A stretch of DNA of 64,000 nucleotides from a virus (lineage: Duplodnaviria > Caudoviricetes), in the IMG/VR virus record IMGVR_UViG_3300046467_000865, positions 14,366 to 78,365 of that record; one strand, written 5' to 3'. The position numbers and the translations under genes were made by a program. The notes under the pieces are model-generated. The model searched no databases. It worked only from the letters and a program-made list of their open reading frames with translations, and had not been told where the DNA came from. This document shows positions 1-64,000 of this stretch, piece after piece; within the stretch, counting starts at the first letter, position 1; the number at the start of each line of letters is the position of its first letter.

Positions 1-358
1 CTTGAGACTCTTCTCTGGATTCTTCTCTATGACTATTATTACCATTGTTAAATAGTTTGAATCTATTTACGCGAAACTTAATCTTGGAGCGCTTGTTGCC
101 CTCTTTGTCTGTCCACTTATCTTGCCTAGCTGTAGCCAAAACCGCTAGTTCATCACCCTTCTGGCAATATCTATCAATAGTGGTAGCACCCGTGTCCCAA
201 GCTTCAAAATCTAGGTAGTCAACCTTCTTGCTCTTTTCACCGTCTCTTGATTTTCTATATTCATTGATAGCAAGGGTAAATCTAACCACCGAAGTCTCGT
301 TGACATCGTTAAGTTCGGGGTCAGCTACTAAACGACCAATAAAATGACAACTATTCAT
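1..358 (-). CDS. ssb: single-stranded DNA-binding protein (3'-truncated by window edge; not in ORF track)
   Basis: Manual translation from ATG at 358: MNSCHFIGRLVADPEL...VVRFTLAINE...DYLDFEAWD...KGDELAV...QDKWTDKEGNKRS, the classic SSB OB-fold pattern. Confidence 0.92.
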   Translation of the reverse strand, partial: MNSCHFIGRLVADPELNDVNETSVVRFTLAINEYRKSRDGEKSKKVDYLDFEAWDTGATTIDRYCQKGDELAVLATARQDKWTDKEGNKRSKIKFRVNRFKLFNNGNNSHREESREESQ

Positions 359-888
359 TACATACCTTCCATTAGAAACGCTAGGTGAATTAACTCGTAG
401 CCTTCGGCTACTTCTTCTTTCTTAGACAACTCTAAGAATTCTTTGGTAAAGTTTGGATACGCTGCATAAAATATTTCCGCCAGCTTTTCCTCCTTGCCTG
501 TGTTTTTTTGATTGATACAAGGCCCAATTATGTCTACAAAACTAACATCTTCGTTATATTCATTTCCATTTTCTCGATGGTATGTTATAAACTTGCTAGA
601 TAAGCCAAGTCTTTCTGTCTTCATCAAAATGTCTTGAAAGATTAATATCCTTGACGCATATGGTGGACATTCTACAAAACTAGTGTTATGCGTGTCATTA
701 GAATAGTAATGTATCCCAGACTGGATTGGCCCCTCTTGTATTTGGTATACAGATATAACACCAGCAATCTCAGGGTCTGTCGCCACCTTGGACGGAAAGG
801 TTACAGAACACCCCCTGTCCTCAGACTCGTAAACCCTGACAACGTAGTCATGGTTTTTGAAAAATTGTATAAGGTCTCTGTCTTCCAT
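358..888 (-). CDS. hypothetical protein
   Basis: 176-aa ORF collinear with neighbours; TAATG overlap with ssb; no motif recognised. Confidence 0.6.
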   Translation of the reverse strand: MEDRDLIQFFKNHDYVVRVYESEDRGCSVTFPSKVATDPEIAGVISVYQIQEGPIQSGIHYYSNDTHNTSFVECPPYASRILIFQDILMKTERLGLSSKFITYHRENGNEYNEDVSFVDIIGPCINQKNTGKEEKLAEIFYAAYPNFTKEFLELSKKEEVAEGYELIHLAFLMEGM

Positions 889-927
889 CGTCTTATTATT
901 TAACCAATCAGAACGGTTTTTTGCACT

Positions 928-2607
928 TCATATCTGGAAAACTTTTTTCACCACAAACCCATCGTAGGACTGAGAACGTCTTTTTCCTTTTGAGTCAGAC
1001 CTTCCACCATGGAGTAGGACGGTGTTGCCTTCATATAGCAAAGCCTTGTTATTTTTCCATTCGTCTGAAAAAACTGTAATATTGTCTAGAGCGCCACTAC
1101 CATCTTCTACGCTTAAGAAGCCCATTTTTTGTCCCTTGGACCTACCTCTTTTAACTGTATATTCGTTTGCTCGCGCAATTTGTATGGCTAAAATTATATT
1201 ACCATCCTTGCCATCAAAAAACTCTTTACATGTGCAATTGGAGGCGCTGGTGTCGCAAGCGTCTACTTCTGAATAAGTTAATGATATTCCCAGATATTCT
1301 TTTTCAGTATTAGACACCCAACTAGGACTATCGTCCAAAGAATAAGGTGGGTTTTCAATAAGAAGAACTAAGTCTGAAACGAGTTCACTTCTAGTCACGT
1401 TAAAAGTTCCACCGCCTAATTTTTTAGTAGGCGCAAGCATCTTTAAAGCACTTGATAATTCTCCCCATTGATCTCGCCTCTCTACAATCCACTCTCTCTC
1501 TTTGTCTGTAAGTTTTTGCCAAGTCTCTAGCTCATAAAGCATCTTGTTTCTAGAGATCTTAAAATGAGACAATGCGCCAACTGATATGAGAGCCGTAATA
1601 ACCCTTGCGTTAATCTTGTGAGACGCATTAACCAAAAACTCGTACCACACCCAATCTACAACAGGCTTGCCAAGCTCCACTTCTATACTATCTATAGTTT
1701 CCAACAGTTTTTCTACATGCTTGACCCCAACAGACTTAATATCGTTGAACCCAAAATTGATTACATTATTTTTAATGCCAAACTTTGCAGACATGTTTGT
1801 CAGGGATGGTGGGGTTACATCTATTCCAGAAAGTTTGGCGTCTGTCACCAGATCACGTATTTCCGATTGTGTGTCCTGCTTCCCATCTGCAAAAAATAAA
1901 TAGCTGCAATAGAAATTTACTGGAAAGTGAGCCTTTGCGTAAGCAGACCAATATCCGCATATGGCGTAAGAAACAGCATGACTTTTGTTGAAAGCGTACC
2001 TGTTGGATTTTTCGATCCACCCAAAAATTTCTTCGGCAACTTCGTCAGTAACGATTCCTTCCCTAGAAGCCCCCTCTATAAAAGACTCCTTTACTTGAGA
2101 CATCAAGCCAGCTTGCTTTTTGCCGATAGCCTTTCTCAAGTTGTCTGCTTGTTGTAGATCAAACCCGGCAATAACTTGCGCTATTTGCATGCTTTGTTCT
2201 TGATACACAAGAACGCCTTGAGTAGACTTCAGAGTCGGCTCCAAAGAATCGTGTAGATAGGCAACGTCTTCCAGACCATTTTTTCTATCTACATAATGCT
2301 GGGTCATTGACTTACCGTCAATAATAGCTTTTAGACATCCGGGTCTGATGAGAGCTATGAGAGCAGCAAGCTCTTCAATATTTCGTGGGCGTATTCTTTT
2401 GGCCCAAGATTTTCCTAAATTACTCTCTAGTTGGAATACCCCTTTGGTTCTTCCAGCAGATATTAGATCCCAAGTCTTGTCACAATCGTATCCACATTGG
2501 TTAATGTCAAATTCCGTAGATGGTAACCCAGTTTGGGATAAAGTGACAGGGTGGTCTGGATCTAAAACCCCGAAAGAGCACCCGCAATCAAATTCGTAAT
2601 TTTTCAT
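928..2607 (-). CDS. dnaE: DNA polymerase III alpha, C-terminal half (fingers, HhH, OB fold)
   Basis: Motifs TKGVFQLES, LIALIRPG, GVLVYQEQ, ADNLRKAIGKK, YAFNKSHAVSY, FGFNDIKSVG and a C-terminal OB fold; no PHP domain or catalytic Asp residues. Confidence 0.95.
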   Translation of the reverse strand: MKNYEFDCGCSFGVLDPDHPVTLSQTGLPSTEFDINQCGYDCDKTWDLISAGRTKGVFQLESNLGKSWAKRIRPRNIEELAALIALIRPGCLKAIIDGKSMTQHYVDRKNGLEDVAYLHDSLEPTLKSTQGVLVYQEQSMQIAQVIAGFDLQQADNLRKAIGKKQAGLMSQVKESFIEGASREGIVTDEVAEEIFGWIEKSNRYAFNKSHAVSYAICGYWSAYAKAHFPVNFYCSYLFFADGKQDTQSEIRDLVTDAKLSGIDVTPPSLTNMSAKFGIKNNVINFGFNDIKSVGVKHVEKLLETIDSIEVELGKPVVDWVWYEFLVNASHKINARVITALISVGALSHFKISRNKMLYELETWQKLTDKEREWIVERRDQWGELSSALKMLAPTKKLGGGTFNVTRSELVSDLVLLIENPPYSLDDSPSWVSNTEKEYLGISLTYSEVDACDTSASNCTCKEFFDGKDGNIILAIQIARANEYTVKRGRSKGQKMGFLSVEDGSGALDNITVFSDEWKNNKALLYEGNTVLLHGGRSDSKGKRRSQSYDGFVVKKVFQI

Positions 2608-3268
2608 CGGCTAGAGCCTTTTCAAACTGAACTTTTGGGGCAAACAGTCTATACAATTTGAGAAATTTAATCAAAACGGTGGCGGTGTCTTTGACATCTT
2701 GTAGAGCGTCGTGGGCGTTGTCTTTGGGGATTCCCATCCAATCACGAATGGAGTCCATGCTGACGCTTCTGATATCGGGATTGTTTTCGGTCCACATAAA
2801 CACATTTCGCATCAAATCCATACGATGGATAGGATGAAACAACGATTGCACGTTTCTCTTTTTATCTAATGGCCCGTGTTCTTGACATAACCTTTCTGCT
2901 ATAATCATGTCAAAATTTTCTATATTATGACCGGCGGCTATGGGGGCCGTCCAGCTAGTTTTTTTGAAGTTGAATTTTTCAATATACTTGTTAAATCTAT
3001 GCCAGACGGTTTTGGGGTGCGGTGCTTTTGCGAGTTCTGATCTAGTTTTTTTATTAATCGCAAGAGCCTCCTCTTCTAAGGGGTCAAGACCCGCCGCAAT
3101 CGCGTCCTCATCTTTAAGTGGCTTAATTAGAGATTCAAAATAACCATTAGGTTGTACTGTTAATTTACGACCATGTATCATAACGGCAGCGATTTGTACC
3201 GGCTGCGTAGTACGCGGATTTCTACTTCCGGTTTCAAAATCAAACACGCAAATATCATTATAGTTCAT
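2588..3268 (-). CDS. DEDDh 3'-5' exonuclease (DnaQ/epsilon-like)
   Basis: ExoI VFDFETG, ExoII GHNIENFD, ExoIII HDALQDV. Confidence 0.9.
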   Translation of the reverse strand: MNYNDICVFDFETGSRNPRTTQPVQIAAVMIHGRKLTVQPNGYFESLIKPLKDEDAIAAGLDPLEEEALAINKKTRSELAKAPHPKTVWHRFNKYIEKFNFKKTSWTAPIAAGHNIENFDMIIAERLCQEHGPLDKKRNVQSLFHPIHRMDLMRNVFMWTENNPDIRSVSMDSIRDWMGIPKDNAHDALQDVKDTATVLIKFLKLYRLFAPKVQFEKALADEKLRI

Positions 3269-4352
3269 TCTTATCCTCGTTTTCGCCTACCAATATATTC
3301 ATTTTTTCATTAAACTTCTCGAAGTCTATATCATGATATCTCACACACTTTCTTTCGTCAAAATTACCCTCCGCTAACAAATAAGCGCCGCACGCTGTAG
3401 GCAAACCGGTAGATCTTTGCATGGCTGAAAATCCGCCTTGTGGCGGTATTAACAACTCCTGTATTTTGTCGTCTATGGAAATGTATATTAGTACACAATC
3501 TTCGCCATTATCAAACTTGCACTTTCTTAAGAAAATTTCTTTCAGCAAGTCTCTATCTAGTTCAATCCCATTAATTAAGAGGTCTACAGTTTTTGCATGT
3601 CCGGGCCATCTAAGAGTGCGATACGAAACATTGACCGCTCCAAGATCCTTCATTCTTTGAATAGTGTGCGAAGACCCCCCGCTTGTATAGAAACCCTCTA
3701 GATCCCCTAGAGATTTAGTACTTATTTTTGTATAGCCGCCCAAAGAATTGTAAGTGGTTTCTTCCCCATTTTCTAAGACAGCGCAGCTTTCTGTATATTC
3801 ATTCAGAAGACCTTCTACCGACCATGTGCAATAGTAGTTGAAATGGTCATTCTTGTTGTAGAGCCTTGGTATGCCGCCAACCATAATAGATACGGTTTCA
3901 GGATTCTTGTCTTCTTGATCAGCAATTTGTTTATAAAAAGCCTCTGCTAATATGTTTGCTAAACCCGGAGCAAGCCCTATGTCAGTCATCACGGGCTTTG
4001 ACGCAAACTTAGAAGCGAAGTCGTTTATCTCGTTGCTTATTTCAACGTTCCCACCAAGATCACAATATCTTATGCCGTTTTTAATACAGTGTTTTGCTAG
4101 GATTAAATTTTTGTGGTAAGGAAGAGAGGAGACAACCACGTCTGGATACGGTCGCCCTAGACTGTTTGGAAGATCCAAACTTTCTGGGTTTGTTATAGTC
4201 CGTAGTTCTGCGTCTTGCTCAAGTATGCTATTGCATTTTTGCAAAGACTCTGAAGAAACATCTATTAAAATTAGGTGGTCGCAACCTAGTTTCTCCACAG
4301 CCCATGCTATGGGTTTCCCCATTCTACCGCAACCGAAAATAGCCACTTTCAT
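3258..4352 (-). CDS. saccharopine dehydrogenase-family enzyme, lysine 6-dehydrogenase (LysDH)-like
   Basis: Rossmann GCGRMG, YCDLGGN, IGLAPGLAN, VGGIP, TWSVEGLLNEY, LEGFYTSGG, YRTLRWPGH, matching the bacterial/archaeal LysDH type of the family. Confidence 0.8.
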   Translation of the reverse strand: MKVAIFGCGRMGKPIAWAVEKLGCDHLILIDVSSESLQKCNSILEQDAELRTITNPESLDLPNSLGRPYPDVVVSSLPYHKNLILAKHCIKNGIRYCDLGGNVEISNEINDFASKFASKPVMTDIGLAPGLANILAEAFYKQIADQEDKNPETVSIMVGGIPRLYNKNDHFNYYCTWSVEGLLNEYTESCAVLENGEETTYNSLGGYTKISTKSLGDLEGFYTSGGSSHTIQRMKDLGAVNVSYRTLRWPGHAKTVDLLINGIELDRDLLKEIFLRKCKFDNGEDCVLIYISIDDKIQELLIPPQGGFSAMQRSTGLPTACGAYLLAEGNFDERKCVRYHDIDFEKFNEKMNILVGENEDKNEL

Positions 4353-5188
4353 TGCACTGCTCTTCCTTTAAGATCTTCCCAGTCTTTTTCTGGTCTGACC
4401 ACCAAGTTGGTGTCCCACGCCCCAATTAGAGTGTTGGGAGATATTCCAAAGTCTGCTGCGTGTTGTATGATAGCGTTGAGATCTTTTGGAAAACAACTTC
4501 CGCCGAACCCAAGATTTCCATCTGGGCCGGGAACTGACCAGTGAGAGTCCCCCAGTCGCTCGTCGTGTATAGCATACTCGACCACCTTGTCGTAGTCAAC
4601 CCCGTTCTCCTCGCACATGGCGGCGAATTCGTTTGCTAGCGATACTTTGACAGCTAGGAAACAATTGGTAAGATATTTGACATATTCTGCGATAGTTGAA
4701 TCTGTTTTTATAATAGACGCTTTAGGAAAAACATTTGCGTAGAATGATCTCAATCTTGTGGTTGCTGGCCTAGGACCGCCCAAAATAACACGAGTAGTAT
4801 TACGAAAATCTTCCGCTGCGTTTCTTTCCAGTAAGAATTCTGGATTGAACACAATTTGTGAATCTGCGCACATTTCGTTTAGATATTTTGTTGTGCCGGG
4901 AGGAACAGTGGATTTGATTACTATAATGTTTCTTCTACCGGTTTTACAAGCGGATATACATACCTGCTCTACTATCGACGTGTCACAAGAACCATCTGGT
5001 TTCATCGGGGTCGGCACACACACGAAGACCACGTCGCAATCATAGGCTAGATGCTGTACAGACTTATGGGTGGATAAGTGTTTATGCGCTTTGTCATAAG
5101 TATACACTCTGTTGTAACAGGAGAAAACTTCGGTTAGCGCCGATCCTACAAAGCCCTGTCCTACTATTCCCACTGTTCTTATTTTCAT
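4349..5188 (-). CDS. UDP-glucose/GDP-mannose 6-dehydrogenase, lacking the C-terminal UDP-binding domain
   Basis: GQGFVG, FVCVPTP, IKSTVPPGTT, FNPEFL, KYLTNCFLAVKVSLANE, GFGGSCFPKD. Start moved to ATG 5188 (ATGA overlap with lat stop). Confidence 0.85.
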   Translation of the reverse strand: MKIRTVGIVGQGFVGSALTEVFSCYNRVYTYDKAHKHLSTHKSVQHLAYDCDVVFVCVPTPMKPDGSCDTSIVEQVCISACKTGRRNIIVIKSTVPPGTTKYLNEMCADSQIVFNPEFLLERNAAEDFRNTTRVILGGPRPATTRLRSFYANVFPKASIIKTDSTIAEYVKYLTNCFLAVKVSLANEFAAMCEENGVDYDKVVEYAIHDERLGDSHWSVPGPDGNLGFGGSCFPKDLNAIIQHAADFGISPNTLIGAWDTNLVVRPEKDWEDLKGRAVQ

Positions 5189-6393
5189 AGATTTTCTATA
5201 GCCTCTTTTATATATTGACACGCTGCACTCGCATCCTCTTCAGAGAATGTAAGAGCGGGCCTAAGTCTAATTGATCTACTGCCGCACTTTAATACGAGCA
5301 TATTTTCTTGTAACAACTCTACCGCTCTATCACGTAGTTCCGACGATGGCAGATCAAACGCTATCATAAGTCCCCTACCACGAACATTCTCAATTACAGA
5401 AAACGTTCTTAATTCCCATAGCAGTTGGCGACCGACATCGTGGGCGTTTTTAACTAGATCATTGCGCTGAATGGCGTCTATTATATATTTGAATCGAACC
5501 ATGTCTACAATATTGCCACCCCATGTAGAATTTATTCTACCACTAGTATTGAAGACGTTGTGTTTGACTTCATCAATTCTCTCAGTGGAACAAAAGCCAC
5601 ACACTTGAGTTTTTTTACCAAAGCACATCATGTCTGGCACAACACCAAAGTGCTCATAGGACCACATTTTACCAGTCAAGCCCATGCCGGTTTGCACTTC
5701 GTCAAAGATAAGTAAACAGTCTCGTTCGTCGGCTATGCGTCTTATATTTGTAAAAAACTCTGGCGGAAAATGGTTATCTCCACCCTCGCCCTGTATCGGC
5801 TCTATGATAATCGCAGCAACTTCTTCGTGGACACGACGTTCGATATTTTCCCAATCAGGCTCTACGGTAGTCCAGCTAAATTTTGGAAATAAAGAGGTCT
5901 TCTCTGGAGTTGTGTTGGTCAAAGACAGGGTGTAGCCTGTTCTGCCATGGAAAGCGTTTTTAAGGTGAAATATATCTAGATTGTTGATGTCAGACGTGTG
6001 AGTATATTTTAGTTTTTGTGCCTTCCAGTCAAAAGCAGCCTTTAAAGCATTCTCTACGCCCAAGGCGCCGCCCTCAATAAAAAAGTAGTACTTAAAATCG
6101 GGGGTAATCTCAGAGAACTTTTCTACAAAATCTGCATATTCCTCTGAGTACATGTCGCTGTTAGCCAGTTTTACCCGGCCAGCATAGCCCATTTCTGATT
6201 GGGCTTTAATCAGTGCTGAGTGCTTCCAGCCAAGAGACTGGCTTGCAAATTGTGAATAGCAGTCTAAATATTTCTTTCCCGTATTTAAGTCTACAATCCA
6301 ACTGCCAAAACTTTTTTGATGATCCACAACAACATGAAAGCCGTCTACAAGGATATATTTTTCAAGAGTTTCTATAGCCTTAGCGTTAGACAT
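5185..6393 (-). CDS. lat: L-lysine 6-aminotransferase (class III PLP)
   Basis: FFIEGGALGVENALKAAFDWK, AFHGRTGYTLSLTNT, FPKFSW, EPIQGEGGD, LIFDEVQTG, FGKKTQVCG and INSTWGGN closely follow mycobacterial/Streptomyces Lat. Confidence 0.92.
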   Translation of the reverse strand: MSNAKAIETLEKYILVDGFHVVVDHQKSFGSWIVDLNTGKKYLDCYSQFASQSLGWKHSALIKAQSEMGYAGRVKLANSDMYSEEYADFVEKFSEITPDFKYYFFIEGGALGVENALKAAFDWKAQKLKYTHTSDINNLDIFHLKNAFHGRTGYTLSLTNTTPEKTSLFPKFSWTTVEPDWENIERRVHEEVAAIIIEPIQGEGGDNHFPPEFFTNIRRIADERDCLLIFDEVQTGMGLTGKMWSYEHFGVVPDMMCFGKKTQVCGFCSTERIDEVKHNVFNTSGRINSTWGGNIVDMVRFKYIIDAIQRNDLVKNAHDVGRQLLWELRTFSVIENVRGRGLMIAFDLPSSELRDRAVELLQENMLVLKCGSRSIRLRPALTFSEEDASAACQYIKEAIENL

Positions 6394-7172
6394 TTAATAG
6401 CTCCTCCAGATTTCACAAATTCTGACATATCGCATATAGATGTTTTTTTACCAGAAAACGACAAGGAAAACATATCTGATGGGGTCACAACCGTTTCGTT
6501 GATTTCAATACTGTTACAAAGAAAATCTTGAGCTTGTTCTTCATGAATACTCAGAATGTCAAGAACTCCGATATCATGGCCGATGTCCACAAACTTATCA
6601 ATCATCCAAGCTTGCGAAGAACTGGAGAAAGCGTCTTTATAATAGACAACCCTGCCGTTCATTGGAAAGAAGCATGTGTCAAGGTGGTAAAATCTTGGAT
6701 CAACAAGTTCACAAGACACATAGTCAACGCCAAGAGCGCCTGCTATTATACTGTGTGCCTCTATATCCGTTCTAAAACCATACCCCATGAACAGAACGTC
6801 GTTTAGAAAAAGAGCGTCTCCCTCTCCTTCAAAACATATATGGTCTGGTATTTCAATGACCCTGTAGCCCCTTTTTAAAAACCAGTCTTTGAAGAACCAT
6901 TTTTCATGCTGTCTTTCTTTATGTCTAAAGTTTGACAGTATGACATTTTTCCCATATACAAGACCCGCGTTAGCCGTAAATACCATATCTGGGTATCCAC
7001 GCTCGGGTTCTATATACCTGAGATTTGCACCGGCTTTGATCAACCGGTCACACATCCTGTGCCACTGATTGGCCGCAATTTCTCCTTCAACGCCTAAGTT
7101 GAGATCCATCCAAGGGTTGATTTCATAATCTATGTTAAAATGTGTTGGCTTACACACTAAAAGATCAGTCAT
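6372..7172 (-). CDS. amidinotransferase (guanidino-group modifying) family, arginine dihydrolase ArgZ/AgrE N-domain-like
   Basis: INPWM, PDMVFTANAGL, KERQ, FEGEGD, GYGFRT, FYHLDTCF, SEFVKSGGAIKCLTLR; Glu-His-Cys triad positions present. Confidence 0.85.
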   Translation of the reverse strand: MTDLLVCKPTHFNIDYEINPWMDLNLGVEGEIAANQWHRMCDRLIKAGANLRYIEPERGYPDMVFTANAGLVYGKNVILSNFRHKERQHEKWFFKDWFLKRGYRVIEIPDHICFEGEGDALFLNDVLFMGYGFRTDIEAHSIIAGALGVDYVSCELVDPRFYHLDTCFFPMNGRVVYYKDAFSSSSQAWMIDKFVDIGHDIGVLDILSIHEEQAQDFLCNSIEINETVVTPSDMFSLSFSGKKTSICDMSEFVKSGGAIKCLTLRL

Positions 7173-8658
7173 CTACACCAGTCTTCATACCTTGTGGGAA
7201 ACTGAGAGAGTCTCCATGATTTACAGTCCAAGCAACCTCGTGGGTAACCGATCTAAACGTGCGAGCAGCACTAGGCTGACCATTGCCAGACTTCTTCACC
7301 CCTCCAAATCCGAGATGAGATTCAGCAGCAATGCTGCCGCCATTCCAATAACCAAGACCAAAGTCACACTCGTCGCGAATCCTTCTCGCCACCTTGAAGT
7401 TTTCTGTTACCACACCTAGAGCAAGCCCATAATCAGTGTCGTTGTAAATCCTAATAGCATCATCAACTGTATCGTAAGGAATAATTGATACATGAGGTCC
7501 AAACACCTCTTGCTTAAGATATGGAACATCTCTCCATTCCGTTTGATATACCGTAGGTGTTAAGAGTAGACTGTCGCCGTCTCGTTTTCCCATGAGCAGA
7601 ACATCTGCCTCTGGGTCTGCTTCAACCATCTCGTTGAACTCTATGACTCTTTCGAGTTGCTTTTCGTTAATAAGAGGTCCGTAAAAGGTGTTGTCGTCAA
7701 ATGGGTCTCCAGTCTGTAGATCACCGCTTCTGTTAGCAAATTCGTCCGCAAATTTATTGTATAAAGAGCGGTGGACAATCAACCTGCTAGCAGACACACA
7801 GCGTTGACCAGATAGTTTGTAAGCGCTGGCCAAGCATGCGGCCATTGCCAGATCATAATTTGCGTCTTCATGGATGATTACCGCTGATTTACTTCCCATT
7901 TCGCAAGAACAAGTTTTATGCCAGCTTTCTGCACACACTTTGCGAACGTGCATGCCAACATCGGCGCTTCCGGTAAAACACACATGATCTATATCACCTT
8001 TGATAAGTCTATCTCCAACCTCTCCGTCTCCATGAATCATATTGAAGACTCCGGGTGGGAATCCAGCAGCTTCATATAACTCTGCTGTTATTTGCCCAGC
8101 CCAAGATACATCTTCGCTTGGCTTTAGAACCACAGTATTGCCTTCAACCAAAGCTGGACCAGCACACCAGAAGCCACCAATAGCAAAAGGAAAGTTAAAA
8201 GGAGCAACAATAGCAATAACACCCTTTGGTTTCCTAAGCATGTACGCATCTTTTTCGGGTAACTCCGACGCAATCGCTTCTCCATAAGGCATTCTTCCTG
8301 TGCTAAAAGCGTATTGAGCCATATGCAAAGCTTCGTTGACTTCTGCAATAGACTCGTTTAATACTTTTCCAGTTTCCAAACTAATGATAGAAGCTATTCG
8401 ATTAATATTTTTTTCTACTAGTTCTGCGAGCTTGAAAAAATATCCTGCACGCTGATATCTGCTAAAAGAACGCCAACCATCAAAAGCGTCACGAGCAAAA
8501 GCGCACGCAGAATCAACCGCCGCAGAAGAAGCTTGGGGAAACGCACCTAAAATTTTCCCATCGGCTGGGTTCTTGCTATCAAACAAAGAGTCGTCTGAGC
8601 CAGAGACCCATTGATTGTTAATAAAGTGCTTTCCTTCTACGATTTGATAAGTGGTCAT
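7165..8658 (-). CDS. NAD(P)+-dependent aldehyde dehydrogenase
   Basis: PFNFP, LKPSE, FTGSADVG, EMGSKS, GQRCVS (catalytic Cys), EVFGP, FGGVKKSG. Start moved to ATG 8658 (ATGA overlap with the VOC gene). Confidence 0.93.
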   Translation of the reverse strand: MTTYQIVEGKHFINNQWVSGSDDSLFDSKNPADGKILGAFPQASSAAVDSACAFARDAFDGWRSFSRYQRAGYFFKLAELVEKNINRIASIISLETGKVLNESIAEVNEALHMAQYAFSTGRMPYGEAIASELPEKDAYMLRKPKGVIAIVAPFNFPFAIGGFWCAGPALVEGNTVVLKPSEDVSWAGQITAELYEAAGFPPGVFNMIHGDGEVGDRLIKGDIDHVCFTGSADVGMHVRKVCAESWHKTCSCEMGSKSAVIIHEDANYDLAMAACLASAYKLSGQRCVSASRLIVHRSLYNKFADEFANRSGDLQTGDPFDDNTFYGPLINEKQLERVIEFNEMVEADPEADVLLMGKRDGDSLLLTPTVYQTEWRDVPYLKQEVFGPHVSIIPYDTVDDAIRIYNDTDYGLALGVVTENFKVARRIRDECDFGLGYWNGGSIAAESHLGFGGVKKSGNGQPSAARTFRSVTHEVAWTVNHGDSLSFPQGMKTGVDD

Positions 8659-9239
8659 TTTACTTCCTTTGTAGATTCCATTAAGTGCTTGACCGAATTT
8701 TGACAAAACCCCTTGTGTCCTCTTTCTATTAACTCTACTATAATTCCGCCCATTACATTTAGAGGCTTGGTGAATATTTGTTTTAGGTCGTCCTCTGGAC
8801 AATCGATAACTTCTTCTGTTAAAAATTCTACATCAAGCTCTTTCCACTCTTTAACAATCTTGTTTATGTTCTTAACAGAATAAGCCATATGGTGAATCCC
8901 ACCACCATTTCTAGCTTTCACCCAATCTCCAACTATAGAGCCTTCACTTCCGTCGCTAATAAAGATTTCTGGAGCAAGATGATAGTTGGTGTCGTGGGAG
9001 GGGGAAAATAAAACCCATGGTGGGTCCATGTGGCTCAATCGCACCGGTCTATCTTTGGAAGGAGGACTCGGGCGCTTTCTGGTTCTTTCTGGAGGAGTCA
9101 TGACTATGCACTCGGCAGTGGATCCATCGTCGAACTTTATGTCAAATTCTGTCCCAACAACGTAACCAAACGTTTGTTTTATAAACTGGGCTGTTTCGTG
9201 TCTGCTGGATACTCTATAGGCTATATGGTCTAACCTCAT
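8655..9239 (-). CDS. VOC/glyoxalase-superfamily protein resembling the HPPD C-terminal domain
   Basis: LDHIAY, GGIHHMAY, LKQIFTKP, IVELIER followed by GF; His/His/Glu metal ligands. Confidence 0.75.
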   Translation of the reverse strand: MRLDHIAYRVSSRHETAQFIKQTFGYVVGTEFDIKFDDGSTAECIVMTPPERTRKRPSPPSKDRPVRLSHMDPPWVLFSPSHDTNYHLAPEIFISDGSEGSIVGDWVKARNGGGIHHMAYSVKNINKIVKEWKELDVEFLTEEVIDCPEDDLKQIFTKPLNVMGGIIVELIERGHKGFCQNSVKHLMESTKEVK

Positions 9240-9463
9240 CCGTATAATCTCTTTTTTATTTCTAAGTACTTTTTAACAGCCTTTGGTAACTCATCATTGT
9301 TATATAATTGAGAAAATCTAGCTCTATAATCACTGCAATCTACTTGAAATTTTTTGCTTTTTAGTTGTGGATAGTAATCATTCAAGCAGCATAATGAAAG
9401 TTGATTACATTCGACAGCCGACCCATCTCGCAGTGTTGATTCATAAACTAGTTGATTAGTCAT
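9236..9463 (-). CDS. hypothetical protein
   Basis: 75-aa ORF with ATGA overlaps at both ends. Confidence 0.55.
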   Translation of the reverse strand: MTNQLVYESTLRDGSAVECNQLSLCCLNDYYPQLKSKKFQVDCSDYRARFSQLYNNDELPKAVKKYLEIKKRLYG

Positions 9464-11379
9464 TTTATAATTCCATTTTTTAGTTGATAAGATACTCCCA
9501 TAATTTTGTCCAAAAAGCTAATTCCAAGTATATCAAACTTCACATGCCCCATTGCTTCCAAATCCTCCATTTCGAGTCCAGCAATCTTGTCTGAACCTCT
9601 TTTTTCGCGCACCATGGGGCACACTTGGTTTAAGTTTTCCGAAGAAATTACAACGCCAGCAGCATGCTTGCCTTGAGATTTGTAAGTGCCTTCCAACCGA
9701 ATGGCTTGTTCAAAAAGCTTACCAAGATCTCCACCAAGACTGCCGTCTTCATTCACGATACACCAATCCTTCAGATCATTTGGTTGATTAATTAGTGCCC
9801 ATCTAATGATAGAAGGATCTTCCATATCCTGTAGCTGGTCAGATATTTCAGCTTCAGATGGAATATTCTTTGTTATTTCGTTCATCTCAGCATAGCTGCA
9901 AGAATCGTGAACTCTTAAAACCTCTTTCAAAGCAGTGCGCCCTTGCATTCTACCGAACGTTATCATCTGTCCGACTTGTTCTTTTCCATAAGACTCTTTC
10001 ATGTAATTGATTACCGACTCTCTTTTTGCAGTCGGAACGTCAATATCAATATCAGGCAAAGAAACCCTGCCGTCTGCATTGCGCCCTGCGTTGTAGAATC
10101 TTTCAAAAATTAAATCATGCTGAATTGGGTCTACCTTTGTTATACCAATCAGATAGGAAATAAGACAACCTGCGGCAGAGCCTCTGCCCGGACCCGGAAG
10201 CCATCCATTTTTTTTCACGTTGTCAACAATGTCTTGAACTATCAAAAAATATCCTGAGAGATTAGCGCCTTGTATTACAGACAACTCCTGTTTTATTCTT
10301 TTTGCATATGTTTCATTTTTGGATGGATCTGAAACCACTCCGGTTAGCTGTAGCTTGTGTTTCCAACCCTCCCTACACAGATGCCTAAGATATTCATCTT
10401 CAGACATTTCATTTGGGCAAGGAAATCTGGGAAGCATTGGTTTGCCAAGAATATTGTATTCTTCGCACATATCTGCAACCAACCTTGTGTTAGCTATTTC
10501 TGACTCAGAGTTGATCGCAGAGATTTCTTCTTGGGAGGGAATATGATATCTGTTAGATTTAAAGAACACACCAAGTCCGACATCCTCGTGGTTGTCAAGT
10601 TTTCGCTGCACTTCTTTGAGCGTAGTTCGCATAGCTGAACACAGAAGGATTCTTTGGTCAGCGGCGTCTTCCATGGATGGGTAATGGGAATCCGCTGTAG
10701 CTATGCATGGTATGCCAGTTTGTTTGCTTATGTATCTTAAAGCCTCCGCAGTTACGGTTTGTGCGGGAGACATCTCTTGATCAATTAGTTGTATCTCAAG
10801 GAAAAAGTTGTCCTTTCCAAATATCTCTCTGTATTTTTCAGCAAGCTGGGTTGTTTTGCTGACCCAATCTGGATCAACAAAAGATTTTGCTTGTTCATAG
10901 GTGTTAGACCGGTAAGCAGATTTATAGTCCGAAAAGATAATATTAGACAGTTGGCTACCTAGGTGTCCAGAAAAGCTGATCAAATCCCCGTTACAGTATT
11001 CAGCCAGAGTGTCTAAATCAAGGCGTGGTTTGTGATAGAACACCTCCTCGTCATTACTAGCAGAGGTTGCTTCTATAAGCTTACACCAGCCATCAAAGTT
11101 TTTAGCCAGCACAACCAAGTGGCTTAGCTGTCTATTTTCCTTGTCTTTTATACACGGGTCTTGCTCGCATAAATAGAACTCACAACCCAATATAGGTTTG
11201 ATATTCTTTTTTTGCATCTCTTTGACGAATGAAACGGCTCCAGAAATCGTGCCGTGATCGGTGATGGCGCAAGCGTCGTACCCAAGGGTCTCACAGCGCT
11301 CTGCGACTTGCGAAGGCTTTGAGAGGCCGTCTAACAAGCTGTAGTGTGTGTGCAAGTGTAGCGGAATCCAACTCGACAT
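9460..11379 (-). CDS. dnaE: DNA polymerase III alpha, N-terminal half (PHP + palm/thumb)
   Basis: HLHTHYSLLDG, TDHG, GCEFY, TADSHY, GPGRGSAAGCL, SLPDIDID (catalytic Asps), GKHAAGVVI, KFDILG; ends shortly after this last motif. Confidence 0.95.
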   Translation of the reverse strand: MSSWIPLHLHTHYSLLDGLSKPSQVAERCETLGYDACAITDHGTISGAVSFVKEMQKKNIKPILGCEFYLCEQDPCIKDKENRQLSHLVVLAKNFDGWCKLIEATSASNDEEVFYHKPRLDLDTLAEYCNGDLISFSGHLGSQLSNIIFSDYKSAYRSNTYEQAKSFVDPDWVSKTTQLAEKYREIFGKDNFFLEIQLIDQEMSPAQTVTAEALRYISKQTGIPCIATADSHYPSMEDAADQRILLCSAMRTTLKEVQRKLDNHEDVGLGVFFKSNRYHIPSQEEISAINSESEIANTRLVADMCEEYNILGKPMLPRFPCPNEMSEDEYLRHLCREGWKHKLQLTGVVSDPSKNETYAKRIKQELSVIQGANLSGYFLIVQDIVDNVKKNGWLPGPGRGSAAGCLISYLIGITKVDPIQHDLIFERFYNAGRNADGRVSLPDIDIDVPTAKRESVINYMKESYGKEQVGQMITFGRMQGRTALKEVLRVHDSCSYAEMNEITKNIPSEAEISDQLQDMEDPSIIRWALINQPNDLKDWCIVNEDGSLGGDLGKLFEQAIRLEGTYKSQGKHAAGVVISSENLNQVCPMVREKRGSDKIAGLEMEDLEAMGHVKFDILGISFLDKIMGVSYQLKNGIIK

Positions 11380-11381
11380 TT

Positions 11382-11912
11382 TCAGTGTCCTACGGGGTCA
11401 AGATCCTTGTACGGCAGATTGTGACAATCAGTAGAAACCTTCCAGCCATTAGAAGGGTCTATGTCACCCTTTGCATAGAAACGAGCCTGTTCAAAATATT
11501 CCTTTGCGTCTTTTTGTCCGCAAACCCAAGCTCTAACAGGCTTATTTCCCTCAAACTGAATGCTTGTAAAAATATATATGTCTGGTTTTTGATGCGCACT
11601 AGTTTCCGCTACAGAGGCGTCGTAATAGTCTCTAGGAGGAACGGTCCTGCGCTTGGACTTAACCTCTATCTTTTTTTTACCTTTTATCAAATCGTGGTTG
11701 TATTTTTCTTCGCCCTCGTTGTTACTGATTATCTCGGCTTGGATATAATTGGCGACAATTTCCTCACCGAGATAACCAGCAAAATTTCCTTTGCCCTTGA
11801 GAATAGAATTATTTATCTTACCTAAATTTTTAGCCTTAGCTTGAGCGCTACTTACCATTTGTTCAGTAAATGGCACTTCTACGAGATTACTTTTTTTGGT
11901 TGAACTTTTCAT
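11382..11912 (-). CDS. putative PD-(D/E)XK endonuclease-like protein
   Basis: GYLGE...NHDL...IEVKSK pattern; likely start ATG 11912. Confidence 0.5.
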   Translation of the reverse strand: MKSSTKKSNLVEVPFTEQMVSSAQAKAKNLGKINNSILKGKGNFAGYLGEEIVANYIQAEIISNNEGEEKYNHDLIKGKKKIEVKSKRRTVPPRDYYDASVAETSAHQKPDIYIFTSIQFEGNKPVRAWVCGQKDAKEYFEQARFYAKGDIDPSNGWKVSTDCHNLPYKDLDPVGH

Positions 11913-12831
11913 AAATGTATCGCGCTGTCGCAACGTCCTCTATAGCTAGTCCTGTGGCATCAAATAGCGTGGTCCGACATCCGCTTGTCTCTACTCTGCC
12001 TTGAATCACTTCTGCTATCGGACACCATATCTGCGAAATCTTACTCTTCTTAGCATACTGTATCTCTCCAGAGTGGGAGCATTGGACCCACTCATCATAC
12101 GCAACGAGATCTACGTTTTCAAGAACGCACTGGTGGAGTTCTCTTTTTCCTTCTGCGTCTGCTCCAACAGCATTAATATGGACTACTGGTTTTAGGTATC
12201 TGTATTTAATAAATGGTTTACGTGAAGGAGTCAACGTTGTAACTATATCCACGTCCCACAAACAATTTTCAAGATCGTTGTGTACTTCTATTTCTATGGG
12301 ACTCTCTTGTCTGACTTCTAAATAATTCAAATCATCTTTTAACTTATTTGCTCGATCTTCACTAAGATCAAACAGCCGAATAACTTCAATGTCTCTTACA
12401 GAAAGCACCGCTTCTATTTGTCTAAGTGTTTGATTTCCACAGCCGATAAATGCCGCTTTTTTGGAGTACTTGGGAGATAGATGTTTAGTTGCGACTCCCG
12501 TCACTGCGGCGGTACGAATAGCGGTAAGAGTTTCTGCGTCTAGAATAGCTAGCAGATCTCCAGTTTCGATATCATTGATCATCACCATAGCAAAGATGTT
12601 GATCTTGCCAGCTTCCTTGATGTTGAGTCCAGCCCATTTGATTCCTGCTGTATTGCCTACTACCGCTGGCATTGCTCGAAAGTCCCCGTTTGGGACATTC
12701 ATATATACCTTTGGTGGCATTTGCGTATTGTCAATGTTTTTAAATAGGTCTTCTACAAGTTCTATACAGGCTGGTACTGAGAGTAAATCCGCTACTTCAT
12801 CATTGGTAAAATATTTAACCGGGAGCATCAT
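11887..12831 (-). CDS. ornithine cyclodeaminase/mu-crystallin family protein (archaeal-type alanine dehydrogenase-like)
   Basis: MPPKVY, GDFRAMPA, AGIKW, LTAIRTAA, GCGNQ, INAVGADAEGKREL, LFDATGLAIEDVA. Confidence 0.88.
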   Translation of the reverse strand: MMLPVKYFTNDEVADLLSVPACIELVEDLFKNIDNTQMPPKVYMNVPNGDFRAMPAVVGNTAGIKWAGLNIKEAGKINIFAMVMINDIETGDLLAILDAETLTAIRTAAVTGVATKHLSPKYSKKAAFIGCGNQTLRQIEAVLSVRDIEVIRLFDLSEDRANKLKDDLNYLEVRQESPIEIEVHNDLENCLWDVDIVTTLTPSRKPFIKYRYLKPVVHINAVGADAEGKRELHQCVLENVDLVAYDEWVQCSHSGEIQYAKKSKISQIWCPIAEVIQGRVETSGCRTTLFDATGLAIEDVATARYIYEKFNQKK

Positions 12832-13837
12832 AATACCCTATATTAAAGTCTGGTTTGGTACACTCCGATGTGGTCCTTTCGATACCGTTCTTCTTAATAT
12901 GTTGCTGGACATATTTACAAATATTGGTATTCGTACCTTCCCAGTCGTTCTTATAGTAATCGCATAGCTTAGTACACTTCCAATGCGATTGGTTCTGAGA
13001 TAATAACGCAGGGGATTTGTTGTTTTTTATCTGGTTGAATCTTTTTCTTAACATATTAAGAAATAATTCTTTATCCCCCTCGTCAAAGCACAGTGAGAAT
13101 GGCCCTCCATCTTTGATATAGAAAATAGTCATTATTGCCTGATCGTAATCAGGATATAACTTAGATATGGCATAATAATAGAGAAGCAATTGTGGATCAG
13201 TCTCTAATTTATTATAGTCCTTTTCTTCGCCTGTGGCCCAATTAATTCTTCTACCAGTCTTCCAATCTACAACTTCTATAACTCCATCGTCAACCTTTGT
13301 CACTAAATCTATAGTACCCTTGACGGCTAATTTACCTTTTAATTTAGTTCCGTCCTCAAGAGTGTAGTCGTATTCAGCCCAAGGTTCGTCTATCTCAAAG
13401 TCAAAGTGAGGTTCGGTATCTACAATATCTCTGTTTCTTGGATCAAACTGTCCATCATTATATTCGAGACCCATCCACGTCCATTTTCGACAATCTCTTT
13501 CGTCTTTATCTGTATATTCATGGACGCAATTGGAGGTGTAGTGTTCGAAACTTTTATCTACTATTTTATTGACAAACTCTTCTGAGTATAGTTTGCTACG
13601 AGTGAATGTGATCCTTCCAAGCGCGTCGTCTGTGACACTCATAAGGCCAGACTCTGGAAGGCTCTGGAGCCTTTTCTTGCACGACGCCAGACACTCCATC
13701 ACCTTGTGGACGATAGTGCCTTGCTGGGCCTTCTTGCCAGAAGTGGAGGGAAAACCCAAGACATAATTTATGTAATACTGCTGTTGGCAATAATCATAAC
13801 TATTGTATGATGAGCTTCTTATATAAGCTACGAGCAT
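12815..13837 (-). CDS. Cas4/RecB-like PD-(D/E)XK exonuclease
   Basis: SSSYNSYDYCQQQYY, GTIVHKVME, KGTIDLV, VVDWKTG, PQLLLY and a C-terminal CTKLC Cys cluster. Confidence 0.85.
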   Translation of the reverse strand: MLVAYIRSSSYNSYDYCQQQYYINYVLGFPSTSGKKAQQGTIVHKVMECLASCKKRLQSLPESGLMSVTDDALGRITFTRSKLYSEEFVNKIVDKSFEHYTSNCVHEYTDKDERDCRKWTWMGLEYNDGQFDPRNRDIVDTEPHFDFEIDEPWAEYDYTLEDGTKLKGKLAVKGTIDLVTKVDDGVIEVVDWKTGRRINWATGEEKDYNKLETDPQLLLYYYAISKLYPDYDQAIMTIFYIKDGGPFSLCFDEGDKELFLNMLRKRFNQIKNNKSPALLSQNQSHWKCTKLCDYYKNDWEGTNTNICKYVQQHIKKNGIERTTSECTKPDFNIGYYDAPG

Positions 13838-14460
13838 TTATTCCACTCCAAGGCGTCGGATATGATGGGAAGTTCTTCCCTAAAGATGCCCTTAATTTCA
13901 TTTGCAATATCCTGATGTTCTTTCTGAGTTGATGGATCTGTTCGCAATGTTATGTAATGAATCCAGCTTCTAACTGTTCCATTCATATACATGCGAGTCT
14001 TGGTACTCAACGGCAATAAAAATCTAGCGCTTTCTTTGGCTATCCCTCTGTCTAGTGCTTCTTCGTAAAAGCTGCTTGTTGCGTCTTGAACTTTTTTGTT
14101 GGTGTGCTCAAACCACTTTCTGTCCTCTTCTTCAAGATCGTCCCAAGAATTTTGGCGATTCTTTGTGTCTTGTCTTCTTGGCCGAACATATTCAAAACCC
14201 TGAGCCTTGGCGTATCTCTGACTAAACTCCTGAAAGGAGAAACTACGATGTCTGAGGATTTGAGCAGCTATTCCTCTGGTTGTATTGATCTCAACAACCA
14301 TGTTGGCCATTTCAAAAATAGACCAGTGTCCATGCTTGATACAAAACTTTAATAACCCGGCCACGTCTGGATTGTCTTGATTTTTAGGGTTGCTTACTCT
14401 GGCACAGTAGCCAATAGTTTTTTCTGCGTTGCAAGTCAGGGAAATAAGACTAGCTGTCAT
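13828..14460 (-). CDS. thyX: FAD-dependent thymidylate synthase
   Basis: HWSIFE, ILRHRSFSFQEFSQRY, AKESARFLLP, QKEHQ; start moved to 14460 (ATGA). Confidence 0.95.
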   Translation of the reverse strand: MTASLISLTCNAEKTIGYCARVSNPKNQDNPDVAGLLKFCIKHGHWSIFEMANMVVEINTTRGIAAQILRHRSFSFQEFSQRYAKAQGFEYVRPRRQDTKNRQNSWDDLEEEDRKWFEHTNKKVQDATSSFYEEALDRGIAKESARFLLPLSTKTRMYMNGTVRSWIHYITLRTDPSTQKEHQDIANEIKGIFREELPIISDALEWNKCS

Positions 14461-15206
14461 ATCGATGTTAACCAACCCCATTCACTAAGTATATTAAGTA
14501 GCTCTTTTGACTGCTCGTCAACGCTTACACCTTCGTTGTCAATTACTGCATCAAAACCTTCAAAAGTGTCTAAAGCTGTCTCGCTTAAATGTGCGTCTTC
14601 GTGAGGCGTCCTAGTAAGTCGTATGACTCTGCCTCCAGCTTGCTGGATGGCCTCTACTTCATCTGGAAAACGACAATCGCCAACAAGAGCTAACTCACTC
14701 TGCTCAGACTTAATTCTGTTGATGCAAAAATCAACCCAAACATCCTCTTTTAAATTCCGGCAAACGTCCGTGCCGAAATACTGAAGGAACTCTCTGGCTG
14801 TGAAATTTTCCGATTGTCTATAACCGAGACAATTCATGATTGGAGAGGGTGTATTTTTTTCTTGTTCCGACCCATAACACTGTTCGTATGTCAGGCCAAA
14901 GAAGTTAATCGCTATAGATTTTAGAGAGTCGGCAAAGTTGTAGGATTTTACAAATGGCCATATAGTATTTGAGCAATACTCAATAAATGAAGGGTCTTGA
15001 CTGTGTAAGTCAAGCCTCCCCATCTGCTGAACTTCCTCTCCCTTGTCGTCTATAAAGGTTGCGTTAACCAGAAGCTGTCCTCTTTTATCTAGAGAAAACT
15101 TTTGTATAACTTGGTTTCTTTGCAACTCATAACCATGCAAGAAATTTATGCATGTGGTTTTTCCCGCTCGTTTATGACCGCTGATGGCTAGAATTTTTTG
15201 AGTCAT
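14457..15206 (-). CDS. deoxynucleoside monophosphate kinase
   Basis: SGHKRAGKTT, FADSLK, TAREFLQYFGTDVCR, DCRFPDEV, HLSET. Confidence 0.85.
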   Translation of the reverse strand: MTQKILAISGHKRAGKTTCINFLHGYELQRNQVIQKFSLDKRGQLLVNATFIDDKGEEVQQMGRLDLHSQDPSFIEYCSNTIWPFVKSYNFADSLKSIAINFFGLTYEQCYGSEQEKNTPSPIMNCLGYRQSENFTAREFLQYFGTDVCRNLKEDVWVDFCINRIKSEQSELALVGDCRFPDEVEAIQQAGGRVIRLTRTPHEDAHLSETALDTFEGFDAVIDNEGVSVDEQSKELLNILSEWGWLTSI

Positions 15207-15370
15207 GCTGCTTTAACAAATATAAAGAAGTTGATGGACACCCACAGCAAGAGTTCAGTCCAGTAAGAGGGGACAAACCCGTGCGACACAGCGGAAATAA
15301 CTGCCGCAAACATAAAGACGTAGGCTCCAAGTCTGGGGCCAATTCCCAAGCCAATATCAAGTCTAGACAT
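15203..15370 (-). CDS. small membrane protein
   Basis: Two hydrophobic segments; probable start ATG 15370, with another 44-aa basic ORF at 15363..15497 upstream. Confidence 0.4.
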   Translation of the reverse strand: MSRLDIGLGIGPRLGAYVFMFAAVISAVSHGFVPSYWTELLLWVSINFFIFVKAA

Positions 15371-15505
15371 ATGTTTTACTTTTTCGGGTTTCTTCTTTAA
15401 AATCTTCCAAGTCAATCAGCCGTTTCACTTCTTCATCCAAAGCCTTGTGCATCGCGAATAGCATTGCTCTTTTCTGTTTCTTTTTTTTCGCGGACATTTC
15501 ATTTT

Positions 15506-16567
15506 CTATAGCTGCGGTTTTACGTGGGTGTTTATTTCTTCTACGCTCATGTCGCCCACGTCTTTTTGTAGAAGATCAACAAATTTAATGTTGTACATTC
15601 TTTCGCATTGCTCAGCAATTTTGTCTCTGGCTACCAAACCGGCTTCATCAGCGTCTGTCATCACTACAAGCGTCAAGGCTCCAGAGCGCTCCAATATGAT
15701 TCTTTGCTGTTCTCCTAGGGAGCAACCAAACATCCCCACTACATTATATATACCAGCTTCGTCCAACCTCCACACATCTCCCTGCCCCTCTACCAAAATC
15801 GCCACCTGACTTTCTAGAATATAATTTTTCGCATGCCAATAATTATATAGAGATGCTCCAGAATTGAATCCCTTGCTATTTAACCACTTGGGATTAAACT
15901 CAGAACTAGTGGACCTACCGACGCAGCCAACCATATGCTCGTGATTGCCGTCATAAACTGGGACCACAACCCTGTTAGACATCGGCTTTCGAGGTGTGTC
16001 ACACAAACCAACATCAAACTTGTCAAGGGTGTCTGGAAGAAACCCCCTGTCTATATAATAGTCGGCTGGTATCTTAATACGTTGTCTTATTTCTGATCTA
16101 GAGATACCTTTAGAAGGGTTTATTTGTTTGTTAAATACTTTGCTAGCTAGTTCAACAAATTGTTGTCTATCATTCTTTTCTGAAACTTGTATGTTGTCAA
16201 AAGAAGAATCGAGAAATTTGCAGGCGAACTTTAAGGTCTCGCCAAACCCAACTTCTTCACCTTCTCTAACGCTTAATAAACCTTGCAGGAAACCTAATAT
16301 GTCCTGTTTATATTGAGACTCACAGTGATGAGTCCAGCATCGCCAGTTGCCCTTGGCATAATCGCCGCTTATGAAAATGTTAAGAGCCGTCGTGTTGTCT
16401 CCTTCGTGAATGGGGCACGCGAAAGAGACGCGATTATCAAAAAACTCATGCTCTATCTCAAAGTAGTCTAGAAGCTCCGATATTCTGTCCACTAGCTGGT
16501 CTGATATTGCTTTTATTTTTGCTCTGTTGTCACTCGGATTCGAATGGTATTTTTTCGTTGTCATCAT
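15506..16567 (-). CDS. dnaG: DNA primase (CHC2 zinc finger + Toprim)
   Basis: ACPIHEGDN...WRCWTHHC, VEGQGD, MTDADEAG, KDVGDM. Confidence 0.88.
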   Translation of the reverse strand: MMTTKKYHSNPSDNRAKIKAISDQLVDRISELLDYFEIEHEFFDNRVSFACPIHEGDNTTALNIFISGDYAKGNWRCWTHHCESQYKQDILGFLQGLLSVREGEEVGFGETLKFACKFLDSSFDNIQVSEKNDRQQFVELASKVFNKQINPSKGISRSEIRQRIKIPADYYIDRGFLPDTLDKFDVGLCDTPRKPMSNRVVVPVYDGNHEHMVGCVGRSTSSEFNPKWLNSKGFNSGASLYNYWHAKNYILESQVAILVEGQGDVWRLDEAGIYNVVGMFGCSLGEQQRIILERSGALTLVVMTDADEAGLVARDKIAEQCERMYNIKFVDLLQKDVGDMSVEEINTHVKPQL

Positions 16568-18008
16568 TTTCTACAATAAACCCTTGAGAGTCTTGTTTGC
16601 TATTTTTTCTTAATTCGTTTCTGGTGACGCCTTCTAAAATCTTTCCAACTTCACCTATCATTGACATGTTTATATAATCCCCATCGGCTAGACCAGCGCC
16701 ATGTCTAGATACCAATGGGATTAGCTTACGATTGCCGTTTTCTTCCCCATCTTCCGCCACTTCTTCTTCTGACTTATTTTTGAATATGGAAAAACTTGTG
16801 CAGAGCCAGATAAGCCTATCGGACCCACTGACAACGTCTGTAGATTCCTTGGTGATCCCGTCTCTGTTAAGCTGGACAAAAGACAGGCATGGGCAGTCAT
16901 ACTGGACGCAAAAATTGTGCAATGACGTAATCTGAAATCCCAACACTTGAAATTCTTGTAGGCTTGAACTTATACTGTCTGATGTCATCAGCTTTAGGTA
17001 GTCATATATTATCATACAGTCGTTAGTTCTTCCGTTTTCATCGAACCCCACTTTTTGCGTTATCCATCTGCGCATTATCGACAAAGTTTCTTCAAACGGT
17101 TTTCCAGCAATGCTAATATAGTCGTAAGGAAGATCCTTCAGTTTTTCTGTACAGTTGTAAACCTTTTCTTTTTCTATAGCGCTTTTTGAAAAAGATCCAG
17201 TTGCTATGTTGTTAATAGTGATTCCGCTAAGATTGGATATAATTCTGTTCAGGTGGTCTTCTTTTGACATCTCTGTGTCAAGCATAAGAACAGGCATGCC
17301 AAGCTCGCCAGAAATGTGCATGGCAACATTATCGCCAAACATGCTTTTACCGACTTTTGGCCGAGCGGCAACAAGGTCTACACACTTCCTTCTAAACCCC
17401 CCACCAATTGCGGTGTCATACCTAGCGAACCCACTACTGAGTCCCATCATCTCGCTAGGATTCTCTTCTAGATATGTTAGGTATTCTTCAATATCGTTAC
17501 CCAGAGAAACCGGACGACTGTCATCCCCTCTGTTTGCAGAAGAGGAAAGCTCAAATATTGGAGCTTCAGCTATTGACAATATCTCATCTATAGTCTCTTC
17601 GCCACTAACCTCTGAGAGATCTGTATACGCCTGCTTAATCTTGGATTGTATCTCTCTGCAAAACTCAAGTTTTCTTATCTTAAGTGCGTGTTTTCTGACA
17701 TTTTCTAAGTGTATGGGAAAGGTGAATATAGACCTTATGTACTCTAGCTCTTTTTTGGACTGAAGCGCTTCATAGAAGTTTAACTCGGTTGCTGATGAAA
17801 GTATAGAAGATATATCTACTTGGTCTGAATTATCAAGAACTTTTTTCAAACACTTGTAAATAATTTGATTGGATTCATGAACAAATGTACCTCCAGTAAT
17901 AATATCATCAACATCAACAAGGGCGGTGTGACCATACTGACATATGCCCGAAAGAACCGCCCTTTCCGCAGCGGGGTCTTGCAAAGACTGTTGTTTCATA
18001 TTTTTCAA
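16530..18008 (-). CDS. dnaB: replicative DNA helicase
   Basis: AERAVLSG N-domain, AARPKVGKS Walker A, LDTEM, IIYDYLKLM, VQLNR, SGSDRL. Confidence 0.95.
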   Translation of the reverse strand: MKNMKQQSLQDPAAERAVLSGICQYGHTALVDVDDIITGGTFVHESNQIIYKCLKKVLDNSDQVDISSILSSATELNFYEALQSKKELEYIRSIFTFPIHLENVRKHALKIRKLEFCREIQSKIKQAYTDLSEVSGEETIDEILSIAEAPIFELSSSANRGDDSRPVSLGNDIEEYLTYLEENPSEMMGLSSGFARYDTAIGGGFRRKCVDLVAARPKVGKSMFGDNVAMHISGELGMPVLMLDTEMSKEDHLNRIISNLSGITINNIATGSFSKSAIEKEKVYNCTEKLKDLPYDYISIAGKPFEETLSIMRRWITQKVGFDENGRTNDCMIIYDYLKLMTSDSISSSLQEFQVLGFQITSLHNFCVQYDCPCLSFVQLNRDGITKESTDVVSGSDRLIWLCTSFSIFKNKSEEEVAEDGEENGNRKLIPLVSRHGAGLADGDYINMSMIGEVGKILEGVTRNELRKNSKQDSQGFIVENDDNEKIPFESE

Positions 18009-18493
18009 TTCCTACAGCAAGCGGTGCATCTATAAAAATCTCTAACGTGAGAAGGGTGGATTAACTCTTCCTTGCCACATACGCTACATTCTATGGCGAC
18101 ATCGCTTTTAGCCGCTCGCCTTACTCTGGTGACAGGTTTAATAGATTTATCATCTATCAATCCACTAGTATCTTCCGCTTCTATTGAGCCATCATCTTCA
18201 AACTTGTTTCCCCTGTCTGACAAATCCAATATTTCTTTTTTGGCCGTATGTCTTCTGGCTGTTTCTTGTGTTCCGGCGGGCATTGTAAAATCATCGTCGT
18301 CTTTTTCTACTGTCTCGCTTACATCTTTTTTATTATCAGGGACTTTTTCAATTTCTTTAACGCTCATTCCGGCCAACTTCTCCCCCATGAATTCTTCAAG
18401 ACTGTCTTGGATTAGCTTTATATCGTTTGTTAGCACTCCTGTTTCCACATTGTCTGTAAATAATTTTATGGCGTCCATCCATTTAGGTGACAT
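18005..18493 (-). CDS. hypothetical protein with C-terminal zinc ribbon
   Basis: CSVC...CTAC. Confidence 0.55.
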   Translation of the reverse strand: MSPKWMDAIKLFTDNVETGVLTNDIKLIQDSLEEFMGEKLAGMSVKEIEKVPDNKKDVSETVEKDDDDFTMPAGTQETARRHTAKKEILDLSDRGNKFEDDGSIEAEDTSGLIDDKSIKPVTRVRRAAKSDVAIECSVCGKEELIHPSHVRDFYRCTACCRN

Positions 18494-19001
18494 TATCTAC
18501 CCTTCGTTTGCTTCTTTGTAACTCTAATAGAGCATTGCCAACAGCTTGTATTTTACCCGACATGAAAGCAAGCCTGTCTGCTAGTGCGGTAGCGTAGTAT
18601 AATATTTCGTTGAGCTTAGTGGCTCGTTCATCAGTTGCTATAACGATTTGTTCTTTTTCTTCGTACTTAACGTATCTGTCAAATTCATTAGAACGCTCAG
18701 CGACGACTCTTTTTATGTTGCTTTTGACCCAATTAAGCCTAGTTGTATGAGCGTTTATCTCTTGCTGGATATAAAGAGCGTATTGAGACAGCACAAAAGC
18801 CATCTCTCCGCACTCTACACTTGTTAGAGATTTAAGTTCAAAGTGTGTTAAATTCAATACCTTTTCGGCTTCTTCATTAAAGGATGCTTGATGAACCCCT
18901 TGTTTAGTTAAGTATGACTGAATTACTGATTCAAAATTAGCTAGTTGATCTTTAACTGTTGTCAAAGAGTCTGTATCTCCATTCATCATTATTTTCTCCA
19001 T
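18483..19001 (-). CDS. hypothetical helical protein (UvsY-like position between recA and dnaB)
   Basis: Coiled-coil composition; assignment from gene context only. Confidence 0.4.
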   Translation of the reverse strand: MEKIMMNGDTDSLTTVKDQLANFESVIQSYLTKQGVHQASFNEEAEKVLNLTHFELKSLTSVECGEMAFVLSQYALYIQQEINAHTTRLNWVKSNIKRVVAERSNEFDRYVKYEEKEQIVIATDERATKLNEILYYATALADRLAFMSGKIQAVGNALLELQRSKRRVDNVT

Positions 19002-19356
19002 GAGGAAATTCTATATAGACAATACCATTAAGGGATGCCCATCTAGCCTTTTCCCTGTCTCTTGATTGAGCCTTATAAAAATCGGCCTTGCTCTTAAAGA
19101 AGAAAGAATTGTATTCATAATGTTGAGACCCATGAACCTCAATCATTATCTTTCTTTTTGGGATATAGAAATCCGCAAACAGCCCGCACCCCGGCAGGGA
19201 GATCTCTTCCAGTATTCTATCGTAGGGGAACTCTCCAGTCAAGAGAGATCTCGCACGTATATGGTGTTGTGAGCGCGGCCTATCGTCGTCCTTATAGGGA
19301 ACATGGTTAGTCAAGTTCCACGTATATGTCTTGCCGTCTAGTCCGGTTACTTTCAT
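18952..19356 (-). CDS. Vsr/DUF559-like endonuclease
   Basis: FADFYIP...IEVHGSQHY...RDREK. Confidence 0.6.
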   Translation of the reverse strand: MKVTGLDGKTYTWNLTNHVPYKDDDRPRSQHHIRARSLLTGEFPYDRILEEISLPGCGLFADFYIPKRKIMIEVHGSQHYEYNSFFFKSKADFYKAQSRDREKARWASLNGIVYIEFPHGENNDEWRYRLFDNS

Positions 19357-20387
19357 AGCATGGCTTTAATATCGGACTCTAGCAATTTTAACAGATCGGG
19401 ATTTTCTTGTAGGAACTTATATAGCTTCTCTTGACCCTGAAATTTAGTAGTGGGATCAAATTCCATAGCCTTGGCTTCTTCTTCATGATTCTCCATGAAG
19501 TTGCATGTAAACCAAGCTCCAGCTTTAGAGATCAGGCCAAAATCTGCTCCTAAATTGATCCATTCACAAACACTATCAATACCCTTGCCATATCTAAGAT
19601 AGCTATCTACTACTGCTCCCGGTGGACCCAAGGCAGAATGTTCTACGGTCCAAGAAATTATCTGTCCAATTGGGGTGTCGGAGTTTCCAACGCTCCATTT
19701 CTTGACACTCTTGGCTCTTAGCTTGATGTCAGACTGGTATTTGATTTTCTGTCCACCATCTTCAATATAAGCCTTTCCATATCCACTAGTGTTGGCAATT
19801 AAGTGTTGGATAATAATAATGATGGTGTTTTGTATGGGAACCACTGTACCCATTTGTTTGCAGAAAGAGGATAATAGCTTGGGCGTCCCGGCTCTAGTCT
19901 GTCCGTTTATCTCGCTAAGCATCTCCTTCTCTGGAGATAGCGCAGAGGCAGAGTCTATTATAACTACGCAGCCCGGATGATCCTTGATGATGTTGGTTGC
20001 GATAGTCAAGAAGTCTTCTGCTGTTAAGATGTTGCCCTGAGTGGACTGTATTAGTTTTAACTTGTCAGGATTTAACCCCTCTACACCGCTTAGGTTCATT
20101 TTTTTGAATCTGCCCTCGGCGTTTAAATAGTACACCATCCTCCCGCCAGCTTCTTCGGTTTGGCAGTTCGCAGCTATTTGCAAAGCCGTCGTAGTCTTCC
20201 CGCACTTTGGTGCGCCAGACAGAATAACCCAGCTACCTTCTGGGATTCCTCCGTTCAACCCAATGTCTATTGCAGGACTGACAGGGATAGTGAAAATATC
20301 TTCTTCTATCACGAGATTTGAATCAATCATAATCTCGCCATATTTCTTAATGATGTCTTTTTCTACTTTGTCATAATATTCATTCAT
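19353..20387 (-). CDS. recA: RecA/UvsX-family recombinase
   Basis: GAPKCGKTT Walker A, YLNAEGR, IIDSASAL Walker B, GGQKIKY, GYGKGID, KAGAWF. Confidence 0.9.
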   Translation of the reverse strand: MNEYYDKVEKDIIKKYGEIMIDSNLVIEEDIFTIPVSPAIDIGLNGGIPEGSWVILSGAPKCGKTTTALQIAANCQTEEAGGRMVYYLNAEGRFKKMNLSGVEGLNPDKLKLIQSTQGNILTAEDFLTIATNIIKDHPGCVVIIDSASALSPEKEMLSEINGQTRAGTPKLLSSFCKQMGTVVPIQNTIIIIIQHLIANTSGYGKAYIEDGGQKIKYQSDIKLRAKSVKKWSVGNSDTPIGQIISWTVEHSALGPPGAVVDSYLRYGKGIDSVCEWINLGADFGLISKAGAWFTCNFMENHEEEAKAMEFDPTTKFQGQEKLYKFLQENPDLLKLLESDIKAML

Positions 20388-20817
20388 TGTCTAAATCTCT
20401 TAGTTTGGATAGATTGCTCTTGCTTCCAAAAGGCTTTCTGGGCTTATGACTATTGTCTACTTTCTTGATGACAGAGTCTTTATCGTCTGACCGTTTAAGA
20501 GATTCCTCTTCTTTTTTGATCAGATTTTCTAAGCCGGGAAATCTCAGAGAATAGATGTATTTCCCTCTACTGCTTTTCAGAGCCTTGATGATTGCTCTCT
20601 CGTCGTGCTTTTTGACGAGGCGGTTAGCTAAAATTATTTGGTGGGTATAGGACTTCTTCCACTTTTCTGTGTTCCAAAATTTGTACGCGGGGGTTCCAAC
20701 GTTGTCCTTCTCTGCTTGTCTTTGGCAAATTAATTCGGCTATGTATTGAGCGGCTGTGCAATATTCGCCTGTTGATGGGGATTTATACTTACTTCGATCA
20801 CTTCTTTGTTTCGCCAC
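20380..20817 (-). CDS. hypothetical protein
   Basis: Collinear ORF with overlapping ends. Confidence 0.55.
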   Translation of the reverse strand: MAKQRSDRSKYKSPSTGEYCTAAQYIAELICQRQAEKDNVGTPAYKFWNTEKWKKSYTHQIILANRLVKKHDERAIIKALKSSRGKYIYSLRFPGLENLIKKEEESLKRSDDKDSVIKKVDNSHKPRKPFGSKSNLSKLRDLDNE

Positions 20818-21256
20818 TTAAAGCGCCTTTCTTGGTAATCAAACATTCTATGGGAACATCGTTTACGTCTCTGGTCTCTGCAAAGTCAGATGTTAACTGA
20901 GGGACACCCCATGATGTCACCCGTAAAACACCTTCGTTTAACACGCCAATGATATACGAATGAATTGTATCTCCTCCGTAGAGAAACCCACCCGCTGATT
21001 TGCAAAAATAATATCCATCAGCGCCTTTTTCCATCTCAATTTTATTTGTTCCATTTTGTATATACATATCTGTGATATAGCAGTCGTTTTCTTTGCAATG
21101 CTGTCCTAGTCTCAACCAAGCGCTAGGCGGCTCTGCCCCTTCTCTATCGTCGTCTTGTATGACATCTTCCCCAGTAGAAAGAGTTGCGACCCACACGCTT
21201 TGCTTTTCAAATAACTGGGCGGTATACAAATCAGGAGCGGTACAAATATTAACCAT
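20798..21256 (-). CDS. hypothetical protein
   Basis: Collinear ORF. Confidence 0.55.
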   Translation of the reverse strand: MVNICTAPDLYTAQLFEKQSVWVATLSTGEDVIQDDDREGAEPPSAWLRLGQHCKENDCYITDMYIQNGTNKIEMEKGADGYYFCKSAGGFLYGGDTIHSYIIGVLNEGVLRVTSWGVPQLTSDFAETRDVNDVPIECLITKKGALSGETKK

Positions 21257-21257
21257 G

Positions 21258-21593
21258 TTATGTTTCCTTTTTTATCTTATGCATAACATTGGGGTTAAAT
21301 GTGTTTTTTTGACTGGGGGGTGAATCATCTCCAGACATTGACGCCTCCTGCGACATTATAGAAACTCCATACTTTTCGTTTCTAATCATCAAGTCTCCAG
21401 CATTAGGCTCTTCGCTCTTGGCTTTTGCTATATGGCTAGAAACTTCTTTTTTAGTAGAAGCCAAGTGCTTTTCTACGGCTTTGACAGACCGGCCAATATC
21501 CTTTGCTATTTCTTTTGTCGGTTGACTTGAACAATTTTGTTCTATGTAAAACTTTTCTACTTTTGAAAGTGGTCCTTTACCTTTGGCTGTCAT
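21258..21593 (-). CDS. hypothetical protein with N-terminal HTH
   Basis: TKEIAKDIGRSVKAVEKHL HTH-like segment. Confidence 0.55.
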   Translation of the reverse strand: MTAKGKGPLSKVEKFYIEQNCSSQPTKEIAKDIGRSVKAVEKHLASTKKEVSSHIAKAKSEEPNAGDLMIRNEKYGVSIMSQEASMSGDDSPPSQKNTFNPNVMHKIKKET

Positions 21594-21933
21594 CTATTAT
21601 CATCCTTTCAGCATGTGTTAGGTATCTAGAGTTTCTACTGGCCAGATATTTCATATATCTCGACCAAACAGAAAATGAAACTTTTTTCCAATCCCAATCT
21701 CCAGTTCTTTGTTTTCCAGCATAAGTACCCCATGGATCAAAGATCTTCCCCCTACCAAACTTAAGATAGTATGTTGAAGACAGAGCAGTTCCTATCTCCT
21801 TATCTACTTGCTTTGCGTAACATTTCTTGTCTTCAACATCGCACGCACGGGCTTCCATGGTGTATCCAAACCACAACCTTTTAATAGGTTCTGGCGCTTG
21901 GAAATCTAAATTTTCATTCTCATGTCTAGACAT
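21577..21933 (-). CDS. hypothetical protein
   Basis: Collinear ORF. Confidence 0.55.
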   Translation of the reverse strand: MSRHENENLDFQAPEPIKRLWFGYTMEARACDVEDKKCYAKQVDKEIGTALSSTYYLKFGRGKIFDPWGTYAGKQRTGDWDWKKVSFSVWSRYMKYLASRNSRYLTHAERMIIDDSQR

Positions 21934-22243
21934 CGATTTTCCTCACACGAATTAGAAATGAGTCTCCTAGATCGTCTTGATCGGCGCTAGCCAACAGAAC
22001 CCCCTTGGCTGGCGCGATATAGAACTCGCCAGTCATGGTTTTGGTAAAACTTGTATCTCCACAGAAAGGACACTCACATCGTACTTCTATTTTCTTATCG
22101 ACATTGTCCTTGACTTTAACAATTCTACAAAGGTCTCTTTCGCAGTTAGAGCAAGAAAGTTCTATAGAATCGGTAATAGTCTGTGCTTTTGTTTTTTCCT
22201 CTTCGCCACCGCCACTGTTAAAGCCTTGAGAAAAACTTGTCAT
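21926..22243 (-). CDS. zinc-finger hypothetical protein
   Basis: CSNC and CPFC pairs. Confidence 0.55.
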   Translation of the reverse strand: MTSFSQGFNSGGGEEEKTKAQTITDSIELSCSNCERDLCRIVKVKDNVDKKIEVRCECPFCGDTSFTKTMTGEFYIAPAKGVLLASADQDDLGDSFLIRVRKIDV

Positions 22244-22245
22244 AT

Positions 22246-22476
22246 CTAATCTCCGTCATGAAATTCCCTGATTTTTTGATGCAATCTTCTTATACAGTCA
22301 TATTTGTTTTTACCTTTTACAACAACTGGTATTAAGCTGGCCATTACGCCAAGCTCCGCAAGCTCTTCTTTACTCATTTGCCTAGGAGAACACTCTCCCG
22401 TCTTTTCAACTTCGTGTACGTTGATCATCATTGTAACTATTGCTTGATGGGGAGCAGTCTTCTCAGTATTTGCCAT
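22246..22476 (-). CDS. hypothetical protein
   Basis: Collinear ORF. Confidence 0.5.
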   Translation of the reverse strand: MANTEKTAPHQAIVTMMINVHEVEKTGECSPRQMSKEELAELGVMASLIPVVVKGKNKYDCIRRLHQKIREFHDGD

Positions 22477-22853
22477 TACTTCTGGCCTTTCTTAATGTAG
22501 CTTATCTTTTGCTCTGGGGTCATTTTTTTAATTTCCCTAGTATTAGCAGCAGCGTCTTTAACATACCAAGGCTGTTCAGTTTTCCCCTTAGCCTCTTTCG
22601 CTTTATTGTTTGCCTCTTCTTGTATTCCGCGTTTATCGCCTAATTCGTATCTTCCCATTTTTTCTGTATTTCTTTCAGCCAAATGTCCAATTGTTTTCGC
22701 CTCCCCTTTGACAAAAACAAACGGAGTCCCAAGAACGCGCTTTAATCTACTCTTTTTACACTCTGGACATTTTCTTTTGGCCTTGTCCTTCATAGATTGA
22801 ACTATTTCAAAAGAGTGGTCGCAGTTGTTACATTTATATTCATATGTAGGCAT
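22476..22853 (-). CDS. FmdB-family zinc-ribbon protein
   Basis: MPTYEYKCNNCDHSFE...QSM...CPEC; start at 22853 (TAATG overlap). Confidence 0.8.
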   Translation of the reverse strand: MPTYEYKCNNCDHSFEIVQSMKDKAKRKCPECKKSRLKRVLGTPFVFVKGEAKTIGHLAERNTEKMGRYELGDKRGIQEEANNKAKEAKGKTEQPWYVKDAAANTREIKKMTPEQKISYIKKGQK

Positions 22854-23137
22854 TACAGCATCTTTTTTATGTCTTTGATTATAGATTGAACACCGTCGTG
22901 GTCTTTGTTTTCTTGAGCTTCTACTACCTGCTCGCAAACATGTCTTAAATTGATAAGATTTTCTGACAGGAATATTAACACGTTTCCCTGTATCATATCG
23001 CTTTTCGTGCCTATATCTTTAATTCTATGCAGGTCTTCTAGCTTAAAAACTTTGAAGGGCTTGCCTTCAAAATTTTTCATACTGTATCTTTTTTCAAACT
23101 TTCTTTTTCTTTTAAATAACGAATCGAACATGCTCAT
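22853..23137 (-). CDS. hypothetical protein
   Basis: Start moved to ATG 23137 (ATGA overlap). Confidence 0.5.
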   Translation of the reverse strand: MSMFDSLFKRKRKFEKRYSMKNFEGKPFKVFKLEDLHRIKDIGTKSDMIQGNVLIFLSENLINLRHVCEQVVEAQENKDHDGVQSIIKDIKKML

Positions 23138-23469
23138 TGTTGTAGGCTCCACAAAACAAACATCTGCATAAGGACTACTCCAATAATAGAGGCCCAAGCA
23201 AAGCGTTTGTTCCACTGGTATAGCATGACAAGGATCCCAAGAGCAAGTGTCGTTCCGGCGGTTTTTATCCCCATAAACAAAGCTATATCTCCACCGTCAA
23301 CCCGTATGAGCCATCTTCCTACTGGATTCATTTCAAGATCAAGTAGGTACTCTTGAGTTTTTATAGACATGTATATATCAATAGCAGACGCAAAGCCTAT
23401 AAAAAGCCATAGCTCGGCGTATGTTACTGCGTAGGCGTATTTGTTAAATAGCCTTATAAGAGTTTTCAT
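23134..23469 (-). CDS. three-TM membrane protein
   Basis: Three hydrophobic helices; DIY...EMNP motif (DUF5658-like). Confidence 0.55.
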   Translation of the reverse strand: MKTLIRLFNKYAYAVTYAELWLFIGFASAIDIYMSIKTQEYLLDLEMNPVGRWLIRVDGGDIALFMGIKTAGTTLALGILVMLYQWNKRFAWASIIGVVLMQMFVLWSLQQ

Positions 23470-23471
23470 GA

Positions 23472-23876
23472 TTATTCTGGATTGCCATACCTGTCTTTAC
23501 CTTCTAGATTAGATACTTCCTCCCAAACATCGGACCAGCCAGACTCATCATCTCCGCGAACCCTAGCAGCTTTATCGTCTATGTATATCACGCCAGCGGG
23601 TTTTCCCATATAAGCATGATGATATTTAACACCGCGTGCTTCTAGCCAGTCTGTCCATTCCTTATATCCACGCTCATATTGGCGATGGATATTACCCTTC
23701 TCTCTGTCTCCATATCTAGCAGTGTATAGAGTTATAGTATATCCCATGTCATAAAGTTTATTAACTTGGTCTATGCCGTGTTGTAGTGGTCCAGCCTGAC
23801 TGTAATCACCACCATGGTTCTTATCTGCTATAACGCCATCGCAGTCTACTATTAATGTTTTAACTGAATCAGCCAT
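23472..23876 (-). CDS. HAD-family phosphatase (capsule-biosynthesis type)
   Basis: IVDCDGVI, YTAR, MGKP, YIDDKA; strong SD GGAGG. Confidence 0.75.
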   Translation of the reverse strand: MADSVKTLIVDCDGVIADKNHGGDYSQAGPLQHGIDQVNKLYDMGYTITLYTARYGDREKGNIHRQYERGYKEWTDWLEARGVKYHHAYMGKPAGVIYIDDKAARVRGDDESGWSDVWEEVSNLEGKDRYGNPE

Positions 23877-23891
23877 GGTCTCCTCCTCGCT

Positions 23892-23901
23892 TATATTATA
23901 C
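23892..23901 (-). promoter_or_regulatory. GTATAATATA promoter-like motif
   Basis: Intergenic TATAAT box with no canonical -35; the same 10-mer recurs at 37303 and 48504. Confidence 0.55.
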
Positions 23902-23924
23902 CGTCCAGATGACGTGGATGCACG

Positions 23925-23998
23925 TACCCTCGACAGGACTCGAACCTGTAACCTACGGTTTAGAAGACCGTTGCTCTATCCTGTTGAGCTACGAAGGC
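23925..23998 (-). tRNA. tRNA-Arg, anticodon TCT; CCA not encoded
   Basis: GCCTTCG/CGAGGGT acceptor stem, D arm, anticodon arm ACGGT-CTTCTAA-ACCGT, T arm ACAGG-TTCGAGT-CCTGT. Confidence 0.97.
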
Positions 23999-24637
23999 TT
24001 AAAGTTTAGCTAATATTGCGGATATAATCCTATTTCTAACTATATCATCGTCTGTCAATTCTACTATCCCTACTAAATTCGTTCCTTCTAGCTTATCAAG
24101 GCAATTCTCTAAGGCTCCTCTTGCCGCAGGTGGCAAGTCACTCTGGTCTATGTCTCCGTTCACGACCGCCTTAGATTTTCTACCTATACGGGTTATGAAC
24201 ATTTTAATTTGTTCATACGTTGTATTTTGGGCTTCGTCCAAGATCATAAAGCAGTTGTGAAAGTTTCTGCCCCTCATGTACTCCAGAGGAACAACCTCTA
24301 TCGTGTCATCATCAAGAAACTTTTTTACCTGCGCTTGTGTCAGGTATAATTTCATTTCTTCTAGAATAGGTATCAGATACGGATGTATCTTCTCTTTAAA
24401 AGTCCCCGGCAAAAATCCCAACCCCGTTCTCCCAGACTCAACAACCGGTCTAGTTATTATGATTTTTTGAACCCTTCCCTCTTTCAAATATTGACAAGCC
24501 AGCCCCACAGCTACGCTAGTTTTACCAGTCCCCGCTGGGCCTTCGCAGAATGTTATATCATTTTCAGATATAGCTCTTATGTATTCAGCTTGATTTGGGG
24601 TTTTTGGTTTTAGTGATCTCTTTGGGCCTCTTTTCAT
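23999..24637 (-). CDS. phoH: PhoH-family ATPase
   Basis: GPAGTGKT, ITRPVVE, LGFLPG, LEYMRGRNF, ILDEAQN, GDIDQSDL, DIVRN. Confidence 0.95.
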   Translation of the reverse strand: MKRGPKRSLKPKTPNQAEYIRAISENDITFCEGPAGTGKTSVAVGLACQYLKEGRVQKIIITRPVVESGRTGLGFLPGTFKEKIHPYLIPILEEMKLYLTQAQVKKFLDDDTIEVVPLEYMRGRNFHNCFMILDEAQNTTYEQIKMFITRIGRKSKAVVNGDIDQSDLPPAARGALENCLDKLEGTNLVGIVELTDDDIVRNRIISAILAKL

Positions 24638-24648
24638 AGGTTTCTTTT

Positions 24649-25128
24649 CTATTTACCAGAACTACCAAAGCCTTGGTCACCACGCTCACTGTCATCCAAA
24701 CTTTCCACTTCTCTAATAAAATAGTTCTCTACTTTTTGAATTAAAAGCTGAGCTATCCGGTCGCCTTCTCTGACTTCCAAGATCTCGCTATCTGAATTGT
24801 ATAGACAAACCTTAACCTCTCCTCTATACCCAGAGTCAATAACTCCAGCAAAAACATCCACTCCATGCTTCACAGCAAGCCCTGACCGAGGCCAAATAAG
24901 ACCAACGTGTCCCTTGGGTATAGCCATAGCAACATCTGTGCTAATCAGTGATCTTTCCTTTGGGCGAATTAAAACGTTCTCAGAGGCGTATAAATCAAAC
25001 CCAGCGTCAAAACGGTTCGCTTTGGATGGTAGCGTCCCTTTGTCCGATAGTAATTGAATCTCTAATCCCCCCACCTCGTCTGCCATAGCCATTTCGTCCT
25101 CCTCCACACATTGTTCTATAAAAAACAT
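24649..25128 (-). CDS. dut: trimeric dUTPase
   Basis: All five motifs: AGFDL, PRSGLA, GVIDSGYRGEV, GDRIAQL, RGDQGFGSSG. Confidence 0.96.
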   Translation of the reverse strand: MFFIEQCVEEDEMAMADEVGGLEIQLLSDKGTLPSKANRFDAGFDLYASENVLIRPKERSLISTDVAMAIPKGHVGLIWPRSGLAVKHGVDVFAGVIDSGYRGEVKVCLYNSDSEILEVREGDRIAQLLIQKVENYFIREVESLDDSERGDQGFGSSGK

Positions 25129-25143
25129 CTTATATCCTATATC

Positions 25144-27327
25144 CTAGATAATTTCACACACGCCGCCAGCGCAGGCTAGCTCCTGCTCCGGGGTAGTGTT
25201 GTCCTGCTCTTCTATACACTTGGTGTAGTCTACAGGGGCGTAAGAGCCTTTAACGTCAACCCATTCTTTCCAGTTATAAACATCTTTCATACAGTAGGTT
25301 AACTTTTTAATATCTCCATCCATATATTTATCGGCAAACCTTTGACATCTGTCGGCCCACTCTTGTTTTCCATTGCCTTTTATTTTCTTGCCAAAACCTA
25401 ACAACGAGTCACAAGCCGCCCATAAGTTATCTTCCCATAAATTTAGTGCCACTTCTATAAGTCCACTAACAAACATTGCGCCATCACCGTAGTGAGACAC
25501 CATTTCACTGGGAAGATGCACTGTCGTGAAAGGAGCTTGAGGGTAATCCTTGTCGCCGCTAAGAGGAAGCAGGGAAACCCCGCAAAAATACTTTCTGTTC
25601 TTGTATATAAACTTTTCTACTGTTTCCCATTCTTCCGGTTTAACGTTGATGGTATTGGATACGTTGTGCTGTAGATAGGGTTGGGCGCAAAGGGCGTCTG
25701 TCCTCCCTATCATGACCCAGTTCTGCTGTGTACTTTTAACATATTCCAAAAGGCCAGTGGCTCCAATTTGATTCTTCAGTTTGGAGCCATCAGGGACTTC
25801 GATACAAAACGCTACAACATCGTCGCTGTCATTTGCAGACCACACAGACTCTTCACAGGCTCGTGGGTTCGTCTTCTTAAAGTGTTGATAGATATCTTCC
25901 ATCTTGTTGGCCTGCACGCGCCTGATATATCTCTTGGCGTGGTGTGGGTGGATGCCCGAACTAGTTCCAAGAATACAAGAGGCTGTGCCTTCAGGCTTCA
26001 CGCAGGTGGCCCTAGCGGCTTGATTGATACCAATCTTTTTGGCGATTTCTTTGTTGGCTTTCTTTACTTCTCTCGCCCCCTCTTTTTGTACATCAGGATC
26101 AAGACAAATATCGTGATTCTCCATGATTCCTGTCATAGAAACACCCAACAAGGCTTCACGACGAAGGATCTTTTCGGTGGTTTCTCCCAGATACGCCATC
26201 TCGCTAAACCCAGCCTGTAGAGTTCCTATGATAGACGCCGCTCTGCAAGATTCTAAGAACTCCTCTTTGGTCTTGATCTTAGCGCAATTAATTGTGCTTA
26301 GGTTGCATGCTTGCCAGCCAGTTTCACCAGTTTGATCGTCAATGGGATAAAGCCCAATTTCAACGCAGGGGTTAACTACGAACTCTGTAGAATCCGCCCA
26401 TACAAAGCCCGGTTCCCCGAACTCCTTGACCGACTCCATCAATGCCGTAAATTGTTCAGGGCTGGTCTTATCTCGGAGTAGGAGAGCAGAATTATTAGAG
26501 CGACCACGTTGAGGATTATCGTGAAACCAATTACCAGTCTTTGCCAGTGCCATCTCTTCATCATCTGGAGAGAAAAGACAAATCGTAGCACTTCTACGTA
26601 CCCCACCACTAATAACAGCGTCAGCAGCATGCATAACAACGTCGTAGACATCTATAGGTCTCAGTTTTCTAGTTGAAAATAACGCCTCCTTCAACGATCT
26701 ATCTAAAACTTTCTTAATGTTTCCCAAGGCTTTCTTTAGAGGGTCAGGTCCGGGGGCTTTACCGGAGCTTGAGCTTAAATATGATCCGGCTGGTCTGATT
26801 TCTGAGAAGTCAAAGTTTACGGTCTTCCCTACATATTCAGGAAACAGTTCGCAATCTTCAAAATAGCTGCTGACCAAAACACCAACAGCGTCAGACCATC
26901 CTTCTATTGTATCTGGGATGGTGAATTTCTTACTGCCCTCTTTCTTTTGAACCAGCTTCGGTAGCTTTTCTACATGATGCTTCTGAACAGAGAACCCTGT
27001 TCCACAACCACATAAGAGAAGATACATACACTCTTGGAAGAATCTTGGATGGTCTATGAATGAGGCGATGCAATTATAAATGCGAGCATTGTGTTTTAGA
27101 ATGGGGGAGCCGCCAAACTGCAAGGCTCGCTGAGAGCCTAGGACTCTCTTCTTATGCATCATATCATAAGCCCACTCTATATCTTCTTTGGCGTCTGGAT
27201 ACGTCTCAAGCATCATTCCTTTTACGCGATCAACCGATTCTTTCCAAGTCTCTCTTCTTTTTTTCTCCGGTATCCATCTAGCGTATTTAGAAACAAATGT
27301 GTAGTTCTCTAATTCTTTTACAGACAT
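25144..27327 (-). CDS. nrdJ: class II (adenosylcobalamin) ribonucleotide reductase, monomeric RTPR type
   Basis: IYNC, GGVRRSA, NPCVEI, QACNLSTIN, TCVKPEGTAS and C-terminal CAGGVCEI; no intein or intron. Confidence 0.93.
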   Translation of the reverse strand: MSVKELENYTFVSKYARWIPEKKRRETWKESVDRVKGMMLETYPDAKEDIEWAYDMMHKKRVLGSQRALQFGGSPILKHNARIYNCIASFIDHPRFFQECMYLLLCGCGTGFSVQKHHVEKLPKLVQKKEGSKKFTIPDTIEGWSDAVGVLVSSYFEDCELFPEYVGKTVNFDFSEIRPAGSYLSSSSGKAPGPDPLKKALGNIKKVLDRSLKEALFSTRKLRPIDVYDVVMHAADAVISGGVRRSATICLFSPDDEEMALAKTGNWFHDNPQRGRSNNSALLLRDKTSPEQFTALMESVKEFGEPGFVWADSTEFVVNPCVEIGLYPIDDQTGETGWQACNLSTINCAKIKTKEEFLESCRAASIIGTLQAGFSEMAYLGETTEKILRREALLGVSMTGIMENHDICLDPDVQKEGAREVKKANKEIAKKIGINQAARATCVKPEGTASCILGTSSGIHPHHAKRYIRRVQANKMEDIYQHFKKTNPRACEESVWSANDSDDVVAFCIEVPDGSKLKNQIGATGLLEYVKSTQQNWVMIGRTDALCAQPYLQHNVSNTINVKPEEWETVEKFIYKNRKYFCGVSLLPLSGDKDYPQAPFTTVHLPSEMVSHYGDGAMFVSGLIEVALNLWEDNLWAACDSLLGFGKKIKGNGKQEWADRCQRFADKYMDGDIKKLTYCMKDVYNWKEWVDVKGSYAPVDYTKCIEEQDNTTPEQELACAGGVCEII

Positions 27328-27332
27328 TATTC

Positions 27333-27503
27333 CTACTGTTTATCTTTGGAACCCTTGCTAGGGCGTTTCTTTTTTCTGGATTGATGAGGCCTATTCTTCA
27401 TATACCATTCGTGCATTGCAGCGCCGTCTTGGAAAGATTTTTCTTTCCCGCTCGCTAGCTTAATTGTAAACGGTTTGTCCCTCTTATTTCCTCTAAGATT
27501 CAT
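27333..27503 (-). CDS. small basic hypothetical protein (not in ORF track)
   Basis: 56-aa ORF filling the gap; overlaps the upstream stop codon. Confidence 0.4.
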   Translation of the reverse strand: MNLRGNKRDKPFTIKLASGKEKSFQDGAAMHEWYMKNRPHQSRKKKRPSKGSKDKQ

Positions 27504-27883
27504 TTGTCTTTAGTAGCCTTTCCAGACTCAACCATGCGTTCAGACACGTCTTCTCCATCGACAAATAATCTGCCTAAGACCCTGCTGAAAGTAAAGTTGT
27601 CTTTAAGCTCTCCTTGTTCATCGGCTGGGATGAAGAGGGTGATCTTTTTTTGTTTTCTGGCCGCTAGGTCGTTATAAAAAACCTGCTTCAATAGATTGTT
27701 AAGGTACTTCTTAGACTCAATCCCCTTAACCTTTTCTTTAGCGTCTTTAGTGCGGGTTTCTGGCGCCCAGCAGTCAAGCAGTCTAACGCGAACCGTTCTC
27801 GTTATTGCTACGTCTACTGTGTCTCCATCAATAACTCTTACGACTTTACAGTCGGTTGTTATCCCTCTTGGTGGTTCTTTCAT
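27500..27883 (-). CDS. thermonuclease (SNase-like)
   Basis: RVIDGDT, VRLLDCWAPE, FSRVLG. Confidence 0.88.
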   Translation of the reverse strand: MKEPPRGITTDCKVVRVIDGDTVDVAITRTVRVRLLDCWAPETRTKDAKEKVKGIESKKYLNNLLKQVFYNDLAARKQKKITLFIPADEQGELKDNFTFSRVLGRLFVDGEDVSERMVESGKATKDK

Positions 27884-28027
27884 TATAATACTTTTGTTAA
27901 ATATGAGGGTTCTTTTTCTACTGTAATTGCTTCCATTTTAATATCGCCGTTTTGTATTTCTAAATATAATTCCTCTCGCGTCTCAACCTCTTTTATTAAA
28001 TCCATTATCCAAACCCTACAACCATAA

Positions 28028-28039
28028 CATATTATACAC
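28028..28039 (-). promoter_or_regulatory. GTGTATAATATG extended -10-like motif
   Basis: Immediately after the dCMP deaminase stop; variant of the recurring motif. Confidence 0.45.
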
Positions 28040-28518
28040 TACAAAAGACCGAAACACTCTTGAAAAAATTGTTTGTAATCGAAATCAAGATATGTGATTT
28101 CAAGGCCGTTTTCTATGAGGTGGTTGTAGACAATTTTATCTTCCTCTGTCTCCCCGTGAGCCTTAGACCCCGTTGGAACAAACCACTCCTGTATGCCGGT
28201 TTGCCAAAGCAGTTTTGCGCAATTGGCACAGGGCAGGTGAGTAATATACGTCTTGTAGGAATCAATCTGTTTTACAACTAAATTGCTTACAGCGTTAGCT
28301 TCTGCGTGTACAATGAATGGATATTTGGAAGGTCTAGTAGTGGGAAGACCGTCCTCTTTTACATTTGTACAAAACCCATTATAACCAACCCCAACAACAA
28401 CGTTGGGGCTACCCACTATAACGCACCCAACCTTAGTTTGTGAGTCGTGACTTCGGATAGACACGTAATGCGCCATGCCCAAAAAATACTCATCCCAGCT
28501 TGGTCGGCTCTGCGACAC
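28039..28518 (-). CDS. dCMP deaminase (ComEB family)
   Basis: RPSWDEYF, KVGCVIV, GYNG, HAEANA, PCANCA. Confidence 0.93.
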   Translation of the reverse strand: MSQSRPSWDEYFLGMAHYVSIRSHDSQTKVGCVIVGSPNVVVGVGYNGFCTNVKEDGLPTTRPSKYPFIVHAEANAVSNLVVKQIDSYKTYITHLPCANCAKLLWQTGIQEWFVPTGSKAHGETEEDKIVYNHLIENGLEITYLDFDYKQFFQECFGLL

Positions 28519-28600
28519 GTCTTTTTTGCCTCGCTTGTCTTCTAAGCTTCTGCTGACGCTTGTCTTTTTTGCTTTGTTTGCGGACTGTTTTACCCATACT

Positions 28601-28972
28601 TTAAAACGCTCTTAAAGAGTACATAGCTCTAATATCCTTTACTAAATCGGTGTGTCCCTGTTGTCTTATCACACACAGATCAAACTCTTCGTCTAATATT
28701 CTACCTACGTTGTCTGGCTTACACACCTTATAATTTCCTCGAAACCCCAATACTTTCGCGGCAACCGACAGCGTATTGACATCGCTTTTATTGATTTCTA
28801 TGATCTTTTTAATACCATTAAAACCAAAACAGCCATATTTATCATCAAGCTTTTTAAACAGGGCTACATCACTTAACAAAGCTTGCTTTTTTCCACCATG
28901 AAAACCAAAGTGGTTTATTATGCTATTTACTGGTTTGTCCCAGCTACCTAGCTCTACTTCTGTAGTGTGCAT
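28601..28972 (-). CDS. hypothetical protein
   Basis: Collinear ORF. Confidence 0.5.
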   Translation of the reverse strand: MHTTEVELGSWDKPVNSIINHFGFHGGKKQALLSDVALFKKLDDKYGCFGFNGIKKIIEINKSDVNTLSVAAKVLGFRGNYKVCKPDNVGRILDEEFDLCVIRQQGHTDLVKDIRAMYSLRAF

Positions 28973-29420
28973 CTATCCTCCCAAGACCGGCGGCGTAATT
29001 AGGAATTTTAGAAGATGACATAATCGCTCCTTGACTTTTGTCATAGATCTTAATAGTTCCATCTTCTAGTATATAAATACAATCTGCATTATGTATTGAA
29101 ATCTGCTTGATATTGTCTCGATGCTGAACCAACTGACGATACCCCTGCAAATGCCCTTGGAAGCTTAGGTTGCTTCTATAATAAACGGGCTGAGCTTGGA
29201 TAGTCCATCCATGAGGAGTCCATACCCAAATCATTGGACGGGGTTGGTAAAACTGGTTGATGTATAAATGAGCAGACTGGTTGAGTCTATGTGTGTCAAT
29301 GGAATGCTCAATGTTTCGGACAAAGATTTGAACATCTGCGGCTTCTGAGCTTTCGACTCCAATAAAAGGGATGGTAGCCGCAACCAAAGCACCGATCTTT
29401 AAAAACCCTCTTCTATCCAT
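28944..29420 (-). CDS. twin-arginine (Tat) signal-containing exported protein
   Basis: MDRRGFLKIGALVAATIPFIGVESSEAA-D signal with an AxA-type cleavage site. Confidence 0.7.
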   Translation of the reverse strand: MDRRGFLKIGALVAATIPFIGVESSEAADVQIFVRNIEHSIDTHRLNQSAHLYINQFYQPRPMIWVWTPHGWTIQAQPVYYRSNLSFQGHLQGYRQLVQHRDNIKQISIHNADCIYILEDGTIKIYDKSQGAIMSSSKIPNYAAGLGRIDAHYRSRAR

Positions 29421-29422
29421 GA

Positions 29423-30334
29423 CTATACCTCTAATATTTCTAAACCGTGAACACAGTGTTTAATGTCTTCCTCTATCTGTAGATATTTAACATACTCACA
29501 CTTATTCATGTCAAATACTAGCAAGCGAGCGGGAGACGAACCTATTATAGCATAATTTCCACTTCTAGTCAACCCCCTATTCCAGTTATTTTCCGCGATC
29601 TTATCCGCTGAAAATTTAGCGAAACCCGCAGGTGGAACTGGAAAGAATGTTTGTTTCCCATCCTTGATAATTCCTATATGTTTTAAGCTCGTCATATTTA
29701 TTAACAAGCAGTCGTCATACTCATAAAAATTGTGTTGAAAACTTTTTACCCCATTGATAGAGGGCATAGGTTCTACAACTTGCATAGTTTCAAAGTCATA
29801 TAAATGTGTTATAAGCGCAGAAAAAACCAATCTATCAGAAAAGGCAGAAATTGAGTTGATATGATATTTATCATCAGGTATAGCTTCTTCAGGATCTATT
29901 TGTCTTTTACCTGTGAATACCTTGTGGTCTTCTTTGCTTTCTCCTAAGATTTCCCAAAACTCAATAATGTTGAGGTCTAGGTCAAGCTTGACTATTGCGT
30001 CATACCCAGTAGACGTTACCCAGATATGACCATCAAAGTAACAAATTTCATGTATGGATTTGAAAAAATCTCTATCTTGTTTTTTGTTTATTATTTCGTA
30101 GGTTTGTTTGTCTAGCTCTATCAACCCACTGGAGTCAGCAACAAAGATTCTATCTTCCGCGACGGCAATCCCGCGCAAGCCTCTCTCACCGCCTCTCTCA
30201 TTCTCGTTGTCGAACTCTCCCACATACGGGATATATTTTATGATTTCATCGTTGTCAACGTCAACAACATATAGGCCACCATGTACGGAGCCTTTTTCAG
30301 CGGCTCGTATAACTGTCGAGCAAATTACTTTCAT
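29423..30334 (-). CDS. beta-propeller protein (DUF4915/TIGR03032-like)
   Basis: Repeated beta blades; LRGIA, IHEI, HINSI, WNRGL. Confidence 0.55.
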   Translation of the reverse strand: MKVICSTVIRAAEKGSVHGGLYVVDVDNDEIIKYIPYVGEFDNENERGGERGLRGIAVAEDRIFVADSSGLIELDKQTYEIINKKQDRDFFKSIHEICYFDGHIWVTSTGYDAIVKLDLDLNIIEFWEILGESKEDHKVFTGKRQIDPEEAIPDDKYHINSISAFSDRLVFSALITHLYDFETMQVVEPMPSINGVKSFQHNFYEYDDCLLINMTSLKHIGIIKDGKQTFFPVPPAGFAKFSADKIAENNWNRGLTRSGNYAIIGSSPARLLVFDMNKCEYVKYLQIEEDIKHCVHGLEILEV

Positions 30335-31268
30335 TGAACCAGCCTATTGTGTTTTCTAGACCTTCCTTCAGACCCACGACCGCTTTGAATCCAAAAGAGG
30401 ATTCCGCCATACTTGTATCTAAACATCTCCTCGGCTGTCCGTCTGGTTTAGCTGAGTCAAATATGATCTCTCCTTGATAGCCAACTATTTGACCTATAAA
30501 AACGGCTAGCTCTTTGATTGTTATTTCTTTTCCGGTCCCTATATTTACGGGGTAGGGATCGTCATATTGTTCTAGAGCCATGACAATTGCATCAGCGCAA
30601 TCATCTACGTATAAAAACTCCCTACTGGCGTTGCCGCTGCCCCAGACTACTACTTCTTTGTCGTTATTGGCTTTTGCCTGTTTAAACTTGAGTATCAGAG
30701 CGGGTATTACATGACTGCTGTTTGGGTCGAAGTTGTCGCCGGGGCCATACATATTAACAGGGATTAAAGTTATCCCATTTAAGCCGTATTGATTTCTGTA
30801 TGCCTGAAGCATCTCCATCAGAGCTTTTTTAGCTACTCCATACGGAGCATTCGTTTCCTCTGGATACCCATTCCATATATCAGACTCTTTAAATGGGACG
30901 GGTGTGAATTTTGGATAAGAGCAAACCGTGCTGGTAAGTAGAAACTTTTTGCAATTATGTTTTCTTGCTTCTTCTATCAGATTAAGACCCATAGCCATGT
31001 TGTCGTAAAAAAACCTTCCGGGGTTCTCTTTATTCGCTCCAATACCACCAACCCTAGCAGCTAAATGCACCACTATATCAGGTTTATGACGGTAAAATAA
31101 ATTCGCTACATCTACATGCCTAGTCAGGTCAAGAGACATTGGCGCGCGAGAACCCGGAAGGTCTATTACGTTAGCGTATCCAGAAGACTTTAGTTGATTG
31201 CAGACAACTCTTCCTAAAAAACCTTGCCCACCCGTAACAACAATCCTATCCGTCTTCTTGATTTTCAT
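30297..31268 (-). CDS. fcl: GDP-L-fucose synthase
   Basis: TGGQGFLG, HLAARVGGIGAN, YGVAKK, PVNMYGP, SHVIPAL, WGSGNASREFLYVDD, KPDGQPRR. Confidence 0.95.
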   Translation of the reverse strand: MKIKKTDRIVVTGGQGFLGRVVCNQLKSSGYANVIDLPGSRAPMSLDLTRHVDVANLFYRHKPDIVVHLAARVGGIGANKENPGRFFYDNMAMGLNLIEEARKHNCKKFLLTSTVCSYPKFTPVPFKESDIWNGYPEETNAPYGVAKKALMEMLQAYRNQYGLNGITLIPVNMYGPGDNFDPNSSHVIPALILKFKQAKANNDKEVVVWGSGNASREFLYVDDCADAIVMALEQYDDPYPVNIGTGKEITIKELAVFIGQIVGYQGEIIFDSAKPDGQPRRCLDTSMAESSFGFKAVVGLKEGLENTIGWFNESNLLDSYTSR

Positions 31269-31277
31269 TGCTAGCCT

Positions 31278-31451
31278 TTAAGAAGATCTTAGACTGTCCC
31301 CAACAATCCAAGCGCCGCCCAGAAGAACAATATTGTTCACCTGATCTGGGTTTAGGTCAAAACCTAAGATATTGGTGGTGGTTACAACAATACCGCCAAC
31401 GGCGACCCAAAATCTTCGGGATTTAAGTAGTGGTGTGATTTTCTCTAGCAT
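31278..31451 (-). CDS. small two-TM holin-like protein (not in ORF track)
   Basis: MLEKITPLLKSRRFWVAVGGIVVTTTNILGFDLNPDQVNNIVLLGGAWIVGDSLRSS; KSRxFW start and two TM helices. Confidence 0.55.
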   Translation of the reverse strand: MLEKITPLLKSRRFWVAVGGIVVTTTNILGFDLNPDQVNNIVLLGGAWIVGDSLRSS

Positions 31452-31489
31452 TCTTCTAACTCCATAAAAAAAGTAATACGAAATCCATT

Positions 31490-31834
31490 TCAGAGAGGTC
31501 CGTCCTTAGTTAGCGTATATTCCGTATTAGGTGACCCTGCATTTGAACAAGATGGACACATGGCAATTTTTTGGGCCTTATGCATTTCAAGTTGGTGTTG
31601 AATTTTTAAAGCTTGTTGAAGTATGACGGTGTCCCTCATGACTGCTTGCCTATTAGAATTATTAATAGCGGAGGCTAAAGCCGCAGTCTCGGTAAGCGAC
31701 TTGGGAGAAGCCGACACATTCGATTTTTTAGGAAGCACTTCAAAGTAGTATACGGTCAGACCTATATTGACTATTGTGCAAACTAAAAAAGCTATAAATA
31801 TGCTATTTGCGCTTGATCGCATTTTTTTCACCAC
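31490..31834 (-). CDS. single-TM membrane protein
   Basis: N-terminal TM, helical ectodomain, CPSC. Confidence 0.5.
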   Translation of the reverse strand: MVKKMRSSANSIFIAFLVCTIVNIGLTVYYFEVLPKKSNVSASPKSLTETAALASAINNSNRQAVMRDTVILQQALKIQHQLEMHKAQKIAMCPSCSNAGSPNTEYTLTKDGPL

Positions 31835-32750
31835 TTCTTAGAGGAAGCACTGGGAATTTAACAGAGTCTTTAGTGACCTTAGTACCGGGCGTAGTTTTAG
31901 ACCTTGGCCCTTCTGCTGATAAGGTTTGAAGCTCTTTAATAGAGGGGACTTTAACGTCTGTGTCAATAGCCCACAAAACACCCTCTGCCTTAGCGTAGGC
32001 TCTCATTCTCCTTACGGGAACGACCAGATTAAAAGTCTCACCAGCGCCTCGCACAAGCATTCCGACATACTGACCCGCCTTTTCCTTGCTACGTTCGCTA
32101 AGGAATACTCCACCACCACTGGACCCCGGAAAAGCCGTCACTGTGGTTTGATCGAAGACTACACCATCTCCAGTCCCCAAGTCAAGAACTCTTCCAACTT
32201 GAGAGCAAATCCCTCTCGTCATCGAGTTACTGCCTACTTGGCCTAGTAAAGAGCCGACATGATATAGCTCAGTACCAATAGCTACTGGTTTACCTGCGTT
32301 CTTGTAGAAAGTGGTGCTCTTGTCAACAAAACCTTTCTTTCTAACCATCAAGAGAGCCAAGTCTTCTCCGTTTTCAGCATCGGAGTATTTAATTACTTTG
32401 GCTTCCATCTTGAACTCGCCAACACGGCGGCCATCCTCAACCAATTCTTTAACAATTTGAGCGTCCTTGAACTCAACAATTGTTTGAGGCTTTCCATCTT
32501 TGATGACAATTCTAACCGATCTAAGGCCATCAACAACATGCGCTGCCGTCCAGACAAAATTAACCTTCTGCTTGACGTTTGGAGAAGTTTCGACCTCCCT
32601 CGTTACAATAACACCAGAGCCTTCTCCACCCGCCGCCTTTACGGTGACGGAAACGTCTTGCAGATGTTGATAGAGTACATTGTCCTGTGCATTTGTAGTT
32701 GTAACAAACATGGATACAACTAGCGTAGCTATCCACATAACCTTCATCAT
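31803..32750 (-). CDS. secreted trypsin-like serine protease
   Basis: Signal peptide; catalytic triad AAHVV / EDLALL / PGSSGGG. Confidence 0.88.
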   Translation of the reverse strand: MMKVMWIATLVVSMFVTTTNAQDNVLYQHLQDVSVTVKAAGGEGSGVIVTREVETSPNVKQKVNFVWTAAHVVDGLRSVRIVIKDGKPQTIVEFKDAQIVKELVEDGRRVGEFKMEAKVIKYSDAENGEDLALLMVRKKGFVDKSTTFYKNAGKPVAIGTELYHVGSLLGQVGSNSMTRGICSQVGRVLDLGTGDGVVFDQTTVTAFPGSSGGGVFLSERSKEKAGQYVGMLVRGAGETFNLVVPVRRMRAYAKAEGVLWAIDTDVKVPSIKELQTLSAEGPRSKTTPGTKVTKDSVKFPVLPLRSGEKNAIKRK

Positions 32751-32789
32751 CAGAGTCCTTCCTTTAAGTCTTAGTATATACAGCAGCAG

Positions 32790-33581
32790 TTAGTTAACTA
32801 CTTCTCCACCACCCTGCATACGCCGCTCGATTTCTCTCTGCGGGGTATTGCCGTCGTTTTCCGCAACGCCGGGAGCAACAGGAACATTAACAGTGGAAAT
32901 AGATCTGAGTTCATCTTCTGTAAACTCACTACCAAGAGCAGGATGCTTGATCCATTCGATAGTGGGGATATGTGATACATCATAACCACCGAAGTGTTCT
33001 GATGTCAAGAAGAACGGAGTCGTGTTATCAAAAACGAGTTCCGCTTCGGCGTAAGGAACCCTGAAGAGTTCTACGCACATCAGACGATATGCTTCACGGA
33101 ACAGCTTTTTGATTTCGATGGCAGTAGACTCACTCCAGTCGTTTGACCAAGTGTTCTCACTAAGCTGAACAACATTGCTCATGCCCTGTAAGCAAAGCTC
33201 GATCCATCGACGGCAGTAGTCATTCTTTACATCAAAATATCTAATGGGATAGACCTTGAATGCTCTACGCTCGTGCGTAATGTGATGAGCTTCAAGACGC
33301 TCCACGTTATCTCTCTTGGTGTTCACATCAATAAGATCGTTCAGGCGAACGAACATGTTGTGATGATGCTTTACCGCACCAAGCGTCGGAGGGCCGGGAA
33401 CAAAACAGTCTGTTCTAATTGAGAACGCCTGTAGATGCTCGCCAACCTTGTCAAACAACCTGCCTAGTGCTAGGTTGTGAGTTTCTTTGTTGTCCCCTAC
33501 GTTGGGGATAGCCCACTTCACTCCCTCAAACATGTAAGGAATGATTGCATCGTGGGTGGGGGTTGCTAAAGTGTCAGACAT
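32790..33581 (-). CDS. hypothetical protein, probably highly expressed
   Basis: Strong SD GGAGA; C-ending codon bias by eye. Confidence 0.6.
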   Translation of the reverse strand: MSDTLATPTHDAIIPYMFEGVKWAIPNVGDNKETHNLALGRLFDKVGEHLQAFSIRTDCFVPGPPTLGAVKHHHNMFVRLNDLIDVNTKRDNVERLEAHHITHERRAFKVYPIRYFDVKNDYCRRWIELCLQGMSNVVQLSENTWSNDWSESTAIEIKKLFREAYRLMCVELFRVPYAEAELVFDNTTPFFLTSEHFGGYDVSHIPTIEWIKHPALGSEFTEDELRSISTVNVPVAPGVAENDGNTPQREIERRMQGGGEVVN

Positions 33582-33593
33582 GTTATATCTCCT

Positions 33594-35585
33594 TTACTCG
33601 ATATTATATTTCTTCTTAAGTCTTTGACGCAATAAAGTGTCAATTTGAAACGCGGTCATAGTGTGGTCGTCTCCGTACTCATTGACCAATTCTCCCAGAG
33701 TGGTCATAATCTGCTCTGGGGCAATAGACTTCCTTGAACCAAAGGGTACATGTGGTAATTGTGGTGCTAATCCGGGTGACGATACTGGGCTGGTAGCCTT
33801 AAATCCGTAAGGGAGAAAATCACTTGGCATTTCATCCACGCCTCGGCCTTTAGGGAGATCTTTTCGATCCATCACATATTCATCTTGATGTTCTTGAGGT
33901 CTCACAGGTCCACAGTCTGGAATGCCATAATGCTGATGCTCATGTACGTGTTTGTGTACACGACCTCCACACCCGTTATCTTCTATTGGGGGTGGAGCAG
34001 GGGTTTCCCTATCAATATCATACCCATCATCGTCGTTTTCGTCATCCTCTTTTTTCTTTTTTCTTCTCCTTCTTCTGTTAAGTAAAAATGGAACTCCGTA
34101 TTTAAGGGCTAGCATGCCTAAGCTGGCTCCACCAAGGGTAAAACTAACGTTTTCAACTGTATTACCATTACCACCAGTAGGCCCATCTAGATAGTGAACT
34201 CCATTTTCTGCAAGATCAGAAATTTTGTTGTCTTTATCTTTAACAACACCTAATAGCTGATCTATTCTAGATTTAAGAGAGTCTTTCTGCCCCTCAACAG
34301 TTCCTAGTAATTCTTTTAGGCCATTAATTTCATTATTAGCGCCTGAAAGATTCCCATTAATTCCAGACAATTCTGCCTTCAGGCTTTCGGAAAGAGCTTC
34401 AAGATTGGTTAGTTTTTCTTGAAGTTCTGTAATCTTATCAAGGTACTCCTGACGTTCTTTTGTAAAATCGATAGGTGGATCAACAGGGCCACCGGGATCT
34501 GGTCTTCCGGGCCAACCATCAAAGCCACCGCCACCGTCTGGAGGGTTTGGGTTAGAAGGTGGCAATTGAGGTGGTTGATTGGGCGGGGGACATCTATCCC
34601 AAGGACACCAAGGAAACAGACCGTTTCCTTCGTATAGCTCGCCAACTCTGATGCCACCATAATATTTTGCCGTATCTTCAACGCTGCCATCGGTCATCTT
34701 CAGTTCAGGGCAAAACATAAACTCACCCTTGATGGTTTTCCTGAGACCTCCCTTATAGGGAATAACCACATGATCTTTAATTTTATGACCACAATGCGGA
34801 CAGACTTTACTTAGTCGTTCGGCTGCGGACTTAGTGTTTATAGCCTCTTCTTCTTCGTACACTAAACTGTAAGAAGTTTCAATAGGATGCCCCTGACCAT
34901 TACCCTCAATGATAGCATAAATTTGCTTTAGAGATAAGCCAGCGCCGTAGTCATCTGGGCCATCATCTGTCCAAGCCCCGTCTCCAACTCTCCAAGCCAG
35001 CAAGATACCCAGTCTAGTGTGAGTCTCTCCCTTGTCATCTTTGATAAGAATGAGAACTCCACTACCTGATTGACCGCCAATAGGAGCGGCATTAAAACTA
35101 ACAACAGCCCCCGCATTTCTCAGGACTCTACCTTTCCAAGCGCAAACCCATTGAGCAGAAGGACACCCGCCAGCCATAACGAGGTCGTTCGCCCCAATTT
35201 TCGTACCCTTGGGGGCTAGGGGAATTACTCTCGGGGGATACCGGCCAAAATATTTCTTTTTTACTGAGACTATGGCTAAGTCAAGAGCAGTACCCTCTTC
35301 GTAAGCTACGTATTCGGTTTTAAAAGGAATCATTGCGGATTTGTAGCCGTCTTGGAAAAATTCCAAGTGGCCTCTTTTGGCTCTTCCAATTACGTGACCG
35401 TTGGTCAGTACGTAGTAGTTTTCTTTATCTTCTTGAAATACAGTTCCGCTGCCTCTGGCTCCGTTGGTATTCACTCTACATACTGCGTCTAATGCTTGGT
35501 CAATAGTTAGAGCTTGTGCCGAGGCTGGCTGGCTACTTAGAATCAACGCTAAGAAAAGCGTAACTGCGCATAGAAATTTATTCAT
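33594..35585 (-). CDS. membrane-anchored multidomain trypsin-like serine protease
   Basis: Signal peptide from ATG 35585; TNGHVI / LDLAIV / GGQSGSG triad; Cys-rich segment, Pro-rich linker, coiled coil, TM helix followed by RRRRRKKK. Confidence 0.85.
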   Translation of the reverse strand: MNKFLCAVTLFLALILSSQPASAQALTIDQALDAVCRVNTNGARGSGTVFQEDKENYYVLTNGHVIGRAKRGHLEFFQDGYKSAMIPFKTEYVAYEEGTALDLAIVSVKKKYFGRYPPRVIPLAPKGTKIGANDLVMAGGCPSAQWVCAWKGRVLRNAGAVVSFNAAPIGGQSGSGVLILIKDDKGETHTRLGILLAWRVGDGAWTDDGPDDYGAGLSLKQIYAIIEGNGQGHPIETSYSLVYEEEEAINTKSAAERLSKVCPHCGHKIKDHVVIPYKGGLRKTIKGEFMFCPELKMTDGSVEDTAKYYGGIRVGELYEGNGLFPWCPWDRCPPPNQPPQLPPSNPNPPDGGGGFDGWPGRPDPGGPVDPPIDFTKERQEYLDKITELQEKLTNLEALSESLKAELSGINGNLSGANNEINGLKELLGTVEGQKDSLKSRIDQLLGVVKDKDNKISDLAENGVHYLDGPTGGNGNTVENVSFTLGGASLGMLALKYGVPFLLNRRRRRKKKKEDDENDDDGYDIDRETPAPPPIEDNGCGGRVHKHVHEHQHYGIPDCGPVRPQEHQDEYVMDRKDLPKGRGVDEMPSDFLPYGFKATSPVSSPGLAPQLPHVPFGSRKSIAPEQIMTTLGELVNEYGDDHTMTAFQIDTLLRQRLKKKYNIE

Positions 35586-35596
35586 TGTTGCGTTCC

Positions 35597-35683
35597 TCAA
35601 TCGCTCTTGACCTTCGTCATAGCGCCTAAAATTATCAGTGAAATTGCAAATCCTAAGATAATGATTCCTAAATCCTGTAGCAT
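35597..35683 (-). CDS. 28-aa single-TM peptide (not in ORF track)
   Basis: MLQDLGIIILGFAISLIILGAMTKVKSD; fills the gap exactly after the upstream TAG. Confidence 0.4.
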   Translation of the reverse strand: MLQDLGIIILGFAISLIILGAMTKVKSD

Positions 35684-36271
35684 CTACCAATCCTTTTGGA
35701 TGGTAAACTTATATTCGAAAAGACATGACCTTGCTAGGTCCGCAGGTGTTACCGCGCTGTCAGCTAGGTACGGAACAGGATCTAAATAAGCCTGCCTGTA
35801 AGCATAAACAACGGCTGTGCTGCAAACGAATACGTTTGTCGGATCGTTGTCTTTTGTATTTTGCTCTGCTAATCTGCAAAACGGCAAGTAGTGTTTTCCT
35901 ATTTTCCAGAAGTTTGTCCAGCCGTATGGCAAGCCAGTAATACTCCCCATGACATCCGTTATTTCGTTGCGAACATCTTTTGTGAGTTTGTAGCCCTTGC
36001 CATCAAATTCAATGTAATCAGCCGCTTTGAATACATCAATGTTATTAGGATGTGTTTCAACCTGAGATTTCATGGAGACGGCTCTTCCGCCTTGAAATTC
36101 TCTAAATTCCACACACTGTAGATCATTATCATCCCAATGCGCCATTCCAGCATGGCTGTGAACTCCGCTGCCATAACGTTTAATAAGCCAAGAAATTAGT
36201 CCCTCGCCGCGAAACAGTAAAACATCTGCCTCTTCGATTTGGGATACTGCTTCGCGGTAAGGGACTAACAT
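35684..36271 (-). CDS. permuted papain-like (NlpC/P60, YaeF/YiiX) amidase
   Basis: ADVLLFR, HSHAGM (His) before VCSTAV (Cys), VTPADL. Confidence 0.78.
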   Translation of the reverse strand: MLVPYREAVSQIEEADVLLFRGEGLISWLIKRYGSGVHSHAGMAHWDDNDLQCVEFREFQGGRAVSMKSQVETHPNNIDVFKAADYIEFDGKGYKLTKDVRNEITDVMGSITGLPYGWTNFWKIGKHYLPFCRLAEQNTKDNDPTNVFVCSTAVVYAYRQAYLDPVPYLADSAVTPADLARSCLFEYKFTIQKDW

Positions 36272-36274
36272 AAT

Positions 36275-36595
36275 TTATTCACTCTCTAATTTTTTTTCTA
36301 TTCTATCTAATATATCAGCGATCCTTCTCTGATCATTAACGATTTGTGTCATGATGTGCTGCATTTCCTTTTGGGTTTCCGCCCAACTTCTCGGGACATA
36401 AACCAAAGGAGTGCCGTCAGCATCCTGTCTAGATATCACCTTGTAGGTGTGTTGCATCCAATTTCTTTCGTCGTCCATCAAAGCGGACTTTGTGGGAACA
36501 GACTTTAAAATGAGAACCTCAATAACCTTCCCCAAACCCAAGACTACTGCGACGACCGCCGCCAAAGCAGGAATTGAAAAGATGTCTGATTCCAT
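36275..36595 (-). CDS. single-TM membrane protein
   Basis: N-terminal hydrophobic helix and C-terminal coiled coil. Confidence 0.55.
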   Translation of the reverse strand: MESDIFSIPALAAVVAVVLGLGKVIEVLILKSVPTKSALMDDERNWMQHTYKVISRQDADGTPLVYVPRSWAETQKEMQHIMTQIVNDQRRIADILDRIEKKLESE

Positions 36596-36609
36596 GATGC
36601 CTCCAAGAT

Positions 36610-36647
36610 AAAAAGAGGGGCCGAGGTCGATTGACCACCGACCCCTC
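36610..36647 (-). terminator. intrinsic terminator
   Basis: GAGGGGTCG...CGGCCCCTC stem with inner GGTC/GACC, followed by TTTTT. Confidence 0.8.
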
Positions 36648-36668
36648 CGGTCAAATTAAAATTGTCAA

Positions 36669-37238
36669 TTAGCCACCAGTCTTGGCAGGATAATCCTTGT
36701 TGTTGTTCGTAAACGTAACAAAGTCTTCCAGAATGGTGAATTCGCCGGGAACTGCACGGGTAGGCGTGGCAGCGTGATCGGCGTTGAACGAAACATTGTC
36801 GCCAGCGTTACCGCCATCGGTTGCAATACCGGTGGCATAAGCAATACTGGTGATATGAATACGCTCGGTTTCAGATAGGTCATGAATAGCAACGCGCTCT
36901 GGCACTTCGCTTCCGGGGAAGGTCAGTAGTGTTGAAGCAACATTGTTAATCTTCGAAGCATAGCCACGAATCAAGAACTGAGGATCGTTGGCCTTGGGCT
37001 GGTAGGCTATGGCGCCGGAACCCTTGGAGGTTGTAATACCGGGAACCCATTTACTGCCAGTAAGAGCCACTACCTTGGCTCCGTAGCCTACGTCGGGAGT
37101 CTCTGAGACCGCAAGATCGCTAACCTGAAGTGTTCTCGTTACGGCAGAACCTTTCGTGGTGGTAGTCTGAGACGTAACGCCTAGAACGGTTCCACCATTG
37201 TTCTTTGTGCCTGTACCTGATACTGTAGTTGTAGCCAT
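36669..37238 (-). CDS. Thr/Gly/Ala-rich putative virion protein
   Basis: Composition; own promoter motif upstream and terminator downstream. Confidence 0.55.
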   Translation of the reverse strand: MATTTVSGTGTKNNGGTVLGVTSQTTTTKGSAVTRTLQVSDLAVSETPDVGYGAKVVALTGSKWVPGITTSKGSGAIAYQPKANDPQFLIRGYASKINNVASTLLTFPGSEVPERVAIHDLSETERIHITSIAYATGIATDGGNAGDNVSFNADHAATPTRAVPGEFTILEDFVTFTNNNKDYPAKTGG

Positions 37239-37302
37239 TATAAAATACCTTTCTCATGGCCATCAATCCTATTTTTCCTATTAGTATTAGTTCCAATCCT
37301 AA

Positions 37303-37315
37303 TATATTATACACC
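37303..37315 (-). promoter_or_regulatory. GGTGTATAATATA promoter-like motif
   Basis: Intergenic, between the sigma gene and 36669..37238. Confidence 0.6.
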
Positions 37316-37328
37316 AATTTCGACAATG

Positions 37329-37835
37329 TTACTTGCATATCTCCTGTAATTTCTCAATCCCCTTCTTCACATACCGTCTGGCAGTTTCTCTGCTATAGTT
37401 ATTTTCTTTGCCTATCTCTTCCATGGTTAATCCAAAAAAGAATTTTTGTTTTATAACAATTTCAAGTTTTGGTGGAAGTTTTTCAACAATGTCGAAGATT
37501 TCGAAGTTGTTTTTGTCTATACATTCAGTTAGCATATCGTCGTATGCAACTCCCTTTCTAAACTTATTTATTAGATAAAGCTCTTTTTGACATTCCCACT
37601 TTATACTATTGTAGAGATACGACGTAAATTTTTGACCGCCTAACGGATTGAATCTAACCATAGCTTTCCACAGAGCAACAAGTTTGCATCTGTGGATATC
37701 ATCAGGCGGTATAATACGAAGATAGAAGCTACAAACTTTACTCATTATCCTAATATTGTTAGGATTTTTAAGCTCTTTATCAAAATCTTCGTCTAGAATC
37801 ATTTTTTGATACATACATTTCCTACGCCCTCTCAT
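37329..37835 (-). CDS. phage sigma-70-like factor
   Basis: Region 2-like LWKAMVRFNP...KFTSYLYNSI and region 4 HTH TMEEIGKENNYSRETARR. Confidence 0.8.
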   Translation of the reverse strand: MRGRRKCMYQKMILDEDFDKELKNPNNIRIMSKVCSFYLRIIPPDDIHRCKLVALWKAMVRFNPLGGQKFTSYLYNSIKWECQKELYLINKFRKGVAYDDMLTECIDKNNFEIFDIVEKLPPKLEIVIKQKFFFGLTMEEIGKENNYSRETARRYVKKGIEKLQEICK

Positions 37836-37848
37836 TGTCCTCCGGCTT

Positions 37849-38487
37849 TTAATTATCGTCTGAATGCAATAAAACCCCGCCAGTTATGAGTTTGGCATTT
37901 TTATATAGCAACAAAGTCTCTTTAAATAATTTATCGTTGTCGCTATCAGACGATATACAATCAAGTTCTCCATTGGGGAAAACAAAAATGGCCCAATGTT
38001 TATGAGAACATAAGTCATCTTTAAGAAGGTTTATCGCATCAGAAGTCGGCTCGTGGTCGTGGTAAGCCGGTGATGAGCAAACTTGTTTTTCTATATTTAC
38101 TCGAACATCTCTGAAGCTAAATAATTTTCCTATTCCTATAAAAAATCTGTATCTAGTTAGAACCATTAGAACTTCAACGCCGGGGGTTCTTTCAATAATT
38201 TCCTGAACTTCGTAAGTGATGTCAAAATCGGTATACCCAAGCCAGCAGTCAAACTGCTTTGTTGGACTCATCTTGTCATTTACATTGTACATACCCATTG
38301 GAGTATTGACTAATTTAGGAATACTCTCAAAAAAACTAGCTAAGTCATACTCCGTAGGCTCTTCGGAGATTTCTTCAGCGTCTAAGTTTGGAGAAAACAG
38401 GGATTGCAGACTGTTCGGACTGCTTTCGGCCTCTGGGTCTTCCCATTTTTCCCACGCTATAGTGTTTTGTTGGGAGGTCATAGACAC
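37849..38487 (-). CDS. hypothetical protein
   Basis: Collinear ORF. Confidence 0.55.
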   Translation of the reverse strand: MSMTSQQNTIAWEKWEDPEAESSPNSLQSLFSPNLDAEEISEEPTEYDLASFFESIPKLVNTPMGMYNVNDKMSPTKQFDCWLGYTDFDITYEVQEIIERTPGVEVLMVLTRYRFFIGIGKLFSFRDVRVNIEKQVCSSPAYHDHEPTSDAINLLKDDLCSHKHWAIFVFPNGELDCISSDSDNDKLFKETLLLYKNAKLITGGVLLHSDDN

Positions 38488-38493
38488 CTCTCT

Positions 38494-38811
38494 TTAGAAG
38501 GGGTTGTCGGGAAAAACTTCTGTCGGTCTCACAACCGGTGTGGATTGAAGTTGTTTAGCCTGTCTATCATACCTTTTTGTAAGACCCGCTACAAGGGCGG
38601 CATAGGATGCTTCGCGTCCGTTTTGGGCGCACTCTTCTTCAAAAAAACTAAGAGTGTCTGAAAGGAGTTGCCCTGAGTGTAGATCGTATAGCATATCTGT
38701 GAACAGGCTGTTATCGTCGCCCCACTCTGCGTCTACCCATACGACGCCGTCCGTGTCGATGCTATAGATTACATACCCGAGTGAATCTTTTTTTTTACCA
38801 CTTAGATTCAT
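38494..38811 (-). CDS. hypothetical protein
   Basis: Collinear ORF. Confidence 0.5.
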   Translation of the reverse strand: MNLSGKKKDSLGYVIYSIDTDGVVWVDAEWGDDNSLFTDMLYDLHSGQLLSDTLSFFEEECAQNGREASYAALVAGLTKRYDRQAKQLQSTPVVRPTEVFPDNPF

Positions 38812-39209
38812 CTCATTATTATGGTTAGACTGTTTAGTAATTTGTCATATTCCTTATCTAGAGAATCTCGCTTCTTTTGACTGTATTCAGTAAGCGTTAC
38901 CCAAGAGCCAGAAGTGACTTCAACATCTTCTGGTATAAAAACTCCGTGGTTTAGATATAGCTCAAGACCATCATCAGTTTCTACATTAGCGCAACCTATA
39001 AGTTTTACATCAAGCCAATATGGGTCAACGTCCAAGTGTTTTAGACATATTTTTTTAATGACATCTTCTACAGTTTGATGGGAGCCATAGAGTAAATAAT
39101 TGGGGATGGTGTTTTCTTCAGAAAGAAGAAGGCTGTAAACCACCTCTCCTTTAAGGGTTGTTGTAAATATGCCAAGGTTGACCCTAACCTTATACTTTAG
39201 AGAAGTCAT
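38808..39209 (-). CDS. hypothetical protein
   Basis: Collinear ORF. Confidence 0.5.
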   Translation of the reverse strand: MTSLKYKVRVNLGIFTTTLKGEVVYSLLLSEENTIPNYLLYGSHQTVEDVIKKICLKHLDVDPYWLDVKLIGCANVETDDGLELYLNHGVFIPEDVEVTSGSWVTLTEYSQKKRDSLDKEYDKLLNSLTIIMR

Positions 39210-39215
39210 ACCGTC

Positions 39216-39425
39216 CTAGCTTTCTTTCGATACAGCGTCCAAGATTGCCATGCAACTTATTGCGCTTTCGTAATCTCGTGTAGCCTTAACGACCTCTTCT
39301 ACTACGTTAGAGTGATCTCCTACAGCCAAGGGGTTGCTACAGTAAAGATCTAGCCTAACCCTAGCTTCCGCCGCCTTTGCATGAAAATGTTCTCTGGCAG
39401 CTTTCATTGTGGGACTCATTATCAT
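39216..39425 (-). CDS. small hypothetical protein
   Basis: SD AAGG; ...VGDHSNVVEE... pattern common in phage small proteins. Confidence 0.55.
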   Translation of the reverse strand: MIMSPTMKAAREHFHAKAAEARVRLDLYCSNPLAVGDHSNVVEEVVKATRDYESAISCMAILDAVSKES

Positions 39426-39460
39426 CCTTCCTTTAGGTTCTTACGTTAAATCGCGGCGAT

Positions 39461-39673
39461 CTACTTGGGAAGACAATTCCCACAGCTACAGCCGTTGTCG
39501 TCGCATTTGCATACGTCACAAGCGCAGTCGTCGCAAGCACAGACGGCTTTATCGCCACCGGCAACCGGACACACGCCAGCACAATTACATAGCAAGGGGC
39601 AGAAGTGCAGACAGTAACCTACTGCAATCCCAATACCCAAGCATAAAAAGTGTTCTTTGATGAAGTCTAGCAT
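39461..39673 (-). CDS. Cys-rich metallothionein-like protein with N-terminal hydrophobic segment
   Basis: 15 Cys in 70 aa; repeated CxC; SD GGGAG. Confidence 0.6.
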   Translation of the reverse strand: MLDFIKEHFLCLGIGIAVGYCLHFCPLLCNCAGVCPVAGGDKAVCACDDCACDVCKCDDNGCSCGNCLPK

Positions 39674-40500
39674 TTGATCTCTCCCTTAAATTGATATTGA
39701 ATTTCTTGGTGACATCCTCTCACGTTTGAGAAGTCCATAGACTTAAAATCTATCGACTGTCCTTCCAAAAACATTTCATTCAGCTTTTCTAAACTAATTC
39801 CATGCTTAACGCCAGCGGCGTTAGCCGAAGATCCAACAATATTAATGGGGGTGTTGACTACAACGCTCTCTGAGAAACACGACATAACCGGTGGCAGACT
39901 GTTTGCTTTGCCCCTGCCTTCAAAACCATTCGGTGTGTCAAAATCATAATCAATCATATCAGAGATAGTTTTAGTTTTAAATATGTGTCCGTCTACAGAA
40001 AAGGGGTATGCAAAATTAGTGTGCTCTGGAAGAGCGGTCCAATCCCACAAAAGGTAAGTGTCGTCAAATACTGCGACTTTTTGAGGAATAGGAGAGTACG
40101 TGCCTTTATATTCATTTTGTATCAAAGTGTTGGCCCCGAGTCTTAGTGATAGACAGACTACGTTGTCGTCGTGTTCAAACAATTCAGAAATAGAATTAAA
40201 ATTAACATCTATTTTTCTGTAGACTATGTTGTCATCAACAAAGAAGCAGACATATTCACCACAATTATCAATGGCGTTTAAAGTTATTTCTCTAAAGTCA
40301 GACGGAGCGTTTTCCTGTTTAATGAAATTCACATCACTGTAATTATCCAGCAGCTTATCATAACCCTCTTGAAAAGCATCGTCAGTAGCCGTGTAGATTA
40401 CTGTGCTGTCGAATAAGTCCGAACCGTTTTCATTCATACTCTCCAGTAGAAGGTTTAACTGGTTCGCTCTGTCTTTAGAAAAAATAATTGTGGATATCAT
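39667..40500 (-). CDS. GT-A fold glycosyltransferase
   Basis: Start MISTIIFSKDRANQL at 40500 (ATGA); FFVDDN DxD-like motif. Confidence 0.7.
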   Translation of the reverse strand: MISTIIFSKDRANQLNLLLESMNENGSDLFDSTVIYTATDDAFQEGYDKLLDNYSDVNFIKQENAPSDFREITLNAIDNCGEYVCFFVDDNIVYRKIDVNFNSISELFEHDDNVVCLSLRLGANTLIQNEYKGTYSPIPQKVAVFDDTYLLWDWTALPEHTNFAYPFSVDGHIFKTKTISDMIDYDFDTPNGFEGRGKANSLPPVMSCFSESVVVNTPINIVGSSANAAGVKHGISLEKLNEMFLEGQSIDFKSMDFSNVRGCHQEIQYQFKGEIKC

Positions 40501-41003
40501 GTGTCGCTTTTCTTTTCGTCGTTTTCTGTGACTTTTTTGACCTTCTTTTCGGGCACTACCGGCTTCAGGTCTTCGGGTCTTGTTCCCGGTTCTTTTCCTT
40601 TTCCGGCTCCGTTGTGAGCGACGGCATCTTTCTTTACGGGAACACACTTGCCGTCTTTTTCAACATACCCCTCGTTGCAGTTGGGGGGATACCCAGCCTT
40701 TTTATCGGCGTAAGACTCTGATGTTCTATTTAGAATATGATCAGACATAGTTTCACCTCTCGTTCTTTTTTTAAATATTAAAGTTCTTCCCTTTTTTCTA
40801 TACACACCCCTTCTGGAATAGTAAAAGAGTTCTCCAGTCTTGGGGTCTTCATATTCATAAGCACCCTTAGACTTATTCTCCCACTTACTGTTACAGAAAG
40901 CGACTCTTTGTTTTGAATCTGGAAAATCTCTCTTAGCTTCTTCGCTTGACATACATCGTGATATGTAGTCTTTTTTTTGTTCGCTTTTACGTGGAGACGG
41001 CAT
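40497..41003 (-). CDS. hypothetical modular protein
   Basis: YISRCM...QRVAFC module and a PPNC...KC module; internal SD GAGGTG before MSDH suggests a second start. Confidence 0.5.
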   Translation of the reverse strand: MPSPRKSEQKKDYISRCMSSEEAKRDFPDSKQRVAFCNSKWENKSKGAYEYEDPKTGELFYYSRRGVYRKKGRTLIFKKRTRGETMSDHILNRTSESYADKKAGYPPNCNEGYVEKDGKCVPVKKDAVAHNGAGKGKEPGTRPEDLKPVVPEKKVKKVTENDEKKSDT

Positions 41004-42066
41004 TAATGATCTCCTTTGCTGTATTGTTCCAAGAAAATTTTTCGGCTGTTTTTATACATTCTTTGTTAGCAAGGAGGTCACCCCTTTGCTTGGCTCTGTG
41101 TATAGCATTCATGTAGAAAGCTATCTCTTTAACCTGTTTGTCTCCAACTTTAGCCCATTGTCCTTGACCAAAGAACCACTTTTCGTCAACTGCATCTTCT
41201 TTTTCATCCGTGTATATAAGCATAGAATTATCTTTGGTGCAAAATTCAGTATGGCCAGAATAGTTGGTGGCAATAACGTGTTTGCCGCAAGACATCAGTT
41301 CTAACAATTCTAGGTTCCAACCTTCTGCTCTAGACGGAAAAACACCACAGTCTACTTGTCTCATTATATTATACACATCTTTTTGACTGCTTTGCCTAGG
41401 AATTATTCTAATCTTGTTGCCCATGGGGGAGTTTTTGTACAGATCTTCCCAATATTTATTTTCCTCGTCTGAGTAAAAAGGATTGTTGCACATCATCCAC
41501 AACTCAACGTCGTCCTCAGTAGAAAAAGCCCTGTTAAAAGCTTCGACTAGAATATCGTGACCTTTTCTGACTTCCCATTTTCCACAGTTAAAAAACACGG
41601 TCTCAGATCTAGAAGACACATCCGTTCTAAATATATCTCTATCTACGCCTAGGGGGGCTACAGAGACTGGTGGACAATTAGGCAACGAGTTTAGGCAGAC
41701 TTCTTTTGCCCATTCGGAGCAGACAAGTATCTTATCCAAGCTGCTCAGGTGGTGGGATTCTACGGTTGTGAATTTGTCTAGCTCAAAAATAGGGAACCCG
41801 ATCTTTTTACCCCTGCCCACAAACTGGCTCATATCATGTTGATGCCAGATCCGTAGACAAGGTGCGTTAAAATCAGGCAATTCAGACCTTCTGACACACT
41901 CTTTGATTTGTTCTACATGGACGTTGTCAATCTCCGGTTGTCCTATGGGCCACAGCGAAACTTCCAACAGCTTATTTAGTTCTAGAACTATATTTAGACC
42001 CGCAACGCCGTAACCCAGTTGGTTTAGAGGTGATATTATGTTAATAGCTTTATCTTGCTTCATCAT
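40987..42066 (-). CDS. GT-B (GT4) glycosyltransferase
   Basis: GYGVAG, FNCGKWEVRKGHDIL, FPSRAEGWNLELLELMSCG, TNYSGH. Confidence 0.88.
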   Translation of the reverse strand: MMKQDKAINIISPLNQLGYGVAGLNIVLELNKLLEVSLWPIGQPEIDNVHVEQIKECVRRSELPDFNAPCLRIWHQHDMSQFVGRGKKIGFPIFELDKFTTVESHHLSSLDKILVCSEWAKEVCLNSLPNCPPVSVAPLGVDRDIFRTDVSSRSETVFFNCGKWEVRKGHDILVEAFNRAFSTEDDVELWMMCNNPFYSDEENKYWEDLYKNSPMGNKIRIIPRQSSQKDVYNIMRQVDCGVFPSRAEGWNLELLELMSCGKHVIATNYSGHTEFCTKDNSMLIYTDEKEDAVDEKWFFGQGQWAKVGDKQVKEIAFYMNAIHRAKQRGDLLANKECIKTAEKFSWNNTAKEIINAVST

Positions 42067-42274
42067 CCATAGACTTCCGTATAAAATCCCAATCTATATT
42101 ATTAACTATGGCTTGGGTGCAAGAACCCATGAAAGGATGAGCATTTTTAGATTCTACAGCTAGTAAGCCAGCGTGTTTTTTAAGCTGTTCCAAATTGTAA
42201 CTCGTATTAATTTTAGCCTCTTCGCAATAATCTTCAAATATTCGGGTGGCCATATTAGGATACGCCTTCATCAA
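42050..42274 (-). CDS. hypothetical protein
   Basis: Collinear ORF. Confidence 0.45.
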   Translation of the reverse strand: MMKAYPNMATRIFEDYCEEAKINTSYNLEQLKKHAGLLAVESKNAHPFMGSCTQAIVNNIDWDFIRKSMDDEAR

Positions 42275-43217
42275 ATGACCTCCTTATTATGTTTTTCCAA
42301 TAAGATAATTTAGACTTGTCAAGATTAAATTCCAATTTTTCAAGTTCTTTATGACGTTCTTTCAGAAACTCTAGACTCAACTGACCCCAGTCTTGTATCG
42401 TCAATATCGGAAGACCTGACAAGTATTTAACCATTGGGCAATCAATAACTATGGGTATTGAACCCAAGTAAATAGATTCTAGTATTCGATAACAATCAAG
42501 ACCATTTCCAAAAGGACACGCCACAAAAACGTGACTCGCCAAGTCTTTAAAATAATCGAGTGTGTCTCTTTCAGGTTTTGTGTAATATGTAACCCAGTCA
42601 AAATCATTGCGCTCAAAGTAATTTTTTAAGTGCATTCTTTCGTTTGTGTAGTTTTGCCAATTTATATATAGCCAATTTTTTCTATCTTCGAAAGAGACTA
42701 AGTCAGTGTTGAATATATCGTTTGTAGAAGCAGTCCCGACGCCTATCGGTATGCCCTGAATTTTATTTTGTATTACTTGAGGATTTACAACAAACCATTT
42801 AATGATATTATCTGGTATCTTGTCGAATGTGGCGTTCGTAAAAGAATACATTTTTACAGAGTAGACATCATCTATGTTGCAATTCTCTATATTACATCTT
42901 GGGCCAATCTTTAGAGATTGGTATCCAATTTTTAATATCTCTTCTTCCAAAAACGGCAACCATTTTAGCATATCGTTCGCAACCGGGTGCTCTTTTTGGT
43001 ACGCCGGTCCAGAATCACTGAAGCCGCTGACTACTACATATTTATTATCGGTTAATTTACACTTGTCGAAAAACTTTGTTATGTGTTCTATATTACAATA
43101 CACCACACCAGAAGGTGGTATTTGTCCTTCTTCTGGGTAGTCGTACTCATAATTGCAATCTCCTATACTCATCCAAGACTTACAATTAATTATGTCTAAT
43201 TTATCTATCAGGGACAT
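42255..43217 (-). CDS. exostosin/GT47-like glycosyltransferase
   Basis: FVACPFGNGLDCYRILESIYLGSIPIV. Confidence 0.7.
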   Translation of the reverse strand: MSLIDKLDIINCKSWMSIGDCNYEYDYPEEGQIPPSGVVYCNIEHITKFFDKCKLTDNKYVVVSGFSDSGPAYQKEHPVANDMLKWLPFLEEEILKIGYQSLKIGPRCNIENCNIDDVYSVKMYSFTNATFDKIPDNIIKWFVVNPQVIQNKIQGIPIGVGTASTNDIFNTDLVSFEDRKNWLYINWQNYTNERMHLKNYFERNDFDWVTYYTKPERDTLDYFKDLASHVFVACPFGNGLDCYRILESIYLGSIPIVIDCPMVKYLSGLPILTIQDWGQLSLEFLKERHKELEKLEFNLDKSKLSYWKNIIRRSFDEGVS

Positions 43218-44721
43218 CTATTCCTACCCCTCCAAACAGTGTCATTGTATCCATACAAAAGACAGGTCTCTCTGTTCTTTTATATATCTCGGCGGCTTGT
43301 GCGTGTTCGCTTTCTACAAAAAGGGCCGCTTCTGGACATCGGTAATAAGCTTCCGCTTTCCATTTGCCAAAACCTTCGTTGGAGAGTCTTTCTTCTACGG
43401 AGTCGTATGGACTCATGATTAGCTGCTTATATTTAATCTTGTGTAGAGCCAACCAGTCCTCGGTAATATCTCTATATTTTTCAAGTCTAGCGGTTACAAT
43501 TTTCATCAATGGGTATTGAGGAACGTAAACCGTTGGCTCAACTGTTTTCAAATGCTCTACATAGTCTGCGCTGCCATCTACTATAGTCCCGTCAAAGTCT
43601 GGGCAGAGAACTCCGTCTAGATCGCAAAGGTATGCCCCGCACTGAGGGTCTCTCAGAAAGCTCCATTCCCACGAATGGTAGATTGTCGGCAAAATCCCGT
43701 AGAAAAAATCTACATCATCTTTTCTATCTTCGTTGATATACATCAACCCGTAAACAAACTTTCCCTTGTTTTTGAGATATGATTTAGTTCTCTTAAGAGA
43801 GGAGCCACTCCAGCAAGTATCATCAACGACGAGTATCGGGCCAGTGGGTTTATATATCGGTCTAGATATACTTGGCCTCCAACAGAAGTTGTTGTGTAGA
43901 ATTCCGTCTACGGTGACAAGTGGTATGTTGCGATATTCAGAAATAATAGACGCTATAAAAGATCCGCTTCGTGGTATGCCACAAACAGCACTTACTTCTG
44001 GAATATCTTTACACCAGTCTTTTATATCCTTGATCACACCTGCATAAGACTTGTATACGAATTGATGAGTGCCATCGTCAAAAGGGGCTTTAAAATTAAG
44101 ATCAATCAATTCATTGACTGGCCTTGTTTCGTCCACAGACCTGCAAATAAATTGAGCATGATTCTCACTTGGGTATTTTGATTTTGCAAATTGATATATA
44201 TTACAATCTTCCATTACTATTTCGAAGTTAGGATCATCTTGTATTATTTTAGCAACATTTTCGTGTTCAGGACCATCAATATAACATCTAGTTGTTATAT
44301 ATAACGTAGAAGTAATTTTTCGCATGTCTTCAAGAAACTTCTTAACTGCTTCTGCACTGTCCATAGTCTGAAACACGAATGAAGCGATGACCATGTCGTA
44401 TTTATTTTGTTGAATTGTAGACCAATCACTCGTTAACAAATCAATGTCTTCTTTACACAATTCTTCACATCTACCCACAATGGATTCCAAGTCATAGCCA
44501 TGAAGCTCTGTGCTGAATCCTTTGAAATACTTGAAGTGTCTACCAATGCCGCATCCAAAATCTAGTATTTTGTATTTTCTACCTTTGACATCGATTAAAT
44601 CTAACGGGGTGTGGGGTAGAGCCTCTGCCTCTCCGTGTCCGGTCAGAATACACTCTTTTAACTCTACGTCGTTGGTGTCTAGGCCTACTTGCTCCCACCG
44701 TTCGTTATTAAGATAATCCAT
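43201..44721 (-). CDS. SAM methyltransferase + PRTase-like + HAD-like fusion
   Basis: LDFGCGIGR; CGIPRSG...LVVDDTCWSGSSL; CDLDGVLC...TARLEKYR...VESE. Confidence 0.75.
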   Translation of the reverse strand: MDYLNNERWEQVGLDTNDVELKECILTGHGEAEALPHTPLDLIDVKGRKYKILDFGCGIGRHFKYFKGFSTELHGYDLESIVGRCEELCKEDIDLLTSDWSTIQQNKYDMVIASFVFQTMDSAEAVKKFLEDMRKITSTLYITTRCYIDGPEHENVAKIIQDDPNFEIVMEDCNIYQFAKSKYPSENHAQFICRSVDETRPVNELIDLNFKAPFDDGTHQFVYKSYAGVIKDIKDWCKDIPEVSAVCGIPRSGSFIASIISEYRNIPLVTVDGILHNNFCWRPSISRPIYKPTGPILVVDDTCWSGSSLKRTKSYLKNKGKFVYGLMYINEDRKDDVDFFYGILPTIYHSWEWSFLRDPQCGAYLCDLDGVLCPDFDGTIVDGSADYVEHLKTVEPTVYVPQYPLMKIVTARLEKYRDITEDWLALHKIKYKQLIMSPYDSVEERLSNEGFGKWKAEAYYRCPEAALFVESEHAQAAEIYKRTERPVFCMDTMTLFGGVGIDVPDR

Positions 44722-45043
44722 TTTTTCTTTTCATCTCGTTTTGAACATATATACAGGGTGAACCATCACATATTTCGTGTATCTTTTCATTCAGAATATG
44801 TTTTCTCAAGTCCTTAATTCTCGCACCGTCCCATATTTCTTCTAGATCATTATCGTGTAGGTTGCCCAAAGACCCCGTACTCCAGCAACACGGTCTCACC
44901 TCTCCGTCAGCTAGTACCTGTACGGTATGCCAAGGGTATCTGCAATCTTTATAGATTAAATCTTCCTCTACCTTATCTGATTTCACGGGTTGCGATTTGT
45001 CCAAATTCGTATCCGATGAAATCCCATTCTCTTTCTTGTGCAT
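44708..45043 (-). CDS. stand-alone SPASM domain
   Basis: CRYPW...GEVRPCCW...GNL...IW...C...C. Confidence 0.8.
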   Translation of the reverse strand: MHKKENGISSDTNLDKSQPVKSDKVEEDLIYKDCRYPWHTVQVLADGEVRPCCWSTGSLGNLHDNDLEEIWDGARIKDLRKHILNEKIHEICDGSPCIYVQNEMKRKNGLS

Positions 45044-45740
45044 ATACTTTAGCTTCTCTTATTTTTTGATTATAAGTGAACTCATAATCCCACAAACCCT
45101 GCTCTTCATAAATAAAAGTCCAATCTCCATAATCTCTGTTGTAATGCTGATTGGCTTCTCCCCAATTGTTCATGGGCCATACTTTTACTGTGTCACATCC
45201 AAGCTTCCCGATAGTCAAATCCATGAAGTCTATTATCTGATGAATATTTTCTTTCATAAGCGTCATGTTGGTGTAGACCACTGGGTATTTTTGTTTCCTA
45301 GATTTTTTTTGATCTACGAAGTTGGCTAAATTGTTCAGGACAGTATCAAAATCATACATTCTTATCTTTTTATACGTCTCTTTGTCGGCTGCGTCTAAAG
45401 AAACATTCAATACTTTCAAGTTTGAATTCAGGAGATCGTCAATCATCTGATCCGTTAAGATTGTTAGGTTTGTGTTGACATCGGCCCAGCAATTTTTGGG
45501 TATGTGTTGGAGAAGTTTCCAGAAAGAGGAACTTATCAAAGGCTCTCCTATTCCATGAAGCTGGACAGCTTGCAGGGTCTTCATCATAGGAATAATTTTG
45601 TCTATTAAATCGTCTTCTAGAAACTTAGGTCTTTTTACAGCGTGTTCATTGTCGCGCGGCAAAGACTGTGGGCACATCACACATTTGAGATTGCATTTAG
45701 AAGCCGTCTCTATTATCATGTTAATGGGAAGATTAGACAT
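44973..45740 (-). CDS. radical SAM protein
   Basis: CNLKCVMC, HGIGEP, NTN, VSLDA; ends before the SPASM domain. Confidence 0.9.
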   Translation of the reverse strand: MSNLPINMIIETASKCNLKCVMCPQSLPRDNEHAVKRPKFLEDDLIDKIIPMMKTLQAVQLHGIGEPLISSSFWKLLQHIPKNCWADVNTNLTILTDQMIDDLLNSNLKVLNVSLDAADKETYKKIRMYDFDTVLNNLANFVDQKKSRKQKYPVVYTNMTLMKENIHQIIDFMDLTIGKLGCDTVKVWPMNNWGEANQHYNRDYGDWTFIYEEQGLWDYEFTYNQKIREAKVYAQEREWDFIGYEFGQIATREIR

Positions 45741-45744
45741 CGGT

Positions 45745-46626
45745 TTAAATCATAGTATAGTGAACGTTAGAATACAGGGCTATCTGGCTGGGGTTTAGAT
45801 AAATATCGTCTATTCCAACATCCAACATCCTGCTGTGTAACTCTACATGGTCACAGTCTGGGCCTGAATATCTAGCGTCATGCCGAAAAGCAGAGTGCTT
45901 ATACAATGCTAACCCCCCAAAGCATGACAGAACTCTAAAGGGTTCTTCACCCCTGTTGTAGGTCAAGGCGTTTATCTCAGAACTTACGTGTTGTTCGGGG
46001 TGGCCTATTCTTCTAAAGGCAAGCGAATCATAATAAACCCTAATCATGGAGGGGCTTCCATCTTCGTCTTTCAGAGATGGCGACAGTCCATATAAAAGCC
46101 CATTAGATCCCATTGCGCTCCAGTTGTCATACCCAAAGCTGTTGCATATTCCTTCGTAGCTCCACCCCCCTTTTAGATCTAAATCAGCCACTATAATATA
46201 GTCTGAGGATACAGATCTGCTAAATATTTCTGCTAAATATTTATTTCTATAGTTTGCTAGCGCAACTAACCTGTCGACATCCGTGCTTGACTTATGTTTT
46301 TTATCCCCTAGTTTTTCACTCAAGATTTTCACATTGTAATTTTTGTCTTCCCACTGTCTCAATAATATATCGGTATTATCAGTTGAATCATTCTCATATA
46401 TAACAACCCTATAATCATCAAACATCTTGCCCAAACGCTCAATTCTGGCTATGTTCGCCATAATATTTTTAGATATATCTCTAGCTATACCACAAATTAC
46501 AACGGTAGACTCGCTCATCTTCTGTCTACCTAGTATTACCTTTGCGTTGTATTCCTCTTGATTCTCCTGACTACATGGATACAGGGATTCTGGAAATTTA
46601 GATATATACCACTTAAGTGCATTCAT
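45745..46626 (-). CDS. CAP59/mannosyltransferase-like GT-A glycosyltransferase
   Basis: ICGIARD, YENDSTDNT, LANYRNKYL, VADLD, YYDSLAFR, SCFGGLALYK, CDHV. Confidence 0.72.
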   Translation of the reverse strand: MNALKWYISKFPESLYPCSQENQEEYNAKVILGRQKMSESTVVICGIARDISKNIMANIARIERLGKMFDDYRVVIYENDSTDNTDILLRQWEDKNYNVKILSEKLGDKKHKSSTDVDRLVALANYRNKYLAEIFSRSVSSDYIIVADLDLKGGWSYEGICNSFGYDNWSAMGSNGLLYGLSPSLKDEDGSPSMIRVYYDSLAFRRIGHPEQHVSSEINALTYNRGEEPFRVLSCFGGLALYKHSAFRHDARYSGPDCDHVELHSRMLDVGIDDIYLNPSQIALYSNVHYTMI

Positions 46627-46946
46627 ACGCTAAAGCTCGTTCCACATCCGCAACCTCCAGTTGCATTTGGGTTGTCAAACTTAAACCCCCTCTTCATAAT
46701 ATCTTCAATCCAGTCAACTGTGCAGCCGTCAATAAATGGCTCACCCTTTTTATCTACGACAAACGAAACCTCTTTTTGTTTGTATTTAGAAAAAGTATCA
46801 TCAACTTCTTCTTCTTCAATGAAGCCCATCTTGTATTCAAAGCCGCTGCACCCACCACCCGCAACGCCTATACGTAAAACTGCGGTTGGATGACCTTCAC
46901 CAAACTCTTGAACTTTTTCTAACGCCGCGTCTGTAAATGTTATCAT
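46623..46946 (-). CDS. iscA: A-type Fe-S carrier (IscA/HesB family)
   Basis: ITFTDAA, GGGCSGFEY, FDNPNA, CGCGTSF. Confidence 0.95.
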   Translation of the reverse strand: MITFTDAALEKVQEFGEGHPTAVLRIGVAGGGCSGFEYKMGFIEEEEVDDTFSKYKQKEVSFVVDKKGEPFIDGCTVDWIEDIMKRGFKFDNPNATGGCGCGTSFSV

Positions 46947-48184
46947 AGAATAATCCTTGCCTTCTCGTCAATGAAATATCTGGGACGACCGGCAAAGTCG
47001 GTCTTTTGAATTTGTGGATCAATACCAAAATGGTTGAATAGAGTAGCTGTTACATCCATCGGCCCGAAGGCTTCTGTCTTAGGTCTTTCGGCGTTAGGCG
47101 TTGACTCACCAATCGCCCTACCCATATCAAAATCACCACCTGAGAGCATGAGAGGGCTTAATTGGGGCCAGTGATCTCGCCCACCATTTTTATTAATACG
47201 ATAAGTACGACCAAACTCGCCGGTAACAACAAGCAATACATCCTTCTGCATCCCCTTGGCGTGAAGGTCGTCTATAAGAGTGGACAAGGCGTGGTCAAGC
47301 GGCGGAACCTTGTTATGCAAAGACTTTGAGATGTTACTGTGCATATCCCAACCGCCATAATGTAGCGTAACAAACTTAGTGCCGTTTTCAACCAACCTTC
47401 TGGCCAATAGCAGTTGAGAGCCTATTCCGGCCTCTCCGTAACTATTGCGAGTCGCTTCTGGTTCGTTCTTCAGGTCAAACGCTTCGCTAGCCTTTCCTAA
47501 GATTAAACTGTACGATTGCTTTCTTAGGTCTCCCCAAGTTTCAAGATCGTTTGTTAGCTTGAGCCTGTCAAAGCTACCGACTAAATCTTTACGCTCAACA
47601 AACCGGCCACCTTCGATCCGCGCCTTAAGGTTGTCAACACCTTCTCCTTTGGCCTCGTAGGGCTTGTGCTGACCTCCTAGCCACGCTGGACCGTCGAAGC
47701 TGATCCCGTTGATCCTGACGTAGCTTGGCATCCCTGAGAGGGGATGGTTTGGCCCATACAGGGAAGACAGAACAGAGCCGTAAGACGGTTCTTCCTGCAT
47801 GGATTGTGGAGTGTTGTCAGTTGAATTATGCCCTGTCATAACCCAGTGCGTGCCGGTTCTATGACTAGCATTTCTGTGAGTAAACGATCTGACTACAGAA
47901 ATCTTATCTGACCTAGTGGCCAACCTTAGAAAATCCCCACCTATGAGGAAGTCTCCGTTAGTCATTATAGAACCGTTTATAGCTTTGATGCCTTCTGGAG
48001 CCATAGGCTTCGGATCGAAGGTCTCAACTTGTGTTGCGCCGCCACCCAGCCAGACCCAGATGACAGACTTATCGTTAACAGGCATTGAGTCTGCGTGGGC
48101 GTCTGATAGCCCCATAGAAGAAAGCCCAGCACCCACTGCGCCAATCTTCATGAAGTCTCTTCTATTGAATTGAACGTGTAGCAT
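46943..48184 (-). CDS. DUF1501 protein with Tat signal
   Basis: RRDFMKIG, KSVIWVWLGGGATQVETFDPKP, LLARRLVENG, WDMH, GEFGRT, GRDHW; SD AAGGAG before ATG 48184. Confidence 0.92.
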   Translation of the reverse strand: MLHVQFNRRDFMKIGAVGAGLSSMGLSDAHADSMPVNDKSVIWVWLGGGATQVETFDPKPMAPEGIKAINGSIMTNGDFLIGGDFLRLATRSDKISVVRSFTHRNASHRTGTHWVMTGHNSTDNTPQSMQEEPSYGSVLSSLYGPNHPLSGMPSYVRINGISFDGPAWLGGQHKPYEAKGEGVDNLKARIEGGRFVERKDLVGSFDRLKLTNDLETWGDLRKQSYSLILGKASEAFDLKNEPEATRNSYGEAGIGSQLLLARRLVENGTKFVTLHYGGWDMHSNISKSLHNKVPPLDHALSTLIDDLHAKGMQKDVLLVVTGEFGRTYRINKNGGRDHWPQLSPLMLSGGDFDMGRAIGESTPNAERPKTEAFGPMDVTATLFNHFGIDPQIQKTDFAGRPRYFIDEKARIIL

Positions 48185-48264
48185 TGTTGTTCTCCTTTTC
48201 ACTCGGTCTCAGAAATGATCAGACTACGAGTATTACAAGCGGGAAAGTTTTGAAAAGACAAGTC

Positions 48265-48501
48265 TCACTTCTTGAAGAATGTTAATCTATCGCCTTTACA
48301 TCTACTGGGATCTGCTAATCCTGAATCTAATCTTTTCCTGTCTGTTGTATAATACCCATGTTCGTCCTCAAGGACAACCCTTTGGCCGTCATTTAGTTCG
48401 CCTGTTTTTTCTTCGTCGATCATGGACGAGTGGCTACCAAATCTGGTTGGGTAATCGTAGGATTCCTGTTTGATCGGAACGTGTCTTTTATATTTAGCCA
48501 T
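48265..48501 (-). CDS. hypothetical protein (possibly leaderless)
   Basis: ATG lies 5 nt after a TATAAT box. Confidence 0.5.
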   Translation of the reverse strand: MAKYKRHVPIKQESYDYPTRFGSHSSMIDEEKTGELNDGQRVVLEDEHGYYTTDRKRLDSGLADPSRCKGDRLTFFKK

Positions 48502-48503
48502 AG

Positions 48504-48513
48504 TATATTATAC
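48504..48513 (-). promoter_or_regulatory. GTATAATATA promoter-like motif
   Basis: Sits at the junction between two genes; same 10-mer as 23892 and 37303. Confidence 0.55.
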
Positions 48514-49056
48514 TCCGTATACCTTGTTAAAGTCGAAAAATCTCCACCTATTGTAGTGTTCAACTACTGAGTTGTGATTTACATGATATAGATAGTCCAT
48601 TAGCTGAAACCAGTTAGCAAATACCATCTCATGTGGAAGAACTCCGAACATCCAGTTCGGCAGTTTTTCTTTCCCCCCCACACACCTTATTAACACTGGC
48701 TTTTTCTGTCCTAGGGCTACAAACATTTCGTGGTACGACCCACACATATGAATGTCTAAATCAAGATTGACAATAAGGAAATGCGCTATGTCAACCATTC
48801 TAAGGTCAACAGCGCATATTGGTTTCATTATATTCGATACAGAATCAAAGTTTCCCGCCTCCTTATAGGAATCAATCTTTTGTCTAGTGTTGTCGTCTTC
48901 CGTTGCATAGTTACTTGGCTTATCGCATGGGTCTAACACCCCTACCCCAAGGTCTTTTAATTGCGGGGTTATGTCCTGCCTCCACTTAATACCACCGTCA
49001 CTAACCCTGTCCATTGGGCCACACAAATAACACGTCATTCCTTTAAGCCTGTTCAT
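48508..49056 (-). CDS. nucleoside 2-deoxyribosyltransferase-like protein
   Basis: YLCGPMD, WRQ, LDP, DLRMVD, GSYHEM; start moved to 49056, downstream of the terminator. Confidence 0.72.
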   Translation of the reverse strand: MNRLKGMTCYLCGPMDRVSDGGIKWRQDITPQLKDLGVGVLDPCDKPSNYATEDDNTRQKIDSYKEAGNFDSVSNIMKPICAVDLRMVDIAHFLIVNLDLDIHMCGSYHEMFVALGQKKPVLIRCVGGKEKLPNWMFGVLPHEMVFANWFQLMDYLYHVNHNSVVEHYNRWRFFDFNKVYGV

Positions 49057-49073
49057 AACATTCACCTCCACAT

Positions 49074-49108
49074 AAAAAGAAAGGGTGGGAGAAAACTCCC
49101 ACCCTTTC
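49074..49108 (-). terminator. intrinsic terminator
   Basis: Perfect 13-bp stem GAAAGGGTGGGAG-TTTT-CTCCCACCCTTTC followed by TTTTT. Confidence 0.9.
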
Positions 49109-49114
49109 AATGTT

Positions 49115-49510
49115 TTAAGAGTGTTTTTTATATACGTCTTTAATTAGACGTTCCACACTCTCGTATCTTTCTTTAGCAGCCAATTCTTTAACTACAGATT
49201 CAACCTCTTTCTTTGCATGTCCTAAACTTCTCAAAAGTGAGATAGCATCTTCAATTATTTCTGAAGCAGTAAGGATGAGAACTTCTGCTTCCGGTTCTGG
49301 TTCTGGTTCCGGCTTTGCTTCCGGTTTTGGTTTAGACCTCTTTCTCTTCTTTTTCTTTTTCTTTGGTTTTAATTTAATGGAAACTGCAACAGTCTCTTGT
49401 TGCGTAGGTGATTTAAGTTTTGGAAGTATACCACACAAACACCCAATACCAAACGCTATGTAGATTATGGCTGCTACAGTATAGGTAGAATCAGTCCATT
49501 CAAGATCCAC
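49115..49510 (-). CDS. TM-anchored protein with RuvA C-terminal (domain III)-like helices
   Basis: N-terminal TM, K-rich and (PE)n linker, IEDAISLLRSLGHAKKEVESVV...LIK. Confidence 0.55.
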   Translation of the reverse strand: MDLEWTDSTYTVAAIIYIAFGIGCLCGILPKLKSPTQQETVAVSIKLKPKKKKKKRKRSKPKPEAKPEPEPEPEAEVLILTASEIIEDAISLLRSLGHAKKEVESVVKELAAKERYESVERLIKDVYKKHS

Positions 49511-50356
49511 TTAAATATCACCATCTCCATCCAAATAATCCTGCTCGTCCCTTTCTTCCGTGTCGGTAACACCCATAAGGTTATTCATGAATTCAGTAAA
49601 CTCACCTTCAGTCCATGCTTGGCCATCTTCTCCCTTATGAATAAGACTCTCAAGCGGACCTTCGTAATCAGCAATAACCTGATACTCACAGGTGCGAACC
49701 TTCTGACACTCACAGTCAGTTGGGACCGACACAACATCCTTGGGGTTAACCTTAACGATGACCACACGGTCGCCGCTATGCTCAGACCGATAGCCTTCAA
49801 CATACTCCAGCGCGCCACAGTGAAGACCATCAGCACAGCCCATACCACAGTCATCATTAACCTTGCGGCGTGGCATACTAACGGTTTCACCAACGCTATT
49901 GTCAATCTGCCGAGTCCACTTATCCTTATAATCATCAGTCACAGCCTTGTACGCAAGGAAGCAACCATCTTCTGTGATAGGAAGATTCTTATTCTCAAGG
50001 AAAGTATAGAGTTCTTGAACAGCGCGATTACTGTGGTTCTCAAGTACGTTAGCCAAGAACTTAATCATAGGCTCAAAGGCAAACCCATCACGCATCATGG
50101 ACATAATGCGGTCAGTAAGAGTGTTGTGGATTTCTTCATCTTCATAACGAAGAACCCCATCAGTGACAGAAACCTTACCCTCTGCATAGTTTTCGATAGC
50201 AGAAGGGATGTCCATAAGCGCAACGATGTTCTCTGCATCGTTGTTATTGACACATTCCTTAATAGCCAAGTAATTAGGATGGTCGTAACCAATTGTGTAG
50301 CTTTGGTTATCAACCACAATCGTCATAGTTCCGTTGCCGCTAACAATGTAATTCAT
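49511..50356 (-). CDS. rIIB: rIIB-like protein
   Basis: LYTFLE...LPITEDGCFLAYKAV...DN.VG..VSMPR..V.DD...C..GLH...VKVNPKDVVSVP.D...K.RTCEY. Confidence 0.88.
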   Translation of the reverse strand: MNYIVSGNGTMTIVVDNQSYTIGYDHPNYLAIKECVNNNDAENIVALMDIPSAIENYAEGKVSVTDGVLRYEDEEIHNTLTDRIMSMMRDGFAFEPMIKFLANVLENHSNRAVQELYTFLENKNLPITEDGCFLAYKAVTDDYKDKWTRQIDNSVGETVSMPRRKVNDDCGMGCADGLHCGALEYVEGYRSEHSGDRVVIVKVNPKDVVSVPTDCECQKVRTCEYQVIADYEGPLESLIHKGEDGQAWTEGEFTEFMNNLMGVTDTEERDEQDYLDGDGDI

Positions 50357-50377
50357 CTCAATACCTTTCTTGTGTTT

Positions 50378-50455
50378 AAAAAACGAACCCCGCTAGGTGG
50401 TCTAGAGTGGGGGGGTAAGACCGTTACCCTAGCGAGGCTCTAAAAGCCCCACGAT
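50378..50455 (-). other. structured intergenic RNA element / terminator-attenuator candidate
   Basis: 13-bp stem GAGCCTCGCTAGG/CCTAGCGGGGTTC followed by a U-tract, plus several mutually exclusive helices. Confidence 0.55.
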
Positions 50456-50457
50456 TA

Positions 50458-50892
50458 CTATTGTTCCCCACCACCACTTTGAACTTTCTCAATCTTCTTG
50501 TCAAAGTCAGGCTTCTTAATGGCGTCTGGATTAATTGGCCTATCGAAAGGAGCATTATCATCAGCTTCTTTTTCAATCCTAGCCATTTCTTCGCTCTGGT
50601 TAAGACCGCGCTGATAGCCTTCATGCCAAACCGATTGGTAGTCTTCAGGCTTAGTAAGGTAATCAACGATACCTTCCATTCTCCCCTGATTCCTCATTCC
50701 TTCTTCATGGTTGTCGTTTAAATTGTTGAGCAAAGAGAAGGTGACTTCGTTAGTCCACTCTTGACTCAACTCGCTACGCATATCTGACAACTCAAGCATA
50801 TCGTTCAGGCGAGTATTTTCACCATGTTGCCAAACGCCATAGTTGACCAACGTAACAACAGCAACCCACAACGCGATAGTAGTCTTATTCAT
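50458..50892 (-). CDS. membrane-anchored hypothetical protein
   Basis: N-terminal TM; start ATG 50892. Confidence 0.55.
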   Translation of the reverse strand: MNKTTIALWVAVVTLVNYGVWQHGENTRLNDMLELSDMRSELSQEWTNEVTFSLLNNLNDNHEEGMRNQGRMEGIVDYLTKPEDYQSVWHEGYQRGLNQSEEMARIEKEADDNAPFDRPINPDAIKKPDFDKKIEKVQSGGGEQ

Positions 50893-51136
50893 CTGTCTGT
50901 TTTCCTGCTTTGATTTCTTTTTTGATTGCGTTTTCAATAGCCATACCCAACATTACGACATCTTCTACATTCATTTTGTTAAGAGCCTTTTCTAATTTAT
51001 GCCTCCTGTGTTCTGCGTTAAGTTTCTTGATAACTTTCTTTACTACAGACTTTTTATTCATGTAGCCAGACTCAGATGAATTAAACAGAGACTCTTGACT
51101 ACTTTTAAGGTCTTTTGCCGCAACATACTTAGGCAT
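50885..51136 (-). CDS. hypothetical protein
   Basis: Start MPKYV at 51136. Confidence 0.45.
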   Translation of the reverse strand: MPKYVAAKDLKSSQESLFNSSESGYMNKKSVVKKVIKKLNAEHRRHKLEKALNKMNVEDVVMLGMAIENAIKKEIKAGKQTDE

Positions 51137-53291
51137 TGTTCTCTCTTTCAATAAGGTCAACGTAGCGGGCAAGCTCTGGAATAAGTTCTTTATCAATTGA
51201 GCAGTATCGGTCAGTAACAAGTCCAACAAGCGGGTACTTCTCAAGACACGCCTTGATATGAGGTTGGTGCTTGTTGTCAACCTTCTTAGGCAGAGCGTTG
51301 TACATTCTACACAGACTGTACAAGTCGTCTACCTTATGCTCTTCCTGCTGCTTCTTAATGTGGTCGTGAAGAACAATAATCTGTTTGAGACCATTAGCGG
51401 TAGTAGTCTTGTCAGCGATTCTCCTAATATCTCCAATTTCTGTATTAAGATTACCAAACATACTCCTGACAGACATCTTATCTTGGATAAGTTCTTTATC
51501 CTCTTCACTAATATTGTCAGCTACATCGCTGGCTAGCTTAAAGATATCAATCCATTTGCCTTCGTTATGCTCCAGCTTATAAAACTTGTTGCCACGCCTA
51601 GTAGCGGTCTTAATACCGTAAATCTTATCCTTGTCAATGTCGTGACCAAGAATGTTAAGATGCTTTATAATATCACTGAGAGTGCCAAGGTCTGTCATGG
51701 CTCCATGACCACTTTGAATTTCATAGCGGCTAATCTCTACGAAATAACCACCGTCGTTAAGGTCAACACTAGCATCATCCCAATTCTGACCCTTCTTCCA
51801 GCCACGACATTGACCGTTCCATTTAGCAATACTGGTACGCTTCTCTCCCTCGTAATGCCTATTACTAACAGGTTTATCAAGGTCAGAGGTCTTATTGAAG
51901 TGGCTTTCATCACATCCCACCAGTTCGCGGAACTTATCAATAGCCTCAACCGTGCCACTTACCCTGTAAATCTTAAACTTAGAATCACCATGCTCATATC
52001 TGCCACTACTGGTGCTTTCCCTAACCTTGTGCTTAATACGACCGATTCCCCCTCGGGTAAGGTCGTCAACAAAGATAGCGGCGTTAGGGTCTACCAGCAG
52101 TTTAAAAACACTGTCTGTTTGAACTGTTTTCTTCCAGCCATCCCTGTAATAAACCCTAACAGTGAGACCTTCAATGTCACCAATATAGACCTGACTATAT
52201 TGATTGTCAAACAGGTCGGTGTCATTCCACTTAATTTCGGCGGAATCAATTACACTAGAAAGCCCACCAAGCAACCCGTTACGCCTAGTAAGGTTAACAT
52301 GGGCAACTCTAGCATCCCAGAGAGTATTTGCTTCTGAGATAGATTCTTCAGCTACCTGTTGAGCGTTCTCTTTAACTTCAAGACACTTCTTGACGATAGC
52401 ATTTTTAGTGTGCTTGTTGTAACTGAGAGACTCACGAGACGGAGTAACGCTAAGTTCACCAATATCAAACTTAATGGTGATGTTGGTTCTCAGGATTTGG
52501 TTAATTTCTTTGTTGTCGTCGAAGTTATCGTTGTCGATAGGATAGGCAACCTGTCCCATAACAGCAACAGCATGATAATCAGCGTTCCTATCAATTTTAC
52601 GAACAGCCCAACCATCACCTTTGATGATATATTCTTCCGGCACAATCTCTATAGACTGACCAGTAATCTTCGGAGCAACTTTAAACCACTTATAGAGGTC
52701 TTCCGCCTCGTTCTGAAAATCCTGAACATCATTATCATAACCTTCGGACTTAACGGGGAAGCTAACCTTCAACCCGTTAGGCTCATAGGTAGCCTGAGTG
52801 TTGAGAAGGGCAAAGACGGGTTCGTCTTCTTCATTCTTATAGGCGTTGTAAGTGCGATGCTCGCCATTAAAGAATGACTCGACAGTGAAGCTATCACTGT
52901 AAGCAAAGGGAGACTTACTCCCTAGACCCATACATCCAACGGCATCGTTACTATCGGTTCGATTGCTGCGAAAGTATGTCGTATAAAGGTGCATACAGTC
53001 GCTATGTGAGAGTCCTGTTCCGTAGTCTCTAACTGAAAAAGTAGGTTCCATGTTGGAGGGGAGATGGACTTCAAATGGGGTATCATCATTTTCAGCATCC
53101 ACATGAGAATCATACGCATTGGTACTTAGTTCCCTGATTACTGCCCTGACCTTGTTGGAATACAGTTGGTCCGACAAAATCGAGAATGCCTTAGCGGTAG
53201 CCTCGATAGTGTAGTTCGACTGCTCAAAGTCGGCAGACCTTTCAATACTATTAACCTTAGTGTTCAACTTCATCTTTGAGTCCCCACTCAA
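51129..53291 (-). CDS. rIIA: rIIA-like protein (N-terminal GHKL/HSP90-type ATPase)
   Basis: LYSNKVRAVIRELSTNAYDSH, VRDYGTGLS, GCMGLGSKSPFAYSDSF, PSRESL; likely start 53273. Confidence 0.88.
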   Translation of the reverse strand: MSGDSKMKLNTKVNSIERSADFEQSNYTIEATAKAFSILSDQLYSNKVRAVIRELSTNAYDSHVDAENDDTPFEVHLPSNMEPTFSVRDYGTGLSHSDCMHLYTTYFRSNRTDSNDAVGCMGLGSKSPFAYSDSFTVESFFNGEHRTYNAYKNEEDEPVFALLNTQATYEPNGLKVSFPVKSEGYDNDVQDFQNEAEDLYKWFKVAPKITGQSIEIVPEEYIIKGDGWAVRKIDRNADYHAVAVMGQVAYPIDNDNFDDNKEINQILRTNITIKFDIGELSVTPSRESLSYNKHTKNAIVKKCLEVKENAQQVAEESISEANTLWDARVAHVNLTRRNGLLGGLSSVIDSAEIKWNDTDLFDNQYSQVYIGDIEGLTVRVYYRDGWKKTVQTDSVFKLLVDPNAAIFVDDLTRGGIGRIKHKVRESTSSGRYEHGDSKFKIYRVSGTVEAIDKFRELVGCDESHFNKTSDLDKPVSNRHYEGEKRTSIAKWNGQCRGWKKGQNWDDASVDLNDGGYFVEISRYEIQSGHGAMTDLGTLSDIIKHLNILGHDIDKDKIYGIKTATRRGNKFYKLEHNEGKWIDIFKLASDVADNISEEDKELIQDKMSVRSMFGNLNTEIGDIRRIADKTTTANGLKQIIVLHDHIKKQQEEHKVDDLYSLCRMYNALPKKVDNKHQPHIKACLEKYPLVGLVTDRYCSIDKELIPELARYVDLIERENNA

Positions 53292-53322
53292 TCAAAAAAA
53301 GAAAACTGTCAACCTGTATACC

Positions 53323-53350
53323 ATTGTAGCAGAAGGTCGGCGGGAGTCAA
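53323..53350 (-). promoter_or_regulatory. host sigma-70-type promoter upstream of rIIA
   Basis: TTGACT-N16-TACAAT with extended -10 TGn; a downstream TTGAGT-GGGG-ACTCAA hairpin covers the RBS. Confidence 0.7.
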
Positions 53351-53781
53351 GAACTATTTTCGGGATTTTCTGAAAGTTCTTTGTATGACTGTACCAGATC
53401 GCTAGATGATTGTATCTTTTCCCCGCCAAGATTCCATATCATCTTAATATCAAATTTTTTGCACACTTCTACTTCTGGAACATTGTCGGATAGTCTGTCT
53501 CCACCGTTTCCAAAATAAGACGGGCGTACACGTTTGAGGGCTTCGCATACAGTACCGTCGCCATCATCAACGTCAATGACGGCGTGAACAACACCTATGC
53601 TCTGAATAATTTCTTTTCGTTCATCGAACGTCATAAACATATAGCCCTTTTTTCTCATCAGCCATTCGTCACTATTAAGAATGACAAATACGTCAGCGTG
53701 TTCAGAAGCAGCCTCTATTAGCCTAATGTGTCCAACATGAATAGGGTCAAAACCCCCAGAGATACATATAATTTTATTCAT
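53347..53781 (-). CDS. cytidylyltransferase-like (HldE/RfaE/TagD-type)
   Basis: SGGFDPIHVGH, LNSDEWL..KKG, NGGDR, KIQSSS. Confidence 0.88.
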   Translation of the reverse strand: MNKIICISGGFDPIHVGHIRLIEAASEHADVFVILNSDEWLMRKKGYMFMTFDERKEIIQSIGVVHAVIDVDDGDGTVCEALKRVRPSYFGNGGDRLSDNVPEVEVCKKFDIKMIWNLGGEKIQSSSDLVQSYKELSENPENSS

Positions 53782-54031
53782 TTTTTAACTCCTCGAACAC
53801 TTCTCTAGAATCTATCGCCACTTCGTTTATTGTGTTAATTTCTCTGTTTGGTCTAGAAGACGAAAAGCCTCTTTCGCTTACGACAAAGTATTCTCCAATA
53901 GTCACAGACCCGCCACCGCTCCCCTGCGCCTCGCTAAGATATAAACTTAAGGTTTTTACGCAAGCACCAAAAGGAGTCTTAGCGTCGATCACCTTCTTTA
54001 TATCCGCCGATTCGATGTAGAACTTTGCCAT
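53774..54031 (-). CDS. hypothetical protein
   Basis: Collinear ORF. Confidence 0.5.
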   Translation of the reverse strand: MAKFYIESADIKKVIDAKTPFGACVKTLSLYLSEAQGSGGGSVTIGEYFVVSERGFSSSRPNREINTINEVAIDSREVFEELKNE

Positions 54032-54440
54032 TAGTAATTCCTTCGTTGGTAGACCACCATGTGTCTTCTACGTTAAGGGCGTCTAGTACGGTTCTGCAAC
54101 TTTTGCATGGTTTGCTATTTTGAAGCTGGGCAGTTTTGTTAAGACGTACAACGACGATCTTGATGTGGTTGTCTATGTGAACTTTACCCCAAAGCCTGCT
54201 TACCAAGTCTATTTCAGCGTGTAGATAGGGATAAGTTATCGTTTGGGGAGTTTTGAACATTCTCGCAAACCTAAGAGCTTTGCTACTAGGTTTATCAGGA
54301 TAATTTTGTCCAATTGCTAGAAGTTTATTCTTCTTCCACCCAAAAGCAAAGTGGAAGGTTCGATAGCCACGTTTTTGAGAATACGCTTGGGGAAATAAGG
54401 ACAGAGCAAGTTGAACGGATTTGTCAACTATTTTTAGCAC
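53979..54440 (-). CDS. zinc-dependent cytidine deaminase-like protein
   Basis: LHAEID...SKPCKSC. Confidence 0.7.
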   Translation of the reverse strand: MLKIVDKSVQLALSLFPQAYSQKRGYRTFHFAFGWKKNKLLAIGQNYPDKPSSKALRFARMFKTPQTITYPYLHAEIDLVSRLWGKVHIDNHIKIVVVRLNKTAQLQNSKPCKSCRTVLDALNVEDTWWSTNEGITNGKVLHRIGGYKEGDRR

Positions 54441-54894
54441 TTAAAAGCCTTTTCGTTGGTCTTACAAGATAATGTCCTAAAAACCCTCCAATCCTAGACA
54501 TACCTAGAGATGTTCTAAGTTTATTTTCTAGCTTAGTTAGGGGGCATATCTCTCTAGTGAACGTGGTAACTAATATAAAACTATTAATGGGCATCCAGAC
54601 ATACAGTGGATACATAAACGGCAGCACAAAGAAGGCCACTATGTTAACAGTTATAACAAACATATGAAAAGCAACCAGAAGATACAGTAAAGCCTTTTTT
54701 ACATAATCTATTCTTTTTGGCTTTTTTGAATATAAAGCCTTAAGCATTTCTAGACTAACCTTTAGAGAATCGTTGTCAGTCTTTTGCCCAATCTCCTGCT
54801 CTAACCTTGCGGTTAACTCTCTAGCTTGTCCTTCGTCTAAGTATTCATCTAATATCTCTACAATACTGAACGCTTCTTGTTGGCTTGTGGGCAT
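54424..54894 (-). CDS. membrane protein (DUF2784-like C-terminus)
   Basis: TM helices followed by CPLTKLEN.LR...GGF. Confidence 0.55.
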   Translation of the reverse strand: MPTSQQEAFSIVEILDEYLDEGQARELTARLEQEIGQKTDNDSLKVSLEMLKALYSKKPKRIDYVKKALLYLLVAFHMFVITVNIVAFFVLPFMYPLYVWMPINSFILVTTFTREICPLTKLENKLRTSLGMSRIGGFLGHYLVRPTKRLLSAKNS

Positions 54895-54900
54895 GATTTT

Positions 54901-55167
54901 TTACACCGGGTTAATGTCATCGGGATTGAAGTTGTCACTATCCTCATCCTCAAACTCAAAACCAGCCATGTCCATAGTTTGCGTAGTATTGAATATAAAG
55001 TCATCCTCATGGGGTTTATGTCCCACTTCGGAAACTCTTATTTCATGTGGTAGAACTTTAATTTCTGTTCCAGCTTTTTCCAATAAGGCTTCGATAGCCG
55101 CATCATGTTGATTCTTATGTTCGCCAATGTACTTGAGTTCTCCACAAGTAACATAATACTTAGGCAC
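54901..55167 (-). CDS. hypothetical protein
   Basis: Collinear ORF. Confidence 0.5.
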   Translation of the reverse strand: MPKYYVTCGELKYIGEHKNQHDAAIEALLEKAGTEIKVLPHEIRVSEVGHKPHEDDFIFNTTQTMDMAGFEFEDEDSDNFNPDDINPV

Positions 55168-55540
55168 TTGTTTTCTTTTTTATTATATCCGCTAGTTTAT
55201 TGACATCCTTTGCTGTCCGTTCGGGTTGCTTTTCCTTTTTAACCTTGCGCTTCCTCTTGGGCTTTTCCTCTTGTTCTTCTTTAGGCTTAAGCCATCTTGC
55301 CGCTCTTTGAACCACTAAGTCTTGCTTGTCTTTTTCAGTAATAGTTTCAACAGAATAACCAGTGACGCCAGTTGAAACAAATGTATTGTCTATCTCAATG
55401 GCATCATCAGTTACCTGTTCAGCAGAGCGTCTGGCCTCCGTTTTATTTTTAGCTATAACTAAGAGTTGTCTTACTGCGGTTTCTGTTTGTGTGATAATAT
55501 AGTATTTTTTTGAGTTTTCAAATATCTTTTCAAGTCCCAT
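55160..55540 (-). CDS. hypothetical protein
   Basis: Collinear ORF. Confidence 0.5.
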   Translation of the reverse strand: MGLEKIFENSKKYYIITQTETAVRQLLVIAKNKTEARRSAEQVTDDAIEIDNTFVSTGVTGYSVETITEKDKQDLVVQRAARWLKPKEEQEEKPKRKRKVKKEKQPERTAKDVNKLADIIKKKTSA

Positions 55541-55653
55541 ACTAATTTATCTTCCTTCTCTTTCAATGATTGAAGTCTTTTTAAGACTCTATTTTTCTCT
55601 AACGAAACCTTATCAAACTGCCTTGTTATTGCTTGCAGACTTTTATTAGACAT

Positions 55654-55986
55654 TTAAACTCCTAAAACTTGCCTCATCTTGCCTCTAAGAACCTGTGAGT
55701 TGCCGCGATTAGACTTGGCTTTGGTCGCGTCAGTAACATTTGAAGCCAAGGTCTTTGTCATACCCATCTTGCAAGCGGCCTTACATGAGGTGAGGGTGGC
55801 TTGAGTGGTATAACGACAAACGGCTGTCAGAGGATCAAACTTCTGACCCCTAGCCTTGCCGTTGCGAGCCTTGCCAGTAATCTTGTTGTTCTCAACAGAC
55901 CACTTGTAGGCGTCAGTTGTTTGTGATAGTCTTACCAAAAACTGTGTTTCCGTCATCTTCATTCTCCTTGGATAGTTCCGCCGCAC
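55654..55986 (-). CDS. hypothetical basic protein
   Basis: Collinear ORF; C-ending codon bias. Confidence 0.5.
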   Translation of the reverse strand: MRRNYPRRMKMTETQFLVRLSQTTDAYKWSVENNKITGKARNGKARGQKFDPLTAVCRYTTQATLTSCKAACKMGMTKTLASNVTDATKAKSNRGNSQVLRGKMRQVLGV

Positions 55987-56128
55987 ATTCTACAATGTGT
56001 TGCTCTAGTGTTTTGATCTGCTCTACAAGACTATTGTGTTGTGCAAACAAATCAGAAAGCTGCGTCCTCTTTAATTCTATATACCACTCACTCATATCTT
56101 GTGTGCTTGGCATGACACATCCTTAAAT

Positions 56129-56156
56129 ATTGTACCTTGGGAAAAGTGTTTTACAA
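56129..56156 (-). promoter_or_regulatory. sigma-70-like promoter
   Basis: TTGTAA-N16-TACAAT upstream of 55913..56113. Confidence 0.45.
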
Positions 56157-56292
56157 CTAATTTTTTTTGGGATTTCTTATAGGGACAATTCTTTCCCTAT
56201 TTTCCCATGCAATCCTATCAGTTTCTTTTTCCAGTCTCGCCATCTTCCTTATGTCTTCTCGGCGTTTGAGAACCTTGATCTTTGCCTTTTTT

Positions 56293-56595
56293 TCACGAGA
56301 CTTCTTTTTCTGCTCTCTTTTTCTTTTTGGCATCGGGCATCTCTTTAACTTGGATCGTTATATCATACCGAGTACCGCCAAATAAATCACACCCCATAGT
56401 GTGGAGTATGTCTTCAATTGTTGCTGAGTCACAACCATGAACGAATCCAGTGGCGTCTTTACCGTGAACCTTGGACTGGTTTCTGCCGTTGAGACGTATA
56501 AATCTTAATTGATGCCTCGTGAGGGCATCTAGATTGCACTGGATGCTCAAAGACTTCACCTTCTTTTTCATCTTAGCTCCATCATAGTTAGCCAT
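56293..56595 (-). CDS. hypothetical protein
   Basis: Start moved to ATG 56595 because the track's upstream extension lies inside the tmRNA. Confidence 0.5.
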   Translation of the reverse strand: MANYDGAKMKKKVKSLSIQCNLDALTRHQLRFIRLNGRNQSKVHGKDATGFVHGCDSATIEDILHTMGCDLFGGTRYDITIQVKEMPDAKKKKRAEKEVS

Positions 56596-56625
56596 CAATA
56601 GTTCCTTTTCAAAATTAGTTAAAAG

Positions 56626-56955
56626 TGGAGGCGGGGGGAGTCGAACCCCCGTCCTGAATAGCTGCCACAATAGCTTCTACATGGTTAGTCTGTTGTTATC
56701 ACACAGCAGACAAAGCTATCCGATTATCGGAGTCAGACCATTATGGTCATCAGATCTATTTATTGGTTGATCTTCCTATCCGAATTATCGGAGTCATAGT
56801 AGTTTGATTAATGGAGATACTAACTCCGCTGCACTATACAGCTAACGCGAACTGAGGTTCGGCATTTAAAATTTAGTCAGCTTTTATAGTGGCCTACTGA
56901 CCAACCACTCCATGCAACCATTATTTTCACCACCAGTCGATACCTTTTCGCCCCC
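56626..56955 (-). ncRNA. ssrA: tmRNA; tag reading frame 56834..56863 = AEPQFALAV*
   Basis: Acceptor stem GGGGGCG/CGCCTCC-A with G3:U70, T arm GGGGG-TTCGACT-CCCCC, pk1 AGTGG/CCACT + GTCAG/CTGAC, AAAT preceding a GCC resume codon. Confidence 0.97.
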
Positions 56956-57246
56956 TTAGTACTTCTTTTCTATTTTAGGATTACAAGTCAGTCTATTGTT
57001 TTTAAACTCACAAAAGAAACTATCACATAGGATAGCAGTTGGTACATCCCAAGCCTCTTGTCGTTCTTCAATCCAGACGTTAATGCGCCATCTATTTCCA
57101 AACACGTTCTTGGCTTTGATAGACTTGAAGTTCTTAGGCTTTCCTAGCCTGTCAAGAACCCTCTTTTTTATTACCGTGTCGCTTACTTGTTCATTACTTG
57201 ACACTGGTTGGTGCATCCCAATCTTATTAGGTTTTGTTACTTTCAT
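56956..57246 (-). CDS. hypothetical protein
   Basis: Its stop codon abuts the tmRNA 5' end. Confidence 0.55.
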   Translation of the reverse strand: MKVTKPNKIGMHQPVSSNEQVSDTVIKKRVLDRLGKPKNFKSIKAKNVFGNRWRINVWIEERQEAWDVPTAILCDSFFCEFKNNRLTCNPKIEKKY

Positions 57247-57479
57247 TTCATTGTATCAGACTTTTCCACCTGTGTCAATATCTCTTTTAGTTCTTCTGCC
57301 ATGAGAACTACGTTATGACGAGATACTGTTTCTTCACCGTCGTACCATATTTGAGTTAGTCCGATTTCTCCTCCCCCATTATGATGCGCAGTTGTTTCCC
57401 AGAAAAACTCTTTACCCAGTCTTTCGCTTCTTTTGAAGATAAGTGTCATTCTAACTCTCCCAACGTGGCTTGGCAACAC
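57243..57479 (-). CDS. hypothetical protein
   Basis: Collinear ORF; likely start near 57449. Confidence 0.45.
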   Translation of the reverse strand: MLPSHVGRVRMTLIFKRSERLGKEFFWETTAHHNGGGEIGLTQIWYDGEETVSRHNVVLMAEELKEILTQVEKSDTMK

Positions 57480-58399
57480 TCTCCAGCCCGTAGCAGTAAG
57501 GCGTCTTTAGCGTCGTCTAGTTTTCCTTCAGCCCACCGGCTTAAAGAATTAGTTTGTAGTTCTCTACCAAAAGAAAAAGTAGTATACCAAGGGAGGTTGC
57601 CAACTTGATTAATAGCATTAAGATTTTCTACCGCCATTCCATCAGGTTGACCTCCGCTAAGAAAGGCAATCATAGGAACAGCAGCGGGTACAGTTCTCTT
57701 AAAACAGTCTGTCGTTAGTTCGGAAACGTAGGTAGACGTTTTCACTGAGTTGTTATACCCGTTAAGAATCATGTTGGGTTTTAAAATCATGGTTTCTAAT
57801 GCAACGCCTTCGTAGTATACAGCATCAAAAACATGATGTAAAACTTTTTCTGTAAATCTTAGAGAATCGGTTATATGATGTCTACCATCCATTAAAACTT
57901 CTGGTTCTACTATCGGAACTATTCCTTCGTCCTGACATTTTTTAGCGTATCTAGCAAGGGTCCAAGCGTTAGCAATAACACAAGCGTCAGAGTCTTCAAC
58001 ATTAAGCACGGCGCGCCACTTGGCAAACTCTGCTCCTAAGTTTTTATATTCGTAGAGTCTTTTTGATAGTCCATCAAGCCCCTCTGTAAGAAGACCCTGT
58101 AGGTCATATGGTTTAGCCCCTTTGTCTACTTTTATTCCTAGACAAATACCCTTATCGACTAGGGGTTGTATTGTTTTCTCGTTTCTAATGGTTTCATCAA
58201 ATAGTATAACACCACCAATATAATTTTCTAATCCTTCGGCGGAGAAAAGGGTGTGTCTGTACGAGTGCCTACTTCCTTCTGTAGAGTCAACACCTACTGA
58301 CGCAAGTCTTCTGGCGATAGTAGGAGAGCTTTCGTCAGCGGCTAAGATCCCCTTGTTGCGAGATTCTTCACCTTGTATCTTATATATGACATTTCGCAT
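57446..58399 (-). CDS. fructose-1,6-bisphosphate aldolase, class I (eukaryote-like family)
   Basis: GILAADES, GGVILFDET, GIKVDKG, EGLDGL, FAKWRAV, LARYA, VPIVEPE, LKPNM (Schiff-base Lys), FLSGGQ, FSFGRELQ. Confidence 0.95.
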   Translation of the reverse strand: MRNVIYKIQGEESRNKGILAADESSPTIARRLASVGVDSTEGSRHSYRHTLFSAEGLENYIGGVILFDETIRNEKTIQPLVDKGICLGIKVDKGAKPYDLQGLLTEGLDGLSKRLYEYKNLGAEFAKWRAVLNVEDSDACVIANAWTLARYAKKCQDEGIVPIVEPEVLMDGRHHITDSLRFTEKVLHHVFDAVYYEGVALETMILKPNMILNGYNNSVKTSTYVSELTTDCFKRTVPAAVPMIAFLSGGQPDGMAVENLNAINQVGNLPWYTTFSFGRELQTNSLSRWAEGKLDDAKDALLLRAGECCQATLGELE

Positions 58400-58403
58400 G
58401 TTA

Positions 58404-58787
58404 TTATTTAATCCTTAACCACTTCAAGATTTTCTCTTTGAATCTCCAAATTTTCTCTTTGCGTGATTGTCTACCCAGAGTCACTGCATAAGATGGATAT
58501 TTAGCGAATTCTGAAACACTCTCGTTTAGTGTAAATACTAAGTAATCTCCCGTTTTAGGCCTCAACGCATCATTTGGGCCATACACTAGATGGGTAGGGC
58601 CGGGACCATCTTCTAGAATAAGATTGTACCCAACTTGCTTATGAGACCCGTGTTTATCATGATCACCTATGGATACAATTTTTTTCCACCAAACTGTTTT
58701 TAATTTTCCATCTTTGTTGTAGTAATACGGCTGTGCCGTTTTTGCCGGAAAGTCAGGCTCCTCGAAACTATGTATTATATCCCCCAT
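58404..58787 (-). CDS. hypothetical protein
   Basis: Probable start ATG 58787; a 46-aa TM ORF at 58775..58915 precedes it. Confidence 0.5.
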   Translation of the reverse strand: MGDIIHSFEEPDFPAKTAQPYYYNKDGKLKTVWWKKIVSIGDHDKHGSHKQVGYNLILEDGPGPTHLVYGPNDALRPKTGDYLVFTLNESVSEFAKYPSYAVTLGRQSRKEKIWRFKEKILKWLRIK

Positions 58788-58920
58788 AATATATATCCTG
58801 TAAGTATTCCAGTTAAGAACCAACCACCAAAAATAGTGAACAAGAGTATCAAGCCACAAAAAGCGTCTATTCTTCTTTGTTTGTCAAGCCACTTATTAAA
58901 ACCCTTGTCAGGCATAGTTG

Positions 58921-59145
58921 TCATTCCATCTTATAATTTTTAATAAACTCTGACAAATATAACCGGCTTGTTTCTGTGGTTATCTCAGCTAATTGTTTTA
59001 ATGTTAATTCTGTGCAATTCGTGGATAATACCTCTGGACCCTCGAATTGGTATTGATATATACGAACGACGTTTTCATCCGTTAGGTATACTACGGTTTC
59101 GTACTCTACTTCACCATATTTGGAAGTTGTTTTAGTTACTAGCAT
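58921..59145 (-). CDS. hypothetical protein
   Basis: Collinear ORF. Confidence 0.45.
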   Translation of the reverse strand: MLVTKTTSKYGEVEYETVVYLTDENVVRIYQYQFEGPEVLSTNCTELTLKQLAEITTETSRLYLSEFIKNYKME

Positions 59146-59383
59146 TCCACAGATACCAACCTAACCCAAGTCCCGCTGAGAAGATGAACAGATTATATAC
59201 ACCGATGCAGAAAAGGTCAATCAGGTCATAAGTTCTCATCGGCGCAATCCTCTTCATTTTAAGTTGTCCGGTTTCTTTGGTCAGAACGTCTTTAGCGTCG
59301 GTCATGATTTCCCCTAAAATATTATACCCATTTTCCACCCATTGGGTGTCTGTTATCAGACTTTTGATTCGGTCAGATTCCAT
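59132..59383 (-). CDS. small membrane protein
   Basis: C-terminal TM helix. Confidence 0.45.
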   Translation of the reverse strand: MESDRIKSLITDTQWVENGYNILGEIMTDAKDVLTKETGQLKMKRIAPMRTYDLIDLFCIGVYNLFIFSAGLGLGWYLWNASN

Positions 59384-59393
59384 AAGACAGGAT

Positions 59394-59774
59394 TTAAACT
59401 AACCAATCCTTCTCTGGTTGTTCAAGATCTTCATCTGTTGTGTAATCGAACAACACTTCTTCCCCTTTTTTAATTTCTCTTATTGAAACCAGTTGTTTTA
59501 TTGATCCATTCTCTTTGTGTATTGTTTCTATAACACAGTTGCAGTCAGTTTTAGAATGGTTAAACATACAGTTGGGAATTATATTTATCCAGTCGCACGG
59601 TCCAGAATAATTTTTAATCGAATTTGAGTGAACATGGGTTATATGTATAGTTGTACAAGCCGGTATAAAACCTTCTGCAAATAGGCCCATTCCATCTGTA
59701 CTACTATCTCTGTAGCAAAGAAGGTCGCTTATTTTGCCTTTAGCTTCACAATTAAAAAAACCTAAAGCTGACAA
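59394..59774 (-). CDS. SET-domain lysine methyltransferase-like protein
   Basis: GMGLFA, FNHS, IKKGEEVLFDY. Confidence 0.85.
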   Translation of the reverse strand: MSALGFFNCEAKGKISDLLCYRDSSTDGMGLFAEGFIPACTTIHITHVHSNSIKNYSGPCDWINIIPNCMFNHSKTDCNCVIETIHKENGSIKQLVSIREIKKGEEVLFDYTTDEDLEQPEKDWLV

Positions 59775-60349
59775 TTGTGTTCCTTTCTCAGATTATTTAG
59801 TCCACCACTCACCACACAATGAATAGCCTGTTTGCTACACCCAAACGTCTCTGCCATCTCGTTAACAGACTTGCCTTTTAGGTAGCGCAATTTAAGATAT
59901 TTTCTTTGCTTATTAGTGAGCGCTTTGGTTTTAAGAATTTTATTCACAACATTTCTTTGTTTAGCGACATACTCGTTTGTTTCAGCAGTGGGGGTAAACG
60001 GTTCCCTATAATCTTCTACATCTCCCAAATTGTTTTTGTGAACGCAACCATCTTTGCCAAAACGCTCAGCTTCGATAGAAAAGTGGTGTGGTCTTTTCCC
60101 TAATCTTTTCATTTCTCTAAACTCAGATATGATCTGATAGCGACCATAGGTAATTCTTAAAGTTGATCTTTTAACTCCCCTAGACGAATCAAAGTCATAC
60201 TCTGCTCTTATAATAGCGTTTACTACGTTAGTTATAACCTCACTGTCCTCAAGCATCCAGCCTCGCCCCCATCTCCCAATTATACACATAGCCTCTTTAG
60301 TGTAGTTTGCAAGACTTCTTTCTTCTTTAGGAATATTAAACATCTTCAT
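59762..60349 (-). CDS. sigma-70-like factor
   Basis: Region 2-like DFDSSRG and region 4 LTNKQRKYLKLRY...SVNEMAETFGCSKQAI. Confidence 0.75.
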   Translation of the reverse strand: MKMFNIPKEERSLANYTKEAMCIIGRWGRGWMLEDSEVITNVVNAIIRAEYDFDSSRGVKRSTLRITYGRYQIISEFREMKRLGKRPHHFSIEAERFGKDGCVHKNNLGDVEDYREPFTPTAETNEYVAKQRNVVNKILKTKALTNKQRKYLKLRYLKGKSVNEMAETFGCSKQAIHCVVSGGLNNLRKEHNCQL

Positions 60350-60614
60350 TTTTGTCGCCTCTCTTCCATCCTAATTTACAAAGGATACGCGCTATATCGC
60401 AAGACGCATCCTCTACCCATTCTTCATCTTTAGACCAGTCCGCTGCGTGTAGTAACTCATGTAGTAATACTTCTAATTCTTCCTCTCCTTTCACACTGCT
60501 GCATATTCTTATTTGCTTTTGATGTGTGTCGGGAGAATCACACTCCCCCCTAGTTTCTTCATCTAGATCAGTAAATAATAGTTCCCAGTATTTCCTGCAT
60601 ACTTTTATTCTCAT
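60336..60614 (-). CDS. HEXXH metalloprotease-like small protein
   Basis: VLLHELLHA...E. Confidence 0.55.
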   Translation of the reverse strand: MRIKVCRKYWELLFTDLDEETRGECDSPDTHQKQIRICSSVKGEEELEVLLHELLHAADWSKDEEWVEDASCDIARILCKLGWKRGDKNEDV

Positions 60615-61237
60615 TTAGCCGTCAGTATAAAAGCATCCATATATCCCTGAATGTCTGGATTGATCGGTTTAATCTGAGTAGCGTTATGCCACATGGCTTT
60701 ATCATCAAGCATAACCATTTCTCCACTCTCTAGTGGAAAGTCTAGTATCGGTTTTCCGTCGTAGGTTTTACAGACTAATAGATTTCCACCTGTTATGTTG
60801 TGTCTATTAATTCCAACCATAGCTATAAACCTGTAGCCGTCCTGATGCACCCCTTCTGGAGACACTGGAGTTAGTTCGTCTCTAGTAATAATCCTCATTT
60901 GATGAATTTCAATTTCGTGATCGTCTGAGAAACCGCTGGACTCTAAGAATGTGTCGCACATTTCCAACATACCACCACTCTCGATTACTTCATCCTCAAT
61001 ATCTTCAAATTTACGATCAACACCGCCCTGAAATTGATTGTAATGTGCTGACTGATTAAAAGCCTCAGACTCCATCTTCATATACTTAGAGTGGTCTGTA
61101 TGACACAGTTTAATTTTTGAGTAACGTCGTAGTCTATACTGACCGTCTCTGTGGTCTGTTGTTGGAAGCCTGTTAAATGAGTCTCTTACGGTGCTTACTC
61201 CCCAAGGACTAATCTGCTCTAGTTTTATCTTATACAT
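60611..61237 (-). CDS. 2OG-Fe(II) dioxygenase (2OG-Fe_Oxy_2/BsmA-like family)
   Basis: YRLRRYS, FNQ, HQMRI, SPEGVHQDG (HxD), WHNAT. Confidence 0.85.
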   Translation of the reverse strand: MYKIKLEQISPWGVSTVRDSFNRLPTTDHRDGQYRLRRYSKIKLCHTDHSKYMKMESEAFNQSAHYNQFQGGVDRKFEDIEDEVIESGGMLEMCDTFLESSGFSDDHEIEIHQMRIITRDELTPVSPEGVHQDGYRFIAMVGINRHNITGGNLLVCKTYDGKPILDFPLESGEMVMLDDKAMWHNATQIKPINPDIQGYMDAFILTAK

Positions 61238-61252
61238 ATTATCTCCGATGTA

Positions 61253-61516
61253 TCATAGAGGCCATTTAGGAATTTTCGGTTGTCGCCTCCCTTTGGTTAA
61301 AATCTTCCATTGTCCTGATGAAAAATGCTTCTTTTCTGTTAACCGCTCAAGTCTGTCCCTAAGATCTTTAATATCCTCGACATATTGTTTAATCATTGAA
61401 TCGTAATCTACGCTGGTTCCTTTTATATTAAGAAGGCCGCTATAAGCCACCTTAATACCACGCTCAAGTTTTCTTATTCGATATTCTACGTCTGCTATTT
61501 CTCTATTGTTTTCCAT
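61253..61516 (-). CDS. hypothetical coiled-coil protein
   Basis: Collinear ORF. Confidence 0.45.
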   Translation of the reverse strand: MENNREIADVEYRIRKLERGIKVAYSGLLNIKGTSVDYDSMIKQYVEDIKDLRDRLERLTEKKHFSSGQWKILTKGRRQPKIPKWPL

Positions 61517-61684
61517 AGCTCTTAGATAGATTATCTAGAAGATACACATAGTAACATTCATGACACGCTCCGCATCCACACAAGGGTCTACCATTCTTTA
61601 TCTCTTTCATCCTTTTGAGAATGAAATCATTAGTGAGAGCAATAGACCTGAAATAACTAACAATGCGTTCTTCTTTAAGTTGTT

Positions 61685-62671
61685 TCATTCTCTTTCCCCG
61701 CTAAGAAACCTACCCACTAACTCTTTGCATTGGTCAGACTTAACCAGTTCTATAAAATTAGTACGCTCTAGTAATTGAGCGTTATGCCTAGTTAGACTAA
61801 GGCAAATTTTAAAAGTATCTAATGCTCTATACGGAGACGGATATTTGTTTTTATCCCCAAACATTTTCTTTTGCTTTCGCCCAATGAGCCACTTAGTATA
61901 CATCCCCGCCAGCATCATCTTGAATTTGGATACTTTAGGAGCGACACACTTGTAAGCCTGAATACTCCTGTGGTCAACAGTGTTTATTATATTATACGCA
62001 ACTTCATCCCAGTTTGTGCCATCTTTTACTATTTCATCAACAAGACCTATCTCTAAAGCCTCTGACTCACCCACATTCCTACCTGAACAGATAAGTTCCA
62101 TAGCTTTTACAGGGTCTATGATACGAGGCAAACGTGTAGTACCACCCCATGAAGGCAATATCCCTAGCTTAACCTCTGGCAGAGCCAGCTTGGTTAATTG
62201 GTAGGTAGTATATTCAGTGTCTTCTGGTACAGGGTTCTCCAGAAGAATTCTAGAGGTGCAGGCTAGAGCTAACTCTAGACCTCCACCCATAGTTATCCCC
62301 TTCATTACTGCTACGGTTGGGATATTAAGGTCTTCTATCTTATTAAAGATGTCCTGACCTTTCTTTAGGATTTTATCAATATCCTCATCTGGTGCGTCAT
62401 GAGCCGAAACAAAATCCTTAACATTTGCCCCGACTACAAATGAACCCTTAGAACTTCTAAAGACTACCCCTCTGTAGCCTTTGATTGAAGGATACCCATA
62501 GTGATAGTCGGCATTTATGATGAAGTTATCCAAGATATAGTCAAGCTCATCAAGAGTTTCCATATCAAGGATGTTGTAGGGACGCTTAGTATGATTGAAA
62601 TTAATATAGCACACATTACGATGTGACCATGTTTCAAAATTACGAATAGCAAAACCTTTGTGTAACATCAT
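61685..62671 (-). CDS. enoyl-CoA hydratase domain of FadB/FadJ type, without the dehydrogenase domain
   Basis: FVVGANV, GGGLELALAC, LPEVKLGILPSWGGTTRLPR, ALEIGLVDEIV, YPSP, ERTNF. Confidence 0.9.
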   Translation of the reverse strand: MMLHKGFAIRNFETWSHRNVCYINFNHTKRPYNILDMETLDELDYILDNFIINADYHYGYPSIKGYRGVVFRSSKGSFVVGANVKDFVSAHDAPDEDIDKILKKGQDIFNKIEDLNIPTVAVMKGITMGGGLELALACTSRILLENPVPEDTEYTTYQLTKLALPEVKLGILPSWGGTTRLPRIIDPVKAMELICSGRNVGESEALEIGLVDEIVKDGTNWDEVAYNIINTVDHRSIQAYKCVAPKVSKFKMMLAGMYTKWLIGRKQKKMFGDKNKYPSPYRALDTFKICLSLTRHNAQLLERTNFIELVKSDQCKELVGRFLSGERE

Positions 62672-62749
62672 TATTTAATCCACCAGTTCCCGCCATCGGC
62701 CAGTAGAGAAAAAATCCCTACTGAAAATATAGCAACAATAATTATAGTG

Positions 62750-62968
62750 TCATACATCTTCTCTTTCCCTAGTTAAGTTGCGAATAACACATCCTTGTGT
62801 TTCCCCCCAAGTTTCGCATAGCTCTGTAAATTCGAGGTCTAAATCGTCACCAACATTCCAACCTAAACCATCAGTAATTTCAGCAGGAAGGGGAAGAAAG
62901 TATTGACCATCAAATTTAACTAACTTAACTACTACTCCTGCCGACTCACCCTTTTTTGGGCCACTCAT
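62750..62968 (-). CDS. AbrB/MazE-like swapped-hairpin protein
   Basis: FLPLPAEITDGLGWNVGDDL; probable start MSGPKK at 62968. Confidence 0.6.
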   Translation of the reverse strand: MSGPKKGESAGVVVKLVKFDGQYFLPLPAEITDGLGWNVGDDLDLEFTELCETWGETQGCVIRNLTREREDV

Positions 62969-63072
62969 CTTCAATATCCTCTCTGCAAAGTTCACAAACA
63001 ACTACTTCAGTCCCATTGGTATCATACATCCTATAAAACCGGAGGTCTCTTGTATAAGTTTCTTCACATTTC

Positions 63073-63887
63073 TCACAGGTCAACATCTTCAATCCTCTTT
63101 CCATTGTTATCAACTACTATCCAACCACAGCCCTCACATAAGACTCTAGCCGCATTACATTCTGGTGCAACACAGACTAAGTCACCAAAATCCTCACCAA
63201 AATGTTTCTCACTACACTCTTTACAAAAATCAGCCATCTTCAATCTCCCTCCCCAAATGCACACTGGTAACACTTGTAGACTACGTTACCTACTGGTATA
63301 CCTGCTTTGTAGTCTTCAACTGGTGCGGCGACATAACATTTATAAACAACTTCTGTCCATCTATCACATTCTTCACACACAACTGAACCATAAACCTTTT
63401 CTGCGTAAGGTTCTGACTTACTCTTTCTCATCTCTAATAGCCTCTCTACAAAGCACACAAAGAATAGAGCCATCTTTCATTATGTGATAACCAATCCCAA
63501 GTTCAGTTTCACAAGACTCTTTACATCTATGACAAATCTCCGCCATCTTCCACCATCTCCCCATTTTCCATCTTCCTAAATCTATCTACCAACTTCAACC
63601 CTTCGGCACACATTTCGTCTGGTATAGGTGCTATTGGACAGTCAACCAAAGTATGTTCCGTACTTGCACACCATGTACACATTGGAGTATCACTCATCTT
63701 TATTCATCTCCTCTGCAATATCCCTGTCAACTTCAAAACTACCATCAACATAATCAGAATCATTAGGCATGGGAGAGTCATCCCTTTCTGCCAGTTCTAT
63801 AGCCTCCTCCAGACTATCAGCTTCAACCTCAAGAGTTCCATAAACTTCCCAACTACATGGAATCTCGTAATACTTACTCATCTTCAA
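63073..63887 (-). other. run of four small Cys-rich/acidic genes (63073..63239, 63240..63473, approx. 63480..63698, 63690..63887)
   Basis: Short collinear ORFs with CxxC pairs, typical of phage early regions. Confidence 0.5.
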
Positions 63888-64000
63888 TCTCCTCGATAAT
63901 ATCGTAGATACTGATAAGAAAAGCGTAGGCTCGACTACCAGCAGTAGGGTTGTACTCGTTGCAAAGACGCTCTATCCTGATTAGTTTTTCCTCTTGGCTA

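Follow-up and report, generated by a model that had tools for sequence, protein, structure and literature searches.

In cyanobacteria, ArgZ (Sll1336) or AgrE (Alr4995) and PutA form a route that carries arginine through ornithine and proline to glutamate, and operons of split PutA, ornithine cyclodeaminase (OCD), and ArgZ-like genes occur in Planctomycetota and Nitrospirota genomes. The Bacillus Roc arginase pathway (RocF, RocD, RocA) takes three steps, from arginine via ornithine and glutamate semialdehyde to glutamate, a logic shared by the chain proposed below for the phage. Lysine catabolism of the lat-pcd type, found in Mycobacterium, Streptomyces, and Flavobacterium, relies on lysine 6-aminotransferase (LAT) followed by an aldehyde dehydrogenase (ALDH), and HglS performs the 2-oxoadipate step in lysine catabolism (PMC7286885). 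Auxiliary genes for polyamine and amino-acid metabolism are also encoded by viruses; phage genes among them act on arginine and ornithine, and one encodes an arginase (PMC9992855). Dihydrolases, saccharopine dehydrogenases, cyclodeaminases, and aldehyde dehydrogenases go unmentioned in that study, and its two mentions of aminotransferases both concern decarboxylase folds; among the ~55 window ORFs that we scanned with Pfam or PHROGs, none matched a decarboxylase family. We found no paper on an enzyme block in viruses like the one described here.

The block comes from an uncultured marine phage, in which it lies between the two halves of the DNA polymerase gene. Our window is the whole 64,000-nt stretch analyzed (positions 14,366 to 78,365 of IMG/VR record IMGVR_UViG_3300046467_000865). 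All 12 genes of the block and its flanks lie on the minus strand, given here in transcription order:

11887..12831, minus strand: OCD/mu-crystallin family enzyme, accessory (PF02423, 237 bits)
11382..11933, minus strand: 183-aa ORF with no detectable family (no Pfam, NCBIfam, or PHROG match)
9460..11379, minus strand: DnaE N-terminal half (PHP and Pol III alpha palm; PF02811, PF07733), the upstream flank of the cassette
9236..9463, minus strand: 75-aa ORF without a family (Pfam, NCBIfam, and PHROG searched), its end overlapping the VOC start by 4 nt
8655..9239, minus strand: stand-alone VOC-fold protein, like the catalytic C-terminal domain of HPPD/hydroxymandelate synthase (HMS)/HglS (PF13669)
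7165..8661 (probable; ORF 7165-8802), minus strand: NAD(P)-dependent ALDH (PF00171, 416 bits)
6372..7172, minus strand: putative ArgZ/AgrE-like arginine dihydrolase with a guanidino-group-modifying fold (PDB 6jv0)
5185..6393, minus strand: LAT-family class III aminotransferase (PDB 2cin), overlapping the ArgZ-like gene by 22 nt
4349..5188 (probable; ORF 4349-5221), minus strand: truncated UDP-glucose-dehydrogenase (UGDH)-like protein (PF03721 and PF00984 only)
3258..4352, minus strand: saccharopine-dehydrogenase-family enzyme nearest archaeal L-lysine 6-dehydrogenase (LysDH-like), accessory (PF16653, PF03435)
2588..3268, minus strand: DnaQ/RNase_T-type exonuclease (PF00929)
928..2607, minus strand: DnaE C-terminal half (fingers, HhH, OB; PF17657, PF14579), the downstream flank

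Layout and viral origin of the locus

The enzyme genes and their order were as the first-pass annotation had listed them, and our summary count confirmed the family calls for 11 of the 12 genes. From 13837 to 928 the genes are packed without an intergenic gap, neighbors overlapping by 4–47 nt with one exception, where the spacing is 2 nt. Because the block sits gapless between the dnaE halves, it is probably co-transcribed with the replication genes in the window lineage. Promoter-like and terminator-like sites were no more frequent at the locus than in shuffled sequence.

GC content is uniform across the region (0.38–0.46), and four full-length assemblies of separate metagenomes (L002, L009, L016, and L018) share the arrangement; a truncated fifth contig (L001) shows the upstream portion up to the UGDH-like gene. 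Therefore, a chimeric assembly, which had been raised at first pass, or a chance grouping is ruled out as the origin of the arrangement. Compared with relatives, non-synonymous differences amounted to 0.08–0.30 per site with synonymous sites saturated (0.63–0.98), a sign of selection, and this divergence pattern resembled that of the flanking replication genes. The contig is viral: the window encodes rIIA/rIIB and ribonucleotide reductase, and a terminase was found in a 161-kb relative that CheckV rated complete.

In two relatives (L014 and L036), dnaE_N, the exonuclease gene, and dnaE_C are contiguous in that order, and the position of the exonuclease between the DnaE halves is ancestral. The 183-aa ORF had been read as a nuclease, which its lack of matches did not confirm; it is 79–83% conserved in L001, L002, L016, and L018 and absent from L009. 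The 75-aa ORF is restricted to the window lineage, where its conservation is 53–61%.

Enzyme families compared with known systems

The phage hydrolase is homologous to the hydrolase domain of the cyanobacterial enzymes (E 1e-63 to Synechocystis ArgZ) and retains the catalytic Cys261 and the TAN-motif Asn68. Unlike ArgZ/AgrE, it stands alone, with no fused cyclodeaminase domain, and it scores 255 bits on NF052232 against a cut-off of 450. The M. tuberculosis-type DDAH model also matches it (219 bits), and citrulline as its product would break the chain proposed below. The 18 phage sequences form a single clade (SH-aLRT 99), to which a gammaproteobacterial gene adjoining an ornithine aminotransferase (OAT) gene is tentatively sister. 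As the first step of a pathway, the putative dihydrolase would release ammonia, whereas the arginase route gives urea.

The constant phage neighbor of the ArgZ-like gene encodes the LAT-family aminotransferase, not PutA. This protein shares about 50% identity with its M. tuberculosis counterpart (E 1e-103) and scores 474 bits on TIGR03251, against a cut-off of 521. Equivalents of LAT Arg170, Glu243, Lys300, Thr330, and Arg422, which represent five active-site motifs, are present in 18/18 homologues. On the OAT model it reaches 154 of the required 378 bits and is thus LAT-type, unlike the aminotransferase of the Roc pathway. Sequence comparison strongly supports both assignments, arginine dihydrolase and LAT, as first proposed. 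Characterized LAT-family enzymes act on lysine, not ornithine, which weighs against the chain proposed below; the phage enzyme may use either of the two substrates or both.

The ALDH probably starts at Met48, which gives 498 aa as in relatives, and its Cys, Glu, and Asn motifs are intact. The huge phage LR756511 encodes a homologue with 53% identity together with a LAT. The proposal of a Pcd-type ALDH held for an ALDH with an intact active site and failed for the type: on the ALDH7/Pcd model it scored 258 bits where 730 are required, which separates the phage set from lat-pcd. The RocA/GSALDH-type models gave 257–276 bits against cut-offs near 650, and this type was also rejected. The best NCBIfam score was 308 against 770, so that no cut-off was reached, and the protein falls in no defined subfamily. 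This mismatch with both types counts against the degradative chain set out below.

The VOC protein shares the HPPD/HMS/HglS fold, with an invariant His-His-Glu triad (His5, His116/117, and Glu169) and an HPPD-like C-terminal motif. Its predicted model (pLDDT 79) is nearest to HMS, HPPD, and HglS, with VIA-align Z scores of 16.7 for HMS (2r5v), 12.7 for methylmalonyl-CoA epimerase, and 12.6 for HglS (6w1k). The protein is about half as long as HglS and has no match to Pfam HGLS. Set against the lat-pcd/HglS route, we identified neither a 2-aminoadipate aminotransferase nor a 2-hydroxyglutarate dehydrogenase for the phage.

Like UDP-glucose 6-dehydrogenase, the UGDH-like protein (279 aa from the probable start at 5188) comprises an NAD-binding and a central domain and retains the catalytic Cys, and its motifs GGSCFPKD and NPEF occur in 14/14 homologues. 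Unlike that enzyme, it has no C-terminal UDP-binding domain, and the complete relative contains no separate PF03720 gene for one, so the earlier reading as a UDP-sugar dehydrogenase did not hold. Homologues of 277–293 aa number in the hundreds, and atlas clusters of this length class are >90% viral.

The phages encode an ornithine-cyclodeaminase-type enzyme, as in the ArgZ/AgrE-PutA systems, and one of five relatives' records holds a proline dehydrogenase; in contrast to those systems, the phage enzyme is a member of the mu-crystallin family and not of nickel-pincer-nucleotide (NPN) type. Its closest solved structure is the A. fulgidus alanine dehydrogenase (PDB 1omo, E 9e-54). Three of the five records carry an OCD gene elsewhere in the genome, and in the complete relative G002 it lies at least 100 kb from the cassette. 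The suggested LysDH-like identity gained support from a profile of phage homologues, which matched P. horikoshii PH1688 (PDB 3abi) at E 1.6e-37; this gene adjoins the cassette in 8 of the relatives' 21 loci. None of the enzymes reached an NCBIfam equivalog cut-off.

Conservation and movement of the block

The core block consists of the VOC, ALDH, ArgZ-like, LAT, and truncated UGDH genes. In IMG/VR we found it at 21 loci, spread over 18 metagenomes and defined by a LAT at least 62% identical, and it is also present on >170 other contigs. The ArgZ-like and ALDH genes adjoin LAT in 21/21 of these loci. Core order and overlapping reading frames are constant across homologues at 48–88% identity, and the OCD, LysDH-like, SET-domain, and class I aldolase genes come and go. 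The minimal block (L014 and L036) is ALDH, ArgZ-like, and LAT, which fits a chain of three steps that turns a guanidino group into an amine, then an aldehyde, then an acid.

The block moves around genomes as a unit, and syntenic relatives carry it at a different site. Since its contexts number at least three, location within dnaE is a trait of the window lineage. The proposed embedding in a replication operon therefore applies to that lineage; in most relatives, the block is elsewhere.

Precedents for enzyme sets acting on basic amino acids, as the first-pass annotation had supposed this one to be, were found in cells and viruses. Cellular genomes pair ArgZ-like and OAT genes (L053 and L079), combine PutA, an NPN-dependent ornithine cyclodeaminase, and an ArgZ-like gene (L071, L073, and L087), or, in a verrucomicrobial genome (L091), place an ArgZ-like gene beside true lat and pcd. 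Among other LAT-bearing viral contigs, 7 of 17 carry glutamate dehydrogenase (GDH) 3–4 kb from LAT.

Proposed role and competing explanations

On a modest balance of probability, we read this as a conserved set of viral auxiliary-metabolic genes for degrading basic amino acids and releasing the nitrogen they contain. Judging from the families, arginine, ornithine, and lysine would most likely be converted during infection to ammonia and glutamate or 2-aminoadipate. The ArgZ-like hydrolase would convert arginine to ornithine, 2 NH3, and CO2. Next, ornithine and/or lysine would lose the terminal amino group to 2-oxoglutarate through the LAT-family enzyme, with glutamate and a semialdehyde as products; in the window lineage, the LysDH-like enzyme could do the same on lysine with direct release of NH3. 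The ALDH would oxidize the semialdehyde to glutamate or 2-aminoadipate, yielding NAD(P)H. An OCD-family branch might convert ornithine to proline or perform an alanine-dehydrogenase-type reaction, and a 2-oxoacid, for instance 2-oxoadipate, may be the substrate that the VOC protein decarboxylates and hydroxylates. If so, the phage would benefit by turning nitrogen-rich amino acids into ammonia and glutamate, which are nitrogen donors for nucleotide synthesis. The lysine/arginine catabolic module of the first-pass annotation is partly supported: family membership, intact active sites, conservation, movement as a block, and the precedents back it, and the missed equivalog cut-offs weaken it.

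The block could instead be biosynthetic, producing an amino-acid-derived unit, such as pipecolate, proline, 2-aminoadipate, or an opine-like conjugate, by a route in which the UGDH-like enzyme takes part; the numerous glycosyltransferases of the phage, or other enzymes, would then add this unit to a glycan, to the virion, or to DNA. We regard this as unlikely, although most relatives carry GT4 and GT47 glycosyltransferase, GlmS, cytidylyltransferase, and sulfotransferase genes only a few kb from the block, an observation that also speaks against breakdown, and the UGDH-like gene moves along with it. Ralstonia phage RsoM2USA likewise has an ArgZ-like homologue near thymidylate-synthase-like and T4 beta-glucosyltransferase-like genes. 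However, the window's homologues of those glycosyltransferases lie at least 30 kb away, the UGDH-like protein cannot draw on a UDP-binding domain, and no amino-acid ligase or transferase was seen. ALDH reactions are effectively irreversible oxidations, and the LAT-GDH pairs of other viruses suggest nitrogen release. ThyX is encoded in the window, where no other sign of a modified base was found. It is quite unlikely that there is no single pathway and that independent auxiliary genes, each with a separate effect on host metabolism, have gathered in a variable island. The turnover of accessory genes, with OCD at least 100 kb away in one relative, fits this idea, as does the fact that the VOC and truncated UGDH proteins, both from conserved core genes, are assigned to no step, which also weighs against the breakdown reading. 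Yet core order and frame overlaps stay constant while the block shifts among contexts, and the ArgZ-like and ALDH genes keep together throughout this LAT clade.

The same chemistry might act on another guanidino or amino substrate, for example from 4-guanidinobutyrate through GABA and succinate semialdehyde to succinate, or from homoarginine through lysine to 2-aminoadipate. GABA aminotransferases are the next solved relatives of the aminotransferase after LAT (E 2e-45), and succinate-semialdehyde dehydrogenase is the second-best solved relative of the ALDH, which KauB also matches. Still, we consider this very unlikely, given the closeness of the aminotransferase to true LAT and the hydrolase's Asp and Arg in motifs shared with ArgZ, which we take, from DDAH-type structures, to be the alpha-amino and alpha-carboxylate binders. 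Basic amino-acid breakdown also implies that the phage destroys amino acids its own proteins need, which counts against that reading. Depletion would explain this, with arginine and lysine destroyed so that the host stops translating, a starvation response is set off or dampened, or competing phages are kept out, and the position of the block suggests expression with early or middle replication genes. Even so, depletion seems highly improbable, as the aminotransferase and dehydrogenases would conserve carbon and nitrogen rather than just destroying the substrates.

Layout and viral origin of the locus

In the window, a DNA polymerase gene is naturally split, and a metabolic block has been inserted precisely at the split. 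Essentially all window genes lie on the minus strand, and GC content is uniform along the window (0.38-0.46). From 13837 to 928 there is zero intergenic space, with neighbouring genes overlapping by 4-47 nt and a 2-nt gap at one junction. The first-pass annotation had described a lysine and arginine catabolic pathway inside a replication operon, and its gene order was borne out by Pfam and NCBIfam. Its "nuclease" label for a 183-aa ORF found no family to stand on.

Genes of the run, in transcription order
11887-12831, minus: ornithine cyclodeaminase/mu-crystallin (OCD) family protein (Pfam, NCBIfam)
Between OCD and the DnaE N-half, minus: 183-aa ORF without a Pfam, NCBIfam or PHROGs family
9460-11379, minus: DnaE N-half (Pfam, NCBIfam)
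Between the DnaE N-half and VOC, minus: 75-aa ORF
8655-9239, minus: VOC protein (Pfam, NCBIfam)
7165-8661, minus: aldehyde dehydrogenase (ALDH), start probably Met48 (Pfam, NCBIfam)
6372-7172, minus: ArgZ-like hydrolase (Pfam, NCBIfam)
5185-6393, minus: lysine 6-aminotransferase (LAT) family aminotransferase (Pfam, NCBIfam)
4349-5188, minus: UGDH-like protein (Pfam, NCBIfam)
3258-4352, minus: saccharopine-dehydrogenase-family (LysDH-like) protein (Pfam, NCBIfam)
Between the LysDH-like gene and the DnaE C-half, minus: RNase_T exonuclease (Pfam, NCBIfam)
928-2607, minus: DnaE C-half (Pfam, NCBIfam)

Upstream of this run are genes for a PD-(D/E)XK nuclease, ThyX, a dNMP kinase, primase, DnaB, and RecA. 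The contig proved to be viral, as the earlier reading had supposed: genes for rIIA, rIIB, ribonucleotide reductase, PhoH, and dUTPase are present in it, and a terminase is carried by a 161-kb relative rated 100% complete by CheckV. When the region was compared by megablast with 50,697 phage records, nothing matched. Promoter and terminator scans of the sequence gave sites at no more than shuffled-sequence level, a result that neither backs nor counters a single transcript.

Recurrence and movement of the block

To place the block in other viruses, we scanned IMG/VR with LAT as the query, which returned 38 loci. Of these, 21 had a LAT of 62% identity or more, and in every one ALDH and the ArgZ-like gene were adjacent. 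An identical UGDH-like protein was recorded for 176 contigs, the longest of 177 kb, and its neighbours were the same in those listed; block-bearing phages were present in at least 18 marine metagenomes. Between the window and two relatives, block genes differed by 0.08-0.30 non-synonymous changes per site with synonymous sites saturated, while flanking replication genes covered much the same range of divergence. The catalytic motifs of the block were invariant across homologues.

The block occupies three contexts and moves between them as a unit. In one, shared by the window and viral loci L002, L009, L016, and L018, it is flanked by the DnaE N-half on one side and by the exonuclease and DnaE C-half on the other; only the upstream part of this arrangement is visible in the truncated contig L001. 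In another (L003-L013, L037, L038, and further contigs L119-L122), it lies off dnaE, flanked by a HAD-like and a DUF2784 gene and next to rIIA/rIIB, often with a SET-domain gene between ALDH and the ArgZ-like gene. In the last (L014 and L036), a minimal set of ALDH, ArgZ-like, and LAT genes sits ~5 kb downstream of contiguous genes for the DnaE N-half, exonuclease, and DnaE C-half. The replication-operon claim is thus true of this lineage but does not define the block, which relatives carry elsewhere.

DnaE is encoded by two genes (928-2607 and 9460-11379), in which no intein-like domain was detected. Because only a DnaQ-like exonuclease gene separates the DnaE halves in L014 and L036, the split predates insertion of the cassette. 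The window also keeps homologues of the HAD-like/DUF2784 context neighbours at 40-55 kb, a site from which the block is absent, which indicates that the split dnaE with its exonuclease is the older arrangement and that insertion at the split is lineage-specific.

A SET-domain gene of minimal size (lysine methyltransferase-like, ~125 aa) lies outside the cassette in the window (59394-59774, minus strand), and inside it, at the ALDH/ArgZ-like junction, in the most abundant lineage (L006, L011, L013, and L119-L122). A class I fructose-bisphosphate aldolase gene is present in the window (57446-58399, minus strand), and such a gene is directly beside or near LAT in L015, L017, and L019.

Enzymes of the block

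The ArgZ-like hydrolase matched Synechocystis ArgZ and Anabaena AgrE (E 1e-63), with 263 residues aligned to 6jv0. The residues of the guanidino-group-modifying fold, Cys261, His163, Asp165, and Glu115, were invariant in 10 phage sequences, and Cys261 is the counterpart of the catalytic Cys264 in ArgZ. The TAN motif is kept as FTANAGL, with Asn68 invariant; its ArgZ counterpart is Asn71, an asparagine with a mechanistic role that is changed in PDB 6juz. The protein scored 254.9 bits on the ArgZ/AgrE model NF052232, below the cut-off of 450, and 218.8 bits on the M. tuberculosis-type DDAH model (cut-off 300). The phage proteins (n = 18) formed one clade (SH-aLRT 99), with a tentative sister in a gene of cellular locus L053 that lies beside an aminotransferase gene; this position calls for caution because the quick tree joined two long branches and may be showing an artefact. 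Derivation of the block as a host operon was rejected, as cellular ArgZ-like proteins were at most 46% identical and the full block occurred in none of 80 cellular loci.

LAT matched the M. tuberculosis enzyme with E 1e-103. Motifs FHGR, QGEGG, FGKK, NSTWGG, and RxRP were present in 18/18 homologues, and the phage protein keeps the PLP lysine and equivalents of Arg170, Glu243, Thr330, and Arg422, whose roles we take from structural work on M. tuberculosis LAT. It narrowly missed the cut-off of the L-lysine 6-transaminase model TIGR03251 (473.7 vs. 520.8 bits); the next-best family scored 214 bits. ALDH (PF00171) has the catalytic Cys, general-base Glu, oxyanion Asn, and NAD motif, with GQxC, ExGxKS, KPSE, FTGS, and ExFGP in all 18 homologues and FNFP in 14. 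A Pcd-type identity did not hold, as the enzyme fits no curated subfamily: it fell below the cut-offs for piperideine-6-carboxylate dehydrogenase (NF050084, 258 vs. 730) and glutamate semialdehyde dehydrogenase (TIGR01237, 257 vs. 660), and the best model overall was alpha-ketoglutaric semialdehyde dehydrogenase (308 vs. a cut-off of 770).

The phage LysDH-like profile matched P. horikoshii PH1688 (3abi), an L-lysine 6-dehydrogenase, over residues 1-330 with E 1.6e-37; saccharopine reductases came far behind, and the GxGxxG motif was present in 8/8 proteins. L-lysine 6-dehydrogenase is a family without a curated model, and the phage protein is a candidate member. The closest relative of the OCD-family protein was A. 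fulgidus alanine dehydrogenase. None of the VOC, LysDH-like, and OCD proteins has a PHROGs family.

The "UDP-sugar dehydrogenase" of the earlier description was right in part. The UDP-binding domain (PF03720) of the three-domain UDP-glucose/GDP-mannose dehydrogenase architecture is missing from the protein, which has the NAD-binding and central domains (PF03721 and PF00984) and the GGSCFPKD cysteine. A split enzyme with the UDP-binding domain on a separate gene was rejected, as PF03720 was unmatched in five relatives including the complete genome. In the ESM Atlas, viral proteins make up more than 90% of the 277-293-aa length class, which includes a 3,565-member cluster.

The AlphaFold model of the VOC protein (pLDDT 79) had its best structural match in the catalytic domain of hydroxymandelate synthase (HMS; 2r5v, Z 16.7 over residues 1-194, 157 residues aligned, rmsd 2.9), followed by methylmalonyl-CoA epimerase (Z 12.7) and rice HglS (Z 12.6). 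A His-His-Glu metal triad (His5, His116/117, and Glu169) is invariant, as expected for the two-substrate alpha-ketoacid oxygenases HPPD, HMS, and HglS, where it sits on a VOC barrel that also has a C-terminal gating helix; HPPD-specific C-terminal motifs align by sequence. Sequence comparison does not separate the epimerase, which scores as well (E 1e-10 vs. 2e-9), whereas by structure HMS is ahead of epimerase-type VOC proteins by 3.4 Z units. Decarboxylation and hydroxylation of a 2-oxoacid is the reaction common to HMS, HPPD, and HglS; the substrate of HglS is 2-oxoadipate, in lysine catabolism (PMC7286885). Arg9 of the VOC protein is invariant; the 2-oxoadipate-binding arginine of HglS is Arg74. 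The VOC protein may represent an HglS-like step. Gene contexts of its distant homologues were short or uninformative.

Proposed breakdown of basic amino acids and its alternatives

We lean towards a reading in which the viral block breaks down basic amino acids. The ArgZ-like enzyme would hydrolyse arginine, yielding ornithine, 2 NH3, and CO2. The aminotransferase would then transfer to 2-oxoglutarate the terminal amino group of ornithine, lysine, or both, and the LysDH-like protein of this lineage would release that of lysine as ammonia. ALDH would convert the semialdehyde to glutamate or 2-aminoadipate, with OCD as a side branch. The ammonia and glutamate would serve nucleotide synthesis, and the block would be co-transcribed with the replisome genes; we infer the substrates, this benefit, and the co-transcription. 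The minimal ALDH, ArgZ-like, and LAT set fits a chain from guanidino group through amine and aldehyde to acid, and the truncated UGDH stands outside these steps.

Several of the 80 cellular ArgZ-like loci show the same logic. A true ornithine aminotransferase gene adjoins the ArgZ-like gene in L053 and L079, true lat and pcd genes lie beside it in L091, and L071, L073, and L087 have operons of PutA, a nickel-pincer-nucleotide (NPN)-dependent ornithine cyclodeaminase, and ArgZ-like genes. The latter operons are a split form of cyanobacterial AgrE outside cyanobacteria. Among viruses, LAT and a glutamate dehydrogenase gene are 3-4 kb apart on 7 of 17 other LAT-bearing contigs (L020, L022, L023, L025, L026, L030, and L033; those with a noted length reach 261-532 kb). 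Acting together, the two enzymes would strip off the terminal amino group oxidatively and release it as ammonia. Huge phage LR756511 has a LAT of 56% identity and an ALDH of the same clade (53%). In relatives of the window, OCD also occurs far from the block, and one has a proline dehydrogenase.

Other explanations seem less probable to us. A biosynthetic route supplying the extensive glycosylation machinery of the phage is unlikely, and so, to a slightly greater degree, is the view that these are unrelated auxiliary genes merely co-located. We consider it improbable that the same chemistry acts on a different guanidino or amino compound, and very improbable that arginine and lysine are deliberately depleted. 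Polyamine synthesis was rejected, as decarboxylase families were unmatched among the ~55 window ORFs scanned. Ralstonia phage RsoM2USA (L123, genes 2-10) has an ArgZ-like homologue of 37% identity near thymidylate-synthase-like and T4 beta-glucosyltransferase-like genes; the DNA hypermodification that this context raised was rejected in turn, since the window, which encodes ThyX, gave no support for it in scans with general family models.

A bolder extension of the amino acid breakdown, which we hold to be doubtful, is that the five-gene core forms a complete virus-specific route taking arginine and lysine carbon to 2-oxoglutarate or glutamate. The half-size HPPD/HglS-like dioxygenase would act on an aliphatic 2-oxoacid, the UGDH-like dehydrogenase would have shed its nucleotide-binding domain and taken on a new substrate, and both enzyme types are largely confined to viruses. 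Since ocean phages commonly carry the block, such a route, if true, would be an unrecognised viral release of nitrogen in the sea.

The auxiliary genes that phages carry for photosynthesis, phosphate, and nucleotide metabolism are familiar; viral auxiliary genes are a known kind, and all block enzymes belong to known superfamilies. Our full-text literature search found no multi-enzyme viral route freeing nitrogen from basic amino acids, and no description of this viral gene combination, a virus-specific truncated UGDH, or a mini-HPPD/HglS-like protein. The block goes unmentioned in a viral polyamine paper (PMC9992855) and in the pelagimyophage paper. Its presence in at least 18 marine metagenomes, with one identical protein on >170 contigs, means that it could alter nitrogen recycling by infected cells in nitrogen-poor water. 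The mini-HPPD/HglS-like protein and the UGDH without its UDP-binding domain also represent two mostly viral enzyme families with directly testable chemistry.

Other window genes, all on the minus strand, include a full-length phage-encoded tmRNA at 56623-56955 (Rfam RF00023, 123 bits; ARAGORN tag peptide AEPQFALAV) and a tRNA-Arg (anticodon TCT, 23925-23998) directly downstream of PhoH in transcription order. A PF10014 2OG-Fe dioxygenase (60611-61237) and an enoyl-CoA hydratase (61685-62671) are encoded, and relatives also have a 3-hydroxyacyl-CoA dehydrogenase. The stretch 40987-48202 is a series of sugar-related and accessory genes (GT1, GT47-like, methyltransferase, radical SAM, CAP59-like mannosyltransferase, IscA-like, and DUF1501), and outside it, at 30297-31268, is an NAD epimerase gene. 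Proteins with a trypsin-like peptidase domain are encoded at 31803-32750 and 33594-35690, and one of the two has 698 aa.
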